Part shown: positions 1 through 64,000 of the stretch, piece after piece
How the letters are laid out: each line of letters begins with the position of its first letter
Position numbering within the stretch: the first letter of the stretch is position 1
NCBI RefSeq assembly: GCF_030652775.1
Contig: NZ_JAUSPS010000010.1
Location: 19,280 to 83,279 of the forward strand
Length of the DNA stretch: 64,000 nucleotides
From: Acetobacterium sp.
Lineage (GTDB): Bacteria > Bacillota > Clostridia > Eubacteriales > Eubacteriaceae
Reading direction: 5' to 3'
Program-made: the position numbers and the translations under genes
Notes under the pieces: model-generated
Told to the model about the DNA's origin: nothing
Database searches by the model: none
Seen by the model: the letters and a program-made list of their open reading frames with translations, nothing else

Positions 1-130
1 TCGTAGTCTTGCCGGCTCCATTACGGCCAATAAAACCGGTGATGGTGCCCTGTTCCAATGCAAAAGAAACATTATCGAGTTCAAAACGGTCATATTTTTT
101 GCATAAATTGTTAACCGCCAGGACGCTCAT
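1..130 (-). CDS. ABC transporter ATP-binding protein, 5' part (runs off window start)
   Basis: Manual translation from ATG at 130: MSVLAVNNLCKKYDRFELDNVSFALEQGTITGFIGRNGAGKTT (Walker A). ATGA overlap with the upstream AbrB gene stop. Confidence 0.85.
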   Translation of the reverse strand, partial: MSVLAVNNLCKKYDRFELDNVSFALEQGTITGFIGRNGAGKTT

Positions 131-360
131 TTTTCATCACCCGTGTCTGAATCAGCGTCCTTTCCGCCAAAAACCATTTGCGAAATCTTAGCAAACATAT
201 TTTTAGGGGGAATCGCAATCCCCTGTTCTTCATCTCCCAGCAATATCAATGTATCGCCTGGTTTAATATTAAAGACATCCCTTGCTTCTTTGGGAATGAC
301 AATCTGTCCTTTTTCACCGACCTTAACAGTCCAGGCATATTTTCCTTTTGGCTGAGTCAT
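127..360 (-). CDS. AbrB/MazE/SpoVT family DNA-binding protein
   Basis: VKVGEKGQIVIPKEARDVFNIKPGD swapped-hairpin signature. Start moved to ATG 360 behind a GGAGG RBS. Confidence 0.88.
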   Translation of the reverse strand: MTQPKGKYAWTVKVGEKGQIVIPKEARDVFNIKPGDTLILLGDEEQGIAIPPKNMFAKISQMVFGGKDADSDTGDEK

Positions 361-452
361 TATTTTCCTCCATTCAATGTGGCAAGTACAATAAGTATAA
401 TAAGTATGATTTGTACTACATATTATAATAATATCCCTTTGCCAAGGTTTTG

Positions 453-1199
453 TCAATCCTCTGCCAGCAGGTAATGCAGCATCTTTTCGGGATTCTCTAG
501 GAATCGACGGGTCAGCTGATAATGTTCCGTTTCTCGATAATCTACCGATTGGATGCCCTCTTCGGACAACTGATATAGTTCTGCTTCCGGATAGGCCATC
601 AGAATGGGCGAATGCGTGGCGATAATAAACTGGGAGTTCTGCCGTACCAGTTCGTTTATATGAACCAGCAGGGTCATCAGCCGACTGGGAGAAAGTGCGG
701 CTTCAGGCTCATCCAGCAGATAAATTCCATTTCCGTTGAAGCGGTTTTCCACCAATGACAGGAAGCTCTCACCATGAGACTGGTTATGCAGTGACCGATC
801 GCCGTATGCGGTTGGCAGCTGGTTCTGGAATTCCGCTTCATAAACCTCATCCAGATAACTGGCCGCATTGTAAAAACTTTCGGCCCTTAAAAAAAAGCCA
901 TCCTTGGGATAGGCTCTTCGCGAAAGAGTCAGGTGACGATGTAAATCAGAGTGGGTTGAGCTGGTAGAAAAGCTAAAATTGCGCGTACCACCTTCAGCAT
1001 TAAAACCAAAGGCCACTGCGATCGCTTCCAGTAAAGTTGACTTTCCCGTGCCGTTTTCACCGACTAAAAAGGTCACTGCTTTGGGAAAATACAGCTCTTT
1101 CATCTGTGTCAGATGGTGTACCACCATCAAGTGGTGAAGATAAGAGGCTTCATCCACTGGTGAACTGAGTCGCACACTACTGATATAATTTTGTTCCAT
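453..1199 (-). CDS. Predicted ABC/AAA-type ATPase (COG3910-like)
   Basis: GENGTGKS Walker A, QSHGESF signature variant, LLDEPE Walker B, ATHS H-loop. Confidence 0.88.
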   Translation of the reverse strand: MEQNYISSVRLSSPVDEASYLHHLMVVHHLTQMKELYFPKAVTFLVGENGTGKSTLLEAIAVAFGFNAEGGTRNFSFSTSSTHSDLHRHLTLSRRAYPKDGFFLRAESFYNAASYLDEVYEAEFQNQLPTAYGDRSLHNQSHGESFLSLVENRFNGNGIYLLDEPEAALSPSRLMTLLVHINELVRQNSQFIIATHSPILMAYPEAELYQLSEEGIQSVDYRETEHYQLTRRFLENPEKMLHYLLAED

Positions 1200-1231
1200 C
1201 TTAGGCTCCTTCCAATTTGGCTGAATTTGAT

Positions 1232-1954
1232 TTAAACAATGATATGGTTTTCTATCCAGCGCCTAAAAAATCCCAATTGTTCTTCCGTATGAAAGTAATG
1301 TTCGCCATGTTCCATTACGGTTAGATCACAATTAAATTGCTGTGCGAAGTTTGAAACCGTATCGAATTCACATAAATCATCGTCCGAGCCATAAAGAATT
1401 GCAGTCGGTTTATCCCAGAAATTAATGGGATGTTCCTTAACATAGCAATAATAATCCCAATATAACACCTGTCCGATCGGGGTTGAAACTTCTTTTTCAG
1501 CTTGTAACTGTGTCTCGCTGATGCTAAACCACGACATCATATTATTGATAATTCGCTCCATATCGACAACTGGTGACAGGAATAGGCACTGCTTCAAATC
1601 AACATCCTTGTATGCAAGAAAACTAAAATATGCACCCATGCTACAAGCAAACAAACTGATCTCATTCCATTTTGTTTTTGCATATTCCATAATGGCAGAA
1701 AGATCTTTTACGCAATATTGAACCTTGCATGGCGTTGGATCATTGCGACGTTCACCATGCTCAGGCAGATCAAAGCTAAGCACCTGATATCCTAATTGTG
1801 TTAGTTTTTCTGCCAATATCACAATTGTATCATCGGATTTGCTTGACATATTTCCGTGTACAGCGATAAATACTTTAGGGGAATTCTCGCCCCAAATAAT
1901 CGCTGGAATACCATCTATTGTTAATTTTTGTTTTATCATTTTCCCTCCATTCAT
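1232..1954 (-). CDS. Alpha/beta hydrolase
   Basis: HGNMS oxyanion region, ACSMG nucleophile elbow, C-terminal GEHYFH. Confidence 0.82.
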   Translation of the reverse strand: MNGGKMIKQKLTIDGIPAIIWGENSPKVFIAVHGNMSSKSDDTIVILAEKLTQLGYQVLSFDLPEHGERRNDPTPCKVQYCVKDLSAIMEYAKTKWNEISLFACSMGAYFSFLAYKDVDLKQCLFLSPVVDMERIINNMMSWFSISETQLQAEKEVSTPIGQVLYWDYYCYVKEHPINFWDKPTAILYGSDDDLCEFDTVSNFAQQFNCDLTVMEHGEHYFHTEEQLGFFRRWIENHIIV

Positions 1955-1976
1955 GTCTCTTTATTAAATCGGATAT

Positions 1977-2426
1977 TCATTTTCTCTTTTTAAATTTTTC
2001 CATAGCAAACGCATAGGATTCGTCAATCAGCGGTTTTAATTTCTCAAAGGTATCCTCTGATGGGTTCAAAATGCTGATCCATCCCATCCAGGCATATACA
2101 GGATGTGGTAAAATCGTATCCAATAAGGTAAAATCATATTCCATCCTAACAACCTCACCGGCTGCTGGGCGGGCCGGGTTACTCCCAAACAATTCTGAAA
2201 ATGTTTGTTTTCGCAATCCCATATTCGTTCTAAAAATCCCTTCTCGGTTCAGATTGGAGCCTTTATCGTTGGCACCATCTTTTTCTTTCACAGTCAACAC
2301 ATAAACGCCACGCTTCAAGGCATGATCGGGGTTATAAAATATTCCTTTTTCACCCCAGCTCTCTACCAAAACAGTATCGGATAAATACTCCGTGCAATAG
2401 TTTAATATCTGATTTGCTTTCATCAA
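1977..2426 (-). CDS. Conserved hypothetical protein (DUF6194-like)
   Basis: SWGEKGIFYNP ... KEKDG ... PHPVYAWMGWISILNP pattern recalled for this family. Confidence 0.65.
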   Translation of the reverse strand: MMKANQILNYCTEYLSDTVLVESWGEKGIFYNPDHALKRGVYVLTVKEKDGANDKGSNLNREGIFRTNMGLRKQTFSELFGSNPARPAAGEVVRMEYDFTLLDTILPHPVYAWMGWISILNPSEDTFEKLKPLIDESYAFAMEKFKKRK

Positions 2427-2623
2427 AACTTCACCTCGTCTTCTAACATTTACTCAAATGCTACGCTGTTCTCAATGTTAATATTACCCCAACTATGTCT
2501 GCTTTTAAAACCATTATACCTCTTAGTTTCGCTCATTTAAACAAAACCTTCTATTCAACAATAAAAAACGAGGCCTCAAGATTTGTTATCTCAATACCTC
2601 GCCATTTTTTTTCGCAACACTTT

Positions 2624-3250
2624 TTATAATCGACCGATATTCCCACACATAATATCATTTAATTTTCCACGCAGTTGATCTTTATTCCAGTCCCACCAAC
2701 AAAGCGACTGCAATTTTTCAATTGTTTTATCGTCGAATCGTTTTTTAATCGGCTTTGCGGGTACTCCGCCAATGATTGTGTAGGACTCAACATCCTTTGT
2801 GACAACGGCTCTAGTTCCGATGATTGCCCCATTGCCAATCTGAACCCCCGACATAATAACGGCTTCATAGCCAATCCAGACATCATTTCCAATCACAATA
2901 TCACCCTTTTTATCCCAGGCCTGAGTAACATCTTTCTGCTCAAGGCCATATTCTTCCCAAAATAACGGAAATGAATAAGTCGATAACGACTTCAAGGTAT
3001 GATTGGCACTGGTAAAAATGAACTTTGCACCACAGGCAATGGAACAGAATTTACCAATAATCAATTGATCCTGATTGATGGGATAATGATATAACACATT
3101 ATTTTTTTCAAAATCAATGGGATTATTTACAAAATCGTTATAGATGGTATAGTCGCCAACCTTAATATTGGGATTGTTAATAACAGTATTTAGATAAATG
3201 GTCTGGGTATCACCAGTCCGAGGGTATGTTTTTTCTTCCGGAATAGACAT
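2624..3250 (-). CDS. CatB/Vat-family xenobiotic O-acetyltransferase (hexapeptide repeat)
   Basis: VGDYTIY, IGKFCSIA, STYSFPLF, IGNDVWIG, GGVPAKPIKKRF, WWDW motifs. GGAGG RBS. Confidence 0.9.
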   Translation of the reverse strand: MSIPEEKTYPRTGDTQTIYLNTVINNPNIKVGDYTIYNDFVNNPIDFEKNNVLYHYPINQDQLIIGKFCSIACGAKFIFTSANHTLKSLSTYSFPLFWEEYGLEQKDVTQAWDKKGDIVIGNDVWIGYEAVIMSGVQIGNGAIIGTRAVVTKDVESYTIIGGVPAKPIKKRFDDKTIEKLQSLCWWDWNKDQLRGKLNDIMCGNIGRL

Positions 3251-3393
3251 TTCAAATCCTCCTAAATAGTTTAATTATCTTTCAGATCTATTCCAGTAAT
3301 TACAATACAGCATTTCATTGCTTTCCCACCTTTTCTATTCCATTTTAATTTAACCAAAGATGACATGATGTCTTTTTTCTAAAGCACTCTTCG

Positions 3394-4020
3394 CTATTGT
3401 ATCGAGTTCATTAACGCATGAAAATACTCCGATTCATGCGTTTTATAAAGCGGATACCAAGCCTCTAATGTTTCTGGCGAAAAGACCGCCAAAGCTTTCA
3501 GAACTTCCACCGTAAATTCCAATGGTGCAACCCCGGTCGCTGTGATTAAGTTTCCATCCGTAACCGCTGGGTCATTTTTGTAATATGCTTCACCTTGATA
3601 ATCCGGACAGACCATTTTGAGATATCCCAGATCATTGCTTGTATGGTATCTGGAATCCAGCAACCCATTCTTGGCAAGTCCCATTGTCGCACCACAGATG
3701 GCCGCCACAATCATGTTTTCTTTAATACCCTGCTCGGCTATATTGATGATCGGTTCGTGGATTGCCTCTAACCAGGTATCTCCGCCGGGTAAAATCAGAG
3801 CATCTGCGCTTTTTAAATCGCACTCGGCCACACTGATATCCGGTAATATTTTCAAACCGCCCATGGTCGTAACTGGTGTCGCATCAACGCCTACGGTTAC
3901 TACTTTGCATGGCGTTATCCCCTTCTTAAAAAATCTGCCGGAATTAAGTTCTGCCGTTAAATATCCAATTTCCCAATCTGCCATGGTATCACAGACATAA
4001 AGATATATCGTTCTAATCAT
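3394..4020 (-). CDS. DJ-1/PfpI family (type 1 glutamine amidotransferase-like) protein
   Basis: ADWE, LILPGG, AAICGA nucleophile elbow, DGNLITA. Confidence 0.9.
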   Translation of the reverse strand: MIRTIYLYVCDTMADWEIGYLTAELNSGRFFKKGITPCKVVTVGVDATPVTTMGGLKILPDISVAECDLKSADALILPGGDTWLEAIHEPIINIAEQGIKENMIVAAICGATMGLAKNGLLDSRYHTSNDLGYLKMVCPDYQGEAYYKNDPAVTDGNLITATGVAPLEFTVEVLKALAVFSPETLEAWYPLYKTHESEYFHALMNSIQ

Positions 4021-4168
4021 CTTAAATTTCTCCTCTTAATAATCTTCTCATCTTATCATGATTTTCTTTTATTATTTCTTCGTACCACCAAATAATTGCC
4101 GCAACGCATAGAACCAAACTAATCACAACCGCTATTATTGTCCCCTAAAGCCCGTTTCTGTTTTGTAA

Positions 4169-4648
4169 TCATTCCTTCAAACAAATAATTTCACTACCTT
4201 TACTTTCATAATAACGTAACATTTCGTCAATTTTCCTTTTATCATAACTGGTAACGCAATCGGATAGGACATTAACGCCATAATTTGCTTTGCGTAAGTT
4301 GTAACAGGTTGATTTGACACAAGCAACAGCATCTGCTCCTGCTATGTAGAAATCACATATTTCATTTTTACTAATAAAGTCGGTAAATTCTTCACAGCTT
4401 AATGCGTTTCCTTTGTATTTTGTAAAAACATTTTTTGATACTATTTTCAAGTCTGAAGCTAATTCAGACCCATATGTATCGGGTTTAAAAGTCCTCGTGC
4501 CGGCTGATAAATTTTCATGCCTGATATAAATAACACGAATATTATGATTGACTGCCCAATCAATCGCTTTATTGATATTGCCAATAACATCCTTGTAATT
4601 CTTTGTTATGTCATTTTGAATATCGATTATTACTAAGGCTTTTTTCAT
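4169..4648 (-). CDS. Isochorismatase-family cysteine hydrolase
   Basis: ALVIIDIQND, catalytic K in FTKYKGNA, ACVKST. Confidence 0.88.
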   Translation of the reverse strand: MKKALVIIDIQNDITKNYKDVIGNINKAIDWAVNHNIRVIYIRHENLSAGTRTFKPDTYGSELASDLKIVSKNVFTKYKGNALSCEEFTDFISKNEICDFYIAGADAVACVKSTCYNLRKANYGVNVLSDCVTSYDKRKIDEMLRYYESKGSEIICLKE

Positions 4649-4703
4649 AGTGTTTCCTCCTGATCGGTCGATTGATTTGGTTACTTTTTTATTATACCTT
4701 GCA

Positions 4704-4736
4704 ATTGTTGACAGCAGTATGGCAACAATCTATAAT
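4704..4736 (+). promoter_or_regulatory. SigA promoter of the WYL regulator overlapped by an inverted-repeat operator
   Basis: TTGACA(4708-4713)-17 nt-TATAAT(4731-4736). Inverted repeat ATTGTTGACA-GCAGTA-TGGCAACAAT at 4704-4729 in the divergent intergenic region. Confidence 0.7.
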
Positions 4737-4768
4737 GATAATAATAAATTTTGGAAGGCGGCTGACAG

Positions 4769-5701
4769 ATGAAAGTTGACAGGCTTGTTAGCATTATTAT
4801 GATACTCCTTGATAAAAAGCGTATCGGCGCACAGGAGTTAGCCGATCTGTTTGAAGTTTCACCCCGTACAATCTACCGCGACATAGACACGATCAACATG
4901 GCGGGTATTCCGGTTCGCGGGGCATCGGGAGTGGGCGGCGGCTTTGAAATCATGCAGCAATACAAGATTGATAAAAATGTTTTTTCGACTGCCGACCTTT
5001 CTGCTATCTTGATGGGGCTTTCCAGTCTTTCCAACATGATACGAGGTGATGAACTGGTAAACGCCCTTGCGAAAGTCAAGAGTTTTATCCCTGCCGACAG
5101 AGCCAAAGACATTGACTTAAAAGCAAATCAAATCGCTATCGATTTAAGTCCGTGGATGAGCAACCAGAACATACAACCCTATTTAGAAATGATCAAAACA
5201 GCTTTACAGGAAAGCAAGCTACTTTCCTTTGAATATTCAGACCGCTACGGAAATAAAACCGCACGAACAGCCGAGCCGTATCAGCTTTTATTGAAAAGCA
5301 GTCATTGGTACTTACAAGGGTATTGCCATAAAAGAAATGATTTTCGCTTATTTAAACTATCCCGCACATCAAACCTACAAATACAAGCAGAATTTTTTAC
5401 GCCACGAGATTATCAAAAACCGCAGTTAGATTTTACTGATATTTTGGCAACGATGCAAACAAAAATCAAAATTCGCATCCACAAATCTGTCATGGACAGG
5501 GTCCTTGATTATTGCACTTATGAACACTTTTCGCCAGACGGTGAGGAACATTACATTGTTAGTTTTCCTTTCATTGAGAACGAATACCACTACAATATTC
5601 TTTTCAGTTTTGGGGATAAATGCGAGTGTTTAGAGCCGTTACATATCCGCACAGAAATGAAGCGTAGAATACATGATATCGCTGCCCTATACGAAAGTTA
5701 A
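4769..5701 (+). CDS. YafY-family HTH-WYL transcriptional regulator
   Basis: N-terminal wHTH (ELADLFEVSPRTIYRDIDTI), WYL domain (EPYQLLLKSSHWYLQGYCHKRNDFRLFKLSR), WCX tail. Confidence 0.93.
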   Translation: MKVDRLVSIIMILLDKKRIGAQELADLFEVSPRTIYRDIDTINMAGIPVRGASGVGGGFEIMQQYKIDKNVFSTADLSAILMGLSSLSNMIRGDELVNALAKVKSFIPADRAKDIDLKANQIAIDLSPWMSNQNIQPYLEMIKTALQESKLLSFEYSDRYGNKTARTAEPYQLLLKSSHWYLQGYCHKRNDFRLFKLSRTSNLQIQAEFFTPRDYQKPQLDFTDILATMQTKIKIRIHKSVMDRVLDYCTYEHFSPDGEEHYIVSFPFIENEYHYNILFSFGDKCECLEPLHIRTEMKRRIHDIAALYES

Positions 5702-5763
5702 TACTTCTTAAAGTATTTTAATTAATGTCCCGCAATGCTGGCTGATATCTGTAATAAGCAAAC

Positions 5764-5804
5764 TAACGGGGCCAGAGCTTTAAAAATATGCCCTGACCCC
5801 GTTA
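5764..5804. terminator. Hairpin between convergent genes (likely bidirectional terminator)
   Basis: TAACGGGG-CCAGAGC ... GCCCTG-ACCCCGTTA inverted repeat. Confidence 0.55.
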
Positions 5805-5827
5805 TTATTCTTTTTATGAAGATTTTT

Positions 5828-8239
5828 TTATTCCATCGCCCGCAATCGTTCAACCAAGGAATTGTTTTGAAAAGAGCGTACTGAAACACCCGAAACCAGA
5901 ACCGGCACCAGCAATGTGACCAGAAGGTATGCTAGAAAATACCAAATCGGAAAGCGATAGTGCATATAGGTTGCGCCAAGTTCCCGCAGCAGATGGACCA
6001 GCAGGTATCCCATCCCGGTACCCACTATCAAGGTAATAACCAGATTCCCCAACGCCAGAATTAATCCCTCGCCCTGAACCATCTTCATCAATTGGCCACT
6101 CGTCATTCCGATTGATTGCAGCATTGAAAACTCCTGTCGACGCGAAATAATATTGGTCATCAGCGTGTTGATCAGATTGATCAGACTAAAGGCGATAATA
6201 AAAATTGACAGCCCCAGAATCACTCGATTGATCAGAGTGAACGATATCTTATCGGCAATCAGCTCTTCTCTAAGCGTATCCATTGCCAGGAGCGGATTTT
6301 CGTTGACCAGATTTTGTATCTGCGGCTCAATCTCAGCCCCTCTCAATTCTAAATCATCAACCGAGACCACCAGCGTTTCAGTGGTGTCAACCCCAGGAAA
6401 TAAGAGATCCAGCTTTTCCCGGGGAATGAGAAACCAGCCGGAATTATAAGTTACTTCGCTATAAGTATCGATGGCGCCGACCACCTTAAAATTTTTCTCT
6501 ACTTCCTCGGTGCCGTTGAAATAATGGAGGGTGACAGTGTCGCCCATTTCAAATTTCCAGCCAAATATTTCCTCCGCCACGCCATTAAGAACAATCAGCA
6601 GTTCGTCATTGGCAATCATTTCGTCATAATCAAAGTTGCCTTCTTCTAAGACATTTCTAACATTTTCCTGATCTTCCCGGGTAAATGGAGCCAGGCTGTC
6701 CTGATTGTTGACTTGATCCTTGTAATCGTAATTGACTTGGGCTTTATGATAACTTTGTACCGCTTTGACGCCGTCAATTTCTTTAATGCTTTCAATAAAT
6801 TCGGGATTCAGAGGATTGTTCAGCTGAATCCCGACATTGCCGTTCTCCATCGTTTGTGAGGCATTATAGTCATAGGCGATGATGTATTCACCCCATTGAT
6901 AAAAGCCCTGTCGGGAATAATCCTCCGCTGTCATGGAGCCGATAAATGTCGCTCCGGAGAGAAAAATAACCCCGCCAACGCCCAGGGAAATCATCGTCAA
7001 TAGTGTTTTTTTGCGATTCCTTTCGGCACTCATCATTGCCAGATGCAACGGCGTCATTTTCCGTTTGATGCTTTTAGATTCTTTTTTTCGACTCTGGCGG
7101 TACTGTGAAAAAAGCGATGCCTCAATCGACGTAACAGAGGCTGCCAGTTTTGCCGGTTTTCGGATAGAAATCAACACAGTGATCAGATCGGCCAGCAGGA
7201 TGATCAAACTGACAATCAGGGTGCTTTCCCAGTCCCAGCCGCCCGGCTTGATATAATAAGCGATCGGCCAGGCAATCAGAAAGCCTGCCATCGACCCGAT
7301 CAGGCAGAGCAAAACCCCTTCCCGTCTGACTAAGGCCCTAATCTGTTTTTTGGTTGCTCCCAGTGTTCGCAGTTGCCCAAACTGCCGGATTCTGCCGACC
7401 ACCGAAAGATAGAAGACACTGTAGATAACCAATACACTAACCAGCAGGATGCCGATACCAACGCCGACAGCTACCCCAACATTCATGGCCGACATCGTCA
7501 GCGAATTGGAAAAATAGTTGTTTTCATTGATGTTTTTTCGTTCGATTCCGGCCTCTGCACCAATGCTACGAATGGTATCCAGAAACTCCTGCTCAGACAT
7601 ACCCTCGGCCCCCTGAATTCGACAAAGTGCATGATAGGCGACATCCTTTAATTGTGGTCCATTCTCGGCATATTCCCGGGAAAAGATTAGCGGATAGACC
7701 TTGGTAACCTCCGCTTCTTCTAAAAATCCGCAAACGATAAAGGTTTCGGTTTCCCCATCCAGAAAGGTCAGAGAAACCGTCTCCCCGATCGTGGCCGGCA
7801 CGCCCAGTACCTTCATCAAGGATTTGTTAACCGCAATTTCATTGAATTGATGGGGATAGCTGCCTTCGATAACCGCAGTTGTTTTAATCGGCGCCGTTAT
7901 TTCCTCATAATAAACTGGCTGGATCATTTCTCCATTTAGTTCAAAGCCCTGACCCAATTTATCCAGAGTCATAAATTCAACCTGTTCTTCGCTCTCCAGC
8001 GCGGCAATCTGGGCCGCATTTACATTCATATAGGTGACATGCTGCATCATCGCTACCTGTCTTTTTAGTTCAATACCCTGGGCCGAGGTGAACAATGCCA
8101 TCACCCCCAGCAAACTGACGGACAGGGCAATGGTTATGAGGATAAAGAGATTTCTTGTTTTACTGGTTTTGATACTGCGCATGGCAAGATGACGAATAAT
8201 GGCCTGATTGTTGTTTATGATTTTTTTTGCCGTTTTCAT
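5828..8239 (-). CDS. ABC transporter permease, double FtsX/MacB-type
   Basis: 803 aa. Two FtsX units (RIRQFGQLRTLGATKKQI; RRQEFSMLQSIGMTSGQL) with large extracellular loops. Confidence 0.92.
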   Translation of the reverse strand: MKTAKKIINNNQAIIRHLAMRSIKTSKTRNLFILITIALSVSLLGVMALFTSAQGIELKRQVAMMQHVTYMNVNAAQIAALESEEQVEFMTLDKLGQGFELNGEMIQPVYYEEITAPIKTTAVIEGSYPHQFNEIAVNKSLMKVLGVPATIGETVSLTFLDGETETFIVCGFLEEAEVTKVYPLIFSREYAENGPQLKDVAYHALCRIQGAEGMSEQEFLDTIRSIGAEAGIERKNINENNYFSNSLTMSAMNVGVAVGVGIGILLVSVLVIYSVFYLSVVGRIRQFGQLRTLGATKKQIRALVRREGVLLCLIGSMAGFLIAWPIAYYIKPGGWDWESTLIVSLIILLADLITVLISIRKPAKLAASVTSIEASLFSQYRQSRKKESKSIKRKMTPLHLAMMSAERNRKKTLLTMISLGVGGVIFLSGATFIGSMTAEDYSRQGFYQWGEYIIAYDYNASQTMENGNVGIQLNNPLNPEFIESIKEIDGVKAVQSYHKAQVNYDYKDQVNNQDSLAPFTREDQENVRNVLEEGNFDYDEMIANDELLIVLNGVAEEIFGWKFEMGDTVTLHYFNGTEEVEKNFKVVGAIDTYSEVTYNSGWFLIPREKLDLLFPGVDTTETLVVSVDDLELRGAEIEPQIQNLVNENPLLAMDTLREELIADKISFTLINRVILGLSIFIIAFSLINLINTLMTNIISRRQEFSMLQSIGMTSGQLMKMVQGEGLILALGNLVITLIVGTGMGYLLVHLLRELGATYMHYRFPIWYFLAYLLVTLLVPVLVSGVSVRSFQNNSLVERLRAME

Positions 8240-8904
8240 CGTTTTACGATCTTTCCATCCTCAATGCGAATGATGCGGTCCGCAAGTTGAGCGATTTCAG
8301 TGTTATGGGTGATCATCACCAGCGTCTGGCCGAATTTTTTGATGCTCATTTTTAAAAGACCCAGCACTTCCTGACTGGTTTTACTGTCTAAATTTCCCGT
8401 CGGCTCATCCGCCAGCACAATCGCCGGCTTTGATGCTAAGGCCCTCGCCAGGGCGACCCGCTGTTGCTGTCCCCCGGAGAGATTATTGGGGAAGCGCTGC
8501 GTCATCGTCTGTAAGTGCAGCAGCTCAATAATTGCACGGATATAGTTGCGGTCCGGCTTGTTGCCATCGAGTTCCAGGGGCAAGACAATATTCTCGTAGA
8601 CGTTCAGCATCGAGACCAGATTGTAGTTTTGAAACACAAAGCCAATCTGTCGCCGCCGAAAGATAGTCAGCTGCTCATCGGACATCTGCGAAATTTCTTT
8701 ACCGCCTATCGTTACATTTCCAGCGGTGGGAACGTCCAGTCCGCCCAACATATGGAGCAGTGTCGATTTTCCGCTGCCCGATGTCCCGACAATCGCTAAA
8801 AACTCGCCTTTCTCAACTGCGAGTTCGATACCATCAAGGGCTTTGACGCAATTTTCTTCTTTTCCGTAATATTTTTTTAAATTTTTCGTTTCCAGTATTT
8901 TCAT
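8236..8904 (-). CDS. ABC transporter ATP-binding protein (LolD/MacB-like)
   Basis: GTSGSGKS, LSGGQQQRV, LADEPTGNLD. Start moved to ATG 8904 behind GGAGG. Confidence 0.95.
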   Translation of the reverse strand: MKILETKNLKKYYGKEENCVKALDGIELAVEKGEFLAIVGTSGSGKSTLLHMLGGLDVPTAGNVTIGGKEISQMSDEQLTIFRRRQIGFVFQNYNLVSMLNVYENIVLPLELDGNKPDRNYIRAIIELLHLQTMTQRFPNNLSGGQQQRVALARALASKPAIVLADEPTGNLDSKTSQEVLGLLKMSIKKFGQTLVMITHNTEIAQLADRIIRIEDGKIVKR

Positions 8905-9046
8905 CAAATTGATTCCTCCTGTTTGCGCCAGTATAGCAAGACAAACTAACCAAAATATAACAGTTCTCATGAAATGAATACGAAATTAACTAAAAAAGAG
9001 CATCAATTCTAACAAGCCGGTTAGGATTAACGCTACTTTGACAATT

Positions 9047-10060
9047 TTAAAAAGCATTGGGCAAAAAAATAGAAAAGGTTGAGCCCTCGCCGATAACAGA
9101 GCGCACCATCATATAGCCGTTCTGCTTCTGTATGATTTCACGGGCCAGATAAAGACCGATTCCAATTCCCTCAATCTCCAGATTTGCTTGCTCCCGGTAA
9201 AATCGCTGAAAGATCTTCCCATAATGCGCTTCGGGAATCCCTTTGCCCTGATCGGTGATAGTGATTCGGGTATACATTTCGCATCGTTTGACCTCAACGG
9301 TGATGAAACTGTGATCCGGTGAGTACTTCACCGCATTCTCCAGCACATTGAACAAGGCTTCCGCCGTCCATTTTAAATCATGGTTTAAGCGGTATTCCTC
9401 TGGACAATTAACGGTGATCTGGATCTGCTTTTTTTCGGCCGGAACGGTTATATCCGACAAGGCTGCTGCCAGCGTATCAAACAAATTTTCTGGCTGCCTT
9501 TTAAGTTGAATCAGGCCCGCTTCCAATCGTGACGCTTTTACCATGAAGGATAGTAAAAATTCCAGCTTTTCAAGCTGAGTTCCCATTAATTTGAGCAGTT
9601 CATTTCTGGTCTGCTCCGGCAGATCGCGATCCTGGATGGTTTCGTGCAGCATTTTTAAATTGGTCATTGGCGTTTTTACCTGATGCGATATATCCGAAAT
9701 AAAACCCTCCAGCACCTTTTTTTCAGTGGTTGATTTTTCTGTCGCTATTTTTAATACGTCGGCGATGCGGACAATTTTCTGGTTAATCTTTGAAATCAGT
9801 GTTTCATCCAATAAATCCAGGGCATTGACGTTTTGATAATCATCATTAAACAGCAACTCCAGATTTTCGCTGATGTCATCCGTGATTGCGCTAATGATCT
9901 TTTCATCTCTGCGTTTCACAAAATAGCCGTTCAAAATAAAAAACAGACAGAGTAGCGCCGAAACTGCGGTTGCCAGGGGATGATGGAATAGCAAAAATAT
10001 AAAACCACAGTAAGCAACGCTTAGCAAGATTGCCACGCCCCCCCAAAGCTTATTTCTCAT
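9047..10060 (-). CDS. Sensor histidine kinase (HisKA-HATPase)
   Basis: ISHQVKTP H-box, NVLENAVKYS N-box, DQGKGI, GIGIGLYL. N-terminal TM pair. Start at ATG 10060. Confidence 0.92.
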   Translation of the reverse strand: MRNKLWGGVAILLSVAYCGFIFLLFHHPLATAVSALLCLFFILNGYFVKRRDEKIISAITDDISENLELLFNDDYQNVNALDLLDETLISKINQKIVRIADVLKIATEKSTTEKKVLEGFISDISHQVKTPMTNLKMLHETIQDRDLPEQTRNELLKLMGTQLEKLEFLLSFMVKASRLEAGLIQLKRQPENLFDTLAAALSDITVPAEKKQIQITVNCPEEYRLNHDLKWTAEALFNVLENAVKYSPDHSFITVEVKRCEMYTRITITDQGKGIPEAHYGKIFQRFYREQANLEIEGIGIGLYLAREIIQKQNGYMMVRSVIGEGSTFSIFLPNAF

Positions 10061-10736
10061 CGGGCACCCCCATCCATTGATAACCCATCCCATAAATGGT
10101 TTTGAGATGTTTTTTGTCCCTGGTGTCAATCTTTGATCTGATCCGGCTGATCATCATGGTCAGAGCATTTTCATCGACAAAGTTCTCGTTGCAATCCCAC
10201 AATTTTTCCAGTAGCAGCCGTCTTGTCAGCACCGTCTGGCTGTTTTTGATAAAAATGTCAAGCAGCTTGTATTCGTTGCTGCTAAGCTCGATGGCGTTTC
10301 CACCAAGACTGGCTTTTCGCTCTGAGAAATCAATGATCAGATTGCCGTCGTTATAAATATGCTTCTCAACACTACCGCCATTTCTTTTGATAATCACGGC
10401 GATCTTTTTCAGCATGACGCTAATCAAAAACGGCTTGGTGATGTAATCTTCGGCCCCCAGTTCAAACCCCTTTAAAATATCACTTTCGAGATCATTGGCG
10501 GTTAAAAAAATAATTGGTGTATCGATTTGGTCACGCCATTTTCTACATAAATCAAAACCATTGCCATCGGGCAGATTCACGTCTAAAACGATCAGATCAA
10601 CCTGACTCAGCTCCAGCGTGCTGTCAGCTTCTTTAAAATTGTAGGTCGAAGTCACCTGATATCCCGCTGAAATAAGATTATAGGCCAAGGTGTGATTCAA
10701 CACCTTGTCATCTTCGACAATCAATACCTTCATCAT
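10050..10736 (-). CDS. OmpR-family response regulator
   Basis: LIVEDD, LDVNLPDGNG, DYITKPF, wHTH ending TIYGMGYQW. Confidence 0.95.
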   Translation of the reverse strand: MMKVLIVEDDKVLNHTLAYNLISAGYQVTSTYNFKEADSTLELSQVDLIVLDVNLPDGNGFDLCRKWRDQIDTPIIFLTANDLESDILKGFELGAEDYITKPFLISVMLKKIAVIIKRNGGSVEKHIYNDGNLIIDFSERKASLGGNAIELSSNEYKLLDIFIKNSQTVLTRRLLLEKLWDCNENFVDENALTMMISRIRSKIDTRDKKHLKTIYGMGYQWMGVPDEK

Positions 10737-11030
10737 ACCATTCCCATCCTTTTAGTGTATTCGTATTTAGTGCATTCGCCATTATTGGTCTGCGCCCTGA
10801 TCATTTTTCCTGGTTATTTTATCAGTGCCGCTCGCTTTAAGCTATCATTTTCCGGTTTCAGTTGCAAGCGTTTTTTCGGCCTGCTTTTTATAGTGACTTG
10901 AATCATCAATTTTTCATAAATCTTTCTCACTCATTGATCCAACTTGACTTTATTACATTTTACCATTAAAATTCAACTATCCAAATGATAAAAGAAATGG
11001 CAGTGGGAAAGGGATATTCCTGACACAAAT

Positions 11031-11795
11031 ATGGAAGGAATGAAGATGAACACGAATGTAAATATCCCCTGGCAAAAAATTTATGAGTTTACTCTGACCT
11101 GCGGAAATATGCATGACCTGAAAGCCTTTTGCGCCGAAATTTTGGCCGGCCTTGGCAATCTATGCGACTTCGATCAGTCCCTTGTCTATTTTCTCGATGG
11201 CAATGGCAAGGTGTGTAATCAGTATCTCCACAATATTGACAAACAATGGAGTACCATGTACCTCGAATACTACTCAAAAAGTAAGACCGGCTATTATAGC
11301 CTGGTGAAAAATTTACGCGAAAACCCTGCTAAACCAACCATCAATATCCGAGCCTGGAAAAAAGAACCACCCACCGAGTTTGTTTCTAATTATATTCCTC
11401 CCCGGGGGGTTAAATACTCTCTTGGTTTTGCGCTGTTTGATCTAAACGGCAAGCCGCGAACCTTGTTTGCCCTGGACAAAACAAAAGATGAAAACTTTAC
11501 CGAGACCGAGTTTATGACCCTGTCCCTGGCGGTTCCACAGTTAAACAATCTGCATAAGAATTTTTTCACGCAGCAGACAAGCCGACAAGCTGTTGATCAG
11601 ATTTCCTGGGAAACCACAAACCTGACCTCCCGCGAGATCGAAATTGCCAATCTGCTGTGCCAGGGGATTTCGCCAGCGGTCATCAGTCAATCGCTTTACA
11701 TCTCCCAGTCCACTACCAATAAACATATCGCTCATATCTATGAAAAGATGCATGTTTCCAACCTCCAGGAACTGCTCGTCCGGTTACTGGCTTAA
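11031..11795 (+). CDS. LuxR-family transcriptional regulator with N-terminal sensory (GAF-like) domain
   Basis: C-terminal LTSREIEIANLLCQG...IYEKMHVSN LuxR HTH. The true start may be ATG 11040 or 11046. Confidence 0.88.
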   Translation: MEGMKMNTNVNIPWQKIYEFTLTCGNMHDLKAFCAEILAGLGNLCDFDQSLVYFLDGNGKVCNQYLHNIDKQWSTMYLEYYSKSKTGYYSLVKNLRENPAKPTINIRAWKKEPPTEFVSNYIPPRGVKYSLGFALFDLNGKPRTLFALDKTKDENFTETEFMTLSLAVPQLNNLHKNFFTQQTSRQAVDQISWETTNLTSREIEIANLLCQGISPAVISQSLYISQSTTNKHIAHIYEKMHVSNLQELLVRLLA

Positions 11796-11821
11796 GTAGA
11801 ACAATTATATCGCTAAATAAA

Positions 11822-11869
11822 ATCCCCCTGGAGTAGTCGCCTTTGGGAGGCGCATCTACTCAGGGGGAT
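11822..11869. terminator. GC-rich hairpin between convergent luxR and SDR genes
   Basis: ATCCCCCTGGAGTAG-TCGCC-TTTGGGA-GGCG-CAT-CTACTCAGGGGGAT. Confidence 0.55.
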
Positions 11870-11910
11870 CAAATCCGCAATCTATTCAATTATTGATTGA
11901 CCTGATTTGG

Positions 11911-12837
11911 TCAGTCCGCTTTCGGCCCCGGAATACAGCCGGCAACGGTGTAACTCCATGGCCTCGCCTGATAACTGAGCAGTGAGCCACCATCCACATC
12001 AATGGTCTCACCAACGATGAAGTCCGACATCGCAGTACACATCGCCAATACCACCAGCGCCACCTCGTCAGGATTCATGACCATCGGTGTCTCGCGACCG
12101 TATTTGCCGCGTTCCTCAGCAAACTCCGGTCCATACAGACCAACTGCTTCCGCAGCATTAGTCAGGGCTCCGGCTGTCAGCATCCCACCAGGTGCGACAC
12201 AGTTGACACTGATGCCGTATTGGCGCAATTCTTTCGCAATTCCCTTTGTCATACTGACAATCGCCCCCTTGGCTGCATTATAGTGGGTCATCGTACCCAA
12301 TTTAGCGGCGTCAGAGCCTTTATGAGCAACTGACGAAATGAACACAATTTTTCCCTTGGTCTTTTGCGCAACCATCACCCGGGCAGCCGCCTGGGCAATA
12401 AAATATTCGCCCTTTAAATCGGTGTTGATCACCGTGTCAAAAGCCTCTTCTGGCATATCCAGAAACGAATACATTGACCATACTGCGGCATTGGCCACGA
12501 CAATATCAACGCCGCCGTATTGTGCCACCGCATAATCAACTGCGGCATAACAGTCAGACACCTTGTTAACATCGGTCTGGAACCACTTTACTTCAAAATC
12601 TCTGGCCCGAAAATCAGCCTCGGCCTTCATCCCGGTCATTTCTTTTCGCGATGCAATGACCACCCGCACGCCGGCCTCGGCTAAACGGTTTACGACGTTA
12701 TAACCCAACCCAGTGGCGCCACCGGTTACGATTGCCACCTTACCCGCCAGATCCTTGCCGAACACTTCCGGTAGACTACGAATTTGCTGGGTACTTTTTT
12801 CCGCCATTGCTAAGATTGTATTGGCATCCATTTTCAT
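11911..12837 (-). CDS. Short-chain dehydrogenase/reductase (SDR)
   Basis: TGGATGLG Rossmann motif, VVANAA, catalytic Ser and YNAAK, VNCVAPGG. Confidence 0.93.
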   Translation of the reverse strand: MKMDANTILAMAEKSTQQIRSLPEVFGKDLAGKVAIVTGGATGLGYNVVNRLAEAGVRVVIASRKEMTGMKAEADFRARDFEVKWFQTDVNKVSDCYAAVDYAVAQYGGVDIVVANAAVWSMYSFLDMPEEAFDTVINTDLKGEYFIAQAAARVMVAQKTKGKIVFISSVAHKGSDAAKLGTMTHYNAAKGAIVSMTKGIAKELRQYGISVNCVAPGGMLTAGALTNAAEAVGLYGPEFAEERGKYGRETPMVMNPDEVALVVLAMCTAMSDFIVGETIDVDGGSLLSYQARPWSYTVAGCIPGPKAD

Positions 12838-12961
12838 AAAATCGTCTCCCCTAACTTATCACATAAAATTATTTTCACTTTTGTTTAGTTGGCGTATGAA
12901 CCAGTCACACTTAACTCAGTTCATCCGCCCGTCTTGCTCTTTCTGAAAATTACCGTCTTGG

Positions 12962-13870
12962 CTATCTTACCGTGTACTTTTGTTCCAACTGGTTCAGGAA
13001 TTTGTCAAGTTCCTGCGCATCCATGTGGAAGCCGTGCTTATCTTCGGGATATACACCAGTCCGAACATCATTAGCCCAGCCACTGTATGCGGTTGCAGCC
13101 CACTTAAAGAAATCACCATAGGCCTTGGCATGAGCAGCCGCTGATGGCATCATGTTGAAGGTATCAAAGTCAACCATTTCGGAACCGTCAGCGTCACCAC
13201 CGGCACAAATGGCAACCACTGGTACACTCAGTTTCCTGGCGATGGCGTTGGTAACTTCGATCGGGGTCAGTTCAATGGTCATGCCCATCATCCCATTTTC
13301 CTGATACTCATAAGCCATTCGGAAAACATCCATGGCATCTTCTGCAGTTTTACCCAGACGCTTGTAGCCACCATGCCGACTGGTCTGCCAGCCCGACAGC
13401 GCCCCGACGTGACCGAATACAACCAGATGGTTATCGGCCATATACTTCAGAGTCTCGTTACTGACACCCATCGGGAGCAGGGAGTCAGCGCCATTGGCCA
13501 TGTACAGGGAGCCGTTTTTTAAAGCCTCTTCTTTAGAGCAGTAGGTCGGGGTCTGCATATAGAAGTTAAGATGGATCAGCTGCGCCGCACTGCGGACGTC
13601 GCGAATCCGCCAGCTGGCGTTGGCAATCTGCATCTCGGTGTTCTCACCGGGAGTCGTCAGGCGACAGATGTCACAGTCAGCCATTTCAGCGGCCATCACA
13701 AAATACTTGTCGCGGTCGGCTGGGCACATCTGCACAATCTTCTCGCCATTATCCTTCTTCTCCTGAAGATAAGCGATTGATTTTCGGCCTTTTTTCATCT
13801 TGGATGCTTTAACACCTTGTTTTTCTTCTTTACTGATTTCGACTTCGTTGTTTCCCTTTTCTGTTGACAT
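12962..13870 (-). CDS. Divergent PanB (ketopantoate hydroxymethyltransferase)-fold protein
   Basis: FGHVG, GGYKRLGK, TIELTP, VPVVAICAG, GVYPEDKHGF match the PanB C-terminal half. The GDS, AD(L/M)PF and KIEG motifs are absent. Confidence 0.75.
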   Translation of the reverse strand: MSTEKGNNEVEISKEEKQGVKASKMKKGRKSIAYLQEKKDNGEKIVQMCPADRDKYFVMAAEMADCDICRLTTPGENTEMQIANASWRIRDVRSAAQLIHLNFYMQTPTYCSKEEALKNGSLYMANGADSLLPMGVSNETLKYMADNHLVVFGHVGALSGWQTSRHGGYKRLGKTAEDAMDVFRMAYEYQENGMMGMTIELTPIEVTNAIARKLSVPVVAICAGGDADGSEMVDFDTFNMMPSAAAHAKAYGDFFKWAATAYSGWANDVRTGVYPEDKHGFHMDAQELDKFLNQLEQKYTVR

Positions 13871-14299
13871 ATGAAATCCTCCTTTTATTTTGGGTCATTG
13901 CCCATCATTCCAAACACGTCCGAACTCCACATCCTTTTCAGATGGCTGGTGCCGGTTTGTAACACGATCGCAATTTTGTTAGTTGAGCGTGTAATCCTTT
14001 TCATGTTTTGCTTGAGTTAACTATATCAAAAAGAGTTTTATCGAGTAATTAGTAATTTTATGTATTAAATATTATCGATTTTACCCATTTTACGGACAAT
14101 AAAAAAATGATATAATATCTAATTCTCAATATTATATCACTTGAATTACATTACATCGTATTATAAACAATATCCGGGGGTGAGAGGTTCCGAGAAGAAC
14201 ATCCGGTTTTTTTTATTTCCGCATAAAAAAATCTGCAGACCAAGACAAAAATCGGGAAATAGTCAGACCTATTATTTCCGTGATTCCATTTTTACTTGT

Positions 14300-15028
14300 T
14301 TAATTGCTATTTCTAATCTTCCTGACATTATTATTCATTAAATGTCTTCCCAGATTTTTATAGATGAATTTTTTTATTTCAGACATTTCCTGACGATGTT
14401 CCTTGAGCAAATCATCGGGATTATCATAAACGCCAAAATCCTGAGTTATACCTTCACTTTGGATGTAGGTGTTGTTCTTGTTCCAATCAATAATTGGATG
14501 TTGAAAGTCTTTTACTGCCACCCCATATCCACAAAAAGGGCCCGTACATTCACTGTTAATTTTCTGCAATTTCTCCAGGTACTTTTTATCCAGAATAAAT
14601 CCCTCTAACTCACACCAATTGTTTTCATATAATACTTCAACCCAGCTATGAAATACATTCTTTGGTGCATTTTTGTAGACAATTCCCGTCATCGCGCCTT
14701 TTTGCAACTTTTTATCAATCGTAAACCCATGAACTCGACACGGTATTCCAACTGCTCTTAACAGGGCCATAAAAAGTGTTCCTTTCGTGTTGCATTGCCC
14801 ATATCCATCTGAGAGGACTTTTGATGCCGGGATGTTGTCGTCCACATTATAGCCAAACATTATTTCATCCCTAACATAATTATAAATTGCCTTTATCTGT
14901 TGATCGTCTTCAAGATTTTCCCATTTCCTAATTTTTATTAAATCCTGGATTCTTTGATGAGAATAATCTAATAGTTTTGTTTCATCTAAATATCTATTGC
15001 TTTCCATTGATATCATCTCCCTAATCAA
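14300..15028 (-). CDS. Transglutaminase-like domain protein (intact copy)
   Basis: DGYGQCNTKGTLFMALLRAVGIPCR (catalytic Cys), HSWVEV, LEGFILD. Confidence 0.9.
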   Translation of the reverse strand: MIREMISMESNRYLDETKLLDYSHQRIQDLIKIRKWENLEDDQQIKAIYNYVRDEIMFGYNVDDNIPASKVLSDGYGQCNTKGTLFMALLRAVGIPCRVHGFTIDKKLQKGAMTGIVYKNAPKNVFHSWVEVLYENNWCELEGFILDKKYLEKLQKINSECTGPFCGYGVAVKDFQHPIIDWNKNNTYIQSEGITQDFGVYDNPDDLLKEHRQEMSEIKKFIYKNLGRHLMNNNVRKIRNSN

Positions 15029-15139
15029 AAGCTGAATTTTTTACTCAAATAACAGCAGGTTCATATGCTTGTTACATCTTTTTATAGGATATATTATTTA
15101 AACGTCCAAGTAAAGTAAGTTGTTAGGCCTAACCTAAAA

Positions 15140-15330
15140 GTTACGTTCCTTTTTTTGCTTAACGACGCGGGGCTCAGGGCGCTGCATAATTTCCGGGAAA
15201 AATGAGTGTTTGTACCATCAAAAATAAATGCGTTAAAGGAGACTAAACAATGACTTTTCGGGGAAAAACCACTGATAATGACATGACTAAAGAATTGTAG
15301 ACTTTTGAATCCCGAGCCAAAAGCGATGTC
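15140..15330 (+). pseudogene. Remnant of padR 3' end plus DUF1048-like 5' end
   Basis: Manual translation RSFFLLNDAGLRALHNFREK*VFVPSKINALKETKQ, then MTFRGKTTDNDMTKEL*TFESRAK. Internal stops; resembles padR-DUF1048 operons. Confidence 0.55.
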
Positions 15331-15441
15331 CCACAACAATAGCAACGCAACCAAAGCTGACATTTTTTGTGCCATTATGTTAACATTAATTGATGGATGT
15401 CATTTCCAAAAGCTGGTAGAATAAGGACAGGTGGTGAAAAT

Positions 15442-15909
15442 ATGAAAAATGTGATTAGTATGAATTTACAGACCCTACGAAAAACCCATCAGTACACACA
15501 GGAAGATGTAGCCGATAAAATCGCAGTTTCCCGGCAGTCCGTTGCTAAATGGGAAAACGGCGAAAGCTTACCGGATATGAATAAATGCATTGCCCTGGCT
15601 CAGCTTTATAACATTTCCCTTGATACCCTCGTCAACGGAACCGAAACGTCAGGAGTACCCTTGCCGCCAAAAGGGAAGCACGTTTTTGGCACGGTGATTG
15701 TTGGCGAACGCGGACAAATTGTCATTCCCAAAAAAGCCCGGGAAGTCTTTCAGATCAATCCCGGAGACAACCTGATGATTCTGGGTGATGATAATCAGGG
15801 GGGCCTTGCCCTGATTGACGCCAGTCGATTCATCAGTCAGTTTGAGTTTGTTAAACAAAGTTTGGGCTATGCCGATCGAACCGTTAAGGATAACGAAAGT
15901 GAAGATTAA
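15442..15909 (+). CDS. XRE-family HTH fused to an AbrB-like domain
   Basis: LRKTHQYTQEDVADKIAVSRQSVAKWENGESLPD HTH, then VGERGQIVIPKKAREVFQINPGD. Start at ATG 15442. Confidence 0.9.
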   Translation: MKNVISMNLQTLRKTHQYTQEDVADKIAVSRQSVAKWENGESLPDMNKCIALAQLYNISLDTLVNGTETSGVPLPPKGKHVFGTVIVGERGQIVIPKKAREVFQINPGDNLMILGDDNQGGLALIDASRFISQFEFVKQSLGYADRTVKDNESED

Positions 15910-16990
15910 GAAAATGCAAGTAGTCCTGATTGTTTTGGCTTTTTTAGTAATCGGCGGCGCCGCCGTCTTTGGTTATTTTTTTTACAGCAATTTACATCCG
16001 ATCGATGATCGCTATCTCAAACAGACCCTCGCCGCTGGCTTTACTGAACAAACAGCCACGCTGGATAATGGTTCGGTTATTAATTATGGTGAGGGGCCAG
16101 ATAACGGCCCCGCCCTGCTGTTAATCCACGGACAGGGCGTTTCCTGGGAGGATTATGCCGCAGTTCTGCCCGAATTATCGAAAAACTATCATGTCTTTGC
16201 GGTGGACTGCTTTGGCCACGGTCAATCCAGTCATGATCCAGCGCTTTATTCCTGTGCAGCCAACGGCCAGGCGCTGATTGCATTTATGGAGCGTGTTATC
16301 GGTGAAAAATGCTTTGTCTCTGGTCATTCTTCCGGTGGTATTCTAGCTGCCTGGCTTGGCGCCAACGCACCGGAGCTGGTCAGCGGCGTTCTACTTGAAG
16401 ACCCCCCACTCTTTTCCGTGACCCCTGAGGAAATGCAGGAAGGATCCGGCTGCTTTGCCTGGCAGGATACCTTCATGACCATCCACGGCTTTCTGAATCA
16501 AACGGCTGAAACGGATTTTGTTGTCTATTATTATAAGCATGGCTATATGGTTTCCCTTTTCGGCGGCTTAAAAGAAAAGGTGGTAACGGCCGTTGAGACG
16601 TTCCGCCCAGAACATCCCGATCAGGGGCCCAGAATCTACTGGATTCCCTATTCCTGGCTGCGACTGATGAATACCATTGATCACTATGATCTGGCCTTCG
16701 GCGAGAGTTTTTACGATGGTTCATGGATGAATGGGGTCGATCAGGAAACGATGCTAAAAACGATTTCGGCTCCGACAATTTATCTGAAAGCCGAAACAAA
16801 TTACGGTAAGGACGGGGTCTTGTACGCCGCCAACACCGATGAAGATGCCAACAAGGTTCAGGCTTTGCTCTCCGATTGCGAAACCCTGACCATCAAATCA
16901 GGCCATGACATCCATTATGAGCATCCCGTCTTTTTCATTTCCGCGTTAAACAATCTGCAGACCAAGATAAAAATAGAGGAAATAGTCTAA
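15899..16990 (+). CDS. Membrane-anchored/secreted alpha/beta hydrolase
   Basis: N-terminal TM, LLIHGQG, VDCFGHG, GHSSGG nucleophile, SGHDIH. Probable GTG start at 15899. Confidence 0.88.
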   Translation: MKIKKMQVVLIVLAFLVIGGAAVFGYFFYSNLHPIDDRYLKQTLAAGFTEQTATLDNGSVINYGEGPDNGPALLLIHGQGVSWEDYAAVLPELSKNYHVFAVDCFGHGQSSHDPALYSCAANGQALIAFMERVIGEKCFVSGHSSGGILAAWLGANAPELVSGVLLEDPPLFSVTPEEMQEGSGCFAWQDTFMTIHGFLNQTAETDFVVYYYKHGYMVSLFGGLKEKVVTAVETFRPEHPDQGPRIYWIPYSWLRLMNTIDHYDLAFGESFYDGSWMNGVDQETMLKTISAPTIYLKAETNYGKDGVLYAANTDEDANKVQALLSDCETLTIKSGHDIHYEHPVFFISALNNLQTKIKIEEIV

Positions 16991-17022
16991 CAAACTATTT
17001 CTTCTATTTCATTTTTACTTAT

Positions 17023-17229
17023 TTAATTGCTATTTTTAATCATCTTGACATTGCTATTCATAAGTATGTCAAGATGATTTTTATAGAAAAAATTCTTAAT
17101 CTCAGACATTTCCTGGCGATGTTCTTTTAGTAAATCATCGGGATTATCATAAACATCAAAATCCTGAGTTATATCTTCACTTTAGATATAGGTGTTGTTC
17201 TTATTCCAATCAATAATTGGATGTTGAAT
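17023..17229 (-). pseudogene. 3' fragment of the transglutaminase-like gene (copy B)
   Basis: Translates IQHPIIDWNKNNTYI*SEDITQDFDVYDNPDDLLKEHRQEMSEIK..., colinear with 14300-14510. In-frame TAA; no 5' part. Confidence 0.85.
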
Positions 17230-17235
17230 GCTTAC

Positions 17236-18210
17236 TCAATCTGAAAATAATGGTTCAATCATTTTAAGAATAAGCTCAACTCTATCCTTCACCTCCGGGA
17301 TTAAAAGAGAAGCGATCGTAATAACCATGTTTTTCTTTGTATTCACGTAAATCACGTTCCCCCCATCTCCCAGGGCAGCATAACTTTGCTCTTTTTCATC
17401 AATAATCCACCAAAGGTAACCATAAGACAAGCTGTCCCACCTGATGTGTTCCTGTGTGCTTATATCGATCCATTGTTTTGATATGATTTGTTTGCCTTCC
17501 CATAACCCGCCATTTAGGTACAATTGGCCTATTTTTGCCATATCCACCGGCGTCAAGGTAAGACCCCAGCTTGCCGTGTTGATCCCCTGGGGATCAACAA
17601 CCCAGCCATTGGTATGTTTTTCTTTTGCATAAAAAGCCATCTGTTCTTCTTCACTTCGCAACACCACATTATGCATCCCATTGATTCCTAGCGGCGAGAA
17701 TAAATTTTTTATCGCAAACTCAATTATTGGTTGCCCTGTCGCTTTTACAAGAATGCCCGACAGGATATGTGCGCCAATGATGGGCGAATACTTAAATTCT
17801 CCGATTTGTTCGCCGCCCAATAAATCCAGGGCGGCTTTTACCCAGTTTTCACTGGCGAAAAATGCCTCATATGGCTCTAACTGATATTTATATGGGGCGG
17901 TCATGGTAAGCAGATTTTTAATCGTAACTTCCTGTATTGTTTTTTCACCGGCTTGAACAGCGTAATCCGGAAAAAAATCTAATACTTTCTGATCTACACT
18001 TTTAATCTGTCCCTTGTCAAGGGCGATCCCGATCAAACCGGAAACAATGCTTTTTGTCACTGAATACACATGAATGGAGTGATCAGCGGCATACCCGTTA
18101 AAGTAGTTTTCGTATAATTTATTGCCGCTTTTTTGCACAACAATGCCCGCTATATCGGGATAGTCACTACTTATCATCTTTTCAAACGCTTTAATTTTTT
18201 TCTGATTCAT
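17236..18210 (-). CDS. Serine hydrolase, beta-lactamase class C/6-aminohexanoate-dimer hydrolase family
   Basis: YSVTKS (SxxK), FKYS, DMAKIGQLYLNGG, YGYLWW, GDGGNVIYV. Confidence 0.88.
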   Translation of the reverse strand: MNQKKIKAFEKMISSDYPDIAGIVVQKSGNKLYENYFNGYAADHSIHVYSVTKSIVSGLIGIALDKGQIKSVDQKVLDFFPDYAVQAGEKTIQEVTIKNLLTMTAPYKYQLEPYEAFFASENWVKAALDLLGGEQIGEFKYSPIIGAHILSGILVKATGQPIIEFAIKNLFSPLGINGMHNVVLRSEEEQMAFYAKEKHTNGWVVDPQGINTASWGLTLTPVDMAKIGQLYLNGGLWEGKQIISKQWIDISTQEHIRWDSLSYGYLWWIIDEKEQSYAALGDGGNVIYVNTKKNMVITIASLLIPEVKDRVELILKMIEPLFSD

Positions 18211-18308
18211 ACAATTTTCTCCTTTAGGTTTTAACGGATATCCTTGAAACTAAGGATAAGTCCATTAAAAATGTATTGCAAGAACTATTTTAAAAATGTT
18301 AAAAAAAT

Positions 18309-18335
18309 ATGACACAGCGACGTTTCCCGTTACAT
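18309..18335 (+). repeat. REP-like element, dispersed copy
   Basis: ATGACACAGCGACGTTTC matches 16/18 of the RAYT-flanking element ATGACAAAGGGACGTTTC. Confidence 0.6.
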
Positions 18336-18479
18336 TATTAAATTAGTCGAAAGATCATGGAAATGTTTAAAAACATATGGTATGATAAATTTTAACAGCA
18401 CTTTGAATTGTTGCCTTTTTAAGAATGATTATCAGGAAATAATTTTATCTACTATTTCCTTGTTTTCATTTTCACTTAT

Positions 18480-18737
18480 CTAATTGCTGTTTCTAATCTT
18501 CCTGACATTGTTATTCATAAGATGCCTTCCCAGATTTTTATAGTTGTCATCCACATTATAGCCAAACATTATTTCATCCCTAACATAATTATAAATTGCT
18601 TTTATCTGTTGCTCCTCTTCTCGATTTTCCCACTTCCTGATTTTTATTAAATCCTGGATTTTTTGATTTGAATAATCTAATAGTTTTGTTTCATCTAAAT
18701 ATCTATTGCTTTCCATTGATATCATCTCCCTAATCAA
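18480..18737 (-). pseudogene. Internally deleted transglutaminase-like gene (copy C)
   Basis: The N-terminal 65 aa (...GYNVDDN) are fused in frame to the last 20 aa (YKNLGRHL...) of copy A. The catalytic core is missing. Confidence 0.9.
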
Positions 18738-18835
18738 AAGCTGAATTTTCTACTCAAATAACATCAGGTTCATCCGCTTATTATACCTTTTTATAGAATA
18801 TATTATTTTAACGTCAGAGTAAAGTAAGTTGTTGC

Positions 18836-18862
18836 ATGACTCGGTGACGTTTCATTTGTTAT
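18836..18862 (+). repeat. REP-like element, dispersed copy
   Basis: ATGACTCGGTGACGTTTCATTTGTTAT versus ATGACAAAGGGACGTTTCGTTTGTTAT. It starts 2 nt after the end of homology between copies A and C. Confidence 0.7.
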
Positions 18863-18921
18863 TTATTTGGATTAAATGGTATAAAAAGAGTAGTTTGAAA
18901 AATAAAACTGGAGGAAGTAAG

Positions 18922-19395
18922 ATGATTTTTATGGGTTTGTTCATCGTTGGTTTAATCACCGGGTTGATTCATTGGTTTATTAAACGAAAAACTGGGATTG
19001 GTTTGGCGGAAACCTTATTGCTGCATCAGCTCTTTTTTTTAGGAATCTCAATGTTCCTTAGTGCCTATGGGCATATTTTCATGAGTGAGAAAATTGCCGC
19101 ACAAATCGGCTGGGTCTCTAATGGTTTTCAGAAAGAATTGGGAATGGTGTCTTTGGGGATTGGTATCTGTGGTTTTCTTGCCGTAAAATTCCGAGGGCTG
19201 TTCTGGGTACCAATTATTATTATTTCTGCGGTCTTCTTTTTCGGTGCATCAATCGTTCATATTCAGGAGTTAATTGCCGTTGACAACTTTAATCCCGGAA
19301 ATGTACTGACCATTATTCCAGACTTGCTGGGTCCGATTACCATGATTGTTTTGGGATTGCTGACAATACGAGAGAAGAAAAACAATTTAAGCTAA
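18922..19395 (+). CDS. Membrane protein (DUF6790-like)
   Basis: 4-5 TM segments; GHIF...AAQIGW.SNGFQKELG motif. Start at ATG 18922 behind GGAGG. Confidence 0.7.
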   Translation: MIFMGLFIVGLITGLIHWFIKRKTGIGLAETLLLHQLFFLGISMFLSAYGHIFMSEKIAAQIGWVSNGFQKELGMVSLGIGICGFLAVKFRGLFWVPIIIISAVFFFGASIVHIQELIAVDNFNPGNVLTIIPDLLGPITMIVLGLLTIREKKNNLS

Positions 19396-19404
19396 ACCGC
19401 TAAG

Positions 19405-19615
19405 AAATTATTAGCGATTGCGAAACCTATGGCTATAAAATCATGCGGCGGTTGAATGCGCTCGGCTTCACCGATGTTGTGGACGGAACGGTCTACACCA
19501 TTTTGGTGCGGGCTGAGAAAAACAAACTTGTAGCTATCGAAAAAAAACGTCCGATATGGGGCCGCTGCACAAGTTTTATGCGCTCAACGACGCAGGGCGC
19601 AAGAAACTAGAATCA
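19405..19615 (+). pseudogene. PadR-family regulator remnant
   Basis: IISDCETYGYKIMRRLNALGFTDVVDGTVYTILVRAEKNKLV, frameshift in an A-run, then SDMGPLHKFYALNDAGRKKLE. No start codon. Confidence 0.75.
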
Positions 19616-19678
19616 ATTGGCATATTCCATCCCGAAAATGTCACCAGGTATGATACATTAAGAAATTAAAAAACATGT

Positions 19679-20485
19679 CTAAACAAAGGGGACATTATAG
19701 CGGTTCGCCGAAAATCTCCCCATGACTGTGTTAGTTTTTTTTTTATACTGATATCTATCTCTCTTCTTAGTGGATTTACCGTACTGTATTGCAGATTGCT
19801 TACATCCATTAATACATTTTAGACAAAATGTGCATTCTCCTACCCACACCGGTTTTCCATCCATCATCTGAATTGTATTGCATGGGCAACTTCTTTCGCA
19901 CTTTTTACAGCTGTTGCATTCTGATGTCGCAAAAAATTTTTTAGTGTGCTTGGCCTTTCTGTAAGCATATCCAGTAATTGGCGTAACAAAACGGATCCTT
20001 CCCTTTTTTATATATTCAATATTTTCACGCCGCTCAATCATAGTCATAATTTTAGTTGTTTCCACTTCTGCATTTTTTAAAATAGTCCTTTGCTTATCAA
20101 CATTAATAATATTATATCCAACCACATAATTGTCTACCATCTGTACGCCGAATATACCCTTCACTTGCACTTGCTTATTACTCAAGGTTTGGATTAATCT
20201 GTCCATTACATTTCCCGCCGCTAAACCATAAGTTGTTATTGCATAAACATATTGCTTGTGATAACCCGATAATTTCAGCTGTACGATAAACTTCTCAACT
20301 ATTTTGGGCATACAATACCAATATACAGGAAAAACAAATCCGATTCTCTCATTTTCTTCGATCTCATATGTCTCATTTTCAGCTATGATATTTTCAGAAA
20401 TACACACTAGCCTTTCACCTGTACTATTCGCTATTTTTTCAGCAATATGTTTAGAATTTCCGGTTCCGCTAAAATAAAAAATCAT
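19679..20485 (-). CDS. EFR1-family ferrodoxin (flavodoxin plus 2x[4Fe-4S])
   Basis: YFSGTGNS flavodoxin motif; CNSCKKCERSCP and CTFCLKCINGC. Confidence 0.9.
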   Translation of the reverse strand: MIFYFSGTGNSKHIAEKIANSTGERLVCISENIIAENETYEIEENERIGFVFPVYWYCMPKIVEKFIVQLKLSGYHKQYVYAITTYGLAAGNVMDRLIQTLSNKQVQVKGIFGVQMVDNYVVGYNIINVDKQRTILKNAEVETTKIMTMIERRENIEYIKKGRIRFVTPITGYAYRKAKHTKKFFATSECNSCKKCERSCPCNTIQMMDGKPVWVGECTFCLKCINGCKQSAIQYGKSTKKRDRYQYKKKTNTVMGRFSANRYNVPFV

Positions 20486-20486
20486 T

Positions 20487-20765
20487 CTATTTTTCCTTCT
20501 TTCGTTCTCTCAAATAATTGAGAATTCTCGTTACACTGAGTTTCTTTTTAATTTTCAATGCAATATCGCGACCGATCATCAGACTTCCGATCCAAAATAG
20601 AATTTCACTCGCTATTATCATCGATCCAGTTATTCCTGCAACAGCACATGTCGAAAAGGGTAAACAGATATTCAATGGCATAATGATATATAATACCAAT
20701 GACAATATAATTATGCCCATCGCAATGATCTTATATATTTTCTGATTTATTTTCATACATTTCAT
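20487..20765 (-). CDS. Small membrane protein (2 TM)
   Basis: Hydrophobic helices; SEILFWIGSLMIG; translationally coupled to neighbours. Confidence 0.65.
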   Translation of the reverse strand: MKCMKINQKIYKIIAMGIIILSLVLYIIMPLNICLPFSTCAVAGITGSMIIASEILFWIGSLMIGRDIALKIKKKLSVTRILNYLRERKKEK

Positions 20766-21199
20766 ATGTTCTTTTTCTCCAATTTTTCTACCAATACTGA
20801 AATAATATGCTCAACGATGATAACTTCTTCTTCATTGGCTGCAATACTTTTAATGGTATCTGTTACCCATTTATAAACTGCTTTATCCCCCTGTAAAATG
20901 GCTCTGCCCTTTGCCGTGAGTTCAACATAAAAAATTCTTTTATCTTCAACTGATTGCCGTTTTTCAACTAGCTTCATATTAATCAGTTTTTTTACGATCG
21001 CAGAAACGGCTGGTTTCGTCAAAGCTAGTTTTTCAGCTATCTGTGAAAAATTCGGTCTCCGTAGTGATTGAATTACTAATAGATGGTAATAGTCGTTATT
21101 TGAAAATTTTTCTGCTTCATCCTCTGTTAGTGCAGCATTAAGATTTCGTATACATTCTTCCCATAATAAATTTACAAGTTCCGCAAAATTTTCTTCCAT
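20762..21199 (-). CDS. MarR-family transcriptional regulator
   Basis: FSQIAEKLALTKPAVSAIVKKL...DKRIFYVELTAKG. Start at ATG 21199. Confidence 0.9.
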   Translation of the reverse strand: MEENFAELVNLLWEECIRNLNAALTEDEAEKFSNNDYYHLLVIQSLRRPNFSQIAEKLALTKPAVSAIVKKLINMKLVEKRQSVEDKRIFYVELTAKGRAILQGDKAVYKWVTDTIKSIAANEEEVIIVEHIISVLVEKLEKKNI

Positions 21200-21433
21200 A
21201 TAAACCTCCAATTCACAATATATATTAGTTCATTGTTTTTAATTAAATATCATTAACTAATTTATCATAAAAATAACGTGCTGTCAATCGTGCGCTTTTA
21301 TTTAAAACCCTGTTGAATCCTGGGAAACTAACGAATCAACAGAAAAAATATTATCCTTGACAATCGCCATTTATATTGTGTAAAATATAATTGTCTAAAA
21401 TTTACATAGATCACTATTTTAAGGAGAATCACG

Positions 21434-22276
21434 ATGAATATTAATTTTTCAGTTGAAGAAACCGTAAAAAAGCGCTATAGCGTCAGAAATTATAAAGAAC
21501 AGGCGATTGAATCTGATCAGCGAAAGGCCATTGAAGCTTTTATCGATTCATTGGAAAACCCCTTTGGACCAAACGTTGCGTTTCATACCCTTGCTATCCA
21601 AACTGGGAAAAACGCCCAAAAACTTGGTACCTACGGGGTCATCAAAGGTGCCAGCCACTATATTGGCTCGACGATCACCCTGGAACCGATGGCCTTGGAA
21701 GCTTTAGGCTATGAATTTGAAGCCCTCGTCCTTTATTTGACCGATCTTGGTCTCGGCAGCTGTTGGCTGGGCGGCACTTTTGACCGTCAGAGCTTTTCAA
21801 ACGCAATGAAACTAGAAACCGGTGAAATTTTCCCGATCATAGCCCCATTTGGATATGCGGCCGACCATCAGCATTTTAAAGAAAAGGCCATGCGAATACT
21901 GGTCAAAGCTGATCATCGCAAAGAATGGCAGCAATTATTTTTTGCAGATGATTTTCAGTCCCCGCTTTCAGCAGCAACTGCCGGTGATCTTGCCTTTGCC
22001 TTGGAGATGGTACGATTAGGGCCATCCGCATCCAACAAGCAACCCTGGCGAATTTTATTAAAAGATGGCAGCTGTCATTTTTATGAGGATAAAGCACCGG
22101 GCTACAGCAAGGCCTTTTCCTACGATATTCAGCGGGTCGATATGGGCATTGCTGCCGCACACTTCGATTTTGCCGTGAAAGAAAGAAAAATTGACGGCCA
22201 TTTTGTCACTTCAGCCCAACCGGAAATCGACTTACCTAAGCACCTGGAATATGTCTTTTCGTGGATCAGGGATTAA
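21434..22276 (+). CDS. Nitroreductase family protein (duplicated fold)
   Basis: KRYSVRNY, GLGSCWLGG, GPSASNKQPW, DMGIAAAHF. Confidence 0.9.
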   Translation: MNINFSVEETVKKRYSVRNYKEQAIESDQRKAIEAFIDSLENPFGPNVAFHTLAIQTGKNAQKLGTYGVIKGASHYIGSTITLEPMALEALGYEFEALVLYLTDLGLGSCWLGGTFDRQSFSNAMKLETGEIFPIIAPFGYAADHQHFKEKAMRILVKADHRKEWQQLFFADDFQSPLSAATAGDLAFALEMVRLGPSASNKQPWRILLKDGSCHFYEDKAPGYSKAFSYDIQRVDMGIAAAHFDFAVKERKIDGHFVTSAQPEIDLPKHLEYVFSWIRD

Positions 22277-22341
22277 GCCGATCCTTCTTTTACATGCATG
22301 TCCATACATTGTCTGCCGTGAATTTTGGCGGTTGACACACT

Positions 22342-22376
22342 AAAAAAAGTCAGCTATCATTTAGCTGACTTTTTTT
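22342..22376. terminator. Bidirectional intrinsic terminator
   Basis: AAAAAAAGTCAGCTA-TCATT-TAGCTGACTTTTTTT between the convergent nitroreductase and acsB genes. Confidence 0.85.
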
Positions 22377-22450
22377 CGACTAAAGAACCCATAATTGCGC
22401 TCTTTTGGAACTAATCTTTTTTTACTTAATTTTTTACTTTGGGACAATTT

Positions 22451-24586
22451 TTACATAATCGGATCCATCGCCAATGCGGGATGGTTTTTGGTTTCCAGGA
22501 ATTCCAATACTGCTTCAGAGTCAGTTGCAATGGTTTCGTCACAAACCATATCGGCAAAATTTTCAATGCCGGTCATTTCAAAGACCGCTTTGTTTAAACG
22601 TTCGGCGACATCGTTTTTCAATTCTTTAGGCATCCAGACGATTCGGGATAAACCACCTTCCGCTGACATGAATTTTTTAGAACCAATCAGGAAGCGGCCA
22701 TGACCCATAAAGCCTGGGGTCTGAACCCCGCCGCCGGTCATCGAAGCCAACTCACCAAAGGTCATTCCGACTGGTGAAGACTCGCTGAATTCACGATTGA
22801 CAATGATGACGCCATTGGCTTCCGGCATAATCCCGCAGATACATTCAAAACAACCACAGGAAGTCATCGGATCTTCCAGAATCGAATAGAGGGTTACTTT
22901 TTCGACGGCTCCCTGGGAAGCGGCATTTACCACCTCATTAACTGAAGCCCAGATCCCCAGCCGTTCATCAACAGCTTCACCTTTGACAATCGGCTGGTTG
23001 GGTCCCAGTGGATCCAGTTCTTTGGTGGCCTTGGCATCTAGCCAGGATACGGCTCCACAAAGACCTAGACGTTCTGGGGTGACAACGCAAACATGACTTG
23101 GCGCAAAGGACTGACATAATAAGCAGGTATAGAATTCATCAACGCTGGCATCGGTTAAGGCACTCATTCGAGCATCACGTTCAGCATAAATCGGTTTAAC
23201 CATTTCTTCGCCCAGTCGTTTGACATCTTCAGGCTTGGTGTAGATGGTAATTTCGCATTTATCAACAACCTTTTCAAAGTCTGATCGCATCTTGGCGTAG
23301 AGCACTTCGCCGATATGTTTTAACCGGAATCCCTTTTCAAAGGCTTCTTTGGTTAACCGAATCCAGGCAATGTTTCGTTGTCCGACATGCATAGCGCCAT
23401 CGATGTAGTTGGTGAAATAGTGGATCCGTCTTTCCAGCACGGTTTCAAAATCTTTCTGCATCGCTTTTCCGCCAACAGTCACCACAATCCCTAGTGGCAA
23501 ACGAACCACGTCGGCTCCGGCAAACATCGAGTCATCGATATCCGGTCCAATCAGGGTAATTTTGTGATCTTCCATTTCGGCCGGATCACCGCTGGTCACA
23601 AGTTCCCAACACTCGGTTTTGTTGCCGCCAAATTCAGCAAACATGGTGTCTTTACGAACCCGTTCACCTTCAAATGCCGATGCCACGGAAACAGGCACAT
23701 CAATTTTGGTAACTTTTATTTTAATTTCCCGAGCCTCTAAGGAGAACTCAACGGTTTTGGTGTGGTCAGCCTGGGTCATTAACGCACCGGGTACTTCCGG
23801 CACCGGGACATCAGCGATAACTGGGAAGCCAAGAGCAATGGCGCCAGCTCCCACGGAGACAATTACTTCGTTTAATTCGCCGAAGGTATTGACAAAGGCG
23901 GGTACCCGATCTTTGGTATAGGTCAGGAATTCTGCCAGTTTGCCCGGTTCGATTCCGCCAAAAATCAGGGCGGCCCGAATCGCAACGGAGACAACATGGA
24001 TCACTGAGGTCACTTCATGACCTAAGGGAATGACCCGATATTCCAGTCCCATTTTCACACCGGCTGCTAACGCTTGCTCGATGATATTACCAACCATAAA
24101 GGTCAACAACCCTTTTTCCTGATAATCTTTAACGATGGCTGCCAATGTGGCGGGATCTGAGGATTCACCCAACAGTACCGCAATTCCGGGAATATCTCCG
24201 GTTACCAGTGGCACGCCCAACGATCGAATAATCGGATCAGCGACAAAACCGATGCCGGCATCGTTAGCGTAAGGGTCGCCATCCAGATAGCGGATCGCTT
24301 CAATAATTTCAGCCCCGACTGCGGTAGCCAGCCCGGCGTTTAAGGCTTCTCCCAAATCTTCTTTGTTGGTAATCAGACTTTTAAGAATCCCCACTGCTGC
24401 CGGCAAGTCGCCCAGAGTTTTAATTTTAACCCCGGTTGCCGCATAAATGATCGGTAAAAAATAGGCCGTATCCGGGTATCCAACCGCATGATCGGCACCA
24501 TACTTTTCAATAGCGTCATTAACAGCGCCTTCTGTTAAACCTGCAACCGCATTCGAACCCGCATAAATTAAATCTGTCAAACTCAT
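22451..24586 (-). CDS. acsB: Acetyl-CoA synthase (CODH/ACS beta subunit, bacterial three-domain form)
   Basis: 711 aa. A-cluster ligands TCLLCQSFAPSHVCVVTPERLGLCGAVSW and PMTSCGCFE intact; N-terminal domain YPDTAYFLP. Confidence 0.97.
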   Translation of the reverse strand: MSLTDLIYAGSNAVAGLTEGAVNDAIEKYGADHAVGYPDTAYFLPIIYAATGVKIKTLGDLPAAVGILKSLITNKEDLGEALNAGLATAVGAEIIEAIRYLDGDPYANDAGIGFVADPIIRSLGVPLVTGDIPGIAVLLGESSDPATLAAIVKDYQEKGLLTFMVGNIIEQALAAGVKMGLEYRVIPLGHEVTSVIHVVSVAIRAALIFGGIEPGKLAEFLTYTKDRVPAFVNTFGELNEVIVSVGAGAIALGFPVIADVPVPEVPGALMTQADHTKTVEFSLEAREIKIKVTKIDVPVSVASAFEGERVRKDTMFAEFGGNKTECWELVTSGDPAEMEDHKITLIGPDIDDSMFAGADVVRLPLGIVVTVGGKAMQKDFETVLERRIHYFTNYIDGAMHVGQRNIAWIRLTKEAFEKGFRLKHIGEVLYAKMRSDFEKVVDKCEITIYTKPEDVKRLGEEMVKPIYAERDARMSALTDASVDEFYTCLLCQSFAPSHVCVVTPERLGLCGAVSWLDAKATKELDPLGPNQPIVKGEAVDERLGIWASVNEVVNAASQGAVEKVTLYSILEDPMTSCGCFECICGIMPEANGVIIVNREFSESSPVGMTFGELASMTGGGVQTPGFMGHGRFLIGSKKFMSAEGGLSRIVWMPKELKNDVAERLNKAVFEMTGIENFADMVCDETIATDSEAVLEFLETKNHPALAMDPIM

Positions 24587-24657
24587 AATTTTTCACTCTT
24601 CCTTTTCAAAGAAATTTTTTCTTGTAATTCATTCATGTAATTTATTCATTATATAAT

Positions 24658-24673
24658 AGCAAGTTTTATGCCA
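24658..24673 (-). promoter_or_regulatory. Sigma54 -24/-12 promoter for acsB
   Basis: Minus strand TGGCATAAAACTTGCT versus consensus TGGCAC-N5-TTGCW, about 70 nt upstream of the acsB ATG. Confidence 0.85.
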
Positions 24674-24680
24674 AAAAATA

Positions 24681-24712
24681 AAATCCGCCTAATTTAGCAT
24701 CCAGGCGGATTT
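24681..24712 (-). terminator. Intrinsic terminator after the sigma54 activator gene
   Basis: AAATCCGCCT...AGGCGGATTT followed by TATTTTTT on the minus strand. Confidence 0.7.
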
Positions 24713-24747
24713 CAGTCGATACTTGGTATTTTGCAGTGTCCATTTTT

Positions 24748-24790
24748 TTGACACTGTCAATGACATTCTTTACAGTTTTTGACAGTGTCA
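24748..24790. promoter_or_regulatory. Paired palindromic upstream activating sequences (putative EBP sites)
   Basis: TTGACACTGTCAA (24748-24760) and TTGACAGTGTCA (24779-24790), about 75-115 bp upstream of the sigma54 promoter. Confidence 0.65.
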
Positions 24791-24820
24791 GACACCATCC
24801 GGTCAACAACCTGCAAGTGT

Positions 24821-26755
24821 TTATGTTATGTTATATTTCTTAATTTTATTGTAGAGTGTTTGCCGCGTGATGCCCAGTTTTTCCGCAGCAGCAGTCTTAT
24901 TGTCGTGGCAGCTTTTTAGAACCTTGACGATCAGATCCTTTTCATTTTCTTTAATTTCACTTTTAGCGATTACTGAATCAAAACCATTTAAGGTTTCTGC
25001 GGTACATAGTTCTTTAACAATCAGATCATTCGTAATAACCCGATCATCAACTAAAAATGTCAGTCTTTTCAGTAAATTTTCTAACTCTCTAATATTACCT
25101 GGCCAATTATAATTCATTAATTCCCGCAGTCCTGCTTCATCAATTCTTTTTAATGCGGTTCCCGTTTCTTTACTGATATGTTCCAGTATTTTATCGACAA
25201 GACCGGGAATTCCCTGACGTCTTTCTCTTAACGGCGGCAAAATAATATTGATGACATTAAGCCGGTAATAGAGATCTTTTCTGAATAAACCCGCCCTGAT
25301 CATCTCTTCCAGATTTTGACTTGTCGCTGCAATGACTCTTGTATCAACTTTCCGGGTTGTGACAGAACCCATTTTTTCGAACTTTTTTTCCTGCAGAAAG
25401 CGGAGTAATTTCGATTGGATTTCGATTGGAATCTCTGCGATTTCATCTAAGAAAACAGTGCCGCCCTGAGCCATTTCCAATCTGCCTACTTTGCCATTCT
25501 TGTTCGCACCAGTAAAGGCTCCGGGTTCATAGCCAAAAAGCTCGGTTTCAAAAAAATTCCTGGGGATCGTGGTACAGTCAATATAGACGAACGGTTTTTG
25601 ACTTCTGGGACTCTCTTGATGAACAATTTCTGCAAACATTGTTTTCCCCGTTCCACTTTCCCCTCGCATTAGAATTGAGGCATCTGTTTTTGATACCTTC
25701 TTGATGTAATTCACCAGTTCAATCATTTCATGGCTGTCGACAATGACGTTTGTGTCGCAAAGATTAACCGCCTGCTGTTCTCTGGCTTTGTTTTTGCCGT
25801 CAATCCGTTCTTCCAGGTCTGAGATTTTGTCAAGCAGCAGTTTAATAAAATCCGACTCCACCGGAATTACCTGTCTTAGCACTGCCTTTGATTCTAAAAT
25901 AGGGCTCTCAAAGATGATATGTTCCTTACCCGAAATCATCTGCTGCCATATCGCCGGTTCCCCGGTTGCCAAAACCTCGGTATATTTTGATTCCCATGCT
26001 AACGAGATGATGCTGGTATTCTTTTCAAATGCCGAGGCTAAGAATTCCTGGTACTTTTTATTGATTCGCACCACCATTCCCCTATTATCAATGACCGCCA
26101 GATAATTGGGGATGCTATCGATGATATTCTGATTGAAATTATCTGCCTCCAAAGCATTTTCCAGAGCATCATTGAGTTTCTTATTATCTTGAGTCGAACG
26201 CTGACTTTGGGATTGGATCTGATTTTTGCTTTTGGCTAACTTTAATGAGTTGATGGTCAGGTAGAGCATATTAATATCGTTTTTGCCACCGTCACCGTCT
26301 TCATTGAAGCTCTTTTTATTCCCAACTGCTTTGGTAACTTCGAATTCGCAATACGCATCTCCCAAGGCATTGCACTTCACTTCCAGCGCATCCATATCCT
26401 GTTTGCTGATGGTACTGACGGCACCGGCTAAAATCCCCGCTTCAAAATAGCATACCGGTTTTCCAACGTTCTCCATATCACTGCAGGTAAAACAGTCATC
26501 CAGACGAAAGACGACTTTCTCGTCCGACATGTTGGTTATGACGATTTGCCCAATTCCCAATTCCATGATTTTTTCTGACAAGCTATTATAGTCTGTTACA
26601 TTTAGGCTGCGCCCGACATTTTTTGCGGTATTATAATATATTTCTTCCTCAACAGCTTTTGAATTCTGACTGGCATTTGCCAAATTCAGGACATTTTTCA
26701 GGTTTTTTTCGACATTATTGTAATTTTTGTAGTTCACAATACCATTATTAAACAT
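24821..26755 (-). CDS. Sigma54-dependent enhancer-binding protein, V4R - PAS-like - AAA+ - Fis HTH
   Basis: V4R (DCFTC...CYFEAGILAG...EVKCNALGDAYCEF), GESGTGKT, GAFTGA, FLDEI, FRKDLYYRLNV, WPGNIREL, AAEKLGITRQTLYNKIKKY. Confidence 0.93.
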   Translation of the reverse strand: MFNNGIVNYKNYNNVEKNLKNVLNLANASQNSKAVEEEIYYNTAKNVGRSLNVTDYNSLSEKIMELGIGQIVITNMSDEKVVFRLDDCFTCSDMENVGKPVCYFEAGILAGAVSTISKQDMDALEVKCNALGDAYCEFEVTKAVGNKKSFNEDGDGGKNDINMLYLTINSLKLAKSKNQIQSQSQRSTQDNKKLNDALENALEADNFNQNIIDSIPNYLAVIDNRGMVVRINKKYQEFLASAFEKNTSIISLAWESKYTEVLATGEPAIWQQMISGKEHIIFESPILESKAVLRQVIPVESDFIKLLLDKISDLEERIDGKNKAREQQAVNLCDTNVIVDSHEMIELVNYIKKVSKTDASILMRGESGTGKTMFAEIVHQESPRSQKPFVYIDCTTIPRNFFETELFGYEPGAFTGANKNGKVGRLEMAQGGTVFLDEIAEIPIEIQSKLLRFLQEKKFEKMGSVTTRKVDTRVIAATSQNLEEMIRAGLFRKDLYYRLNVINIILPPLRERRQGIPGLVDKILEHISKETGTALKRIDEAGLRELMNYNWPGNIRELENLLKRLTFLVDDRVITNDLIVKELCTAETLNGFDSVIAKSEIKENEKDLIVKVLKSCHDNKTAAAEKLGITRQTLYNKIKKYNIT

Positions 26756-26804
26756 CTCAACAGCTCCTTAAATCTATAGCTTTGCAAAGGTCAATACTCG
26801 GACA

Positions 26805-26911
26805 AACCCATCATCAACCAGCACCTTGCAGTGTCGCGGCGGTTAGGCTGCCATGAAAATTATCTGCTCTCTCGATGGTTCCAGTATACGCTTGCAGTAA
26901 ATGAAATTCAA
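26805..26911 (-). promoter_or_regulatory. SigA promoter and structured leader with SAM-I-like motifs
   Basis: TTGAAT-17-TATACT. The leader contains AUCGAGAG, GGCAGCC, AAGGUGC and GAUG in S-box order, but P2 and P4 are not recognisable. Confidence 0.35.
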
Positions 26912-27034
26912 TAATAATATTTTTCGTATGAAAGAAAATATTTACATCTGCCGAAAACAGCAACCCATTTTTTAAAACACCATCATTCGTAATCGTGCAA
27001 AGGCTAAAGAAGGATTGTTCGCACCTTTGACCTA

Positions 27035-27420
27035 ACCCATCGGGTCAGGCTTTGGGAGATGTTGGGGCAGTTGCTGATCACCTGTGCAGTCGCCCACATC
27101 GCTACGGTATTGACCAACGGTAAAAATACGGTGTCCCGAAAAATCAGGGATATACACCTGACCACCGCCGAAAAGATTGTCTTGATGACAGGTCTTGGGT
27201 TGATGATGATAGGCGCTATCATTGAGAGCATCGCTATTAATAGCTTATAGCTCACTGGAAAACCTTGTACTCTTTTCTTAAAATCAAAAGCCATCCTATC
27301 AACTTTGCTTTTCATTGTCATCATTGGAATTTTTGCCGGGGATGTTATCTTCCTAAAAGAACAAACCCAGCCAACATGATCTCTATTACCTTTGTTAATA
27401 GCTCCGGCAATTCGTCGGTC
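27035..27420 (+). pseudogene. Decayed membrane-protein fragments
   Basis: Hydrophobic stretches LWEMLGQLLITCAVAH...MTGLGLMMIGAIIES and ILSTLLFIVIIGIFAG, without a credible start or continuous frame. Confidence 0.4.
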
Positions 27421-27447
27421 TTATCGTTTTTCTTAGATTCATTCTCA

Positions 27448-28068
27448 TCACTCCTTATTCAAAGCCGCCAGGTATGAATCAACAAACCGAACCAATTCAT
27501 CAATCAAAACAGCTTCTGTCTGATCAGTCCTTGAGAACTTTACCGTATGTACGGTTCCTTCAATGGCAGCATAAATAATGATACTCGCCGCCTCTCTGGA
27601 GTCAGGCGGCAGCTCTGAGGCTAAATGCTCAAGCAACTTACTAATCCGCATTAAGATGGTTCTCTTGTATTCCTCAAATATCAAGCCAATTTCTTCATCG
27701 GCAATACTCAAGGTTCTGACCTGCTGATAAAATCCAACCGAGAAATTATGTAAATTGAAACTTTTAACAATCGTATCCCTGAGGATTGCTTTTCTGTCGA
27801 TTGACAGTATCAGATCATCGTCCGATACCGCCGAATCAGAAATCACTTCCTGAGTATACGTATTCAAGATATATTTTAATGCGTCTTTTTTATCTGCGAA
27901 GTAGGTATAGAAACTACCGGTTGAAACGCCTGCTTCCCGCGCAATTTCCTTAGAATTTGTCTGATAATAACCTTGCGATGAAAAGAGCGACATGGCGGCA
28001 TCTACAATCTTTTTTTTTGTTTCTATTTTTCTTTCCTGCTGCGATTTATGTTTCATTGATATTTTCAA
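27448..28068 (-). CDS. TetR/AcrR-family regulator
   Basis: IVDAAMSLFSSQGYYQTNSKEIAREAGVSTGSFYTYFADK. Confidence 0.93.
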   Translation of the reverse strand: MKISMKHKSQQERKIETKKKIVDAAMSLFSSQGYYQTNSKEIAREAGVSTGSFYTYFADKKDALKYILNTYTQEVISDSAVSDDDLILSIDRKAILRDTIVKSFNLHNFSVGFYQQVRTLSIADEEIGLIFEEYKRTILMRISKLLEHLASELPPDSREAASIIIYAAIEGTVHTVKFSRTDQTEAVLIDELVRFVDSYLAALNKE

Positions 28069-28118
28069 CTCCTGCTTTTTCTTTCATCATTACTTTATCA
28101 TATTCGAATCATAAATTC

Positions 28119-28200
28119 AACACTTATTGAACTTTAATTCAATAAGTGTTGACATTGTGATCATGATGTGATATTAATATATTGAACTTTAATTCATTAT
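28119..28200. promoter_or_regulatory. Two TetR-type operators in the divergent promoter
   Basis: AACACTTATTGAA-CTTTAA-TTCAATAAGTGTT palindrome (28119-28150) and a second copy TATTGAACTTTAATTCATTA (about 28180-28199). Confidence 0.75.
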
Positions 28201-28324
28201 CTTTCGCATCCTTCGTTCATCACTGTTTAATTGTCCATTTTAGGGTTGTTCGTATGAAAAAATATTACTGCTCGGCAAATGTGAGACAATGTTTGACTTT
28301 TGTTTATAATCTAGGAGGCTCAAC

Positions 28325-29686
28325 ATGAAAACAAATAAACTGTTTCTGAAAATTGTATTGCTCTATTTTTACATGTATTTTATTGGACCTTTAATTTGGT
28401 GTATATGGATGGTTTTTAAACTTGAGATCCTATCTCTGCAAGAATGTTATCACTGCATCAGCTCACCATTGGTAATCGCACTATTTATTTCCTATTTCTT
28501 TTTTAACACCCTCTATATAAAAAGATTAATCAGTAAACTATCCGCGCAACCGTCTGAAACAAAAGCAGAAACCTATCTCAACGCGGCATTAAACGTCCAT
28601 TTTATATCCATCTTTACATTCGGAACAATTGGCACATTTCTTTGCTTATCGATGTTATCAACTCATTCATCCAGTGATTGGCTGCCGAAAGTTGTAATCG
28701 GGGCATTATCAGGCACATCCCTTGTTTTTCTCTTTTATATCATGTTTTCAACAATAATCATTGTCACGCTGGCAGCTCTTATTCAGGCAATGCCATCAAA
28801 TCTGCAAAACCGAATTTTTATCAGACTGAAACATTTTAATCAGCTTCTGTATATAATTGGCTTGATTCTGTTTGTCGGTACCGCTGTTGCTTCGTTAGTT
28901 TATCGCACCAACCAATTCGCCGTTAATCAAAATACCATACTGTTTTTGGTAATATTACTATTGCCCATTTCTATGAGTACTTTTTTATTCTACCAGGCAA
29001 ACAAAAAAATAAATCGCCATATTAAAGTTGAAAGTGCTAATCAATCGACACTTAGCATCATTTTCAACCATAAATTTGCGATTCAGATATTATTCCTTAT
29101 TCTCTTTTGCGTGTTACTATTTACCGGGAAAATACAGATATGGCTTCCTATCTTAATTATCGGATTTTGCATCAGTCTGATATTTGGGCGTATTTACTGT
29201 GGTTTTTTCTGCCCAGTCACGACCATAAACAACGGAATTAAATTATTATTCAAACGAATTGGTATAAAAAAACGACATGTTCCTCAATTTTTTCACACTT
29301 CGCTTTCGGGAGTCGTGTTTTTTGCTTTGTTCTTATCATTATTTGTATTTTCTCTGATATCGAGACAACGCCTTCAATTATTCTTAATAATTACTTGTCT
29401 GGGAATTCTTGTCTCGACCCTATTCAATGCCTCATTCTGGTGTAATTATTTATGTCCCTGGGGAGTTATCCTTAAAGTAATGAGTAAATTTTCGGTCTTC
29501 AAATTTGGCATTGACAGCAATTCGTGCGTAAAATGCGGACTTTGCAGTTTGCATTGTCCTACCAATTCAATTCAAATAACCAACAAGGTTCAAAGCATTG
29601 AGTTCCACAAATGTCTCTGCTGCATACAATGTACCAATGCTTGTCCACAAGATGCCATCGTAATCCAGAAAAAACAATTGCGGTAA
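28325..29686 (+). CDS. Polytopic membrane 4Fe-4S protein (NapH/MauN-like with extra N-terminal TM domain)
   Basis: About 10 TM segments; YCGFFCP, WCNYLCPWG, CVKCGLCSLHCP, CLCCIQCTNACP. Confidence 0.8.
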   Translation: MKTNKLFLKIVLLYFYMYFIGPLIWCIWMVFKLEILSLQECYHCISSPLVIALFISYFFFNTLYIKRLISKLSAQPSETKAETYLNAALNVHFISIFTFGTIGTFLCLSMLSTHSSSDWLPKVVIGALSGTSLVFLFYIMFSTIIIVTLAALIQAMPSNLQNRIFIRLKHFNQLLYIIGLILFVGTAVASLVYRTNQFAVNQNTILFLVILLLPISMSTFLFYQANKKINRHIKVESANQSTLSIIFNHKFAIQILFLILFCVLLFTGKIQIWLPILIIGFCISLIFGRIYCGFFCPVTTINNGIKLLFKRIGIKKRHVPQFFHTSLSGVVFFALFLSLFVFSLISRQRLQLFLIITCLGILVSTLFNASFWCNYLCPWGVILKVMSKFSVFKFGIDSNSCVKCGLCSLHCPTNSIQITNKVQSIEFHKCLCCIQCTNACPQDAIVIQKKQLR

Positions 29687-29702
29687 TTTTATTTGGGGTA
29701 CC

Positions 29703-29826
29703 GAGATTTCATCGGGTTTACCAAAAATATACCCCTGCACGAGGTCTATCTTTTTCCTTTTTTAGATAGTCGTACTCAGCCACTGTTTCAATACCTTCTG
29801 TTAAGATACTTGCTCCTATTTTGGGA
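29703..29826 (-). pseudogene. EAL (c-di-GMP phosphodiesterase) domain C-terminal remnant
   Basis: KIGASILTEGIETVAEYDYLKKEK / +1 frameshift / IDLVQGYIFGKPDEIS matches the EAL EGIET and QGY.FGKP motifs. Confidence 0.75.
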
Positions 29827-29864
29827 TCATTATAAATAAATCCATCCAACGTCTCCTGTTCCTT

Positions 29865-29933
29865 TTAGTCGATATGAATATCACGAATGATCGTCATATC
29901 GACTAAATGACGCGGGGTCGTTTTATTTGTCAC
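29865..29933. repeat. 13-bp perfect inverted repeat abutting a REP-like element
   Basis: TTAGTCGATATGA (29865-29877) / TCATATCGACTAA (29894-29906), then ATGACGCGGGGTCGTTTTATTTGTCAC (29907-29933), which overlaps the amt-GGDEF stop. Confidence 0.65.
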
Positions 29934-31819
29934 ATTGGTTGCTTCACAATCATGTTTCTGCCCTTTTCTTTTGCGCAATAAAGCAGTGAATCCGCCCGGT
30001 TAATCATTTTATTTAAATCCTCTCCTTCGTATTCGACAACGCCCCCGCTAACCGTAATGGTATAATCCTTGTTAAAATCCCAGATCATCTTTTCAATCTT
30101 TTCTCTGATCATATTTGCAAAGATATACGCTGTTGCCAAATCAGTTTTAGGCATAATGACAAGAAATTCTTCGCCCCCATACCGGCCAAAATAGTCTGTT
30201 TTTCTGATGGTATTGCTGACATTCTTGACGATATCAACCAATACCTGATCACCAGCTAAATGTCCGAATTGATCATTGACTTTTTTGAAAAAATCAATAT
30301 CGAACAATAATATTGACAGTTTTTTCTCATAGTTGATGGCAATGCTGATTTCTTTTTCCAAGGCATCGGTTACATTTTTTCTGTTTAAAATTTGTGTCAA
30401 ACCATCCGTCACCGCCATATGATGCAGCGACTGCAAAGCCTCTTCGGCCAGCTCTTCTTTTTCTTTTAAATCATTGACCATACTATTGAAATAATCTGTC
30501 AATTCACCAATTTCAGTTCCGAATTCGACTTCAATTTTTTCTGCATTTTTAAAGTTTTTATGCTCAATGATATTCCGAACCGAATTCGAAAGTTCAAAAA
30601 TACTGGTACTTGCGCCATGCTCGGCAATATTGAGTCCAATTTCTTCATGACTTGGCGATACCCGCATGGGAAAGAATTTATTAATAATCGTCATTAAAAT
30701 AAATGATACGCCAAAGCTCCAAACAAACGCCGCAGTCGCGCCCAGTATTTGAATCATAATTTGATTGGATCTGGTCATCCCAAATTCTAGTAGAAAATTC
30801 TCCTGAATAAAAATTCCGGTAGCAATTGTTCCCCACACTCCGGCAAATCCGTGTACCGGTATTGCACCAACCACATCATCCAGTTTGAGCTTTTCCAATA
30901 GCAGGGTTCCAAAAAAAACAATTAAACCAGCTACAATCCCGATAACCAACGCCCCAACTGCGCTCACATAATAACAACCCGCGGTTATTCCCACCAATCC
31001 GCCAAGAATACCATTGATGATACTTTCCGGTTCGGGAAGTTGATTTTTACTGAATTTCCAACTGACAAACAGACCGGTAAGCCCGCCAAAAGAAGCAGAT
31101 ATCAAGGTATTGGCAATGATGTCGGCAATATTCGTAGTCGCCGCCAGCGTACTGCCGGCATTAAACCCAAACCAGGCGAAAAACAGAATGAAAACACCAA
31201 AGTATGCAAAAACGAGATTGTGTCCTCTTATTTTGTTTGCTTTGCCATCTTTTTCAAACCTGCCCAGTCTTGGGCCAATAATGATCACACCAGAAAGTCC
31301 AACCCAGGCGCCAATCGAGTGAACAACCGTTGATCCGGCAAAATCAAGAAATCCGAGCTGCTGAAGCCAGCCGGCGTTATCCGCATAGAAATAACCACCC
31401 CAGGCCCAATGACCAAAAATTGGATAGATAAATGATGACGTAATAAATGACATTAATAAATAGGTGCTGAATTTCGCTCTTTCGGCAACCGCCCCAGAAT
31501 CGATGGTTGCCGCTGTTCCGGCAAACACGACTTGAAAAAGAAAAAAAGCAGCTTTCCAATCATCTTGTTCAAAATTCACAAAAAAATCACTGATTCCTAC
31601 AATACCATGAAATGATTCGCCAAACATCAGCCCAAAACCAATAAACCAAAAAGCCGCAACGGATAAAATAAAATCCGACATATTCTTAATCGCAACATTG
31701 ATGGAGTTCTTTGCGCGTGTAAGTCCCGTTTCCAAAGCCATAAAACCTGGCTGCATCAGAAATACAATCATCGCCGATATGACAACCCATAAATAATCTG
31801 AAATATCCTTCATCTGCAT
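29930..31819 (-). CDS. amt: Ammonium transporter fused to a HAMP-like linker and GGDEF diguanylate cyclase
   Basis: Amt motifs QPGFMALETG, DFAGSTVVH, WFGFNAGS, DDVVGAIPVH. Then DGLTQILNR, DIDFFKKVNDQFGH, RKTD I-site and GGEEF. Confidence 0.93.
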   Translation of the reverse strand: MQMKDISDYLWVVISAMIVFLMQPGFMALETGLTRAKNSINVAIKNMSDFILSVAAFWFIGFGLMFGESFHGIVGISDFFVNFEQDDWKAAFFLFQVVFAGTAATIDSGAVAERAKFSTYLLMSFITSSFIYPIFGHWAWGGYFYADNAGWLQQLGFLDFAGSTVVHSIGAWVGLSGVIIIGPRLGRFEKDGKANKIRGHNLVFAYFGVFILFFAWFGFNAGSTLAATTNIADIIANTLISASFGGLTGLFVSWKFSKNQLPEPESIINGILGGLVGITAGCYYVSAVGALVIGIVAGLIVFFGTLLLEKLKLDDVVGAIPVHGFAGVWGTIATGIFIQENFLLEFGMTRSNQIMIQILGATAAFVWSFGVSFILMTIINKFFPMRVSPSHEEIGLNIAEHGASTSIFELSNSVRNIIEHKNFKNAEKIEVEFGTEIGELTDYFNSMVNDLKEKEELAEEALQSLHHMAVTDGLTQILNRKNVTDALEKEISIAINYEKKLSILLFDIDFFKKVNDQFGHLAGDQVLVDIVKNVSNTIRKTDYFGRYGGEEFLVIMPKTDLATAYIFANMIREKIEKMIWDFNKDYTITVSGGVVEYEGEDLNKMINRADSLLYCAKEKGRNMIVKQPM

Positions 31820-31909
31820 TACTCCTAACTATTGTCTTTCGAAAGAAAACCACATTCGCTAAATCTCCGGTTTTTTCGCTTCCACAAGGCATTGAGGATC
31901 GATAGACGC

Positions 31910-31940
31910 AAAAAAAGCCAACCTCACCAGGTTGACTTTC
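31910..31940 (-). terminator. Intrinsic terminator downstream of padR
   Basis: Minus strand AAAGTCAACC-TGGTGA-GGTTGGCTTTTTTT. Confidence 0.7.
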
Positions 31941-32022
31941 ATTGTCTGATTTCTGTATTTATCCTATTATGTAGTAATCTTAGCAGAATAAAATATATTA
32001 GTCAATATTTCTGCATCGATTA

Positions 32023-32580
32023 TCAGCTTGGCAATAACTGGGGAACGTTTTGTTTATCATGCTTGTCTTTTAGTGAAGTAATCCATGTTTCGATTGCTTG
32101 AGCCAAAATAAGCTGCTGTTGTAAAACAGCTAGTCCTATTTCAGGAATCTCAGGTATATTTTCTTTTATACTGATATTATCTTCTAAATATGTCTTTAGA
32201 GTTTTCACGTTGTTTTCAATATTTGTTAAACACAACTTTTGATTTTCCGGTGTGAGGCTAGTCAAATTTACGATTACCGCATTAAAATCCAGAAAAATAC
32301 TAATCGACTGTGCCGAAATTCCAATCATTAATTTTTCAAATTCTATTTCTCCATCATCCGTTAACGAATAGACAGCTTTCTCCGCCATTTTTCCTTCTTT
32401 TACAATATTGCCTTTAATAAAGCCTTTTTCCTCGAGCTGAATAACTTTTTTATATATTGAGGGCGTACTAATTTTCACCCACTTAGATATGTTGCGGTAC
32501 TCTACTATCTTTTGAATGTCGTAGGCACTTAAAGATTCTTTCTTCAATATTCCTAAGACAATCAAATCGATTGTTGCCAT
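32023..32580 (-). CDS. PadR-family regulator
   Basis: LGILKKESLSAYDI...SIYKKVIQLEEKGFI...KAVYSLTDDGE. Confidence 0.88.
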   Translation of the reverse strand: MATIDLIVLGILKKESLSAYDIQKIVEYRNISKWVKISTPSIYKKVIQLEEKGFIKGNIVKEGKMAEKAVYSLTDDGEIEFEKLMIGISAQSISIFLDFNAVIVNLTSLTPENQKLCLTNIENNVKTLKTYLEDNISIKENIPEIPEIGLAVLQQQLILAQAIETWITSLKDKHDKQNVPQLLPS

Positions 32581-32607
32581 AATGCCCTCCTTTTTCTCCT
32601 CTTGACA

Positions 32608-32663
32608 AGTACTATAATTTATAGTACTATTTGTTTTGCAAAGTTACTATAAATTATAGTACT
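32608..32663. promoter_or_regulatory. Two palindromic PadR-type operators
   Basis: AGTACTATAATTTATAGTACT (32608-32628) and GTTACTATAAATTATAGTACT (32643-32663) between divergent padR and MATE. Confidence 0.75.
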
Positions 32664-32702
32664 ATATTTCACATCTCGTGTCAAGAGAAAAGGAGAGTTA
32701 TC

Positions 32703-34082
32703 ATGAATGAACGTAACAAGAAAATGGAATTACTGGGAAGCGCACCGATACCAAAAGCGCTTTTAGCACTGGGACTCCCTACCATGATTGGTATGATGAT
32801 CAATGCGTTATACAATCTGGTCGATGCTTACTTTGTTGGCGGACTTGGAACCAGCCAGATGGGGGCGATCACAATCACATTTCCTCTTGGGCAAGTGGTT
32901 GTCGGATTAGGTCTGTTATTCGGAAATGGTGCTGCATCGTATATTTCAAGATTGTTAGGGCGAGGGGACAAAGAAACCGCAAACAAAGTTGCCAGTACTG
33001 CTCTTTACAGCAGTATTTCTGTCGGCATCATAATAATTTTCTGCACAATCATTTTTCTAAATCCGATTCTGAAGCTTTTAGGTGCAACTGAGAGCATCAT
33101 GCCTTATGCGGTAACTTATGCAAGTATTTATGTCATTTCATCGATCTTCAACGTCTTTAATGTAACAATGAATAACATCGTGACGAGCGAAGGTGCTGCC
33201 AAAACAACGATGTTTGCAATGCTGGCAGGTGCTGTACTAAATATCATTTTAGACCCAATTTTTATATATACCCTCAATTTAGGTATAGCCGGTGCAGCAA
33301 TCGCCACTGCTATTGCTCAGATTGTTTCTACCCTGGTGTTTTTATTCTATATATTCAGAAAAAAAAGCGTCTTCAATTTTAGTGTTAAGGCTTGCTGTTT
33401 TTCAAAAGAAATTATGTCGGAAATTTTAAAAATAGGTATTCCTACCATGGCATTCCAGTTGTTGGCTAGTCTTTCGATTACGCTTATCAACATGCAGGCA
33501 AAAGAATATGGCGATTCCGTCATTGCCGGAATGGGTGCCGTAACCAGAATTATTTCTATGGGAAGTCTGATGGTATTTGGATTTCTTAAAGGTTTTCAGC
33601 CAATCGCAGGATATAGCTACGGGGCAAAAAAATACGAACGCTTATTTGAAGTAACCAAAACTGCCATCATATGGTCAACGATATTTTGTACAATCTTTGG
33701 ATTAACAATGGCTTTGTTCCCGATCGCAATCATTTCCCAATTTACAAAAGGTGATATTGACATGATTAATGTCGGTCAAACAGCATTGTGCGCCAACGGT
33801 TTTTCTTTCCTGCTTTTTGGTTTCTATACAGTATATTCATCACTGTTCCTGGTGCTGGGAAAAGCGAAAGAAGGTTTTATCCTTGGTGCTTGCCGACAGG
33901 GAATTTTCTTTGTCCCCATCATTCTAATTCTCCCGATGATTTGGGGAATAAGCGGTATCCTTTATGCCCAGCCGATTTCTGATGTTATCTCTGCCATTGC
34001 GACTGTATTTATGGCTGTGCATCTTCATAAGGAATTGGGTCTCGTAAAACCACGCACCCTTTCCGCAGAACAGGAACATTGA
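32703..34082 (+). CDS. MATE-family efflux transporter
   Basis: ALYNLVDAYFVG, NIILDPIFIY, GFQPIAGYSYGAK, AQPISD. Start at ATG 32703. Confidence 0.93.
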   Translation: MNERNKKMELLGSAPIPKALLALGLPTMIGMMINALYNLVDAYFVGGLGTSQMGAITITFPLGQVVVGLGLLFGNGAASYISRLLGRGDKETANKVASTALYSSISVGIIIIFCTIIFLNPILKLLGATESIMPYAVTYASIYVISSIFNVFNVTMNNIVTSEGAAKTTMFAMLAGAVLNIILDPIFIYTLNLGIAGAAIATAIAQIVSTLVFLFYIFRKKSVFNFSVKACCFSKEIMSEILKIGIPTMAFQLLASLSITLINMQAKEYGDSVIAGMGAVTRIISMGSLMVFGFLKGFQPIAGYSYGAKKYERLFEVTKTAIIWSTIFCTIFGLTMALFPIAIISQFTKGDIDMINVGQTALCANGFSFLLFGFYTVYSSLFLVLGKAKEGFILGACRQGIFFVPIILILPMIWGISGILYAQPISDVISAIATVFMAVHLHKELGLVKPRTLSAEQEH

Positions 34083-34174
34083 TTCAGCATGAAAATAGTA
34101 CCAATCGAAATGAGAAAATTCAGAAACAATATTCATCCAGCGCCCTCATCATGTGAAGTGAACGATTCGCCAGA

Positions 34175-35425
34175 TTAACTTGACGTTCGACTCTTATTCG
34201 TAAAATAGACAAGGCTAAATATCAAACCGATTAGCATAACAGCGGTTACTCCCCAATACGTTAATTGAAAACTGAATCGGTCAATGACGATCCCCCAAAC
34301 AGCTCCGCCTAAGCCATATCCTAGATCCATTGACAGCCAAAATGTGGCACTGGCAGCTCCGCGCCTATTGCTATCTACATTTTTAAGGGCGCTTGTGTTT
34401 AAAACGGTGGTGGTTATACCAATGCAAAAACCATATGCTGCGCCAATGCCGATAAAAATAATTGGGTTTGAAACAAATACCATTGTCACCGTTGAAAAGA
34501 TGCCGCATATAAATCCAGCGGTCAGCGTGGGAACGGGTCCAAACTTGTCAAACAACTTGCCAATAAACAGACGTGTCACAATTGAAGCGACTGCGGAGAT
34601 AATGAAAAACATGGCAGTGGCACTTTCAAACCCTCTACTTATGGCAAACAGCGTGGCAAACACCACGATACTTGCCATTGCAAAACAAATAAGAAATTCT
34701 GTTATCGACGCACCTAATGCCTTTTTTTCAATATATCGCCAAATACCCGTATACTGGACACTTGCTGTACTTTCTGTACTTTCTGCCTTTTTTACTTTTG
34801 CTTGTGGCTGATAGCTGGTAAAATAGTCATTACGTCGAGAGTTAAAAGTTAAAGCTGCTACGGCAAGAATCAACACCCCCGCAAGAATAAACATCTGAAA
34901 ATAATTACCGCCTGATATAAGATATAAGCCGAAGGCTGGCCCGAGTGCCTGTGCCAAAGACATTGCTAAAGTGTAATACCCGATGCCTTCGCCAAAACGA
35001 TTTTTGGGGATGATATCCGCAACAGCAGCCGCCGTTGCGGTATTTACCGCCGCATAACCGATACCTTGTACCATACGCAGCACCGGAAGAGCGCCTAAAT
35101 ATGGCAAAAAGGCGCACAGTATTACCGAAGCGAAAAAGATAAGTTCGCCTGTTAGCATGACCGCAAAACGACCTTTTTTGTCCGCAAAATAGCCGCTAGC
35201 CAGACGAGAAACAACAGCTGCCGCACTAAAACATAACATTAAGATACCGCTAAAAGCAGCTTTTCCCCCAATATGATTCACATATAGCGACATAACATTA
35301 TTTAACATAAATAAGACCGTAGAAATAACTAAAGATGTCAAGCAAAAGACAACAAACAATGTGCTCCAGAGTTTGTTGCACTCGTTCCATTTGATCTGAT
35401 TTTCTATAACTCTTTCTGTTTGCAA
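34175..35425 (-). CDS. MFS transporter
   Basis: 12 TM; motif A GYFADKKGR and GKLFDKFG. TTG start behind AGGAGG. Confidence 0.92.
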   Translation of the reverse strand: MQTERVIENQIKWNECNKLWSTLFVVFCLTSLVISTVLFMLNNVMSLYVNHIGGKAAFSGILMLCFSAAAVVSRLASGYFADKKGRFAVMLTGELIFFASVILCAFLPYLGALPVLRMVQGIGYAAVNTATAAAVADIIPKNRFGEGIGYYTLAMSLAQALGPAFGLYLISGGNYFQMFILAGVLILAVAALTFNSRRNDYFTSYQPQAKVKKAESTESTASVQYTGIWRYIEKKALGASITEFLICFAMASIVVFATLFAISRGFESATAMFFIISAVASIVTRLFIGKLFDKFGPVPTLTAGFICGIFSTVTMVFVSNPIIFIGIGAAYGFCIGITTTVLNTSALKNVDSNRRGAASATFWLSMDLGYGLGGAVWGIVIDRFSFQLTYWGVTAVMLIGLIFSLVYFTNKSRTSS

Positions 35426-35475
35426 AATGATTTCCTCCTTTTGTCCTCATGGGTATGAATTTTCAATGTATTAAT

Positions 35476-35487
35476 TAGACCAGTCTA
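35476..35487. promoter_or_regulatory. LmrA/YxaF-type operator upstream of the MFS gene
   Basis: TAGACCAGTCTA palindrome; related GACCGGTC sites at 36137-36165. Confidence 0.65.
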
Positions 35488-35518
35488 TATATTTCAGGCA
35501 ACAAAGTATAACCCTTAA

Positions 35519-36100
35519 TTACTGATCGCAAAAATAATGATTTAGCAAGATACCGATCTGCTTACTGGCTACGATTAAATCTGCAACATTCTTTTGGGTA
35601 ACTGATATTGTAATCGCACCTTCAATCATTGCGAGAATAACTGCACTCAATTCCTGCGCAACTTCTTTAGGAAGCCCATTTTTAATTAACTTTTCAGTAT
35701 ATATATTTTTAAATGCGTAAAAAGCTTCCTGGCAAGCTGCTCTTAAAGGCTCACTTGATAGATGGGTCTCTAAAGCTAGTAAACCAATCGAAACGTTTTG
35801 TACCTTATCTTCTTCTAAGCTTTCTATTATGCATTTGATATTGTATTGTATCGCCTCAATGGGGTTCGAATACTTGGCTAATGCAGTTTGTATGCTTGCT
35901 TGAATAAACTGACTTGACAACTTAATTGCTTCTAGCGCCAGCTCTTCCTTTCCATCAGGAAAGTAGTAATAAAGCGAACCTTTGGGTGCGCCGCTTTCTT
36001 TTAGGATTTCATTTAATCCTGTTGCATTATATCCTTTTACCTGAAAAAGCCTTGATGCAACTGTTAAAATTTTCTCTTTCGAATCAGTATTATTTTTCAT
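35519..36100 (-). CDS. TetR-family regulator (LmrA/YxaF-like)
   Basis: LFQVKGYNATGLNEILKESGAPKGSLYYYFPDGKEEL. Confidence 0.92.
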   Translation of the reverse strand: MKNNTDSKEKILTVASRLFQVKGYNATGLNEILKESGAPKGSLYYYFPDGKEELALEAIKLSSQFIQASIQTALAKYSNPIEAIQYNIKCIIESLEEDKVQNVSIGLLALETHLSSEPLRAACQEAFYAFKNIYTEKLIKNGLPKEVAQELSAVILAMIEGAITISVTQKNVADLIVASKQIGILLNHYFCDQ

Positions 36101-36136
36101 TAATTACACACTTTCTCTCAAACACAATATTATAAC

Positions 36137-36165
36137 GACCGGTCTATATGCATTATAGACCGGTC
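36137..36165. promoter_or_regulatory. Two LmrA-type operator sites upstream of tetR
   Basis: GACCGGTCTATA (36137-36148) and TATAGACCGGTC (36154-36165). Confidence 0.65.
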
Positions 36166-36182
36166 ATATAACATTGTCAATA

Positions 36183-37610
36183 CTAAAACTTTTTTTTGCT
36201 TGAGGATAAGTAATCAACCGATACATGGTTTTTTAACGGATTAAAGGTCTCTGCACGACCTAGCTCCTTAATTTTCCTAAACTGTATTATAAATAGCGTT
36301 GCTGTTACTGAAACGGCTATTAAATCTGCAATCGGTTCGGCCATATACACTGCCGCAATTTTGTCTGTGAAAATCATCGGTAAAATATAAATTAAAGGAA
36401 TCAACAGAATCACTTTTCTGAGTACTGCTAAAAATAGTGAGGTCTTAGCATTTCCAATTGCTATAAAAGTCTGCTGACAAGCAAGCTGTATCCCGAATAG
36501 GAATGAGACGGCAAAATAGATATGCATCGCATCTGCTGTAAATGCAATAAGCTCAGGATCGGATGTAAAGATGCCTGCAAAAGTCTCCGGTATTAGCATG
36601 ACAAGAAGCCATATGACGGTTGAAAAAGCAACGCAACATTTCAGCAGTGTCAAAAATGCTTCCTTCACACGTTGGCTATTCTTAGCACCATAATTGTAGC
36701 TGATAATCGGTTGTGCACCCTGTGTGAGCCCAACCAGGGGAAGCAAGGAAAACTGCATGATGCTTGTCAGTATCGTCATGCCTCCAACTGCGATGTCCCC
36801 TCCGTATTTCAAAAGTGATGCGTTAAAAGAAATAGAAATTAAACTTTCGGTTGCCTGCATGATAAACGGAGCAAGACCGAGTGCAATGCAAGGTAGTACT
36901 ACCTCGTGTTTTAGGCGAAAATTCTCCCTTTTCAGTTTTAACACCGTTTGTTTCCCGCAAAGAAAGCGGATGACCCAGGCCGCCGAAGCAGCTTGCGATA
37001 TAACCGTTGCAAGGGCTGCTCCAGCAACACCCATATCAAAAACAAAGATTAATATCGGGTCGAGTATTATGTTACATACTGCACCAATTAACACTGAGTA
37101 CATCCCGATCTTTGCAAATCCCTGTGCTGTAATAAAAGCATTTAATCCGATCGTCAGCTGTACAAATACGGTTCCCAGCACATATATTCTGAGATAACTC
37201 ATCGAATATCCGATGGTATTTTCACTTGCTCCAAAAATCATCAAAAGATTTTCACCCCAAATAAACATAACAATACTTAAAATAACCCCAACGCCAAGAA
37301 GCATTACAAATGAATTGCCCAGAATTTTTTCGGCCGTATCATTATCACCCTGCCCCATAAAAATAGAAGCTCGGGGTGCACTGCCCATGCTTACCAGTGC
37401 GGCAAACGCTGAAATCAACAAAATAATTGGCATACAGACGCCGACTCCCGTCAATGCCCAAGTGCCTTCTACCGGAATATGCCCAATAAATATGCGGTCA
37501 ACAAGGTTGTACATCATATTGACAAGCTGTGCTGTAATTGCGGGTACTGCGAGCTGAAAAAGTAGTTTTCCTATTTTTTCAGTTCCTAAAAAGGTGCTGT
37601 CTTTTTCCAT
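36183..37610 (-). CDS. MATE-family efflux transporter
   Basis: MMYNLVDRIFIG, NIILDPILIF, GAQPIISYNYGAK, AEPIAD. Confidence 0.93.
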   Translation of the reverse strand: MEKDSTFLGTEKIGKLLFQLAVPAITAQLVNMMYNLVDRIFIGHIPVEGTWALTGVGVCMPIILLISAFAALVSMGSAPRASIFMGQGDNDTAEKILGNSFVMLLGVGVILSIVMFIWGENLLMIFGASENTIGYSMSYLRIYVLGTVFVQLTIGLNAFITAQGFAKIGMYSVLIGAVCNIILDPILIFVFDMGVAGAALATVISQAASAAWVIRFLCGKQTVLKLKRENFRLKHEVVLPCIALGLAPFIMQATESLISISFNASLLKYGGDIAVGGMTILTSIMQFSLLPLVGLTQGAQPIISYNYGAKNSQRVKEAFLTLLKCCVAFSTVIWLLVMLIPETFAGIFTSDPELIAFTADAMHIYFAVSFLFGIQLACQQTFIAIGNAKTSLFLAVLRKVILLIPLIYILPMIFTDKIAAVYMAEPIADLIAVSVTATLFIIQFRKIKELGRAETFNPLKNHVSVDYLSSSKKKF

Positions 37611-37613
37611 TAT

Positions 37614-38060
37614 CTATATTCCTCTTTTGTCGGTTGTCTTATTTGCATTGTCAAAAATCTTATCCAGCAATGATTCAAATGTTTTAATCTCATCAGCATC
37701 CATCCCCGCAAAAAGTATCTCGATAAATTCCTTTTGTTTGAGTCTGGCACTGTCAATAACGGGGTTTGCTTTTCCGGTTAATTGCAGATGGATCATCCGC
37801 CGGTCTTCTTTGTCTGAAATTCTTACAAGGAAACCTTTCTTGATTAGCTTTTCAACTGATTTTGAAATATAGCTTTTAGCAATCATGCGCATTTCAGCGA
37901 TATCCTTTGCTGTATCAAAACCAGGATTATTTGCCAGAAACGCAATAATATCGACCTCATTTTGAGTGATTTGATACCTCTGACAAATTTCTTCAAACTG
38001 CTTTTCATAAAGCCGTTTCATCTGCTGACCACTAACCAATATTTTAGTCGAATTATTCGT
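37614..38060 (-). CDS. MarR-family regulator (start codon uncertain)
   Basis: AKSYISKSVEKLIKKGFL...DRRMIHLQLT. The RBS AGGGGG points to an in-frame ACG at 38060; the first canonical start is TTG 38039. Confidence 0.85.
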   Translation of the reverse strand, partial: TNNSTKILVSGQQMKRLYEKQFEEICQRYQITQNEVDIIAFLANNPGFDTAKDIAEMRMIAKSYISKSVEKLIKKGFLVRISDKEDRRMIHLQLTGKANPVIDSARLKQKEFIEILFAGMDADEIKTFESLLDKIFDNANKTTDKRGI

Positions 38061-38346
38061 AATGATCCCCCCTAATAAATTAGTTCACTATACAATAGTT
38101 CTGTATTGAACTAATTATATGCAAACAAATACTTAATGTCAAGTAAGACAAGTAACTATGATGCATTCGTCGTGTTATCCAAGTTCATTTAAATTAGGGT
38201 AGATCGATTACAACACCTAGACAATAAAATTATATGAAAGTATAATAAGAAAAACTGCCGCAGTATTAGCTAACGAAAACAAGGTTAAATCCATGCTGTC
38301 CCGGGAAGAAATGAACTAAGAAAACGTGAGAAAAAAGGGAGGAAAA

Positions 38347-39180
38347 ATGATAACCAACAACTATATCAATCGTGCAATTGACTATATCTTAAATCATATT
38401 AATGAAAATATATCGGTTGATGCGATTGCCTCTCATTGCAATTTTTCACGATATTACTTTTCCCGAATGTTTAAACTGGAAACGGGAGAAAGCATCTATA
38501 AATTTATCAAACGCGTGAAAATGGAGCAAAGCGCATTTCGCTTAAAGGTTGAGAAAAGCAGAAGCGTCACTGATATCAGCGGTGATTACGGCTACAGTTC
38601 ATCAAACTACAGCTCTGCTTTTAGACAACATCATAATCTGTCACCGATCGAATTCCGACGTAGCATTACGCAAAAATCTTTGATTAATCCCGTTTTTGCT
38701 GATACGCCTATTAATTTAGAGTCATTTGAAGACTGTAATAAACAAATTTCCATCGAAATACTTGAAGATTGTCCTGTTATATACGAGCGGCATAAAGGAA
38801 ACTATGCGGACTTATCCGTTCATTGGGGAGCTTTTCAAAAAAAATACAGTGAATATTTCACTGAGTTAACACTGCTTCTTGAGCGTACCTACGATGACCC
38901 CTCCATTACCGATATCGACGAATGCCTATATGACCTCTGCCTAACTGTTCCGAAAGGCTGTTCGCTTGAAAATACCTATGTCCTAAAAGGTGGAAAATTT
39001 GCTATTTATCACTTCAAAGGTTTAGTAACGCAGATCTATACTTCTTATCAAAGCATCTTCAATGTGTGGCTGCCGCATGGTAAATATGTGATTGACGATC
39101 GTTACGGCTTCGAGATTTACAGAAAGATAGACTGTGATTCCATGGATATGGAAATTGATCTTTGTATCCCAATCAAATAA
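38347..39180 (+). CDS. AraC-family regulator with GyrI-like effector domain
   Basis: AraC double HTH (FSRYYFSRMFK...YSSSNYSSAFRQ); C-terminal GGKFAIYHFKG...WLPHG...FEIY. Confidence 0.92.
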   Translation: MITNNYINRAIDYILNHINENISVDAIASHCNFSRYYFSRMFKLETGESIYKFIKRVKMEQSAFRLKVEKSRSVTDISGDYGYSSSNYSSAFRQHHNLSPIEFRRSITQKSLINPVFADTPINLESFEDCNKQISIEILEDCPVIYERHKGNYADLSVHWGAFQKKYSEYFTELTLLLERTYDDPSITDIDECLYDLCLTVPKGCSLENTYVLKGGKFAIYHFKGLVTQIYTSYQSIFNVWLPHGKYVIDDRYGFEIYRKIDCDSMDMEIDLCIPIK

Positions 39181-39259
39181 AGCACAAAAACAGAAGTTTT
39201 TTTCTGTTCCTTCCTTTATTCTATATGGTGTAAACAATGAATATAGGGAGGAACTAAAA

Positions 39260-40597
39260 TTGAACTTAGAGCGCATTCAAAACAACAAAGTCAAAACAAT
39301 TCTGCAATTTTCGATTCCATCGATTATTGCAATGGTGCTGACCTCGCTGATTACGGTTACTGATGGTTTTTTTATTGGAAACTACGTGGGAAAAGAAGGT
39401 CTTACCGCGGTTAACTTAGGGCTGCCAATTGTCTATCTATACCTTGCCGTGGGGTTGATGGTCTCCGTAGGCGGAGTGGCAATCGCCGGAATGGCCCTTG
39501 GCGGTGGCGATATCAAAAAGTGTAACGGCGTTTTTAATCAAACCATGTGGACGGCAATGGCTGCGACCGTCCTGCTTAGCCTCATCGTGTGGCTCTGCCT
39601 TGAACCGATGCTTCGTGTCTTAAATGTCGATGCACAAGTAGCCGGATTTTTCAAAGACTATTACGGCATTATGCTTCTGGAGCTTCCGATAATGGTGATA
39701 AACGCATCCTTTGGTATGTTTATCAGAGGCGAGGGTAACCCCCAGTATTTCATGCAGATTAACATTTTAAATGTACTGCTCAATATTCTACTTGATTATT
39801 TGTTTGTCCACTGGTTTAGCTGGGGTGTAAAAGGTATTGCTGCCGCCTCCTTGCTTGCCGCTATTGTTACCCTTTCGGGAATTCTTTTCTTTTTCATCAA
39901 GAAGTCAAACGTCTATAAATTTCGTCGATTTCATTTTTCGACCAAGGTGCTGACTCGCACACTCCTCAATGGCAGCTCGGAATTTGTCGGCGAAATGTCC
40001 CTGAGCATTTCTATGTTTGCCTATAACTATGTCATCCTCACAACTATCGGCGTTGATGGTGTGACTGCCTTTACCATCGTGGGCTATCTTGCCTATATCT
40101 TCAGTATGGTGATCATTGGTTTCGGACAGGGTGCCAGCCCACTCATCAGCTTTGCTTATGGTGCAAAGGAACATCTGCTGGCAACAAGCCTGCGTCGAAT
40201 CACCAACCTGATGGTACTGATTGCCGGCATCGCAGTTCTTTGTCTTGTGTTAGTTGGTTCTAAATGGTACAGCAGTTTATTCATTAAAAGCGACGCCGTG
40301 GAACAGCTGGTGCATTCGGGGGTCATCATTTACGCCGTTTCCTTTCTGTTTTCAGGAATTAATACCATTTCATCTTTTTACTTTACCTCAATTGGCAAAG
40401 CGAAAGAGTCGGCGATCATCTCTTCTGCCCGCGGTTTGGTCATTCTACTGATTTGCATTTTCACTTTACCACCGCTCTTTGCTATGATGGGAATATGGCT
40501 TGTCGCACCGATTACAGAAGTGCTGACCTTATTTTTAACACTGTTTTTTATTGGCAAAGAAAATAAGAACAGATCGTGCTACTTAGCACAAGATTGA
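39260..40597 (+). CDS. MATE-family efflux transporter
   Basis: TDGFFIGNYVG, NILLDYLFV, GASPLISFAYGAK, PITE. TTG start behind AGGGAGG. Confidence 0.92.
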   Translation: MNLERIQNNKVKTILQFSIPSIIAMVLTSLITVTDGFFIGNYVGKEGLTAVNLGLPIVYLYLAVGLMVSVGGVAIAGMALGGGDIKKCNGVFNQTMWTAMAATVLLSLIVWLCLEPMLRVLNVDAQVAGFFKDYYGIMLLELPIMVINASFGMFIRGEGNPQYFMQINILNVLLNILLDYLFVHWFSWGVKGIAAASLLAAIVTLSGILFFFIKKSNVYKFRRFHFSTKVLTRTLLNGSSEFVGEMSLSISMFAYNYVILTTIGVDGVTAFTIVGYLAYIFSMVIIGFGQGASPLISFAYGAKEHLLATSLRRITNLMVLIAGIAVLCLVLVGSKWYSSLFIKSDAVEQLVHSGVIIYAVSFLFSGINTISSFYFTSIGKAKESAIISSARGLVILLICIFTLPPLFAMMGIWLVAPITEVLTLFLTLFFIGKENKNRSCYLAQD

Positions 40598-40835
40598 TGG
40601 TTAATCAGGACACACCCATTGCGGGAGCCGTACTTTTGACGTCTGTGGATTTTGCCTGGCAACTATTACGATAGCTTACCTAATAAACGCATCAAAATTT
40701 TCCTGATCATTTGACCGAGCTGAAAGACCAGTATGGAGTTATTAATATAATTAATTTATGCATTAATTATTTTAACTTTTATATTGACATATTTGATTTT
40801 AGGTAGTATATTATAGTCAAATAAACATAGGACTG

Positions 40836-41234
40836 GTGAAAAAAATGAAGTACAAAGCTCCCGGCAGATGTCCCATCTGTAGTGAAAAGCTATCCATTAC
40901 CAAACTCAACTGTCCCAAGTGTGCCACCACCATTGAAGGTCATTTTGAGCCTTGTGAATTCTGCCGTCTACCAGATGAAGATCTTAACTTTATCAAAATA
41001 TTCATCAAGTGTCGGGGAAATATTAAGGATGTTGAAAAAGAACTGGGCATCTCTTATCCGACAGTACGCGGTAAACTGGATACGGTTATCAGAGGTCTGG
41101 GCTATGAAGTGCCCTCAAAGGAACTGATCAAGGAAAACGAAAATAAAACAGCCGCCCGAAATGAAATCTTGGATCAATTGTCAAACGGTGAAATCACCTC
41201 AAAAGAAGCAACCGAACGCATAAAAAATTTATAA
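40836..41234 (+). CDS. DUF2089-family DNA-binding protein with C-terminal SHOCT-like tail
   Basis: CPIC...CPKC zinc ribbon; FIKCRGNIKDVEKELGISYPTVRGKLD; ILDQLSNGEITSKEA. Confidence 0.88.
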   Translation: MKKMKYKAPGRCPICSEKLSITKLNCPKCATTIEGHFEPCEFCRLPDEDLNFIKIFIKCRGNIKDVEKELGISYPTVRGKLDTVIRGLGYEVPSKELIKENENKTAARNEILDQLSNGEITSKEATERIKNL

Positions 41235-41253
41235 AGAAAAGGGAGATTAGACA

Positions 41254-41691
41254 ATGAACGAACAACAAAAAATATTAGAAATGATCGAAAGCGGGCAAAT
41301 CACAGCTTCCGAAGGTATGGAACTGCTGGAAGCTCTGACTATGACCAATGAAGTGGCAACAATTACGACTGTCGAAACAACTGGCAACCACGGTTACAAA
41401 TTCTTTAAGGTTAAAGTGACCTCGGATAACAATTCCGTCAATGTCAATATCAATATCCCGATCCGTCTGCTGACGACCATTGGTGAAATTGCCGACCGAA
41501 TGACGGCAGTACTTCCCCCGGATGCCAGAAGAGATATGGAGTCGAAGGGGATTGATCTTTCCGGCATCGATTTTGCTAAAATAGTCGAAGAGGTAATCAG
41601 TGGTACCCTGGATGAACCGAATATCGTTGATGTGGAAGCCTGGGATGAAAACAGTCAGACCATGATTAAGGTACGGGTCTATGTCGAATAA
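41254..41691 (+). CDS. SHOCT-like domain protein (YvlB-like N-terminus)
   Basis: EQQKILEMIESGQITASEGMELLEAL, followed by VKVTS...VNINIP. Confidence 0.75.
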   Translation: MNEQQKILEMIESGQITASEGMELLEALTMTNEVATITTVETTGNHGYKFFKVKVTSDNNSVNVNINIPIRLLTTIGEIADRMTAVLPPDARRDMESKGIDLSGIDFAKIVEEVISGTLDEPNIVDVEAWDENSQTMIKVRVYVE

Positions 41692-41995
41692 GGGTTTTCG
41701 CAGCTTATGGATCCGGCTTCAGATTGAGGACAAACAGTTCATAACAATTCCCTTTCCCATCCCCTTATATATTTTCGAAGAATTACTGGACAGTTTTCTG
41801 GATATTCTGATCATCGCATGTTTTTTTACCCCGAAAACACCCGCTCCGAATCCATCTTCCCGGGTCTCAGTCCATTTAGTGAAAGAGCTTGTTGTCGCTG
41901 TGATGATCCTGCTGCGGTCTTTAAACAGCGATGAGCCCTACGATCTTGTCGATGTTACTACTGACAAGGCCAAAGTTTTGATTAAAATCAGATAA
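41681..41995 (+). CDS. Hypothetical protein
   Basis: ORF coupled to neighbours; IPFPIP...PYDLVDV pattern similar to the C-terminal part of the upstream gene. Confidence 0.65.
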   Translation: MSNKGFRSLWIRLQIEDKQFITIPFPIPLYIFEELLDSFLDILIIACFFTPKTPAPNPSSRVSVHLVKELVVAVMILLRSLNSDEPYDLVDVTTDKAKVLIKIR

Positions 41996-42014
41996 ACTGT
42001 TTTGGGAGGTAAAA

Positions 42015-42362
42015 ATGAAAAAACTGTTCATGAAATATCTATCGATCATTGCGACGCTTTACTTACTGTCACTTGTTTTTCACAGCATTCACATCGACAG
42101 CATTTCGGCTCTGCTGATCATGGGACTGGTTTTGTTGGGCGTAAATTTATTATTAAAACCGATTCTGCTACTGATTACCCTACCGCTCAGTCTTCTCACC
42201 CTGGGCTTATTCAGTTTCATTGTGAACGCCTGGATGATTATGATTGCCGACCATTTTGTCACTACTATCAGCATGGGCGGTTTTCTTAATTCACTCATTG
42301 CCGCTTTCATCATTGTTTTATTCAATCAGCTATTCACGGGGATGACTAAGGAATCTTATTAA
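42015..42362 (+). CDS. 4-TM 'phage holin family' protein (YvlD-like)
   Basis: VNLLLKPILLLITLPLSLLTLGLFSFIVNA signature. Confidence 0.88.
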   Translation: MKKLFMKYLSIIATLYLLSLVFHSIHIDSISALLIMGLVLLGVNLLLKPILLLITLPLSLLTLGLFSFIVNAWMIMIADHFVTTISMGGFLNSLIAAFIIVLFNQLFTGMTKESY

Positions 42363-42425
42363 TGATGTGACAAAGAGATGTTTTTGGCAGTAAACCATAT
42401 CAGTAACTACCCGATAAACTTTATA

Positions 42426-42554
42426 TTGACAAAAAATAATTTCTTAGTTATGATATCAAATAAAAGCAGACAATACAAAACTAAACAATTAAAAACAGCA
42501 AGAGTGGTACAAGGAGGTACGCGCAGAAAGTATGCGTATACCTTCATTTTTTTT
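42426..42554 (+). promoter_or_regulatory. SigA promoter plus leader hairpin/U-tract upstream of the uptake operon
   Basis: TTGACA(42426)-17-TATGAT(42449). Hairpin at 42511-42544 followed by T8, about 30 nt before the permease ATG. Confidence 0.6.
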
Positions 42555-42584
42555 ATCATTTCATTTTTTTATCAAAGGAGTTTT

Positions 42585-43643
42585 ATGGAAATCGGCAAGC
42601 GTGAAAAAAGTCAAAACCGTAAAAAAAAGCGGGTGCGAAGAAATCAGATAATAATAGCTGGTATGTTGATCCTATTGATCGTTTTGTTATTAGCCTCCTT
42701 TACTTTGGGAAGATATAACATTGATATAAAAGATTTGATCGTTTATATGGGAAAAAAACTTGGGATTAATCTGGAGCTTGACCAGATTAAAGAACATCTT
42801 ATTTCCAGTGTCAGATTTCCCAGAATAATTGCCGTCATTTTGACGGGTCTGGCACTATCCGTTTCAGGGGCATCTTATCAGGGTATCTTTAAAAACCCCA
42901 TGGTTTCGCCGGATATTTTAGGCGCTTCAGCAGGCGCTGGCTTTGGCGCATCGCTGGGGATTTTATTGTCATTGCCAACCATCATGATTCAATTATTAGC
43001 ATTTGGCTTTGGAATTACCTCGGTGGCGTTAAGCTGTTTGATTGCCGGAATTGTCGGACGGCGTGAAAATGTAACCCTCGTTCTGGTGCTGGCTGGAATG
43101 GTGGTATCATCATTATTCAGTGCATTTATCTCCATTATTAAATACGTCGCCGATCCATATGCTAAATTGCCGGAGATCACATTTTGGCTGATGGGAAGTA
43201 TTTCCGACGCTAAAAACAGTGATTTAATTTTTATAATTGTGCCGGTTGTCATTTGCCTGACGATTATATTTCTGGTTAGATGGGAAATCAACGTTCTCAG
43301 TTTTGGTGATGAAGAGGCCCGCGCTTTAGGGGTTAATGCCGGGCAATTAAGGCTGGTCATTATTATTTGTGCAACCATGCTGACGGCAACCGTAGTAAGT
43401 GTTTCCGGTCAAATCGGTTGGGTTGGACTGATTATTCCACATCTGGCAAGGATGATCGTCGGTCCTGACTACCGGTACTTAATTCCGGCAACAGCAATCC
43501 TGGGAGGGATCTTTCTGTTACTGGTTGACAATATTGCCAGAACGGTTATGCCGGTTGAAATTCCGCTAGGGATACTAACCGCTATCATTGGGGCACCGTT
43601 TTTTGTGTTTTTGATTTTAAGAGGAAGGAAAGGATGGATTTAA
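42585..43643 (+). CDS. FecCD/BtuC-family ABC permease
   Basis: RFPRIIA, QGIFKNPMVSPDILG, GDEEARALG, GWVGLIIPH, DNIART, EIPLG. Start at ATG 42585. Confidence 0.94.
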   Translation: MEIGKREKSQNRKKKRVRRNQIIIAGMLILLIVLLLASFTLGRYNIDIKDLIVYMGKKLGINLELDQIKEHLISSVRFPRIIAVILTGLALSVSGASYQGIFKNPMVSPDILGASAGAGFGASLGILLSLPTIMIQLLAFGFGITSVALSCLIAGIVGRRENVTLVLVLAGMVVSSLFSAFISIIKYVADPYAKLPEITFWLMGSISDAKNSDLIFIIVPVVICLTIIFLVRWEINVLSFGDEEARALGVNAGQLRLVIIICATMLTATVVSVSGQIGWVGLIIPHLARMIVGPDYRYLIPATAILGGIFLLLVDNIARTVMPVEIPLGILTAIIGAPFFVFLILRGRKGWI

Positions 43644-44413
43644 TGCTGGAGCTTAATAACATTTCCTGTGGCTATAACAATATGCCAATCTATCAAGGGA
43701 TTAATTTTAAGGTTCATCCGGGGAGTATTGTCTGTATCATGGGCAGAAACGGAATCGGGAAAACAACTTTGCTAAAAACGATTTTAGGAAGTCTTAATAC
43801 CCTAAACGGTTCAATTATTCTTAATGGCAAAGATATTCTTACCTACAGCAATAAAAAAAGAGCGCAGCAGATTGGATATGTCCCCCAGTCCCATGTTCCG
43901 CCCTTTCCATATTCTGTTAGAGACGTTGTTGTGATGGGGAAAACACCACATTTATCGATATTTTCGGTACCGGGCGATTCTGACTACTCACAGGCCGATG
44001 AAATATTAGAAAAAATTGGCATTAGCTATTTAAAGGAAAAAATATACACCCAAATTAGTGGCGGTGAAAGGCAGCTAGTAATTATTGCGAGAGCTTTGAT
44101 TCAAAATCCTAACATTTTAATTATGGATGAGCCCACTGCAAATCTGGATTATGGCAATCAGATTAAAATTATTAAAACCATTAAAGCCTTGGCAAAAGAA
44201 AAAATATCCGTAATAATGACAACGCATCATCCTGAACAGGCATTTGAGTGTGCCGACTTAGTTGTCGCAATGACTGAAGACAAGGTGATTTCAACCGGAA
44301 CGCCGGTAGAAATATTAACAGCGGAATTGATTGAAGAAATCTATGGCGTAAGCGTTACTGTTCAAACGGTAAATGTCGAGGGAAAGGAAAAAATGATATG
44401 TTTGCCAAAATAA
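43634..44413 (+). CDS. ABC ATP-binding protein (FecE/BtuD-like)
   Basis: GRNGIGKT, ISGGERQL, MDEPTANLD, TTHH. Confidence 0.94.
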   Translation: MDLMLELNNISCGYNNMPIYQGINFKVHPGSIVCIMGRNGIGKTTLLKTILGSLNTLNGSIILNGKDILTYSNKKRAQQIGYVPQSHVPPFPYSVRDVVVMGKTPHLSIFSVPGDSDYSQADEILEKIGISYLKEKIYTQISGGERQLVIIARALIQNPNILIMDEPTANLDYGNQIKIIKTIKALAKEKISVIMTTHHPEQAFECADLVVAMTEDKVISTGTPVEILTAELIEEIYGVSVTVQTVNVEGKEKMICLPK

Positions 44414-45507
44414 AAAGACCGCTAATAACAATAACACTCATATTTATTGTCATTACCTCAGGTGGATGCTCCAATCCTTCGGATTCAAAAAATGAAGCGC
44501 ACAACACGATTATCGATATGGCAGGAAGAACGGTGGAAGTGCCATTAACAATTGATCGTGTTTATTCGGCCGGGCAACCAGGGGTTGTTGCACTCTATAC
44601 CTTATGTCCGGATAAGCTTTTGGGATGGTGTATTGAACCGTCTGATGCGGAGGCTGAATTTATTAATGCAAAGTATCTGAATCATCCGGTACTGGGGCTT
44701 TGTCAGGGAACAAATGCCAATGCAAATACCGAAGAGATTGTTGCCCGAAATCCGGATATTATTATTTTGATGACGGATACGAGTACCGAATACGCGAAAA
44801 CTTCGGCCGACGAAATGCAGGAAACTTTTCAAATTCCGGTTGTCGTGGTTGGTGATGAATTGACGACCATGGATGAGAGTTACCGATTCCTGGGCAAATT
44901 ATTAGGAGTAGCAGCGCGAGCTGAAGAGCTGGCCTCCTATTGCGCCAAGGTAATTGATGAAGCTAAAGACATTTCAAAAACAATTCCAGACAAAGAGAAA
45001 GTCAAGGTCTACTACGCTCAAGGCTCAACCGGACTTCAGACCGCGCCACAGGGATCAGCACACTCACAGGTGATTGAACTGGTTGGCGGAATTAATGTAT
45101 GTCGTCTGGATGCGGTTGATAGCGGTCGTCTGACCATTGATATGGAACAATTGTTTAAATGGAATCCTGATATTATAATCGCCTCATATAGTGATGACCA
45201 TGGCGGAACCAACCTCGGGAACACCGATGTTTTTGACATCATTACCAATGCAAATCCGGAATGGCCTCTTTTAGAAGCAGTAAAGAACGGTGAAATATTC
45301 AAAACCCCCTTCTTACCATATAATTGGCTGGACATGCCACCATCGGCTAACAGAATTGTTGGGGTAGCCTGGCTGGCAGAACTTTTATATCCTGACTACT
45401 ATCATTTTGATATTGTGCCGGCAACAAAAGATTTTTATCAGCTGTTTTATCGGATTGAGTTATCAGATGAACAGATAAACAAATTACTAAATGAGGCAGT
45501 AAAATAA
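44398..45507 (+). CDS. Class III substrate-binding lipoprotein (BtuF/FepB-like)
   Basis: Lipobox TSGGC; DMAGRTV, EEIVARNPDII, EQLFKWNPDII, AVKNGEI. Confidence 0.9.
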   Translation: MFAKIKRPLITITLIFIVITSGGCSNPSDSKNEAHNTIIDMAGRTVEVPLTIDRVYSAGQPGVVALYTLCPDKLLGWCIEPSDAEAEFINAKYLNHPVLGLCQGTNANANTEEIVARNPDIIILMTDTSTEYAKTSADEMQETFQIPVVVVGDELTTMDESYRFLGKLLGVAARAEELASYCAKVIDEAKDISKTIPDKEKVKVYYAQGSTGLQTAPQGSAHSQVIELVGGINVCRLDAVDSGRLTIDMEQLFKWNPDIIIASYSDDHGGTNLGNTDVFDIITNANPEWPLLEAVKNGEIFKTPFLPYNWLDMPPSANRIVGVAWLAELLYPDYYHFDIVPATKDFYQLFYRIELSDEQINKLLNEAVK

Positions 45508-45656
45508 AAATAAAAGGAGGCCGCAATGAAAAAACGCTTAAAGCAGACAGAATGGCGCTGACGCTATGTCGATACAAACGATTGGATAGCAGCGAATTAG
45601 AAAGAACACGAAAAAAAACTGATTAAATTGAGTTTAACAAAGAAGAGGAGCAGTTA

Positions 45657-46439
45657 ATGAAAAAAGCAACGAAAAAAATGCCGGAAAATGCGAAAAAAAA
45701 TGCAATGCCGGGTTTGATTATGATGGTGTTAATCATGATATCGATAATGTCATCAATGAGCGCACCCGTTTTAGCAACTGACCAAGTGGATACAACCGTG
45801 TATGACTCCGCTTCAACAACCGAAACCTTATCATGGAAAGCCTTTAATGTTTTATTGGGTTACAATGATATGGGAACGACAATGACCGGATCTCCGGCAA
45901 CGGGTATCTATGAATTTAGAGTCGGCGGAACCGCTGATGGCGAATTAAAATATGCCTGGACATTTGACGGAAGTGCTTTCACAACACCCTTTACCAGTGA
46001 AACAAAAGGACCAATAAATCTTACGGTCCAAACGGTGAGCGAACCTGAAAAAGGTCTTGGGATTACGTTTGACCTCTATACCTCGCATAGCGAGGGTAAG
46101 GATAATAGCCTGAACGGCGCTGCAAATTTAAAACTAAAAGTGGCTGAATTTTTTGCTGATGGAACAAAACTTGTGATTACTGATTCGAATGCGTACAGTA
46201 AAGAAGTAACTGTAGTGGATGGTTATATTAGTTTTGAGGTCAACCAGGGCGGTACCTACGAAGCTAAAGAAAATCCCGTTGCCGTCCCAGAAAAAACTGC
46301 TCCAGCAGATAATGAGATCGTTACAGCCAAGTCCACCAATCCGGTGAATATTGGATTGGTGATTCTGCTAATCGTCGTGGTTTTGGCAATTGGTGGAATT
46401 GTTGTTTTCCTGAAAAGAAAAGGCAAGCATGATAACTAA
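45657..46439 (+). CDS. Secreted, C-terminally membrane-anchored surface protein
   Basis: Signal peptide, beta-rich domain, C-terminal TM (IGLVILLIVVVLAIGGIVVFL) plus KRKGK stop-transfer. Confidence 0.75.
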   Translation: MKKATKKMPENAKKNAMPGLIMMVLIMISIMSSMSAPVLATDQVDTTVYDSASTTETLSWKAFNVLLGYNDMGTTMTGSPATGIYEFRVGGTADGELKYAWTFDGSAFTTPFTSETKGPINLTVQTVSEPEKGLGITFDLYTSHSEGKDNSLNGAANLKLKVAEFFADGTKLVITDSNAYSKEVTVVDGYISFEVNQGGTYEAKENPVAVPEKTAPADNEIVTAKSTNPVNIGLVILLIVVVLAIGGIVVFLKRKGKHDN

Positions 46440-46446
46440 TTAATGC

Positions 46447-47862
46447 GTGAAAGGGTCGATAATTATGGTATGCGGTGAAAAGAAAGCAAAAACGGTTTCC
46501 TGTCTTTTTAGAGTATTGTTTACGATAATTATCATACAGCTTGTCAGTTTTACGACTACAAACCTGGTTTTTGCTGAAACAATTGGAGATGATACCATTC
46601 ATGATTCAGGAACGGGAACATGGGAAAACCCTTATGTCGATACCGTTGATGCGACTTCAAAGGTATCATGGAAACACCTGGAAAAAATCGGTGAAGAGCA
46701 AATTCATGAAGTCTATCAAATTGTTGAAAATGGCGTGATGCAGTATAGTTGGTATTTTTCTCCTGAAATTTGTAAAAATCCTTCCATTAGTGGTCCCTAT
46801 TTCCTGGGGATTAACAAATATCTCGTCAGTCAGTCTGATCATTTACCCGGTGGAAGCAGCGATGAGTCGCTTTATTTTTCTTTTGCCCTAAAACGGGATT
46901 TTCCCGGAGCAGTCAAAATTAAACTAAATGTTTCAAACAATTTCTCTGATGGCACTGTTTTGGATTTGAATTACTATGGCGGATATGCGAAAACGGCTGT
47001 TCATGGCGACAGTCCACTGATCTTGCCGGGCGAAATCAATACCTTTTCGGGGGTCGAAGCGGTTGCTTCAGGGCTCCCCGTAATTGATGGCTATGTGGAA
47101 TTCGATGTCCGCCATGGTGGAAATTATTATTTAATACCGGAAAACACAAACAGTGCCAATATCAATTCAAGTGAAGTTGTACTCGGTAAAATCGGCGAAC
47201 TTTTTAGCGGTAAAATTGCTGAAACGATTGCTGATTATTTTGGTAAAACCATTGAAGATACCGTTACCGCCGGGGATTTAAACAGTATTAAAAAATTGTA
47301 TCTAGCAGATATGCAATTAGACAGCTTAGATGAACTTGGCAAATATAACTTGAGCGGGTTGGAGCAATTAACGGCTTCAGGAAATAACCTAAACAAGGTT
47401 CCGCTTTTGAAAGCACCTCAAATAACTTACCTGGATTTGTCCGGCAATAAAATTGATGATATTGCCGGGTTAGGACAGATGCCCACCTTGAAAAACATTT
47501 TATTATCCGATAATCGCATGACAAACATCGGGGATTTAAGTATTTTTGCAAAATTAACGACATTAGATTTAAGCAATAACAAAATTACTTCCTGGGGTGC
47601 GGAAATAAAAAGTGGTACCCTCCGGTACCTAAAGCTTAGTGGGAATCAAATCGAAACGGAAATTGACACATCCGGGCTTACCGCATTAGAAGAACTGGAA
47701 TATGATCGCGATGCTTCGTTAGTTGCGGCGTCTCAATCAGTATCTGAAAAGAAGCAAACGGATGGAGAATTTATGAAAAACGGATCCGTAGTTTTTATTA
47801 TTTTGATAATTATTATCGCAATAGTGACGATTAAAGTATATTTTAAAAGGAGTAGTTTATGA
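46447..47862 (+). CDS. Surface protein with a beta-rich domain, internalin-like leucine-rich repeats and a C-terminal TM anchor
   Basis: LRRs such as LEQLTASGNNL, ITYLDLSGNKI, LKNILLSDNRM, LTTLDLSNNKI, LRYLKLSGNQI. C-terminal TM plus KRSS. Confidence 0.8.
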   Translation: MKGSIIMVCGEKKAKTVSCLFRVLFTIIIIQLVSFTTTNLVFAETIGDDTIHDSGTGTWENPYVDTVDATSKVSWKHLEKIGEEQIHEVYQIVENGVMQYSWYFSPEICKNPSISGPYFLGINKYLVSQSDHLPGGSSDESLYFSFALKRDFPGAVKIKLNVSNNFSDGTVLDLNYYGGYAKTAVHGDSPLILPGEINTFSGVEAVASGLPVIDGYVEFDVRHGGNYYLIPENTNSANINSSEVVLGKIGELFSGKIAETIADYFGKTIEDTVTAGDLNSIKKLYLADMQLDSLDELGKYNLSGLEQLTASGNNLNKVPLLKAPQITYLDLSGNKIDDIAGLGQMPTLKNILLSDNRMTNIGDLSIFAKLTTLDLSNNKITSWGAEIKSGTLRYLKLSGNQIETEIDTSGLTALEELEYDRDASLVAASQSVSEKKQTDGEFMKNGSVVFIILIIIIAIVTIKVYFKRSSL

Positions 47863-48827
47863 AATATTTTGAAAACAATGTATTGGCTCTGATGCCTTGT
47901 GCGGTTAAAGTGCCCATGGAAGCAACGATTGCCAGTTACATCAAAAATAAAAATCTTTCCCTAAAATATGAGATATTATCCAATGCCGTCGTCCAGGCTG
48001 ATTTTTTTGAAGAGCTTAAAACAATTGAGGATATTGATAAACTTCCGGATATCATGATTGCTCCGGGATTCAGCCGCTTTTTCTTTCCGGCATTTGTTGA
48101 ACGATTTATAAAAAAGGGCGCCTTCCAATCATCGCTTGACTTTGAGGTGTCAGAGGCTTATCAGGAATCAGGCGTTATTGACCCCAATGCTTACTACGAT
48201 ATCATCGCTGTCAACCCACTTATTTTTTTAGTTGATCAAACGAATTATCCCGATCTTGAGCCGCCAAAAAAATGGGCTGATCTTCTATCTTCGCAATATC
48301 AGCAGAAAATTGCCTTTAGAGGCCATACCGATGAGGATTTGTGTGAGGGCATCTTATTTGAAATCTATCATACCCATGGTATTGAAGGAATAGAACGGTT
48401 GGCTCGAAATATAAAATCAAGGCTGCATCCTTCACAGATGGTAGCCCTTGCCGGAAGCAAAAAAGAAGAAGCGCCCTTTATCAGCGTAATTCCTTTATCC
48501 TTTGCGAATCTTGTGAAGGAAAGCGACACGGTTCGGGTGATCTGGCCGGAAGACGGTGCTGTAATGAATCCGGTTGTCATGTTGACAAAAAAGGATTGCA
48601 GCCAGGATGCAAAGGACGTTTCAAGATACTTTATTAGTGAAGCGGTTGGCGCTTTATTTAGCGAGGTCGGTTTTTGCTCGCTCCGGCCGGGGCTTGAGGA
48701 AAGAATGCCCCACTTTGGAAAATACAAATGGATCGGTTGGGATTTTCTCCTTCAGACGGATGTAAAAAAACTTCATGATGAACTGAATCAGGTGGTTAAC
48801 ACACACTCACTGGAAAGGGTGAAATAG
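47859..48827 (+). CDS. Substrate-binding-protein-fold protein without a signal peptide
   Basis: PKKWADLL, VIWPEDGAVMNP, YFISEAVGALF fit the AfuA/spermidine-type SBP fold. The N-terminus has no hydrophobic leader. Confidence 0.7.
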   Translation: MKYFENNVLALMPCAVKVPMEATIASYIKNKNLSLKYEILSNAVVQADFFEELKTIEDIDKLPDIMIAPGFSRFFFPAFVERFIKKGAFQSSLDFEVSEAYQESGVIDPNAYYDIIAVNPLIFLVDQTNYPDLEPPKKWADLLSSQYQQKIAFRGHTDEDLCEGILFEIYHTHGIEGIERLARNIKSRLHPSQMVALAGSKKEEAPFISVIPLSFANLVKESDTVRVIWPEDGAVMNPVVMLTKKDCSQDAKDVSRYFISEAVGALFSEVGFCSLRPGLEERMPHFGKYKWIGWDFLLQTDVKKLHDELNQVVNTHSLERVK

Positions 48828-48828
48828 A

Positions 48829-49518
48829 ATGCGTCTCATTACCTTTTCCGGGCCGCCTTCATCGGGAAAAACATCAGTCATTATCAGCACCATCAGGGCT
48901 CTTAAAAATAATGGTGCGGATGTTGCGGTTGTAAAAATGGATTGCCTCACCTCCGACGACAAGGCACTCTATCAGAAAGAAAACATTCCGGTTGGGGTCG
49001 GACTTTCCGGCAATCTTTGTCCAGATCACTTCTTTATCACCAATATTGAAGAGTGTTTTGAGTGGGGAATTAAAAAAGCGGTCGACTATCTTATTACCGA
49101 AAGCGCCGGTCTTTGCAATCGCTGTTCTCCGCACATTTCCGGGGTTATGGCGGTCTGTGTGATTGATAACCTAATGGGTGTCAATACGCCTAAAAAAATT
49201 GGCCCCATGCTTAAAATGGCCGATATCGTAATCATTACAAAAGGGGATATCGTCTCTCAGGCTGAAAGAGAAGTCTTTGCCTTTAAGGTAAGACAAGCCA
49301 ACTCGAAATGTCTGATTCTCAATGTGAACGGGATAACCGGTCAAGGATGCACCGAATTTGCATCAATTTTAGCACAAGCCCAGGAACATGATGCGGTTAC
49401 CGATGAAAAACTGCGATTTTCCATGCCCGCCGCCGTCTGCTCCTATTGCCTGGGTGAGAAAAAAATCGGCAAGGCGTATCAATTAGGCAATATGCGAAAG
49501 GTCGAATTTCATGATTAA
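48829..49518 (+). CDS. HypB/UreG/CobW-type (G3E) metallochaperone GTPase
   Basis: GPPSSGKT, LSGNLCPDH, TESAGLCNRCSP, ITKGD, C-terminal CSYC. Confidence 0.85.
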   Translation: MRLITFSGPPSSGKTSVIISTIRALKNNGADVAVVKMDCLTSDDKALYQKENIPVGVGLSGNLCPDHFFITNIEECFEWGIKKAVDYLITESAGLCNRCSPHISGVMAVCVIDNLMGVNTPKKIGPMLKMADIVIITKGDIVSQAEREVFAFKVRQANSKCLILNVNGITGQGCTEFASILAQAQEHDAVTDEKLRFSMPAAVCSYCLGEKKIGKAYQLGNMRKVEFHD

Positions 49519-50509
49519 CTCAATACCCGACGAAAAGATTGCTATCATTCTCAAAACCTATGCTTATTGTCACGATTTTTTCGACGCCATTGTTATCGAT
49601 TATCCTCCACAAGAAAAGTATCATCTAACCGTCAACGAATATTTTGAGAGCCTCGATAGCTATGAACTCCAAACAAAAGGGGTTGAACAGGCAGATCTTG
49701 TCGACCAGTTTGTGTCGTTTTTGGAGAATATGGAAGCACGTCAAAAAAGCGTTCAGTGGAATATCGAGTCACTTACGATTGTCGGAGGACAGAACAAGCA
49801 TGGCGAACAGGAAAATGTCAGCATCTGTCTCAGACCAGGTGATGTCGTATCGATTGTTGGCCCAACCGGTTCCGGGAAAAGTCGCTTGCTGGGGGATATT
49901 GAATGGCTTGCTCAGGGTGATACCCCAACCAAACGACAGATATTGATAAATGATACCATCCCGCCTCAGTCTTGGCGGTTTTCCATTGAGCACAAACTCG
50001 TTGCCCAGCTTTCGCAGAACATGAATTTCGTCATGGATCTGACGGTGGCGGAATTTATAAAAATGCATGGCGAAAGCCGAATGATTGGTGATATCGAAGA
50101 AAAGATCCGCTTGATTCTGGAAAAGGCTAATGAACTTGCCGGTGAAGAAATATCCCTTGACACCCCTGTAACCGCACTTTCCGGAGGGCAGTCCCGAGCG
50201 CTGATGATTGCCGATACCGCTTTTTTGAGCTCCTCGCCGATTGTCCTGATTGATGAAATCGAAAATGCCGGAATTGATCGGAAAATAGCGATATCCCTAC
50301 TGGTTACGAATGAAAAAATTGTTTTGATCGCAACCCATGATCCGGTTCTGGCGCTCAGTGCCGAAAGGCGAATTGTCATCAAGAATGGCGGGATTGAAAA
50401 AATAATTGCAACCTCCCGGACTGAAAAAGAACTTCTGCATGAACTTGAAGCGTTAAATCAGAAGCTGATGAACTATCGGGAACGCCTAAGAACGGGAGGA
50501 AGCTTCTGA
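49511..50509 (+). CDS. ABC-type ATPase with N-terminal extension
   Basis: GPTGSGKS, LSGGQ, LIDEIENAG, ATHD. Confidence 0.88.
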   Translation: MINSIPDEKIAIILKTYAYCHDFFDAIVIDYPPQEKYHLTVNEYFESLDSYELQTKGVEQADLVDQFVSFLENMEARQKSVQWNIESLTIVGGQNKHGEQENVSICLRPGDVVSIVGPTGSGKSRLLGDIEWLAQGDTPTKRQILINDTIPPQSWRFSIEHKLVAQLSQNMNFVMDLTVAEFIKMHGESRMIGDIEEKIRLILEKANELAGEEISLDTPVTALSGGQSRALMIADTAFLSSSPIVLIDEIENAGIDRKIAISLLVTNEKIVLIATHDPVLALSAERRIVIKNGGIEKIIATSRTEKELLHELEALNQKLMNYRERLRTGGSF

Positions 50510-50513
50510 TTAG

Positions 50514-50581
50514 CTATTACCCGAAACGTTCCCGTGTCATAGGGCAGACTATACCCTTGACGAATTTCAGAATGACAAAGG
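50514..50581. repeat. REP-like element (minus strand) with a partial oppositely oriented copy
   Basis: Reverse complement of 50514-50540 = ATGACACGGGAACGTTTCGG...; partial ATGACAAAGG at 50572-50581. Confidence 0.6.
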
Positions 50582-50628
50582 CGGCCTCGGGCAATTAATA
50601 TAATCTGAATCGTGAAAGGAGACATTAT

Positions 50629-51225
50629 ATGAATTTAGAAACAGCGTGCTTAGAGCTTAGAAATTACCATATAGAGGATTTGGAAAATTATTACAAACTG
50701 AAATCTTGCAATGAGGTTTGGAAATATTCCACCTATATTCCGCTAACAGATATAATTCAAGCGAAAGAGGAACTTGAAAAAAATATTTCAATGCAATCTA
50801 CTAAAGAGTCCGTTTTTTGCGCCTTATTTGAAAAAGATACAAATAATTATATTGGAGAGGCTGGTATTATTTCAGTTAACAAAAATGCCAATCGATGTGT
50901 GGTCGGATATAATTTATTGCCTTGCTTTTGGAATAAAGGATATGCAACAGAAATAACAAGATGCTTAATTGCATATGCTTTTAACATCTTAGGGTTTGAG
51001 AGGGTGGAAGCCTTGGCCGATATACAAAACATACCATCTTGTAGAGTGCTTGAAAAATCGGGTATGCTTAGGGAAGGTGTGCTAAAGCATTTCGCAAAAA
51101 TCAATGATTGTTATCATGATATTTGCTATTATGGAATAACAATAGATGTCTATTTCATAAATGAGCAAAACCTAGCGCCGGACAAGTTAAACTGGACTTC
51201 CCATTATGAACTATCGCATAATTAG
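50629..51225 (+). CDS. GNAT acetyltransferase, RimJ/RimL family
   Basis: GYNLLPCFWNKGYATE, NIPSCRVLEKSGM. Confidence 0.9.
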   Translation: MNLETACLELRNYHIEDLENYYKLKSCNEVWKYSTYIPLTDIIQAKEELEKNISMQSTKESVFCALFEKDTNNYIGEAGIISVNKNANRCVVGYNLLPCFWNKGYATEITRCLIAYAFNILGFERVEALADIQNIPSCRVLEKSGMLREGVLKHFAKINDCYHDICYYGITIDVYFINEQNLAPDKLNWTSHYELSHN

Positions 51226-51880
51226 TTTTGATATCTTTCAGACGCTGGTGGATGTCAACGAACGTATCCCCGAAATCTGGCGCGGCATTTTGAAAGACAG
51301 TTACACTGATGAAAAAGCAATGCAGGGTGCAAAAGCAATTTTAAGCACCTTGCCCAACGTTTATGAGAAGGCTGTGCAATCGGAACAGTTTAAAACAATG
51401 GCTGAAGTGTATCAGGAATGTGCTCGAAAGGCCATGGAAAAATTAAATTTTAAGACTTCACCACAGGAAGTGGCATATAATTTGATGTACCAGCATGCCA
51501 AGGCACCCTTTTATCATGACGTCTTGGACTGCATTGCAAAACTCCGCCAAAAATATCAAATTATCCTTTCCAGCGATTCCAACCATTTGATGGTTGATGA
51601 TTTGATTTGCAAGATAACATATGATAAGGCATTCATTTCAGACGACCTTAAAAGCTACAAAGGTGATAAACGCGGTAAATTCTTTCGTACCGTATTGAGC
51701 CAACTAGATACAGACCCAAAGGAAATCATACATATTGGTGATAGTTCTGCGGATGTTTTAGGTGCTCACAGGGCTGGAATCACAAGCTGCTGGATTAATA
51801 GAGATAACCGAAAATGGAACAACCCCATAAAGCCTGACTTTATCATTCAGAATTTTAATGATTTAGCAGATATTTTATGA
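51206..51880 (+). CDS. HAD-family hydrolase
   Basis: ISFDIFQTLVD, SYK, HIGDSSADVLGA. Confidence 0.88.
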   Translation: MNYRIISFDIFQTLVDVNERIPEIWRGILKDSYTDEKAMQGAKAILSTLPNVYEKAVQSEQFKTMAEVYQECARKAMEKLNFKTSPQEVAYNLMYQHAKAPFYHDVLDCIAKLRQKYQIILSSDSNHLMVDDLICKITYDKAFISDDLKSYKGDKRGKFFRTVLSQLDTDPKEIIHIGDSSADVLGAHRAGITSCWINRDNRKWNNPIKPDFIIQNFNDLADIL

Positions 51881-51896
51881 AACAGAAAGAGCGCAA

Positions 51897-52106
51897 ATGA
51901 AACGACTGATATTAGTAGATGACACGATGGTCGCGGGCAAAACTGCCACCTGCACAGAGCTTTCCAAACTCTTTGACCCCAACGTTTTTTTTGGACGGGA
52001 CTGGTATTGGATGATAAGTTCGGTTGAAATTGATGTGCGTGCGATTACGGTGCTGCAAGCCGCAAAACAAATACATAACGTGCGGAGCCAAGGATATAAC
52101 GTATGA
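51897..52106 (+). pseudogene. Degenerate AAA/nucleotide kinase-like fragment
   Basis: MKRLILVDDTMVAGKTATC...DWYW shows a decayed P-loop; only 69 aa. Confidence 0.55.
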
Positions 52107-52639
52107 AAAAAGTGTACCTGCCCAACATAATAACTTCATGCCGGATTTTTTTATCTCTCGGTTTGTTGTTTATTGACTTTCGCAGTGTTCTTTTTATATT
52201 GGTATACCTGATATGCGGCTTAACGGATCTGTTGGATGGCTATATAGCTCGGAGAATCGGCAGTGAAACCTTGCTTGGGGCAAAGCTGGACAGCATTGCA
52301 GACTTGTTCATGAGCGGTATGATCATCATTACGGTGATGAAACAAAATCAGATTACGATGCTGATATTTGCCGTAATTATTATTGTTTTCATCCTGCGAA
52401 TTGGAAATGCCGTGTTTTCAAAAATCAAATTTAGAAAGATATCATTTATTCATACGATTGCTAATAAAATAACGGGTCTGTTTTTCTTTTTCTGCCCATT
52501 AGTCTATACCTTGTGGGGCAATAATCTACTCATCATAACGGGAATTTTAGCTTTTCTGGCAGCCATTGAAGAGTTCCTTATCATCCTCACCTCAAAAACC
52601 TTAGACCTAAACAGAACAAGCATTTTTTCAAAGTGCTGA
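52103..52639 (+). CDS. CDP-alcohol phosphatidyltransferase
   Basis: TDLLDGYIARRIGSETLLGAKLDSIAD motif. Confidence 0.93.
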   Translation: MKKVYLPNIITSCRIFLSLGLLFIDFRSVLFILVYLICGLTDLLDGYIARRIGSETLLGAKLDSIADLFMSGMIIITVMKQNQITMLIFAVIIIVFILRIGNAVFSKIKFRKISFIHTIANKITGLFFFFCPLVYTLWGNNLLIITGILAFLAAIEEFLIILTSKTLDLNRTSIFSKC

Positions 52640-52677
52640 TGAAAAAAAAATCTAATAATTGAAGGAGATGAGCCATA

Positions 52678-53367
52678 TTGAATGTATTGGATTTAGGCAT
52701 AAACAAAATTGGTTTAATTTTTGATTTTAATGGTACATTGTTTTGGGATTCGGACAAACATGAGCTAGCATGGCGGATATTTATCAAAGAGTTGTGCAAT
52801 AGAGATATTAGTGATAGCGAATTTTTGCAATATGTGCACGGGCGTAACAATGACTTTATACTAGGTTATTTTCTCGAAAAAAGTTTATCGGTAGATGTAA
52901 TTGATGATCTGTCGGAGAAAAAAGAAATTATTTATCGCAACCTCTGTACCGAAGATGCGATGAATTTACAATTAGCGCCTGGTGCGATCCGATTGTTGGA
53001 TAATTTAAAAAAGTATAATATCCCAAGAACAATTGCAACGGCATCAACAAAAATCAATGTTGATTTTTACAGAAAAATATTTCAATTAAGTAAGTGGTTT
53101 GATAATGACAAAATCATTTACAATGATGGCACGATAAAAGGAAAACCAAACCCCGATATTTATATAAAAGCGGCCAACATGATACAAGTTGACGTCCAAA
53201 ATTGTGTCGTGATCGAAGATGCGATATCTGGAATACAGTCAGCATACAAAGCCGGAATTGGAAAGATTATAGCCATTTCACCCAAAGATAGACAGGCGCT
53301 TTTCGAAGATATGAAAGAGGTTGATTGCATAATTAATGATTTTAATGAAGTGGACTGTGAGAGGTAA
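52678..53367 (+). CDS. HAD phosphatase (beta-PGM/CbbY-like)
   Basis: FDFNGTLFWD, ATAS, GKPNPDIY, VIEDAISGI. The second motif-I Asp is replaced by Asn. Confidence 0.85.
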   Translation: MNVLDLGINKIGLIFDFNGTLFWDSDKHELAWRIFIKELCNRDISDSEFLQYVHGRNNDFILGYFLEKSLSVDVIDDLSEKKEIIYRNLCTEDAMNLQLAPGAIRLLDNLKKYNIPRTIATASTKINVDFYRKIFQLSKWFDNDKIIYNDGTIKGKPNPDIYIKAANMIQVDVQNCVVIEDAISGIQSAYKAGIGKIIAISPKDRQALFEDMKEVDCIINDFNEVDCER

Positions 53368-53433
53368 GAGGGAGATCAGGTCATTCAATCAGTTTCGTTA
53401 TTCATAAAAGTTTAACACCTCAGTAAATTTTTC

Positions 53434-53492
53434 TTGACTTATGTTTGCATTGATATATAATAGCACTACCGACTGATCAGTCTGTAGTGCTA
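53434..53492 (+). promoter_or_regulatory. Promoter with a long palindromic operator, facing the 3' end of tetR
   Basis: TTGACT(53434)...TATAAT(53456-53461); TAGCACTACCGACTGATCAGTCTGTAGTGCTA palindrome at 53461-53492. Confidence 0.6.
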
Positions 53493-53566
53493 TTGTCATT
53501 TCCCGATGAAAGGAAGTTTCTATAAAACCAGTCACTATTAATTTATCGTATGCCGTACCGTGTGGC

Positions 53567-54172
53567 TCATTCTGTGTCCGTGGCAATTCCGGATAACAGC
53601 ATTTTGATCGCATTGATATGCAAGGCCGCATATTCATCACCGCTTAAATGAGGCATCGTCAAACAGAGTTGGGTGGCGCCTGATAACAAGGACATGACGG
53701 CAAAACTCAATGACTCAACATCGTCTCCTTTTAAAACCTGTTGATCAACACCGCTCTTCACGATCTCTTTAATCGCATTCGATATTACCTCATAGATCGC
53801 CATTATCACCGGTAAAACCTCGGAGTCATCGGTGAGCGTATTCGCAAATTCCATAGCTGAACTAAGTAAAGGGTTTTCGCAATCTCGGCCATAGTGATCT
53901 GCCAGCGCGAGCAACTGTTCGGTTGGCGACATCGATTGAAATTCTGGATTAAGCCAGCTGTTGGTCAGTTGGGTAACGTGAAGATCGAGAAGCTGAAGAT
54001 AAATATCTTCTTTGTTTTTAAAATGATGATAGATATTGCCTTTACTCATCGACGTTAATTGACATAGGTCGTCCATTGTGGCTTTATCATAGCCTTTGTC
54101 GATGAATAACGAGCGTGCATGGGATAAAATAAATGCTTTAGCTTCATTGGCCGGTAATCTGTTTCTTGACAC
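53567..54172 (-). CDS. TetR/AcrR-family regulator
   Basis: ARSLFIDKGYDKATMDDLCQLTSMSKGNIYHHFKNKE. GTG start at 54172 behind GGAGGG. Confidence 0.92.
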   Translation of the reverse strand: MSRNRLPANEAKAFILSHARSLFIDKGYDKATMDDLCQLTSMSKGNIYHHFKNKEDIYLQLLDLHVTQLTNSWLNPEFQSMSPTEQLLALADHYGRDCENPLLSSAMEFANTLTDDSEVLPVIMAIYEVISNAIKEIVKSGVDQQVLKGDDVESLSFAVMSLLSGATQLCLTMPHLSGDEYAALHINAIKMLLSGIATDTE

Positions 54173-54294
54173 AATGCCCTCCGTGGGGATCCGTTCTGGG
54201 GATCCGTTCTCTTCATAATTTGATAAATTCAATTAAAGACAATTATAACAGAAAGTCTAACGAATATACACTCAACAAAGAAAGGAAGATCAAA

Positions 54295-55506
54295 ATGAAA
54301 GAATTATTTCAAAACAAAGTATTTAGAATTATTATGACTACCGATGCAATCCAACTGCTATGCATCTGGATCCGAAATATGGCGGTACTATTCTTTATCA
54401 TTGAAAAAACCAATGCCAATCCAATTGCGATTTCATTGATTACAATTTTTGAATATCTGCCTATATTTGTGTTTTCATATCTGGGCGGCACCCTCGCCGA
54501 TAAATGGAATCCCAAGCGAACCATGATTGCCGGGGACTTCTTAAGCAGTATTTCGGTCGTCGTTATTCTTTTACTCATCAATCAAGGTTTGTGGCAAACC
54601 GTTTTTGCCGCCACCCTTGTCTCTTCAATGGTAAGTCAGTTCTCAGCCCCTTCGTCAGTGATCATGTTCAAACGAAATATTGATGAACAACTCATCACCC
54701 CGGCGATTTCACTATCTCAAGGGTTGCAATCCCTCTATCTTATCATTGGGCCGATTATTGGCACGTTGCTCTATAAAGGCCTCGGCATTAGCTTTTCGCT
54801 GACAATCATCGCCATTCTGTTTTTATGCTCCGCGATGGTACAATTCTTATTACCCGCCAGCCCCAGAAAGGCTGATTATATTAAGCCCAATCTGTTAGCT
54901 CAGATGAAGGAAGGCCTGGTCTATATCAATAATGATAAAGGGTTAACAGTTCTTTGTTCGGTGTTAGGATTGTTTGGTTTTGCCCAAGGTCTGATTCAAC
55001 CGCTGACCATTTTTATCCTGACCGATAGACTGCGCATCGAAACTGAAAGTCTCCAATGGTTCTATTCGCTATCCGGGGTGGGACTTCTTATTGGTGCAAT
55101 TATCTCCATGTCAATCGTCAGTAAATATAAAACCAGAATGATCTTGTTTTTGGGGATGATCGCTTTTGCCGCTGTCACAATCGCCGAAGCGCTATCAACC
55201 GTAGTGATTCTTACTGCGATGCTATATTTCTTATCTGGCTTAATCATCGCTTTTGTTCAAGTCGCAATCAGCGTGCCATTGATTCAAAATGTTCAGGAAG
55301 ATTATATCGGCAGAATCAACGGCCTGATCACCCCGTTGTTGATTGCGGGAATTCTAATCGGTACCGCATTATCCGGTGTTTTAATCGAACAACTCACTTT
55401 AATTCCGGTGTTTATGTTATCCGCATTTACTCTGATTATTTGCGGCGTCATCAGCCTGGGATACCAAAGCGCACCTGAACCTGTTGAGTTTGACCGCGCA
55501 CCGTAG
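54295..55506 (+). CDS. MFS transporter (macrolide-efflux/H+ antiporter-like)
   Basis: 12 TM; GGTLADKWNPKRTM, YIGRING. Start at ATG 54295. Confidence 0.9.
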   Translation: MKELFQNKVFRIIMTTDAIQLLCIWIRNMAVLFFIIEKTNANPIAISLITIFEYLPIFVFSYLGGTLADKWNPKRTMIAGDFLSSISVVVILLLINQGLWQTVFAATLVSSMVSQFSAPSSVIMFKRNIDEQLITPAISLSQGLQSLYLIIGPIIGTLLYKGLGISFSLTIIAILFLCSAMVQFLLPASPRKADYIKPNLLAQMKEGLVYINNDKGLTVLCSVLGLFGFAQGLIQPLTIFILTDRLRIETESLQWFYSLSGVGLLIGAIISMSIVSKYKTRMILFLGMIAFAAVTIAEALSTVVILTAMLYFLSGLIIAFVQVAISVPLIQNVQEDYIGRINGLITPLLIAGILIGTALSGVLIEQLTLIPVFMLSAFTLIICGVISLGYQSAPEPVEFDRAP

Positions 55507-55552
55507 ATTCTGACCAACGATGCGCCCCACCTCATATGCTACAATTGCTTCC

Positions 55553-55727
55553 GTTACGCTATTGAAATCTTCCAAACCGCTTTCGACATTCGCTGTTCTG
55601 ACTCAGCGTGTCGGGAAACTGTTCATCACTTGGTCTAATTTTTAGGTTGATTTCCAGGCAGTCAGCCTGGTTTTCTTCCTCCGAAAAACGAACAAAATCT
55701 GCCGCTGTCGGAAAATAATCTTTGATC
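55553..55727 (-). pseudogene. Fused remnant of the RAYT transposase and the nitroreductase 3' tail
   Basis: 55582-55727 translates IKDYFPTAADFVRFSEEENQADCLEINLK... (compare 58180-58320). 55553-55581 matches 57125-57153 at 28/29 nt. Confidence 0.85.
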
Positions 55728-56157
55728 ACTCCTCGCTTCCACCTTCACCAATTACAATTTTTTTGGTAAAATATGTATGCCTGATATCTGCCACCTGCTC
55801 AACCCAGTTGTCGATGCCTATTTTTTTCATCAGGCAAAGGTTATACAATTTTATATTCTGCGGAAATTTTCCAGCTCCGTCTGCCAGAGGCATCAGATAT
55901 TTACACGGAAAGTCAACGCAATTGAAGCAATAGTCAACGCCCTTTTGTTTAACACAATCAAGTGTTTTGCAACTTTTCCCCTGCATTTTCAAAAGCAGAC
56001 ATATATTCCCTTCCGTACAGCCTTTACAGGTTATTTTTTCTTTCGGTATCTTCGTTGACTCTGACAATCTTTTCTGAAATTCATCGGTAACATTATCCTC
56101 GTACATTTCACAGTTAAAGCAATCAATCCCACATGGTGCAACAATTTTTTCTTTCAT
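55726..56157 (-). CDS. DUF3795-family Cys-rich protein
   Basis: APCGIDCFNC, CKGC, C...C...C, YCFNCVDFPC. Confidence 0.85.
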   Translation of the reverse strand: MKEKIVAPCGIDCFNCEMYEDNVTDEFQKRLSESTKIPKEKITCKGCTEGNICLLLKMQGKSCKTLDCVKQKGVDYCFNCVDFPCKYLMPLADGAGKFPQNIKLYNLCLMKKIGIDNWVEQVADIRHTYFTKKIVIGEGGSEE

Positions 56158-56240
56158 AATCGATATCCTCCAAATAATTATTTCAGCAATTCTGTTTAAA
56201 ATTGCTTTATATTATTTTAGATACTTGTTTATAAAAAAGG

Positions 56241-57026
56241 TTACACAATATCAGCTGTTAATTTTTTAATTTTCTCCGATACTTCTTTTTTGTCATGTTT
56301 TTGTTCTACGGTATATAGATAGGCAATCTTTTTAAGTAATGACAGATTTTTAAAATGCGCCTTTCGTAATTCATCTGTTTTTGGCTGGTTATAGCCCGTC
56401 GGAAGTGGAAGACGATGATCATTCATATATTTTACCCATAGCTGGCATTTACATGGCTTCTGGGGATCAATTAAACTGCATCTCATTTCAAATAACTCCT
56501 GAAGATGCTTTCTTCCTCTGAATAGCGTAACCTTAACGTTTTCAACTGACATATCCAGGATCTCGGCTATTTCTTTGTTTTTAAGATTGGTACAGGTTTT
56601 TAGTAAAAAACATACCCGTTGGTTTTTGGGCAGGCATTTTAAAAAAGCTTGCAGACATTTTTCGCGCAGTTCATCCATCACCAAATCATCGTCAAAATCA
56701 CAATTGTATTCGATGCTTTCAAAGAATTCTTTTTCTGTAACTCCTAAGTTTTCAGTTATTCTAACCAAGGGCAGCTTGTTTATATATTTGAAATGCTTGT
56801 AGCACTCGTTTATAACAATCCGGTATAGCCAAGTGAATAGCTTTGATTCTCTCCTGAATTTACTTAAATTTTTATATGCATTTAAAAACGAGTTTTGAAG
56901 AATATCCTCAGCATCCTGCTGATTATCAATCATTCTGAATGCACAGGCATATAATTTATCATAATCCTGTATGATCAGATTCTCCAGTTCCATTTGCAAA
57001 TCGATGTAATCAGTATTGTTACTCAT
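56241..57026 (-). CDS. ECF sigma factor with a Cys-rich C-terminal extension
   Basis: Region 2 DAEDILQNSFL...FTWLYRIVINECY; region 4 EIAEILDMSVENVKVTLFRGR; extension RCSLIDPQKPCKC. Start at ATG 57026. Confidence 0.9.
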   Translation of the reverse strand: MSNNTDYIDLQMELENLIIQDYDKLYACAFRMIDNQQDAEDILQNSFLNAYKNLSKFRRESKLFTWLYRIVINECYKHFKYINKLPLVRITENLGVTEKEFFESIEYNCDFDDDLVMDELREKCLQAFLKCLPKNQRVCFLLKTCTNLKNKEIAEILDMSVENVKVTLFRGRKHLQELFEMRCSLIDPQKPCKCQLWVKYMNDHRLPLPTGYNQPKTDELRKAHFKNLSLLKKIAYLYTVEQKHDKKEVSEKIKKLTADIV

Positions 57027-57125
57027 AATTATCACGATGTTTCCACTGGAAACAAACCTCCTTTTTGGAATGCTCGGCATTTGCGAAATGCCACAAATCA
57101 TTCTGACCGTTCGCCAGCCTTCAGG

Positions 57126-57974
57126 TTACGCTATCGAAATCTTCCAAACCGCTCTACCGGCGTCTTCACTAACTTTTACTGTTGGCTGCCAGCCTCGGTC
57201 AATTAGTCCAAGCCAGACATGGCATGCGCATATGCCAATATCGACATTCGGATGTTCCCATTTAAAGTGCTGGTATCCCGGTGGCATCGCAACGGTGATC
57301 GTATTGAAGGAATCTTCAAAGCCGAACCGCCACATTTGGGCATTTCCAGCCGAAGGCGCTTTTCGGCCTAAGTCCAGCGCATACAATAGATCATCTGACA
57401 GATGACTAAAATTATCCGGATTCTCCAGCAACTCAATAATTTCTTTCCGTTTATGGCTGATCGTCTTTTCTGTGATCCTGTCGATCAGACGCAATCCGCC
57501 ATCCTCATAATAACCAAGTGGCGTGATGCAGATCGCCCGCATCCCGGTGGTCTCGCCTTTTGAATGCCCAAACCCCTTGTTTGCTTCTTTTAACTGGTCA
57601 GGTGATTGCAAATGGGGCATCAAGCGTTCAAGCTCTGCCAGTTTGTAGTGCCCATACCAACAAGTAGAAAGGTTCTTACTCTGGGCGTAAAGAATCAGTA
57701 ACTCCCCGACGAAACCCGCCTGTGAAATGGAGATGGCATCGGTTTCGGCCACAAATGCAATGTTATCTGGTGGTGATTTCATCAGTGGATAGAGTGTTTT
57801 TGTCGGATCGGCATGAAAGAATCGAATCGCAACGTGATGCTCAAACGGAATCAGCATTGCCCTGGCAAAGTTTTTGATCGTGTCCATGACGTCTTGATCA
57901 ACAGGCATCATTTGATAACTGCGTGCCGATCGCCTGGCATCGATCGTACTTTTAATCGAAAATGTAATTGACAT
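57126..57974 (-). CDS. Nitroreductase family protein
   Basis: ARRSARSY, LSTCWYG, KAPSAGNAQMW, DIGICACH. Start at ATG 57974 behind GGAGG. Confidence 0.88.
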   Translation of the reverse strand: MSITFSIKSTIDARRSARSYQMMPVDQDVMDTIKNFARAMLIPFEHHVAIRFFHADPTKTLYPLMKSPPDNIAFVAETDAISISQAGFVGELLILYAQSKNLSTCWYGHYKLAELERLMPHLQSPDQLKEANKGFGHSKGETTGMRAICITPLGYYEDGGLRLIDRITEKTISHKRKEIIELLENPDNFSHLSDDLLYALDLGRKAPSAGNAQMWRFGFEDSFNTITVAMPPGYQHFKWEHPNVDIGICACHVWLGLIDRGWQPTVKVSEDAGRAVWKISIA

Positions 57975-58008
57975 TTGCGGTACCTCCATAAATCTTGTTA
58001 TTCAAAAT

Positions 58009-58037
58009 ATGACGCAAGGATGTTTCGTTCGTCATGC
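58009..58037 (+). repeat. REP-like element abutting the RAYT stop codon
   Basis: ATGACGCAAGGATGTTTCGTTCGTCATGC; 23/29 identical to the inverted copy at 58843-58871. Confidence 0.8.
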
Positions 58038-58793
58038 TTATCGCTTCAATGCCTGCTCGACCATCATCTTGCCCAGCCCCAGCACCCGGCTCAACTGGCG
58101 GATACTGCCACCGCTTTCCCGCTGAATCTGTCGGATCAGCTGGTTGCGCTTGTCAACGGACAATTCGCTCAGATTCTGGTACTCGCTATTATGTTTCAGC
58201 ATGTCAGTAAGCAGTTCATCGCTCCATCTCGTTTTGGGGTGGCTTTCCAGACAGTCATCCTGATTTTCTTCCTTCGAAAAACGAATAAAATCTGCCACGG
58301 TCGGAAAATAGTCTTTGATGATCCCACTATCAAGGATCGCCGGATTTCCCTGATCGACCTGGATCATTTTATGATAACTGCTCCATGGATACTCTTCTAA
58401 CTGGCTAACCATTCCCGCTTTTAAGGGATTCCGGTGAATATATCGAAGCACTGTTATCAGATGCTGTTTAGCTTCAACTGCTTCACTACTAAAACGACTC
58501 TGGAAAAGATGGCCGGTTCGCCCATATTTGTTGTTGTGCAATTGAACATATCCAACGGTAATCCGTTTGATGCTGGTGCCCAGCTCTTCCCCTTCTTTGA
58601 TCAGCAGATGGACGTGGTTATCCATAAGGCAATAAGCATACAGCTGAAACCCGCCGGTTTCTCTCGCCTTATTCAACTTTTCCATAAAAATTGACCGATC
58701 CGAATCATCCAAAAAAAGATTACGTCCATCCAGACCTTTTAGCAGGACATGATAAATCCCCGTTGTGCTTTTGACCCGCGCTTGTCTTGCCAT
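58038..58793 (-). mobile_element. REP-associated tyrosine transposase (RAYT)-like HUH/Y1 transposase
   Basis: YHVLLKG, YCLMDNHVHLL (HUH), GHLFQSRF, RYIHRNP (catalytic Tyr), YPWSSY, C-terminal HTH-like tail. 251 aa, longer than IS200 TnpA. Start at ATG 58793. Confidence 0.88.
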
Positions 58794-58842
58794 TGCTGCT
58801 TTCACCTCCTGCTGTTTTTGCCAGTATATCACATTTTTGACG

Positions 58843-58871
58843 GCATAACAAACGAAACGTCCCTTTGTCAT
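58843..58871 (-). repeat. REP-like element upstream of RAYT (inverted partner)
   Basis: Minus strand ATGACAAAGGGACGTTTCGTTTGTTATGC with self-complementary ends. Confidence 0.8.
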
Positions 58872-59037
58872 GATTGATGCTGGTCAGAATTATTTTATAT
58901 CCTTTGATCACTAAATTTAAAACAAGAGAACGGAATTTACATGTTTTTTACATAAACATTAGGTAATCGACTTGATTATTAGATATCTTTAGTTTAGAAT
59001 TATTATAAATTAAATATAATGACAGGAGATTATAAGA

Positions 59038-61905
59038 ATGAAATGGTTTTATAACATGAAGATCAGAACAAAGCTTTTAGCCGGATTTATGCTGGTAACA
59101 GTCCTCGTTGGTATTATCGGCTATGTGGGGATCACAAATATAAAAGCGTTGGATACATCCAGCACGAAACTTTATGAACACGTGACGCTGCCAACCTCGG
59201 ATAGTGGGAATATGGGTATTGAGTTCGGGAAGATCAATAGCTACATCAGAGATATGATCATTGCCGATGATCCCGCAATCATTGCGGCAACTGGCGATAA
59301 AATCGCTGCGAGCCGTGAACAAATCACCCAACTATCGGAATCCTTTGAACAGAATATTCTCGATGATGAGATGGCGCAACTGTATCAGCAGTTCATCGAT
59401 TCCCGAAAGGTTTATGCGACCGAGTTGGAAGCAGTAATGGCCTTGGCTCGCCAGAATCAGGACGAAGAAGCGCTTGCCCGGATCGCAACTACCGGGGTCG
59501 TCGGGATTGCCTCGCAGGCCGAACAGGATGCCCTGGAAAAAATCCACGATATGACTGTGGAGGATGGCAAAGAACTGTCCGAGGGCAATCACAATCAGAC
59601 AAACAACGTCGTGACCACCATGACGGCCTTGATGGCGATCGGCGTTCTGATGGCTCTGTCCCTAGGTTTTTTTCTCAGTTTAGTCATCAGTCGGTTGCTT
59701 AAAAAAGCGGAATATATGATCAAAGAAATGCGGCTGGGGCATTTGGGTGCGCGGCTGAATATGAACAGCCGTGATGAAATCGGCCAGATGGCCATGGCCA
59801 TGGATGGACTGGCCGATGATCTACAGAATGTAGTGATTGCGACCATGAACCAGATTTCCGAAGGCGATGTTTCGGCGACGATTGAAGTCAAAGATGACCA
59901 GGACGAAATCTCCCCCGCACTTATAAAGACCATCGCAACCATCCGGGATCTGATTAGTGAATCAACCATGCTGTCGCAAGCCGCCGTGGAAGGACGTCTG
60001 GACACACGCGGTACGGCCGATGCCTTTAACGGCGGGTTTAAAGAAATCGTTGGCGGAGTCAATGCGATGCTGGGTGCCCTGGTTGGCTACATCGATGTCA
60101 TGCCCAACCCGGTTTTAATCATTGATAATGACTTTAACATTCTCTATTTGAATGATTCAGCGGCTCAGGTTGTGGGACTTGCCAAAAATGAAGCCCTCGG
60201 TCAGCCGTGTCACAGTCTTTTTAAGACATCCGATTGCCATTCGGAAAATTGTGCCTGCACCAGAGCGATGCGTACCGGTAATAAAGCAACCAGCGAAACG
60301 GATGCGCACCCAAATGGTTTAGATCTCGATATTTCTTATACCGGGGTGCCAATTACCGATCATTCCGGGAATATTATTGGCGCGATGGAATTTATCACCG
60401 ATCTGACGGCCATCCGCACAGAAGAACGGCGGATGATAAAAATATCGGATTATCAGCAACATGAAACACAAAAGCTGGTGACCGAACTCACCAAACTTTC
60501 CCAGGGGAATACCGATGTTGTAATTGATCTTGCCGACTGTGACGCCGATACTCAGACGACCTATGAGACCTTCCAGATTATTGGCGACGCCGTCAGTCAA
60601 TGTGTGGCATCGATCAAGGCACTGGTTCAAGACGTTGGAATGCTGGCGCAGGCCGGTATCGCCGGAAACCTCGATACCCGGGCGGATATCAGCAAACATC
60701 AGGGTGATTTTGCTCGGATTGTTGATGGTGTCAACGCCACGCTTGATGCCGTGGTGGCACCGGTTCAGGAAGCATCAGCGATCCTAAACGAACTGGCTCA
60801 GGGAAACCTCGACACCGGGATGGTGGGCTCTTATCAGGGTGATTATACTATTATCAAGGACAATATGAATCAAACCGTCGACTTCCTCAAACGCTATGTT
60901 AGTGAAATCACCACTACCTTAGAAGAAATCGGCCGGGGGAACCTCGATCAGCACATCACTGCCGACTATCTGGGCGACTTCCAGGCCATCAAAACAGCCC
61001 TGAACGACATCACCGCCAATCTCAGTGCCACCCTATCCGACATTAATATTGCCGCCAGTCAGGTTGAAATCGGCTCCCAGCAGATTTCCGATGGTGGTCA
61101 GGCCTTGTCCCAGGGTACCACCGAACAGGCCAGTGCGATCCAGCAACTGACCGCTTCCATTGAAGAAGTCGCCGCCGAAACTAAGAAAAATGCCATCAGA
61201 GCCAATGATGCCAATGACCTGGCCTTACAGGTTCGAAGTAATGCAAAAGTGGGCAATGATCAGATGAATAAAATGGTCACCGCCATGGTGGACATTAACG
61301 ACTCTTCAAAAAGCATTTCCAAGATCATCAAAGTCATCGATGATATCGCCTTCCAGACCAATATTCTGGCTCTGAACGCCGCCGTTGAAGCCGCCCGGGC
61401 AGGCCAGCATGGCAAGGGCTTTGCGGTAGTTGCCGAAGAAGTAAGAAGCCTGGCCGCCCGCAGTGCCGAAGCCGCCAAGGAAACGACCGGTCTGATTGAA
61501 GGATCCATTGACAGGGTCAACGCCGGCACAAAAATTGCCGATCAGACCGAAGAAAGCCTCAAAGAGATTTTAAATCAAATCCAAAAAGTGACCGATCTGG
61601 TCGGTAGTATCGCCCAGGCCTCTAACGACCAGGCCACTGAAATCACCCAAATCAACAGGGGCATCGAACAGGTATCCAAGGTCGTTCAAACCAACTCGGC
61701 CACCGCCGAAGAAAGCGCCGCCGCCAGTGAAGAGCTTTCCGGCCAGGCTGAAATGCTCAAACAAATGGTGGAAGCTTTTAAAACCAAGGATTCAAGTACA
61801 TCACGTTCAATCAGAAAAGAAACAGCTTTCCAACCCGTAAAAACAACCAGATTACGTTCGTCCGAAGTTACGATCAATTTGGATGATGACATCGACAAAT
61901 ACTAA
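59038..61905 (+). CDS. Methyl-accepting chemotaxis protein (4HB - HAMP - PAS - HAMP - MA)
   Basis: Two TM segments; HAMP (RDEIGQMA); PAS with CHSLFKTSDCHSENCAC; IAFQTNILALNAAVEAARAGQHGKGFAVVAEEVR. Confidence 0.95.
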   Translation: MKWFYNMKIRTKLLAGFMLVTVLVGIIGYVGITNIKALDTSSTKLYEHVTLPTSDSGNMGIEFGKINSYIRDMIIADDPAIIAATGDKIAASREQITQLSESFEQNILDDEMAQLYQQFIDSRKVYATELEAVMALARQNQDEEALARIATTGVVGIASQAEQDALEKIHDMTVEDGKELSEGNHNQTNNVVTTMTALMAIGVLMALSLGFFLSLVISRLLKKAEYMIKEMRLGHLGARLNMNSRDEIGQMAMAMDGLADDLQNVVIATMNQISEGDVSATIEVKDDQDEISPALIKTIATIRDLISESTMLSQAAVEGRLDTRGTADAFNGGFKEIVGGVNAMLGALVGYIDVMPNPVLIIDNDFNILYLNDSAAQVVGLAKNEALGQPCHSLFKTSDCHSENCACTRAMRTGNKATSETDAHPNGLDLDISYTGVPITDHSGNIIGAMEFITDLTAIRTEERRMIKISDYQQHETQKLVTELTKLSQGNTDVVIDLADCDADTQTTYETFQIIGDAVSQCVASIKALVQDVGMLAQAGIAGNLDTRADISKHQGDFARIVDGVNATLDAVVAPVQEASAILNELAQGNLDTGMVGSYQGDYTIIKDNMNQTVDFLKRYVSEITTTLEEIGRGNLDQHITADYLGDFQAIKTALNDITANLSATLSDINIAASQVEIGSQQISDGGQALSQGTTEQASAIQQLTASIEEVAAETKKNAIRANDANDLALQVRSNAKVGNDQMNKMVTAMVDINDSSKSISKIIKVIDDIAFQTNILALNAAVEAARAGQHGKGFAVVAEEVRSLAARSAEAAKETTGLIEGSIDRVNAGTKIADQTEESLKEILNQIQKVTDLVGSIAQASNDQATEITQINRGIEQVSKVVQTNSATAEESAAASEELSGQAEMLKQMVEAFKTKDSSTSRSIRKETAFQPVKTTRLRSSEVTINLDDDIDKY

Positions 61906-62176
61906 CCGGACATCACATTTGATGTCAGAGGATAATCAGAAAAAAAAACGAACTTTGAGTCGCTGTTTTTTTATTGGTAAGATTTTCTTGTCCGATTTTT
62001 TATCCCGGGTTTCGCGTAACCGAGTCGGCAGGACGCAAAAATTATCCCCAACCGTTTTTTTCTGTCACGTTCACCATGGTTTTTCGGTGTTTGATAGCGT
62101 CACAATGGGACGCTTGAATATTTTCGTCAAAAGAAATACAATATAAACGCAGTAAAATTAAGGATGGTGAAAATAA

Positions 62177-62863
62177 ATGAAACGGATATTTTTGGTTGAG
62201 GACGATCAGGCCATCGCTAAAAACCTGATCCTGTTGCTTCGTGCGGAGGGATTTACCGTCACTCACGCCCCGACCCGTGGTGACGCCCTGGCCGCCCTTG
62301 ACGGGAATAAATTTGACCTGGCGCTGGTTGATATTTCTTTGCCTGACGGAAATGGCTTTGCGGTTTGCACCGAAATAAAAGCAACCGGGGATATTCCGGT
62401 TATCTTTCTAACCGCTTCCGGCGATGAAGCGAGTGTTGTTACCGGCCTGAACATGGGCGCCGACGACTATATCACCAAGCCGTTTCGGCCCCGGGAATTG
62501 ATTGCGCGCATTGGCACCGCCCTACGCAAAAGCGGGCGTTCGCCAGCGGCTTTTGAAATTCGCAATCTTCATGTTGATACCGCCAGCGGCCTGGTGAAAA
62601 AAAACGGCAACGAGGTTTTTCTCTCAGCACTAGAATATCGCTTGCTTTTGGTGTTTATCAGCAGCCCTAAAAGTATTATCACGAGGGGTAGGCTGCTTGA
62701 CGAATTGTGGGATGCGGCGGGCGAGTTTGTCAACGACAATACCTTAACCGTGTACATCAAACGCTTGCGGGAGAAGATTGAGACCGACCCCGCCAGCCCG
62801 CAAATCATTCTGACCGTTCGCGGGACGGGCTATCGATTGGGTGGGGACGATGTTGCGGAATAA
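62177..62863 (+). CDS. OmpR-family response regulator
   Basis: LVEDD, VDISLPDGNG, DYITKPF, ILTVRGTGYR. Confidence 0.95.
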   Translation: MKRIFLVEDDQAIAKNLILLLRAEGFTVTHAPTRGDALAALDGNKFDLALVDISLPDGNGFAVCTEIKATGDIPVIFLTASGDEASVVTGLNMGADDYITKPFRPRELIARIGTALRKSGRSPAAFEIRNLHVDTASGLVKKNGNEVFLSALEYRLLLVFISSPKSIITRGRLLDELWDAAGEFVNDNTLTVYIKRLREKIETDPASPQIILTVRGTGYRLGGDDVAE

Positions 62864-63839
62864 AGAGTTTCGGCAATTTGCTCTTGTGTTCGCCTTAATC
62901 ACCGCCGTTACGGTGATGCTGGGCTTTGCCATCAATATGGCGGCGGGAATCCTTGCCACCGCTGCTGCCGCCGCCTTTGGCTCCGCGTTTTTCGCGTTTA
63001 CCAAAGCCCGCTACCAAAGCCTAGCACAGATTTCTAATCAAATCGATCGGGTCCTTCATAATGTTGACAACCTGTATATTGGTGAATCGGACGAGGGCGA
63101 ACTTTCTATTTTACACAGCGAGATAACTAAAATGACGCTGCGCATTCGGGAGCAAAACGACGCCTTGAAAAAAGAGAAGGAGCATCTGGCCAATTCACTG
63201 GCCGACATCGCCCACCAACTTCGCACCCCGCTGACATCCGTAAATCTGATTCTGTCATTGTTAGCGAATAACCCTGATAAAAACGAGCGGCAAGCCTTTC
63301 TGCGGGAGACCGAGGAATTGCTGCAGCAGATGGATTGGCTGCTTACTTCCCTACTCAAATTATCCCGCCTGGATGCCGGCATTGTGGTGTTCCAAAGCGA
63401 GCCGATCGATGTTAACAACTTGATCGGTGCTGCGCTGCGCCCGCTGCTAATCCCAATCGAACTGCACGATATTGATGTACAAGTAGAGGTTCCGAAAGGG
63501 CTAATGATCCCGGGTGATTCCGGTTGGCTTTCGGAAGCGCTTCAAAACATCCTCAAAAATTGCATTGATAGCATTGGCGCAAGCGGGAAAATTGAGATTT
63601 TCTGCCGGGACAACCCACTGTATACCGAGATGACCATCCATGATAGCGGCGCGGGTTTTGACTTAGCCGATTTACCCTGCCTGTTTGACCGCTTTTATCG
63701 TGGCAAAAACCAAAGCGCCACTGGATACGGGATTGGCCTGGCGCTCTGCAAGATGATTATCACCCGGCAGGGCGGGACGATTATCGCCAAAAATCATCCC
63801 CAGGGCGGCGCGATCTTTGCCATTCGTTTCTCAAAGTGA
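62850..63839 (+). CDS. Sensor histidine kinase
   Basis: IAHQLRTP, NILKNC, DSGAGF, GYGIGLAL. Start at ATG 62850. Confidence 0.93.
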   Translation: MLRNKEFRQFALVFALITAVTVMLGFAINMAAGILATAAAAAFGSAFFAFTKARYQSLAQISNQIDRVLHNVDNLYIGESDEGELSILHSEITKMTLRIREQNDALKKEKEHLANSLADIAHQLRTPLTSVNLILSLLANNPDKNERQAFLRETEELLQQMDWLLTSLLKLSRLDAGIVVFQSEPIDVNNLIGAALRPLLIPIELHDIDVQVEVPKGLMIPGDSGWLSEALQNILKNCIDSIGASGKIEIFCRDNPLYTEMTIHDSGAGFDLADLPCLFDRFYRGKNQSATGYGIGLALCKMIITRQGGTIIAKNHPQGGAIFAIRFSK

Positions 63840-63921
63840 CGGATCTCTCACCTGAAAGTCACAACGATGTAAGTTGAAACTGCTATTATATGGGTAAACC
63901 ATGAGAAAGGAGACTCACATA

Positions 63922-64000
63922 ATGGAGTTTTTAAAAATTGAAAATTTATGCAAGGTCTACGGCAAGGACGAAAACCAGGTTACCGCCCTGGATCATGTTT
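63922..64000 (+). CDS. ABC transporter ATP-binding protein, 5' part (runs off window end)
   Basis: MEFLKIENLCKVYGKDENQVTALDHV behind an AAGGAG RBS, downstream of the TCS. Confidence 0.8.
   Translation, partial: MEFLKIENLCKVYGKDENQVTALDHV

Follow-up and report, generated by a model that had tools for sequence, protein, structure and literature searches.

We describe a three-gene cassette in an Acetobacterium genome, consisting of genes for a LuxR-type regulator, an SDR and a PanB-like protein that has kept the fold of PanB (KPHMT) and lost its metal site. It is well supported that this PanB-like protein is not a pantothenate enzyme. We propose, with a probability of roughly 45%, that the cassette is an inducible catabolic module in which the SDR would make a carbonyl and the PanB-like enzyme would pass formaldehyde-level carbon to THF without a metal. 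One-carbon transfer to folate would most likely be the activity of this metal-free PanB fold, and it is an activity so far undescribed for the fold.

The cassette lies in the stretch of 64,000 nt that was analysed as a whole (hereafter the window). The PanB-like gene (12962..13870, reverse strand) encodes a protein of 302 aa with a KPHMT TIM-barrel fold. The gene of a classical SDR ('type 0'; 11911..12837, reverse strand, 308 aa) is found 125 bp downstream on the same strand, and the gene of the LuxR-type regulator (11031..11795, forward strand, 254 aa) is convergent with this pair. A preliminary description of this DNA had placed the three ORFs in the same way, with the SDR co-oriented and the regulator convergent, and an ORF check returned the same positions and strands; its central reading, a PanB fold without all three Mg2+ ligands beside an SDR and a LuxR regulator, is confirmed by our analysis.

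The PanB-like protein matches PF02548 with 129.6 bits (cut-off 28.7). Its AlphaFold model (pLDDT 84.6) recovered the KPHMT fold, as all the top Foldseek matches were KPHMTs (3vav, 1m3u) with a TM of ~0.8, normalised to target. In E. coli PanB (1m3u), whose numbering we follow, the Mg2+ carboxylates are Asp45, Asp84 and Glu114. The corresponding positions were checked in four ways: by phmmer against 1m3u, by MAFFT with canonical PanBs, by profile-profile hhalign, and from the predicted strand ends. The Asp84 position is occupied by Tyr104 (NFYMQT), Lys112 by Leu132 and Glu114 by Met134 (LLPMG), and the Asp45 segment with the loop after strand 2 is missing altogether: hhalign deletes GDSLGM after Leu71, and MAFFT places Thr73 opposite Asp45 and deletes the next eight residues. 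The changes of D84 to NFYMQT and of E114 to LPMG, given in the preliminary description, were thus borne out by phmmer, MAFFT and hhalign. Its loss of Asp45 also stands, but the loop is deleted, and RLTTPG is not a one-for-one substitute for VGDS; similarly, its three lost carboxylates are correct and its list is incomplete, as Lys112 is lost as well. The phmmer register would make Asp67 (CDIC) a displaced Asp45, but the MAFFT and hhalign alignments and the positions of the predicted strands rule this out; Asp67 lies where strand 2 begins and pairs with the Asp of 'AGIDAIL', which is not a ligand, and both MAFFT and hhalign put no Asp or Glu at the metal-ligand positions. The residues previously described as kept are indeed present, namely His154 of the GH motif (equivalent to His136), the general base Glu200 (TIELTP; equivalent to Glu181) and the C-terminus GVYPEDKHGFH.

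In comparison with PanB/KPHMT (EC 2.1.2.11; E. coli 1m3u, Burkholderia 3vav/3ez4, M. tuberculosis 1oy0), the PanB-like protein therefore has the same TIM-barrel and shares the GH motif, GG[YF]K, the general-base Glu, the strand-8 DG...D and the C-terminal helix motif, whereas identity is only ~23% and Asp45 with its loop, Asp84, Lys112 and Glu114 are lost. KPHMT needs a divalent metal, which participates in binding of the 2-oxo acid (PMC13488298). The folate cofactor is probably the same as in PanB.

The pattern x-[Y/V]-L-M-H-E is fixed throughout the PanB-like family, as against D-D-K-E-H-E in 38 of the 80 full-length representatives compared (50%-identity set), and on these alignments the changes at the ligand positions are therefore not chance. 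Glu200 and His154 do not vary, either within the family or among all relatives; within the family 40 columns are invariant, including H154, E200, D236, R70, N102, W161 and E231, and the dN/dS of 0.04-0.06 indicates strong purifying selection. Family members are 60-99% identical to each other and come from anaerobes of the Bacillota, Chloroflexota, Actinomycetota, Spirochaetota and Thermodesulfobacteriota, and their tree intermixes these phyla. Acetobacterium malicum DSM 4132 has a locus that is 99% identical, and A. woodii, a genetically tractable acetogen, is free of the cassette. Within the genus 8 of 27 genomes carry the gene, and none of 26 genomes from other genera of the family does; it is accessory and horizontally transferred between anaerobes. 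We searched the literature for a characterised PanB-like member and for similar clusters, with no relevant result.

Several observations separate this family from pantothenate synthesis. The PanB-like protein scores 81.3 bits against the NCBIfam panB equivalog TIGR00222 (cut-off 207.55) and 79.5 bits against NF001452 (cut-off 272), and a canonical panB (398.5 bits on Pfam) adjoins panC on another contig of the same genome, C20. Unlike panB, the PanB-like gene is outside a pan operon, accessory, LuxR-linked, SDR-paired and sometimes accompanied by dedicated chaperones. The earlier view that a pantothenate enzyme is unlikely is thus upheld by the equivalog score far under the cut-off, the canonical panB-panC pair elsewhere, the patchy occurrence in the genus and a regulator of ligand-sensing type. 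Public records label these proteins 3-methyl-2-oxobutanoate hydroxymethyltransferase, a label that is almost certainly wrong for the family and would lead to too many pantothenate-pathway calls among anaerobes of gut and sediment.

Around the PanB-like gene, an SDR gene is present in 62 and a LuxR gene in 60 of 80 species loci; a Trigger_C protein (39/80) and Cpn60 (30/80) are also recurrent. Three ORF clusters of this neighbourhood analysis (c5, c8 and c13) are antisense artefacts of GC-rich loci. A transporter is missing from most cassette loci, with MFS importers occasional. The SDR partner comes in two types that are ~26% identical to each other, while the PanB-like protein is nearly constant. 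In Acetobacterium the SDR (PF00106, 148 bits) is intact, as had been proposed: TGxxxGxG (TGGATGLG in the translation), an NNAG-like motif (VANAAV) and the Ser-Tyr-Lys triad (SS...YNAAK) are all present. 'ASRKE' after strand 2 suggests a preference for NADP(H), and the protein carries N- and C-terminal extensions, the latter with a PWSYT tail. Its best PDB matches are generic (borneol, secoisolariciresinol, DHRS4 and gluconate dehydrogenases). A pterin reductase of the FolM/PTR1 type, whose motif is TGxxxRxG, found no support, given the TGxxxGxG motif and these generic matches. A link to the enterodiol-lactonising (edl) locus of Lactonifactor, composed of an MFS gene, an SDR gene and an NADP-dependent oxidoreductase gene, was dropped because the PanB-like gene is missing there (10.1101/357640).

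The regulator ends in a GerE helix-turn-helix (PF00196, 45 bits), which is its only Pfam match; an N-terminal autoinducer-binding domain was not matched. Its predicted structure (pLDDT 85.8) is closest to QscR, SdiA and RhlR (TM 0.45-0.5 over the full length), with GAF domains scoring lower, and the N-terminus models as an AHL-receptor-like (GAF-like) ligand-binding domain. The designation 'GAF-LuxR' in the preliminary description thus holds at the level of the predicted fold and not by Pfam, which sees the helix-turn-helix alone.

Upstream of the PanB-like gene we found a putative lux-box-like operator, ATACATAAAATTACTAAT (14048..14065, reverse strand), which is an imperfect copy of a family palindrome, ATACnTAAAwTTnnGTAT. 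The 32.8 kb of DNA upstream of cassette genes contain 16 copies of this palindrome, with an expectation of 1.2 (13-fold enrichment). A probable extended -10 element, TGATATAGT, follows at 14020..14028 (reverse strand); the distance from its start to the start of the box is 40 nt, likewise in ten other loci from four phyla, and the spacing is fixed at 40+/-1 nt. Relative to the inferred transcription start, the box is centred at about -43. No good -35 is present, as expected of an activator-dependent promoter, which this one would be. The predicted 5' leader of ~143 nt (13871..14013, reverse strand) ends in a GGAGG ribosome-binding site (13878-13882, reverse strand) and is conserved among Acetobacterium relatives. 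We considered a riboswitch in this leader and rejected it, as no Rfam family, including the THF riboswitch, matched at E<=1.

QscR, SdiA, RhlR and TraR, with a lux box at -42.5, have the same two-domain architecture and fold as are predicted for the cassette regulator, and an 18-bp palindromic box in class II activator geometry is common to AHL receptors or LuxR solos and, relative to the inferred start, to the cassette. Unlike AHL receptors, however, the cassette regulator has no Pfam autoinducer-binding domain, its hosts are Gram-positive anaerobes, and no LuxI is in sight; the ligand is likely to be the catabolic substrate rather than an AHL. The regulator and its box could serve as a ready-made biosensor for substrate discovery.

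Evidence for a connection to folate comes from the neighbouring genes. At least one folate or C1 gene is present within ~8 kb in 14 of the 80 PanB-like loci, and none in the 64-kb window or in the other 66. The linked genes encode FTHFS, FchA, FolD, a formate channel, 5-formyl-THF cyclo-ligase (5-FCL), FolC and GcvT-like proteins. In several of these loci, in several phyla, the folate genes are co-directional with the PanB-like gene (PanBL) and directly downstream of it, consistent with a single operon. The order is PanBL-FTHFS-FchA-FolD-FNT-...-FolC::5-FCL in Christensenellaceae and PanBL-FTHFS-FchA in Anaerovoracaceae; two Chloroflexota have PanBL-5-FCL, the two genes being 52 nt apart in one and 295 nt in the other, the Anaeropeptidivorans locus also holds a 5-FCL gene, and Mogibacterium has PanBL-TrigC-c42-GcvT-SDR-SDR. 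The preliminary description had suggested, as one hypothesis, that after oxidation by the SDR a C1 or aldol transfer could supply THF-linked C1 metabolism; the recurrent folate and C1 neighbours lend this link real, if indirect, support, and the reaction itself remains putative. The proposed role resembles that of the THF-dependent C1-releasing enzymes of the GcvT family (DmdA, LigM, SesA and the dimethylglycine and sarcosine enzymes), in which C1 is likewise stripped onto THF beside FolD and FTHFS, although the folds are unrelated. GcvT-like genes occasionally share a locus with the cassette and do not substitute for the PanB-like gene.

Further, uncharacterised PanB-like clades without the ligands were found as sisters of the query clade, and together they are separated from canonical PanB by a branch with an SH-aLRT of 100 in a quick unrooted tree. 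These clades are also without the Mg ligands and the Lys, and keep the His and Glu. Their genes are accompanied by those of a membrane di-iron oxygenase, a ferredoxin and a reductase, or by those of URO-D and a corrinoid protein. The oxygenases belong to the FA_desaturase / sterol-desaturase family; the clades paired with them, present for example on ~270 rhizobial plasmids, are 25-30% identical to the query and have x-G-Y-[SAPG] at the ligand positions. Such contexts suggest C1 removal. The di-iron-oxygenase-paired clades thus fall on the same side of the tree as the query clade, with the same losses and the same His/Glu pair, but they are found in aerobes with an O2-dependent partner, whereas the query clade is paired with an SDR. 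Among the annotated recurrent neighbour clusters of the 80 query-clade loci there was no membrane di-iron oxygenase.

Taken together, we propose that the cassette is a horizontally mobile, substrate-inducible catabolic unit of three genes. The LuxR-type protein would bind a small organic inducer and activate the promoter through the palindromic box near -43. The NAD(P)-dependent SDR would oxidise the substrate at a secondary alcohol, giving a carbonyl. The PanB-like enzyme, which retains the barrel, the Glu/His acid-base pair and presumably the tetrahydrofolate site, would then run a metal-free reverse KPHMT reaction on a neutral carbonyl, taking off a hydroxymethyl carbon and passing it to THF as 5,10-methylene-THF; both the direction and the retro-aldol mechanism of this step are putative. 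Metal-free aldol chemistry of the class II type would need an Arg, Tyr or His to stabilise the enolate. In Acetobacterium the released carbon could enter the Wood-Ljungdahl/folate pool, and in non-acetogens the adjoining FolD, FchA, FTHFS and formate channel could turn it into formate and ATP, the remainder of the substrate probably being excreted. Candidate substrates are 1,3-diol or beta-hydroxymethyl alcohols, such as phenylpropanoid/lignin-derived side chains and polyols. A more specific version, in which the protein is a PanB-fold, metal-independent and THF-dependent 'dehydroxymethylase' with which strict anaerobes harvest the hydroxymethyl carbons of abundant alcohols as methylene-THF, is possible, if somewhat doubtful.

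Other readings of the same data have to be weighed against this transfer from an SDR-made carbonyl. The protein could be a formaldehyde-activating enzyme that joins free formaldehyde (or a labile hemiacetal) to THF for detoxification or harvest, with the SDR and chaperones dealing with aldehyde stress or an upstream alcohol. A constant PanB-like protein beside a variable SDR fits such a constant small substrate at least as well as it fits a retro-aldol; the Cpn60 and Trigger_C genes, the missing transporter in most loci and the formaldehyde-releasing potential of the oxygenases next to the sister clades point the same way, and the operons with FolD, FchA, FTHFS and formate channel would suit oxidation of formaldehyde to formate. 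Formaldehyde and THF condense spontaneously, however; no SDR is known to serve as a formaldehyde source, the predicted AHL-receptor-like pocket of the regulator would suit a larger organic ligand, and the retained general-base Glu of KPHMT fits C-C chemistry. We regard this reading as unlikely, though deserving of serious attention. Distinctly less probable is a folate-independent enolising enzyme, an isomerase, epimerase or beta-eliminase acting on the SDR-made carbonyl with Glu200 as the base. Enolate intermediates are typical of the ICL/PEPM/KPHMT superfamily, Glu200 and His154 are invariant, and most loci have no folate gene; but folate genes are enriched and stand co-directionally, directly downstream, in several phyla, and 5-formyl-THF cyclo-ligase and FolC make sense only for a flux of folate cofactor. 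Gene context does not reveal which way the reaction runs, and FTHFS, FolD and the formate channel could equally make methylene-THF from formate. In a biosynthetic direction methylene-THF would hydroxymethylate a neutral ketone and the SDR would reduce the product to a pantoate-like diol or a signal molecule, in parallel to PanB and PanE (ketopantoate reductase). A minimal gene set that lacks further biosynthetic genes, predicted induction by a ligand, patchy transfer and occasional MFS importers give the cassette a catabolic look, and we consider biosynthesis improbable.

The chances of a pseudo-enzyme appear similarly slim. As a non-catalytic scaffold, binding protein or chaperoned partner, the PanB-like protein would stabilise or regulate the SDR, which accompanies it in 62 of 80 loci, and the loss of every metal and substrate ligand would be explained. 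This option, raised in the preliminary description, became less likely with the invariant acid/base pair and the many invariant residues at the predicted barrel mouth under a dN/dS of ~0.05; the folate-gene linkage also speaks against it, as do two unrelated SDR types, which argue against a specific protein-protein fit. It is very improbable that the protein is a methyl-corrinoid:THF methyltransferase (MT2-like), the THF-binding module of a corrinoid demethylase system. One ligand-less sister clade shares its operon with genes for URO-D and a B12-binding protein, and URO-D and RACo adjoin the cassette in a Lachnospiraceae locus, but the annotated recurrent neighbour clusters of the 80 loci include no corrinoid protein, and the folate-linked operons have no MetF, their genes suiting formaldehyde-level rather than methyl-level carbon. 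For a true KPHMT with a relocated metal site, which the PF02548 match and the name in public records would favour, hardly any room is left by the 81 bits against an equivalog cut-off of 207.55, the lost ligands, Lys112 and substrate loop, the canonical panB in the genome, and an accessory, LuxR-linked gene.

If the transfer of hydroxymethyl carbon to THF is true, the cassette would open an unrecognised entry of formaldehyde-level carbon into the Wood-Ljungdahl/folate pathway, besides corrinoid-dependent O-demethylation. It would represent a new folate-dependent C1-harvesting reaction, encoded by three genes that travel as a module together with an operator and, in some loci, a chaperonin of their own, and an Mg-dependent aldolase-type active site that was rebuilt for metal-free work. 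Together with the sister clades it would reveal one logic with two 'activating' partners, the SDR installing a carbonyl in anaerobes and the di-iron oxygenase installing a hydroxymethyl group in aerobes. It would also bear on the flow of plant-derived carbon through anoxic habitats and, in the gut, on the production of formate and acetate; the hosts of the cassette are acetogens, syntrophs and gut Lachnospiraceae, Oscillospiraceae and Eggerthellaceae.

Upstream of the PanB-like gene (12962-13870, minus strand, 302 aa) lie a GGAGG ribosome-binding site and 430 bp of intergenic DNA. The gene is followed 125 bp 3' by the SDR gene (11911-12837, minus strand, 308 aa) and, on the plus strand, by a gene for a LuxR-type regulator (11031-11795, 254 aa). 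The closest relative of this locus lies in Acetobacterium malicum DSM 4132, with 99% protein identity. The PanB-like protein matches PF02548 at 129.6 bits (Pfam; cut-off 28.7) and scores 81 bits against the NCBIfam panB equivalog, below the cut-off of 207.55. An AlphaFold model built from 38 family members (pLDDT 84.6) forms an eight-stranded barrel whose top PDB matches are all KPHMT (3vav, 1m3u, 3ez4 and 1o66; TM about 0.8 on target), methylisocitrate lyases being far weaker matches.

KPHMT needs a divalent metal, which takes part in 2-oxo-acid binding (PMC13488298). We located the ligand positions by three alignments, namely phmmer against 1m3u, MAFFT with canonical PanBs, and hhalign of the family against a canonical profile. 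Since the three agree, the loss of all three Mg2+ ligands reported in the preliminary description is confirmed, with no Asp or Glu at these positions: E. coli Asp84 becomes Tyr104 and Glu114 becomes Met134. The positions listed there were right but the list was incomplete, as Lys112 is also gone (Leu132). Asp45 is indeed lost, not by the proposed substitution of VGDS by RLTTPG but by deletion of the substrate loop: hhalign drops GDSLGM after Leu71, and MAFFT places Thr73 opposite Asp45 and deletes the eight residues that follow. A naive register could equate Asp67 with Asp45, but Asp67 pairs with an Asp that is not a ligand, where strand 2 begins (residues 68-71 of the model). The GH motif, general-base Glu and C-terminus were correctly described as kept (His154, Glu200 and the C-terminal motif).

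On another contig of the same genome, a panB next to panC encodes the canonical enzyme (398.5 bits, with the residues D-D-K-E-H-E). Within the genus 8 of 27 genomes carry the PanB-like gene, and 26 genomes from the family's other genera all lack it, in line with the earlier view that it is unlikely to be a pantothenate enzyme. Its dN/dS against orthologues is 0.04-0.06, and 40 columns are invariant among 38 diverse members; the gene is neither a housekeeping enzyme nor a decaying copy. One genome of the genus carries a second copy (G013:C1:3099684-3100553), 50% identical and with an in-frame TAA; this copy is a paralogue in decay, or else the stop codon is a sequencing error. The family comprises a handful of full-length clusters among 1.84 billion 50%-identity representatives, beyond which scores fall sharply and identity is at most 30%. 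In the 90%-identity database 631 hits were obtained, and identity to the query is 66-93% among the top 120.

Scanning one genome per species yielded 197 loci, of which 80 were kept, from Bacillota, Chloroflexota, Actinomycetota, Spirochaetota and Thermodesulfobacteriota. The named isolates carrying the gene are all anaerobes: acetogens, syntrophs, amino-acid fermenters, and gut Lachnospiraceae, Oscillospiraceae and Eggerthellaceae. Phyla are intermixed in the protein tree, where well-supported branches alone require at least five label changes for Bacillota (quick tree searches, with SH-aLRT as the only support). Window G+C is 41.5% versus about 50-52% in the PanB-like and SDR genes; some neighbouring genes reach 46-48%. 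Such a pattern is that of an accessory module acquired by transfer.

Other PF02548 proteins lack the ligands too, and within this larger set, which a branch with 100% SH-aLRT support separates from canonical PanB, the present family diverges most. The sampled relatives (for example L094:305-7813, L099:2493-6036 and L101:7003-10451, from other ligand-less clades) occur in three gene contexts. One comprises membrane di-iron oxygenases of the FA_desaturase/sterol-desaturase family with a Rieske or 2Fe-2S ferredoxin and a reductase. The second is this same arrangement on the one rhizobial plasmid inspected, with a sterol-desaturase-family oxygenase, a ferredoxin and an FAD oxidoreductase; 272 plasmid records, mostly rhizobial, hold a ligand-less relative labelled KPHMT. 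In the third, a single case, URO-D and a corrinoid protein adjoin the gene.

ORFs of the 80 loci were called mechanically and clustered, giving as partners an SDR in 62, a LuxR protein of about 250 aa in 60, a Trigger_C protein of about 170 aa in 39 and a Cpn60 paralogue in 30, loci of related genomes not being independent. Contig look-ups of six single members matched this picture except for P0127, the most distant, whose short contigs show just a LuxR gene next to it. The window SDR is intact as claimed, its translation containing the cofactor and Ser-Tyr-Lys motifs, and in the PDB it has generic relatives. Partner SDRs fall into more than one orthologous group: 37 loci have type 0, that of the window, and 19 have type 1, never together in those sampled, at about 26% identity to each other, while PanB-like identity over the same loci is 60-99%. 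In A. fimetarium, the PanB-like protein is 90% identical and the SDR 27%.

Of the clues to function, linkage to folate genes is the strongest. At least one folate/C1 gene (FTHFS, FchA (FTCD_C), FolD, 5-formyl-THF cyclo-ligase (5-FCL), a GcvT-family protein or the formate channel FNT; Pfam-checked) lies within about 8 kb in 14 of the 80 loci, against a few per cent for random genes by a rough, uncomputed estimate. More telling than mere proximity are co-directional folate genes just 3' of the PanB-like gene (PanBL): SDR-SDR-SDR-TrigC-PanBL-FTHFS-FchA-FolD-FNT-x-FolC::5-FCL in a Christensenellaceae locus (TrigC, the Trigger_C protein), PanBL-FTHFS-FchA in Anaerovoracaceae, PanBL-5-FCL in two Chloroflexota and PanBL-TrigC-c42-GcvT-SDR-SDR in Mogibacterium. 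Sporosalibacterium and Anaeropeptidivorans have between them FNT, FchA, FolD, FTHFS, GcvT and 5-FCL as neighbours. No MetF was found among the genes identified in these folate-linked arrangements, and the presence of FolD, FchA and FTHFS without it fits carbon entering at the formaldehyde level, as methylene-THF, the C1 species used by canonical PanB.

Two Clostridia lineages have the FolC::5-FCL fusion (folylpolyglutamate synthase, Mur_ligase_M/C) in or near the cassette (L066:14024-15847; L036:82-1818). Inside or beside the cassette, Mogibacterium and one Spirochaetia MAG have a GcvT-family protein together with a Cys-rich protein of 425 aa from ORF cluster c42, without a Pfam match (L056:9941-12295; L029:4041-6311); the two may act as a further pair of THF-dependent C1 enzymes. 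In a Lachnospiraceae locus (L004:1-3610) a URO-D methyltransferase and the corrinoid reductive activase RACo adjoin Cpn60-LuxR-LuxR-SDR-SDR-TrigC-PanBL, which hints at an aromatic or C1 substrate theme common to both gene sets.

We suggest, at a probability of about 0.45, that the PanB-like protein and the SDR carry out a retro-aldol-type C1 transfer to THF. The THF-dependent half of KPHMT chemistry would be kept through the Glu/His pair and GG[YF]K, DG...D236 and K249, which the family has in common with canonical KPHMT, and the Mg/2-oxo-acid half has given way to neutral and aromatic residues together with new invariant polar ones (R70, H100, N102, Y104, W161 and E231). The SDR would supply the carbonyl, and the PanB-like enzyme would then pass the beta-hydroxymethyl carbon to THF; aerobic sister clades would start from a carbonyl already present, with the oxygenase creating the hydroxymethyl group. 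The main rival, plain formaldehyde activation by the PanB-like protein, would better explain the constancy of this protein next to varying SDRs and the chaperones that accompany it, but it accounts less well for a sensor of organic ligands and for the general base being kept. The protein is probably some THF-linked C1 enzyme, not KPHMT.

The regulator model (pLDDT 85.8) has two domains, and its top structural matches are the AHL receptors QscR, SdiA and RhlR, GAF domains ranking lower. In Bacillota, Spirochaetota, Chloroflexota and Actinomycetota the cassette's first gene is preceded by an 18-bp palindrome, ATACnTAAAwTTnnGTAT, which is perfect in the Eggerthellaceae locus (ATACGTAAAATTACGTAT). 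Searching with a half-pattern that left out the symmetric right half gave 16 matches in 32.8 kb of upstream DNA versus 1.2 expected from whole loci. The start of this box precedes that of a -10-like hexamer by 40±1 nt in ten loci, so the box is centred near -43, as in a classic lux box. For the window, the putative box (14065-14048, minus strand) and a putative extended -10 (TGATATAGT, 14028-14020, minus strand) imply a leader of about 143 nt before the PanB-like gene, conserved among Acetobacterium and without a match in Rfam.

Beside the regulator, translations indicate a Bce-type-like module (5828-10736, minus strand) of a 10-TM FtsX-like ABC permease, an ABC ATPase, a histidine kinase and an OmpR-type response regulator, which seems unrelated to the cassette. 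Upstream of the cassette (14300-16990) lie a transglutaminase-core protein (PF01841), an XRE-HTH::AbrB-like fusion and an alpha/beta-hydrolase-like ORF. The two closest Acetobacterium loci (L014 and L015) likewise have homologues of this fusion and hydrolase upstream, together with PadR-like and DUF1048-like genes, so named from their translations.

Follow-up and report, generated by a model that had tools for sequence, protein, structure and literature searches.

An orphan acetyl-CoA synthase gene in Acetobacterium paired with a V4R-type sigma-54 activator whose relatives adjoin CO dehydrogenase operons

The N-terminal domain of acetyl-CoA synthase (ACS) docks on CO dehydrogenase (CODH) in solved complexes, and the monomeric ACS of Carboxydothermus hydrogenoformans (PDB entry 1RU3) was reportedly found by Svetlitchnyi and colleagues in 2004 to be active on free CO with no CODH attached. 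Among regulators, coo operons are served by the CO-sensing transcription factors CooA and RcoM, which bind CO through haem, and NorR, an NO-sensing sigma-54 activator, shows that an enhancer-binding protein can detect a gas with a metal site other than haem. CooA is a CODH-associated factor (PMC6344411), and A. bakii, A. malicum, A. tundrae and other species encode an extra AcsB immediately after acsB1 (bioRxiv 10.1101/2020.01.23.904417, Ross et al.; PMC6239172, Shin et al.). Here we describe a two-gene module from an uncultured Acetobacterium, of which we met no description in the literature searched; in order along the locus it comprises an activator gene, its own enhancer and its own terminator, then a -24/-12 promoter and lastly acsB, which is full-length and monocistronic (Table 1). 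The exact AcsB protein occurs in metagenome contigs only.

Table 1. Features of the module and its surroundings within the window, i.e. the whole 64 kb (64,000 nucleotides) of DNA analysed
Feature	Position	Strand	Remark
sigma-54 enhancer-binding protein, 644 aa	24821-26755	-	Pfam
V4R-type sensor, aa ~30-145	26321-26668	-	Pfam V4R at 82-141
PAS-like region, aa ~200-310	25826-26158	-	
AAA+ sigma-54 interaction domain, aa 338-504	25244-25744	-	GAFTGA at 412-417
HTH_8, aa 603-641	24833-24949	-	Pfam
Enhancer (UAS) region	24726-24800	-	two palindromes plus more GTGTC/GACAC half-sites
Palindrome TTGACAGTGTCAG	24779-24791		UAS, general form TTGACAnTGTCAA
Palindrome TTGACACTGTCAA	24748-24760		UAS, general form TTGACAnTGTCAA
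Activator-gene terminator hairpin	24679-24714	-	between enhancer and promoter; 14-bp stem then T-run
sigma-54 (-24/-12) promoter TGGCATAAAACTTGCT	24658-24673	-	-12 element ends 71 nt before acsB start codon
acsB 5' leader with ribosome-binding region AATTTCTTTGAAAAGGAAGAGTG	24587-24657	-	block invariant in eight orthologous loci
acsB paralogue ('type 2', orphan copy), 711 aa	22451-24586	-	NCBIfam NF040764 and Pfam
AcsB N-terminal domain, aa 1-296	23699-24586	-	
AcsB middle domain, aa 297-466	23189-23698	-	
AcsB C-terminal A-cluster domain, aa 467-711	22454-23188	-	
Bidirectional intrinsic terminator	~22342-22376	both	serves acsB and convergent nitroreductase gene
Nitroreductase gene	21434-22276	+	convergent with acsB, common terminator

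All elements named in the initial annotation of this DNA are present where it had placed them. In agreement with its view of acsB as devoid of nearby partners, Pfam scans on ORFs of at least 120 aa found no acsA, acsC, acsD, acsE, acsF or cooC in the entire 64 kb window, and no Wood-Ljungdahl gene besides acsB. Hairpins on both sides of the gene fit the notion that it is terminator-flanked and apparently monocistronic: the one ending the activator gene folds at -18.2 kcal/mol (z -3.5), with a stem preserved in loci L002 and L003 despite base changes on both arms, and the bidirectional one (A7-GTCAGCT-loop-AGCTGAC-T7) reaches -18.3/-18.6 kcal/mol and z -4.7/-7.9 on the two strands. As to the near-consensus sigma-54 promoter proposed upstream of acsB, it turns out to be the sole exact match to TGGCAY-N5-TTGCW in the 64 kb. 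One-mismatch sites are not enriched (9 found against 6.1 expected), so its significance rests on position and conservation: TTGGCAY-AAAAM-TTGC is kept in 8/8 orthologous loci. Two TGACA.TGTCA palindromes had been noted above the promoter and both are indeed there; palindrome matches in the window number 3 (0.24 expected), the third lying inside a distant gene. The UAS is conserved among acsB-linked orthologues and can be aligned with that of Acetobacterium cooF-cooS loci, and TTTACAnTGTAAA variants occur in other genera.

The activator and acsB are kept as a pair in seven other Acetobacterium genomes with differing neighbourhoods, and are the sole unit common to the eight loci. In two species, A. 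carbinolicum and A. wieringae, the gene after the orphan acsB encodes a CobW/HypB/UreG-type GTPase. With promoter and palindromes (near-)invariant across the eight orthologous loci and their flanks diverged, phylogenetic footprinting strongly supports the dedicated sigma-54/activator control that had been claimed for acsB. A block similar to the acsB leader and its AATTTCTTTGAAAAGGAAGAGTG also precedes tandem acsB copies (L011, L019). Of the Acetobacterium-group loci L001-L031, six have the exact sigma-54 consensus ahead of the orphan acsB. It recurs at three unrelated positions (L014, L025, L026) and never precedes a tandem copy.

The activator was described as having a Cys-rich V4R domain, a PAS-like domain and GAFTGA, and so it does. 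Its AAA+ domain (PF00158, E 4e-66) carries the Walker A motif GESGTGKT and the GAFTGA loop, and its target combines, at the level of sequence, the -24/-12 promoter and upstream enhancer by which enhancer-binding proteins are recognised. While the protein itself gives no match to a PAS domain, its residues ~200-310 align with the PAS_4/PAS-matching region of homologues P0047 and P0049. A match to NF041906 (MobR) stays at 271 bits (cut-off 999) and covers only AAA+/HTH residues 336-641. The sensor matches V4R and DUF2507 only, XylR_N having no Pfam match in the activator, and top folds for its AF2 model (mean pLDDT 74) are MJ1460 V4R, YslB and PoxR/MopR/DmpR, with H-NOX at rank 49.

All 12 non-acsB homologues examined (35-70% identity) lie directly upstream of cooF-cooS(-cooC) or FNOR-cooS-cooF operons, whose CooS proteins score 712-740 bits against TIGR01702 (cut-off 478); the same 12 CODH-linked loci have the enhancer and -24/-12 promoter layout seen at acsB, and in 13 paralogous loci the distance from an equivalent sigma-54 site to the following cooF or FNOR is 66-144 nt. 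We define the family by length (~640 aa), domains (V4R, PAS-like, AAA+, HTH_8) and invariant residues (C88, C91, C102, E125, C128, C136); the window activator shares this architecture and these residues and differs from members whose target operon encodes CooS in that its own target is acsB. Only four 50%-identity clusters are found at E<=1e-30 among 1.84 billion representatives. Judged by gene context, this is a small Firmicutes family whose members examined are otherwise (12/12) predicted regulators of monofunctional CODH operons. In the regulator tree, the acsB-linked clade (bootstrap 100) is a derived sub-branch nested within CODH-linked regulators, with the Acetobacterium cooF-cooS-linked paralogues as its sister (bootstrap 100); on this phylogeny, the acsB-linked activator is a duplicate of the latter, re-targeted to acsB.

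Since its relatives regulate CODH operons, the cue, previously left as a small ligand, gas or redox state, narrows towards CO or a CO-linked state. The reading we favour, with a fair degree of confidence, is hence an ACS isoenzyme induced only under certain conditions, in response to a CODH-type signal that is probably CO, although the ligand is deduced solely from the genes regulated. The sensor would hold the activator inactive until the signal arrives that also induces monofunctional CODH among the activator's relatives, most probably CO or an immediate effect of it, perceived perhaps at the Cys-ligated V4R site where C88/C91 would stand beside a canonical Cys/Glu/Cys/Cys metal site. The activator would then assemble on the enhancer, loop over the terminator and remodel the sigma-54 holoenzyme for acsB transcription, and induced AcsB would draw on methyl-CoFeSP (AcsCD/AcsE) encoded elsewhere to make acetyl-CoA from CO, a methyl group and CoA. 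An extra intact acsB under a CODH-type sigma-54 activator thus suggests a previously undescribed mode of CO sensing and response in Acetobacterium.

How CO might be perceived depends on the sensor, in which an 18-sequence alignment finds C88, C91, C102, E105, E125, C128 and C136 to be invariant. No histidine is invariant in that alignment, making haem-based CO sensing less likely, and Pfam and NCBIfam detect no CooA/RcoM-type architecture (CRP-type or PAS-LytTR haem-binding domains) in the activator. Three of the five invariant cysteines plus one glutamate (C102/E125/C128/C136) align with the zinc-site motif C-x22-E-x2-C-x7-C of MopR (5KBE/7VQF) and with an H-NOX protein, the CxTC pair being family-specific; by this likeness, those three cysteines are probably ligands of a structural zinc site resembling that of MopR. 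Against CO as the cue speaks that known V4R activators (XylR, DmpR, MopR, PoxR) sense aromatics, not gases, and against our favoured reading as a whole that the PAS-like region is missing in A. carbinolicum and many metagenomic orthologues (519 and 517 aa). Moreover, nickel, Fe-S clusters and low-potential ferredoxin chemistry are common to CODH and ACS, which makes a metal or redox signal just as good a fit.

The same module may answer to another signal, its V4R/Cys sensor reporting redox (CxTC thiol/disulfide or Fe-S) or nickel/metal instead of CO, and CODH/ACS capacity would be raised when ferredoxin is over-reduced or nickel is available. Consistent with this are the five invariant cysteines, two of which make a CxxC-type pair, the Ni-Fe-S nature of both enzymes, the existence of OrpR, an Fe-S-based redox-sensing sigma-54 activator (PMC8359166), and the above GTPase gene after the orphan acsB in two species. 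Yet one-component activators beside catabolic operons usually sense the substrate, and CO is the sole substrate/product chemical common to CooS and ACS. Although sequence alone does not discriminate between CO, redox and metal signals, we therefore consider this alternative rather unlikely. Taking CO induction further, one may tentatively envisage V4R activators as a third, non-haem class of CO-sensing transcription factors after CooA and RcoM, with CO detected at a Cys-ligated metal site (C88/C91 next to Cys/Glu/Cys/Cys) and the Acetobacterium duplicate driving a CO-scavenging ACS whose distinct N-domain lets it work free or with a partner other than the housekeeping CODH.

AcsB matches NF040764 over residues 9-711 at 1061 bits (curated cut-off 800) as well as Pfam CODH_A_N, CdhC and ACS_CODH_B_C, and alignment to solved ACS structures (6YTT being the best relative at 1031 bits; 1RU3, 729 bits) places all A-cluster ligands at the expected positions, namely C488, C491, C500 and C510 for the [4Fe-4S] cluster and bridge and C577-G578-C579 for the nickel site, in keeping with the full-length gene and six A-cluster cysteines proposed earlier; Cys488/491/500/510/577/579 equal M. 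thermoacetica Cys506/509/518/528/595/597, the residue offset of 18 being taken from the alignment range. ACS is reversible, as established biochemically, and the pathway of Dehalococcoides, which lacks acsA, has been proposed to use ACS for acetyl-CoA cleavage. A stand-alone gene without acsA might similarly serve cleavage of acetyl-CoA to a methyl group and CO, coupled by a CO-type regulator to CO removal. To our minds this is improbable: the carrier genomes are acetogens with a complete Wood-Ljungdahl cluster, no methyl-consuming genes are linked and induction by the reaction's own product would be unusual.

In support of an isoenzyme, acsB1 was recovered in 6/7 related module-bearing genomes, and four of these six hold a third, tandem copy; in the sole cluster annotated, that of A. 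carbinolicum (L011), the order is acsD-acsC-acsE-acsA-cooC-acsB1, with acsB1 (724 aa) beside acsA-cooC2. Judged from these relatives, the orphan acsB looks like an additional ACS, and the second isoenzyme postulated initially is upheld to that extent, the source genome itself lying outside the comparison. Orphan AcsB and acsB1 share 52% identity in the N-domain and 88-92% in the middle/C domains, 75 of 77 fixed differences fall in the N-domain, a 10-aa insert sets acsB1 apart and the domain trees are discordant, the orphan resembling acsB1 more than the tandem copy in its middle and C domains. By these alignments, its N-terminal domain is a lineage distinct from that of acsB1, kept apart by selection, and so its partner could be AcsA, CooS or nothing, where the initial annotation had it swapped into CODH/ACS. 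This different domain suggests that orphan AcsB would act either as a free ACS taking up exogenous CO or docked on CODH outside the usual partnership. The window contains no rpoN/sigL. Supplementary Table S1 of PMC6615313 has sigL in A. woodii and Acetobacterium sp. KB-1 but lists a V4R activator for neither A. woodii DSM 1030 nor KB-1, which implies that the module is dispensable for acetogenesis. Indeed, that both strains manage without the activator and that the catalytic domains are almost identical to those of acsB1 might speak for a redundant duplicate with no distinct role, inherited promoter/enhancer likeness and constitutive or silent expression. We regard this as very unlikely, given that codon comparison puts acsB under strong purifying selection (dN/dS 0.014-0.039, with 0.02-0.03 against orthologues and about 0.02 at a saturated dS of 0.7-1.7), promoter and UAS are kept in eight loci with diverging flanks, and two N-domain lineages persist while the other domains have been homogenised. 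That the orphan is the organism's only ACS, with partner genes elsewhere in the genome, draws on the exact protein being known from metagenome contigs alone and is hardly credible in view of acsB1 in those six genomes, within the Wood-Ljungdahl cluster in the annotated one, and of the report that every Acetobacterium genome has kept cluster III (bioRxiv 10.1101/2020.01.23.904417).

Compared with known systems, our favoured CO-linked isoenzyme resembles AcsB of bacterial CODH/ACS (M. thermoacetica 1OAO/1MJG; C. autoethanogenum 6YTT) in its three-domain architecture and full set of A-cluster ligands, with Phe494 equivalent by motif offset to M. thermoacetica Phe512 and identities to 6YTT of about 60% (N-domain) and 69% (middle/C domains); unlike it, the gene stands alone, apart from acsA/C/D/E and cooC, is monocistronic and has a sigma-54 promoter. 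With the tandem AcsB it shares the 'type 2' N-terminal domain lineage, 711 aa and the same leader and ribosome-binding block, but that copy follows a His-rich ORF in the Wood-Ljungdahl cluster without sigma-54 site or activator, whereas the orphan has both. For a stand-alone ACS linked to CO, the monomeric enzyme of C. hydrogenoformans sets a functional precedent, although its gene lies within the acs cluster and its monomeric or complexed state is set by growth condition rather than by a regulated paralogue. Likeness to CooA, RcoM and NorR extends to the proposed role only, gas-responsive activation of CO-metabolism genes, their sensor folds (CRP/FNR, PAS-LytTR, GAF) being unrelated to the V4R sensor with its lack of a conserved histidine. 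With XylR, DmpR, MopR and PoxR the window activator shares the V4R fold, the C-x22-E-x2-C-x7-C motif (a metal site by motif alignment), AAA+ with GAFTGA and HTH_8; it departs from them by lacking XylR_N and by its extra invariant CxTC pair and PAS-like insert, and activators of its type have CODH or ACS genes as targets where theirs lie in aromatic catabolism.

The stand-alone acsB of this Acetobacterium window encodes a complete acetyl-CoA synthase: all three Pfam domains of bacterial ACS are present, and the product scores 1061 bits against NCBIfam NF040764 (cut-off 800). Among solved structures, the C. autoethanogenum CODH/ACS subunit 6YTT is nearest to it (1031 bits over the full length). 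Its A-cluster ligands (C488, C491, C500, C510 and C577-G-C579), offset by 18 residues from 1OAO/1MJG according to the alignment range, are the counterparts of M. thermoacetica Cys506/509/518/528/595/597, so that the full-length gene with six A-cluster cysteines described in the initial annotation is borne out. The same goes for its isolation, as Pfam scans of all ORFs of at least 120 aa in the whole 64 kb returned regulators, efflux pumps, a metal-uptake cluster, chemoreceptors and hydrolases but no acsA, acsC, acsD, acsE, acsF or cooC, and for its flanking by terminators, with a hairpin upstream and a bidirectional terminator 3' of the gene. Orthologues of this orphan acsB show dN/dS of 0.02-0.03 at dS 0.7-1.7, and the exact AcsB sequence was matched on metagenome contigs only. 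To judge from these features, acsB is complete, monocistronic and under selective maintenance.

Features of the window within and outside the activator-acsB module
Feature	Position	Strand	Remarks
Sigma-54 activator	24821-26755	-	644 aa
Two palindromes, TTGACAnTGTCAA	24791-24779 and 24760-24748	-	first elements of the spacer in transcription direction
Hairpin	24714-24679	-	14 bp, with T-run; after palindromes, before promoter
Sigma-54 site, TGGCATAAAACTTGCT	24673-24658	-	after hairpin
acsB leader		-	71 nt, between sigma-54 site and acsB
acsB	22451-24586	-	711 aa; follows activator in transcription order
TM1586-type nitroreductase	21434-22276	+	convergent with acsB, terminator common to both
TM1586-type nitroreductase, paralogue	57126-57989	-	adjoined by transposase gene
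IS200-like transposase	58038-58871		
Amt-GGDEF fusion	29930-31819	-	ammonium transporter (residues 10-404), diguanylate cyclase domain (469-622); orthologue (88% identical) in MAG locus L005 on the module's opposite side
Metal or siderophore-type uptake cluster	42378-50509	+	FecCD permease, ABC ATPase, periplasmic binding protein, LRR protein, SBP_bac_6, CobW/HypB/UreG-like GTPase, second ATPase; ~18 kb from module, no evident link

A near-consensus sigma-54 promoter and two upstream palindromes had been proposed for the 234-bp spacer between activator and acsB, and this layout holds at the sequence level: an alignment of eight spacers keeps TTGGCAY-AAAAM-TTGC, the palindromes and a ribosome-binding block whereas the intervening sequence has diverged, and the hairpin is preserved through base changes in both arms. 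The exact sigma-54 consensus occurs once in 64 kb, namely before acsB (one-mismatch matches are at chance level), and the palindrome is over-represented in the window (3 observed versus 0.24 expected). No riboswitch or other RNA was detected in the acsB leader, and the whole window gave no Rfam or tRNA match. Among the Acetobacterium-group loci (L001-L031), exact sites precede the orphan acsB in six and lie at unrelated positions in three further cases (L014, L025, L026); ahead of the tandem acsB copies of these loci, or of the His-rich ORF next to them, we looked for such a site and found none. The A. malicum locus L014 (4279-7270) carries a second exact site, CTGGCACAATAATTGCT, 24 nt 5' of the gene that adjoins the activator gene on its upstream side and encodes a Cache/HAMP methyl-accepting chemotaxis protein of 983 aa; no TGTCA-type palindromes were seen there. 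In sequence terms, the module is that of a one-component activator with its own enhancer and -24/-12 promoter.

The activator combines V4R (82-141, within DUF2507-like 36-127), a sigma-54 interaction domain (338-504) with GAFTGA at 412-417, an AAA lid and HTH_8. Thus the Cys-rich V4R and GAFTGA parts of the initial description stand, and the PAS-like part is dispensed with in some relatives. Invariant in 18 activator sequences, down to 34% identity, are C88, T90, C91, C102, E105, E125, C128 and C136, and no sensor histidine is invariant across them. An AF2 model of the sensor (residues 1-154; pLDDT 74 on average and above 85 in the core) resembles the folds of the V4R protein MJ1460, YslB, the PoxR/MopR/DmpR sensor domains, Bet3 and H-NOX (rank 49), and in profile searches C102...E125-x2-C128-x7-C136 aligns with the corresponding motif in MopR, where it binds zinc, and in an H-NOX protein. 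The strongest candidate for a site peculiar to this family, whether for a ligand, a metal or redox sensing, is the C88-x-T-C91 pair, which MJ1460 and generic V4R proteins lack. As for the PAS-like region, in-frame loss of residues ~181-306 (linker included) leaves V4R almost directly joined to the AAA+ domain in A. carbinolicum (519 aa; L002 8221-9780) and in abundant metagenomic variants of 517 aa; proteins P0001-P0003 are such shortened forms, P0002 alone representing 41 member sequences.

What the activator family otherwise controls is suggested by its neighbours. Full-length queries, which revealed the family (a sensor-only query of a word-indexed protein database gave 5 close matches only), recovered orthologues at 80-100% identity and also more distant V4R-containing homologues (35-70% identity, some 640 aa long) from an Acetobacterium sp., Clostridium sp. 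DJ247, C. saccharoperbutylacetonicum, three Alkaliphilus species, Alkalicella, Thermohalobacter, Frackibacter, Selenihalanaerobacter and uncultured organisms. All 12 homologues looked up have a CODH operon directly downstream on the same strand, composed in 11 cases of a cooF-like ferredoxin and CooS, mostly with a small ORF and mostly with CooC as well, and in the most distant one of FNOR-CooS-CooF. That their Prismane-family neighbours might be hybrid-cluster proteins is ruled out by TIGR01702 scores of 712-740 bits (cut-off 478), which identify them as true CooS. Each CODH-linked locus has TTGACAnTGTCAA or TTTACAnTGTAAA palindromes right after the activator stop codon, in many cases with a hairpin next to them, and TGGCAY-N5-(T/A)TGC 66-144 nt 5' of the first operon gene; in Acetobacterium, cooF-linked and acsB-linked spacers can be aligned over enhancer and promoter. 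By neighbour-joining, the acsB-linked activators form a clade (bootstrap 100) nested among CODH-linked ones, with the Acetobacterium cooF-cooS-linked paralogues as sister (bootstrap 100). Hence, acsB linkage is derived, with regulator and cassette duplicated and joined to acsB. The V4R/CxTC family is small: of 1.84 billion representatives compared with a sensor-domain profile, no more than four 50%-identity clusters reached E<=1e-30. As far as gene neighbourhoods tell, it is otherwise dedicated to CODH operons.

To place the orphan among its paralogues, we draw on 78 acsB loci scanned at one genome per species. Those of Acetobacterium are of three kinds: acsB1 of the Wood-Ljungdahl cluster (724 aa in the copy examined, ~73% identical; order acsD-acsC-acsE-acsA-cooC-acsB1 in A. 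carbinolicum L011), a 711-aa tandem copy directly downstream past a His-rich ORF, which is already in the literature (bioRxiv 10.1101/2020.01.23.904417; PMC6239172), and the activator-acsB pair. The pair occurs in seven genomes besides the window and is itself the sole part common to these loci, flanking genes being different; acsB1 was recovered elsewhere in six of the seven.

Genomes with the activator-acsB pair and their other acsB loci
Genome	Pair	Other acsB
A. carbinolicum	L002	L011 (acsB1 + tandem copy)
A. malicum	L014	L010 (acsB1 + tandem copy)
A. wieringae	L006	L023 (acsB1)
MAG JACQZP	L003	L009 (acsB1 + tandem copy)
MAG OZ2231	L005	L022 (acsB1)
MAG CAZEBY	L007	L019 (acsB1 + tandem copy)
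MAG HGW-4	L001	L008 (3.6-kb contig; second type-2 copy only, acsB1 not recovered)

The His-rich ORF (209 aa; L011 9196-9825, L019 about 5810-6457) has no Pfam or NCBIfam match. It opens with ~130 mostly His residues (HxH and HxHxH runs), then turns Cys-rich and ends in a helical tail that is conserved; a role in nickel storage or as chaperone for ACS maturation is plausible. Downstream of the orphan acsB in A. carbinolicum (L002 12412-13537) and A. wieringae (L006 5523-6620) lies a CobW/HypB/UreG-type GTPase gene with a conserved 160-aa ORF of no assigned family; both could be metal-insertion helpers and are absent from the window. In two MAGs (L019 and L004, set against L007), the tandem cluster-linked acsB groups by sequence with the orphans, sharing 98% and 93% of amino acids with the window AcsB at dS of about 0.8. 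A tandem copy of this sort may have given rise to the orphan type, or there was exchange between copies; MAG chimerism is possible. In other Clostridia, too, the main acsB has a further, more divergent one (44-62% identity) no more than 10 kb away, namely in Anaerofustis, Sporobacter, Parasporobacterium and Lachnospiraceae and Oscillospiraceae MAGs (L045, L059, L060, L062, L071, L073, L074, L076), so acsB paralogy reaches well beyond Acetobacterium.

Compared to acsB1, the orphan product is a mosaic, with 52% identity in the N-terminal domain (1-296), 88% in the middle and 91-92% in the C-terminal domain; 75 of 77 fixed differences between the two AcsB types are in the N-domain, and their length difference is a 10-residue insert after position 106 in acsB1. 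Orphan and tandem copy reverse this pattern (N-domain dN 0.005-0.02, middle/C dN about 0.10). Accordingly, the N-domain tree has two old lineages, to which C. autoethanogenum AcsB is about equally distant (60% and 57%), and the middle and C domain trees group all Acetobacterium paralogues together and, in strain ES2 and in A. fimetarium, pair acsB1 with the tandem copy beside it. While such pairing still indicates concerted evolution, recent gene conversion cannot account for the orphan's high similarity to acsB1 in the middle and C domains, since synonymous sites are near saturation (dS ~1.6 or more) and any exchange between the two must therefore be old. In solved CODH/ACS complexes, CODH docking and the CO tunnel belong to the N-terminal domain of ACS. 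What selection keeps distinct is therefore the docking and gas-delivery part rather than the catalytic one, a natural experiment with homogenised catalytic domains and two separate docking/tunnel domains. This points to the N-domain as the seat of isoenzyme differences, which may concern the choice of partner, the channelling of CO or tolerance to it.

Both gene products are ordinary representatives of their groups, AcsB and the sigma-54 activator superfamily, and extra Acetobacterium acsB copies are known. We found no description, however, of the orphan module, of a V4R/CxTC family that is consistently linked to CODH and has an enhancer motif in common, or of acsB domain-mosaic evolution, and no paper tying a V4R-type regulator to cooS or acsB in the literature on acsB2, sigma-54/cooS, V4R/CODH and Ni-CODH genomic context. 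A sigma-54 regulon survey of Clostridiales lists the V4R activators Clopa_1482 and Cspa_c21140 with targets unnamed, and none for A. woodii DSM 1030 and strain KB-1 (PMC6615313). Identity of the window with A. woodii DSM 1030 was rejected on this ground and because the exact AcsB is confined to metagenome contigs. A link of an AcsB-like nickel enzyme or 'vinyl reductase' sensor to isoprene reduction by A. wieringae was dropped because the putative isoprene reductase does not resemble AcsB but belongs with GltD/NfnB-type flavoproteins (PMC10134865).

How might the module work? The small ligand, gas or redox cue originally envisaged can be narrowed in that CODH-operon linkage favours a CO-linked signal, though redox or nickel instead of CO stays the main rival. 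CO is the sole compound common to CooS and ACS as substrate or product, and we infer on this ground that the inducer may be CO or something closely tied to it; should the sensor bind CO, this reading would gain novelty. To our knowledge, most CO-using Firmicutes are without CooA and RcoM, and little has been described of how they regulate CODH. The conserved cassette before cooF-cooS in several genera and before an Acetobacterium acsB paralogue offers a concrete, testable candidate for that regulator. Its promoter, possibly inducible by CO or redox state, might also serve in the engineering of acetogens for gas fermentation. The idea of a second ACS isoenzyme, which would be conditionally induced, is strengthened by acsB1 elsewhere in six related genomes. 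Once induced, the AcsB would take methyl groups from CoFeSP and the methyltransferase of the Wood-Ljungdahl cluster. It would either pair with a CODH in another manner than acsB1 does or work alone and scavenge free CO; the precedent for the latter is the C. hydrogenoformans enzyme (PDB 1RU3), reportedly a stand-alone ACS using free CO.

Follow-up and report, generated by a model that had tools for sequence, protein, structure and literature searches.

A predicted Amt-type ammonium receptor with a diguanylate cyclase output in the acetogen Acetobacterium

We analysed a 64,000-nucleotide stretch of the genome of an Acetobacterium sp. (the window) and found a gene whose product is probably an AmR-class ammonium receptor in the membrane, with diguanylate cyclase output, a reading to which we assign a probability of about 0.75. 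The sequence gives good support to its placement in this known class of receptors as a Gram-positive representative. So far, Amt-based ammonium receptors have been characterised in two organisms only, both diderm: Sd-Amt1 from Shewanella denitrificans and Ks-Amt5 from 'Candidatus Kuenenia stuttgartiensis'. This agrees with the initial annotation of the gene, which had placed the known receptors in Gram-negative and planctomycete bacteria and had named no characterised example from acetogenic Firmicutes; our literature search likewise gave no paper on any Firmicute example. A member from a monoderm acetogen with all sensing residues intact would extend the class to the Bacillota and offers a candidate link from ammonium supply to c-di-GMP-controlled attachment, motility and riboswitch-regulated genes, in a genus relevant to gas fermentation, bioelectrochemical systems and subsurface communities.

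The gene is a single intact open reading frame of 629 amino acids with zero internal stops in the ORF list, and Pfam finds both an Amt and a GGDEF domain within this one frame, as expected for the proposed fusion (Table 1). Translation probably begins two codons later, from the ATG at 31813 (Met3), giving a protein of 627 amino acids, because the first ATG is unconserved in relatives and an AGGAG lies 8 nt ahead of Met3. The Amt domain also exceeds the cutoff of NCBIfam TIGR00836 (amt) with 409 bits. AmR proteins require an intact Amt/Rh selectivity path, and the motifs read initially from the sequence are all in place: the twin His (VVH 165-167 with His167, PVH 321-323 with His323), WFGFN at residues 216-220, and both Phe-gate residues, which align with their Sd-Amt1 counterparts together with the Trp/Ser vestibule pair. 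In a Foldseek search the best matches were 8qj3/8qj4 (the OFF and ON states of Sd-Amt1) and 6eu6 (Ks-Amt5), with TM-scores normalised to the target of 0.89-0.90, and transporters all ranked lower. The class is further characterised by a C-terminally fused cytoplasmic transducer, here the GGDEF domain, in which GGEEF occupies residues 548-552 (30164-30178) and the RxxD I-site is RKTD at 539-542 (30194-30205), exactly 5 residues upstream; both motifs are as first described. The Amt-GGDEF family shows no variation at D507, D509, N515, D516, H520, D524, R546, K617 and G620, and we take these residues to have the catalytic roles of their equivalents in PleD-type cyclases. The GG[D/E]EF motif with conserved GTP/Mg-binding residues predicts an active diguanylate cyclase.

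Table 1. Coordinates of the Amt-GGDEF gene, its parts and its flanking elements within the window
Feature	Residues	Position (nt)	Strand	Evidence
Amt-HAMP-GGDEF CDS		29930..31819	-	ORF list, Pfam and NCBIfam domains, start conservation, RBS spacing
Amt sensor domain, 11-TM fold	10-404	30608..31792	-	Pfam Ammonium_transp (PF00909), E 6.8e-119; Foldseek
N1/N2 ammonium-receptor signature (predicted)	23-108	31496..31753	-	Regex, Sd-Amt1 alignment, 26 homologues
Juxtamembrane helix, HAMP-like linker and signalling helix	405-468	30416..30607	-	AF2, weak Pfam match, relatives
GGDEF diguanylate cyclase domain	469-622	29954..30415	-	Pfam GGDEF (PF00990), E 5.8e-41; motifs
Sigma-70-type promoter TTGACT-17-TAAGAT with TG (predicted)		31977..32005	-	Promoter scan; leader alignment
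Leader element: invariant block GACAATGAAAGTCAAC overlapping 12-bp hairpin GAAAGUCAACCU/AGGUUGGCUUUU, then U-tract		31910..31946	-	Alignment, MFE fold
Perfect 14-bp inverted repeat directly past the stop codon		29864..29907	-	Read from sequence
Frameshifted remnant of an EAL domain C-terminus, past the gene and outside the protein		29687..29846	-	Three-frame translation; Pfam

Sd-Amt1 is an Amt-HAMP-GGDEF ammonium receptor of known structure (PDB 8qj3, 8qj4, 8qpf), in which occupation of the N1/N2 sites by ammonium makes the cyclase about ten times more efficient; the electrogenic signal evoked by ammonium reflected mainly binding and not transport (Pflüger et al., 2024, PMC11152129). The same work defined the receptor signature QX6EX15NX2D[FT]X54-60TX2[ST], which in the window protein is made up of Q23, E30, N46, D49, F50, T105 and S108; the switch residue K45 falls inside this segment, and later in the chain come Y120 and N269, the latter constricting the exit. 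The two proteins are homologous over their full length (residues 10-624 of the window protein against 9-630, about 40 % identity, E 5.2e-145), Sd-Amt1 (8qj3/8qj4) being the top PDB match, and all 17 functional positions examined are identical, including K45 and Y120, which match the Sd-Amt1 switch residues Lys44 and Tyr119, and the exit Asn; the shared features span the N1/N2 signature, twin His, Phe gate, RxxD and GGEEF. The ligand, switch, pore and catalytic residues, RxxD and GGxEF are furthermore invariant in 26 fused homologues from several phyla, down to 43 % identity, which suggests selection on sensing, since such invariance would otherwise be unexpected. The experiments on this homologue, the complete N1/N2 signature and both switch residues together lend support to the original proposal of a putative ammonium sensor tying nitrogen status to c-di-GMP. 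Ks-Amt5 is also close in its Amt domain, which is 44.5 % identical, shares the N1/N2 ligands and is a top structural match (6eu6), but its output is a histidine kinase and it carries Arg, Asn and Thr at the positions of K45, Y120 and N269.

The segment between the two domains had been described as HAMP-like or coiled. Its HAMP-like character is suggested by a two-helix geometry in the AF2 model (helix 405-420, loop 421-435, helix 436-470) and by weak sequence matches, but a match above the curated Pfam threshold was not obtained: Pfam HAMP (PF00672) aligns to residues 428-452 with E 0.023, scoring 15.4 bits where the cutoff is 25. Matches to HAMP with E<=0.1 were present in 17 of 26 family members (best 4.9e-4), and the linker is near-identical to that of Amt-MCP relatives with a precomputed PF00672 annotation. 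The AF2 geometry matches the linker described for Sd-Amt1 (PMC11152129), and the signalling helix from AS2 to GGDEF measures 36 residues in both. Residues 397-408 and 461-469, which form the coupling joints, are modelled with low confidence.

A division of labour is visible in the genome, where three standalone amt genes each adjoin a P-II gene and the fused gene has no such partner. No P-II gene lies inside the window, in keeping with the reported lack of an adjacent glnK; all 6 P-II matches of the genome fall on contigs C11, C73, C41 and C80. Sd-Amt1 is likewise encoded by a glnK-less gene in a genome that also holds amt-glnK pairs. Escherichia coli AmtB, A. fulgidus Amt1 and the genome's own tandem amt-glnK pairs on contig C11 share with the window protein the Amt fold, Trp/Ser site and Phe gate, and also the twin His, except that in the second C11 copy Glu replaces the first His. 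In contrast, assimilatory AmtB/GlnK pairs are only about 30 % identical to it and consist of a standalone Amt protein with a P-II gene, with Tyr in place of Glu30, Thr/Ser in place of Asn269 at the exit, and no N1/N2 ligands; both C11 paralogues have this Tyr and lack every N1/N2 ligand. GGDEF genes number about 65 in the genome, which also carries nine c-di-GMP-I riboswitches.

By homology with Sd-Amt1 we propose the following mechanism, in which ammonium binding, activation as opposed to inhibition, the downstream phenotype and the absence of any net transport are inferred. External NH4+ would be selected by the Amt vestibule (Trp/Ser), the Phe gate and the twin His (H167/H323), and the narrowing of the exit by Asn269 would prevent cytoplasmic release, diverting the ion past Phe26 into a lateral pocket. 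There, two NH4+ may bind, at site N1 (E30, N46, T105, S108) and site N2 (N46, D49, T105), which would free the E30-K45 salt bridge and flip Y120. The resulting movement would leave the Amt domain at its C-terminus and travel through the HAMP-like two-helix linker to the signalling helix, allowing two of the trimer's three GGDEF domains to pair and convert GTP into c-di-GMP, with the RKTD I-site presumably providing product inhibition. The c-di-GMP formed could be read by the nine riboswitches and the genome's few protein receptors, and ammonium uptake would be left to the three amt genes that adjoin P-II genes.

It is conceivable, though unlikely in our judgement, that the protein is a bifunctional transceptor that conducts ammonium inward and signals via its cyclase, a dual role suggested for plant AMT1 proteins with the same N1/N2 motif. 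The pore residues are all intact, and the signature and Asn269 are compatible with transport since the standalone C73 paralogue has the same residues and yet is paired, as a transporter would be, with a P-II gene, and plant AMT1 transporters share them too (PMC11152129); the N1/N2 signature alone is thus no proof of a sensor. Moreover, the structure of Sd-Amt1 by itself cannot exclude transport, and cluster-2 proteins include proven transporters (PMC11152129). However, both fused receptors tested to date, Sd-Amt1 and Ks-Amt5, showed charge displacement and not translocation, uptake is already served by the three amt genes beside P-II genes, and the window copy has no P-II partner to gate it.

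A receptor of opposite sign, in which ammonium binding turns the cyclase off and c-di-GMP rises under nitrogen limitation, appears rather improbable. The sign could differ from that of Sd-Amt1 because the window protein belongs to another lineage, one whose Amt-HAMP cassette is common to proteins with MCP output, and has a juxtamembrane segment 2 residues longer (77 residues from the Amt end to GGDEF, against 75 in the clade of Sd-Amt1); the output polarity of HAMP domains can flip with small linker changes. Against this, the register-setting AS2-to-GGDEF helix is of exactly the same length in both lineages, and K45 and Y120 are identical to the Sd-Amt1 switch residues. The two proteins also come from dissimilar hosts, a monoderm anaerobic acetogen versus a denitrifying gammaproteobacterium. 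That it is instead an ammonium-blind cyclase, with Amt as a mere trimeric membrane anchor, or a decaying accessory gene, seems very improbable: the patchy occurrence of the fusion within the genus, the varying gene context, the decayed EAL fragment next to the gene and the many GGDEF paralogues, which suggest redundancy, could be taken in this sense, but the reading frame is intact and the invariance of the ligand, switch, pore and catalytic residues extends across phyla.

The initial annotation had called for a survey of the phylogenetic distribution, and this reveals the Amt-GGDEF fusion to be rare and patchy, present in 9 of 27 Acetobacterium species and, across the class, in a single genus out of 216 sampled. 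In public annotation, Amt-GGDEF proteins are named plainly 'ammonium transporter', a label that is likely misleading. Conservation between species is limited to the gene and a leader of about 200 nt; the window neighbours (PadR, MATE, a 4Fe-4S membrane protein and TetR) flank no orthologue, even at 96 % protein identity, and with so variable a neighbourhood the context offers no functional clue.

Outside the window clade, the closest relatives of the Amt domain are Amt-HAMP-MCP fusions from Planctomycetota, Spirochaetota, Desulfobacterota and Halalkalibacter, which are 51-59 % identical through the Amt domain and HAMP linker but have a methyl-accepting chemotaxis output (PF00015) and no GGDEF domain; no published characterisation of such fusions was found in the literature. 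In the Amt-domain tree the clade of the window protein falls inside that of the Amt-HAMP-MCP proteins, apart from Sd-Amt1, and supported branches require at least 3 output changes. The AU test rejects a single Amt-GGDEF clade (delta lnL 142, p 6.7e-46, for a group defined after a quick tree had been seen), which suggests that the output was swapped independently. The GGDEF domains of the window protein and Sd-Amt1 do not group in the GGDEF-domain tree either, the deep branches of which are too weak to prove independent origin alone. The recombination of an Amt-HAMP cassette with different outputs is relevant to the coupling of trimeric sensors with dimeric outputs, a question left open by Pflüger et al. 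(2024, PMC11152129). It is tempting to speculate, with somewhat less than even confidence, that the Amt-GGDEF proteins of Acetobacterium, Fusibacter and spirochaetes arose, not from the Sd-Amt1 type, but from an Amt-HAMP-MCP ammonium chemoreceptor whose output was replaced by GGDEF past the HAMP helix with the 36-residue register kept, that Amt-HAMP is a portable ammonium-sensing cassette joined to different outputs at least 3 times and moved between phyla, and that expression in Acetobacterium is gated by an undescribed leader attenuator composed of an invariant block and a terminator hairpin.

The predicted promoter of the gene is kept in 5 of 6 aligned Acetobacterium leaders, that of the window included. 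The leader hairpin, located about 30-60 nt past the predicted transcription start, is a predicted terminator or attenuator. In the alignment 100 % of its cells are paired, compared with 31-72 % in slide controls, and two pairs show double-sided changes. The invariant block is single-copy in the genome (allowing up to 1 mismatch) and does not precede the orthologues of Fusibacter and spirochaetes. Rfam gave zero matches in the whole window at gathering thresholds; with a relaxed E-value the leader drew sRNA matches no better than chance (E 1.6 and 4.9), and no ANTAR-type dual hexaloop hairpins were seen by eye in the ~32-nt A-rich stretch ahead of the terminator. A leader peptide was also considered, as ATGAAAGTC... 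opens a 27-codon frame, but was ruled out by the lack of an RBS and by a 1-nt deletion that breaks the frame in L088.

Downstream, the 14-bp inverted repeat has no U-tract and is possibly the terminator stem of the Amt-GGDEF gene. It has no second copy in the genome, which gives no support to a REP element as the source of the stop codon. The EAL remnant beyond it corresponds to positions 202-236 of 236 of Pfam EAL with the frameshift bridged (E 4.9e-6, 26.5 bits, cutoff 31.3). An Amt-GGDEF-EAL ancestor is contradicted by the homologues, none of which has an EAL domain, and by the orthologues, all of which end at the same position; it is more likely that a neighbouring EAL gene was lost by deletion.

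The initial annotation had named the twin His, WFGFN, GGEEF and RxxD motifs of an ammonium transporter-diguanylate cyclase fusion, and every one of them was found in the window protein: VVH at residues 165-167, PVH at 321-323, WFGFN at 216-220, GGEEF at 548-552 and RKTD at 539-542, with a spacing of exactly 5 residues between the last two. The NCBIfam model TIGR00836 (amt) scored above its cutoff, in agreement with Pfam. The open reading frame was borne out, with a correction to its start based on conservation. The first ATG is unconserved, relatives showing GTG, ATA or nothing there, and the ATG at 31813 (-) (Met3) is invariant among them and has AGGAG 8 nt before it, which argues that the protein is probably 627 residues long, as are its closest homologues. 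The flanking genes are unrelated: upstream lie those for a PadR regulator and a MATE pump, downstream those for a 4Fe-4S membrane protein and a TetR regulator.

Features of the amt-GGDEF gene, its product and the adjoining DNA (nucleotide positions in the window)
Feature	Position	Strand	Details
amt-GGDEF coding sequence	29930-31819	-	single unbroken ORF, 629 codons
Ammonium_transp domain	residues 10-404		Pfam, E 6.8e-119
HAMP match, sub-threshold	residues 428-452		Pfam, E 0.023, 15.4 bits against a cutoff of 25
GGDEF domain	residues 469-622		Pfam, E 5.8e-41
Promoter TTGACT-17-TAAGAT	32005-31977	-	kept together with the amt-GGDEF gene
12-bp hairpin, then U-tract	31946-31910	-	overlapped by invariant block GACAATGAAAGTCAAC
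Perfect 14-bp inverted repeat, 16-nt loop	29864-29907	-	directly past the stop codon, without U-tract
Frameshifted EAL-domain tail	29687-29846	-	Pfam positions 202-236 of 236, E 4.9e-6

Among solved structures, the top match was full-length (residues 10-624 against 9-630, E 5e-145) to 8qj3/8qj4/8qpf, followed by 6eu6. These represent the two characterised ammonium receptors (AmR), Sd-Amt1 from Shewanella denitrificans and Ks-Amt5 from Kuenenia, respectively. The Amt-HAMP-GGDEF architecture and its mechanism are already published, the former having been shown for Sd-Amt1 (Pflüger et al. 2024, PMC11152129). In Sd-Amt1, two NH4+ ions occupy N1 and N2, a pair of lateral sites located beneath the twin His; binding shifts Glu29, Lys44 and Tyr119 and raises the kcat/KM of the cyclase about tenfold, and the electrogenic response to ammonium is, by electrophysiology, mostly charge displacement and not transport (PMC11152129). 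The AmR signature proposed for such proteins, QX6EX15NX2D[F/T]X54-60TX2[S/T] (PMC11152129), was found at residues 23-108 of the window protein, which is identical to Sd-Amt1 at 17 of the 17 functional positions checked, namely the N1/N2 ligands, access Phe26, switch residues K45 and Y120, exit-constricting N269, the Trp/Ser pair, the Phe gate and the twin His. Together with R539/D542 and GGxEF, these functional residues are invariant across 26 aligned fused homologues, with identities as low as 43 %. Our literature search gave no publication on an Amt-GGDEF example from a Firmicute or from Acetobacterium, nor on the Amt-MCP relatives (Amt-HAMP proteins with a chemotaxis output).

An AlphaFold2 model built from the same alignment (mean pLDDT 78.4) shows a linker that passes from a short helix (405-420) through a loop (421-435) into a long helix (436-470) entering the GGDEF domain, a predicted geometry that matches the one described for the HAMP domain and signalling helix of Sd-Amt1. 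In Foldseek searches with this model, the OFF and ON states of Sd-Amt1 and Ks-Amt5 rank above all transporters. Between HAMP AS2 and the start of the GGDEF domain, the helix spans 36 residues in the window protein, in its entire clade and in Sd-Amt1.

The full-length fusion occurs in 9 of 27 Acetobacterium species genomes, in none of the 26 genomes from the eight other genera of the family, and in one of 216 genera when 400 genomes were sampled evenly across the class. The source organism is an Acetobacterium: the window protein shares 96 % identity with A. malicum and with one Acetobacterium sp. protein, 91 % with A. carbinolicum, and 73-79 % with Fusibacter paucivorans, a Clostridia MAG, Spirochaetia MAGs and two Planctomycetota-labelled MAGs; Oceanispirochaeta and Marispirochaeta homologues follow at about 61-62 % and proteobacterial Amt-GGDEF proteins at 38-45 %. 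Phylogenetic analysis of the Amt domain places the window clade (13 Amt-GGDEF rows, support 100) within an Amt-HAMP-MCP clade, away from that of Sd-Amt1. A careful Amt tree requires three or more changes of output, and a single Amt-GGDEF clade was rejected by the AU test (delta lnL 142, p 6.7e-46) for a group set after the first tree was known. The GGDEF-domain tree, with weak deep branches, fits a separate origin of the window clade. Up to about residue 452 the linker is near-identical to the one in the Amt-MCP relatives, and past that point it diverges. The window protein therefore belongs to the AmR class and shares the architecture of Sd-Amt1, but lies outside its lineage. The proteins of the two Planctomycetota-labelled MAGs (L008 and L010; 73-74 % identical to the Acetobacterium protein) are placed between spirochaete and clostridial sequences in the tree, a position due either to a recent transfer between phyla or to wrong labels on the MAGs.

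By analogy, the window protein would be an ammonium-responsive membrane diguanylate cyclase working like Sd-Amt1, a reading to which we assign a probability of about 0.75; not all of the alternatives exclude it. One is that the protein additionally transports ammonium, which we consider unlikely. It is an important caveat that a standalone Amt of the same genome at C73:81245-82450 (-), outside the window, which adjoins a P-II gene and is 47 % identical to the fused copy, also has the complete N1/N2 signature and the exit Asn. The signature, as stated for plant AMT1 (PMC11152129), is necessary for a pure sensor yet insufficient as proof. This paralogue is a possible transceptor and provides a natural in-genome comparison of transport versus sensing. 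The genome's other two Amt genes form two tandem amt-glnK pairs at C11:4617-8467 (-), also outside the window; neither product has any N1/N2 ligand, and both carry the transporter pattern of Tyr at the Glu30 position. The fused copy is the fourth Amt gene and has no P-II partner: as initially noted, glnK is not adjacent, the window being without a P-II gene and the six P-II matches of the genome lying on contigs C11, C73, C41 and C80. This set-up mirrors that of S. denitrificans, which has a sensor and a canonical amt-glnK pair. A response of inverted sign relative to Sd-Amt1 is slightly less likely still, set beside the identical switch residues and the equal helix length on one side and the separate lineage on the other, and a cyclase unresponsive to ammonium is very improbable next to the invariant ligands. 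For the output, the genome's c-di-GMP repertoire comprises about 65 GGDEF genes, nine c-di-GMP-I riboswitches and one PilZ protein. In the second C11 Amt, Glu replaces the first pore His (position H169 in Sd-Amt1), which makes it an unusual variant of the twin His.

We regard the assignment as sound and testable, with an evolutionary history that adds an informative twist and a leader element still to be explained. DNA homology among Acetobacterium species covers only the coding sequence and about 200 nt upstream, ending at the stop codon, exactly at the inverted repeat, and the flanking genes differ between species. No further copy of the repeat segment was found in the genome. The EAL remnant downstream is the final ~35-45 residues of a phosphodiesterase domain (TEGIE ... 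QGYIFGKP). No homologue of the window protein has an EAL domain, which disfavours an ancestral Amt-GGDEF-EAL protein and makes a neighbouring, mostly deleted c-di-GMP phosphodiesterase gene the likelier source. At locus L088 (about 3600-3627), the upstream homology reaches about 48 nt into the PadR 3' end without a PadR gene there, suggesting that PadR-amt is an older arrangement, broken later.

The promoter, the hairpin and an invariant 16-nt block, about 30 nt past the predicted transcription start, accompany amt-GGDEF across Acetobacterium species (31910-32005, -). Across six genomes, 100 % of cells in the hairpin pair (slid controls, 31-72 %), and two pairs carry changes in both partners, one from U-A to C-G and the other from C-G to U-A, compensatory evidence that lends modest support from six sequences. 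The genome contains this element once, and no Rfam family matched it. The hairpin is most likely a terminator needing conditional read-through, and the element may be a new attenuator; alternatively, the terminator was inherited from a former upstream gene. In two Acetobacterium orthologues with 88 % identity (L089 and L090), an extra ~200-nt insertion, absent from the window, lies between the conserved hairpin and the start codon.
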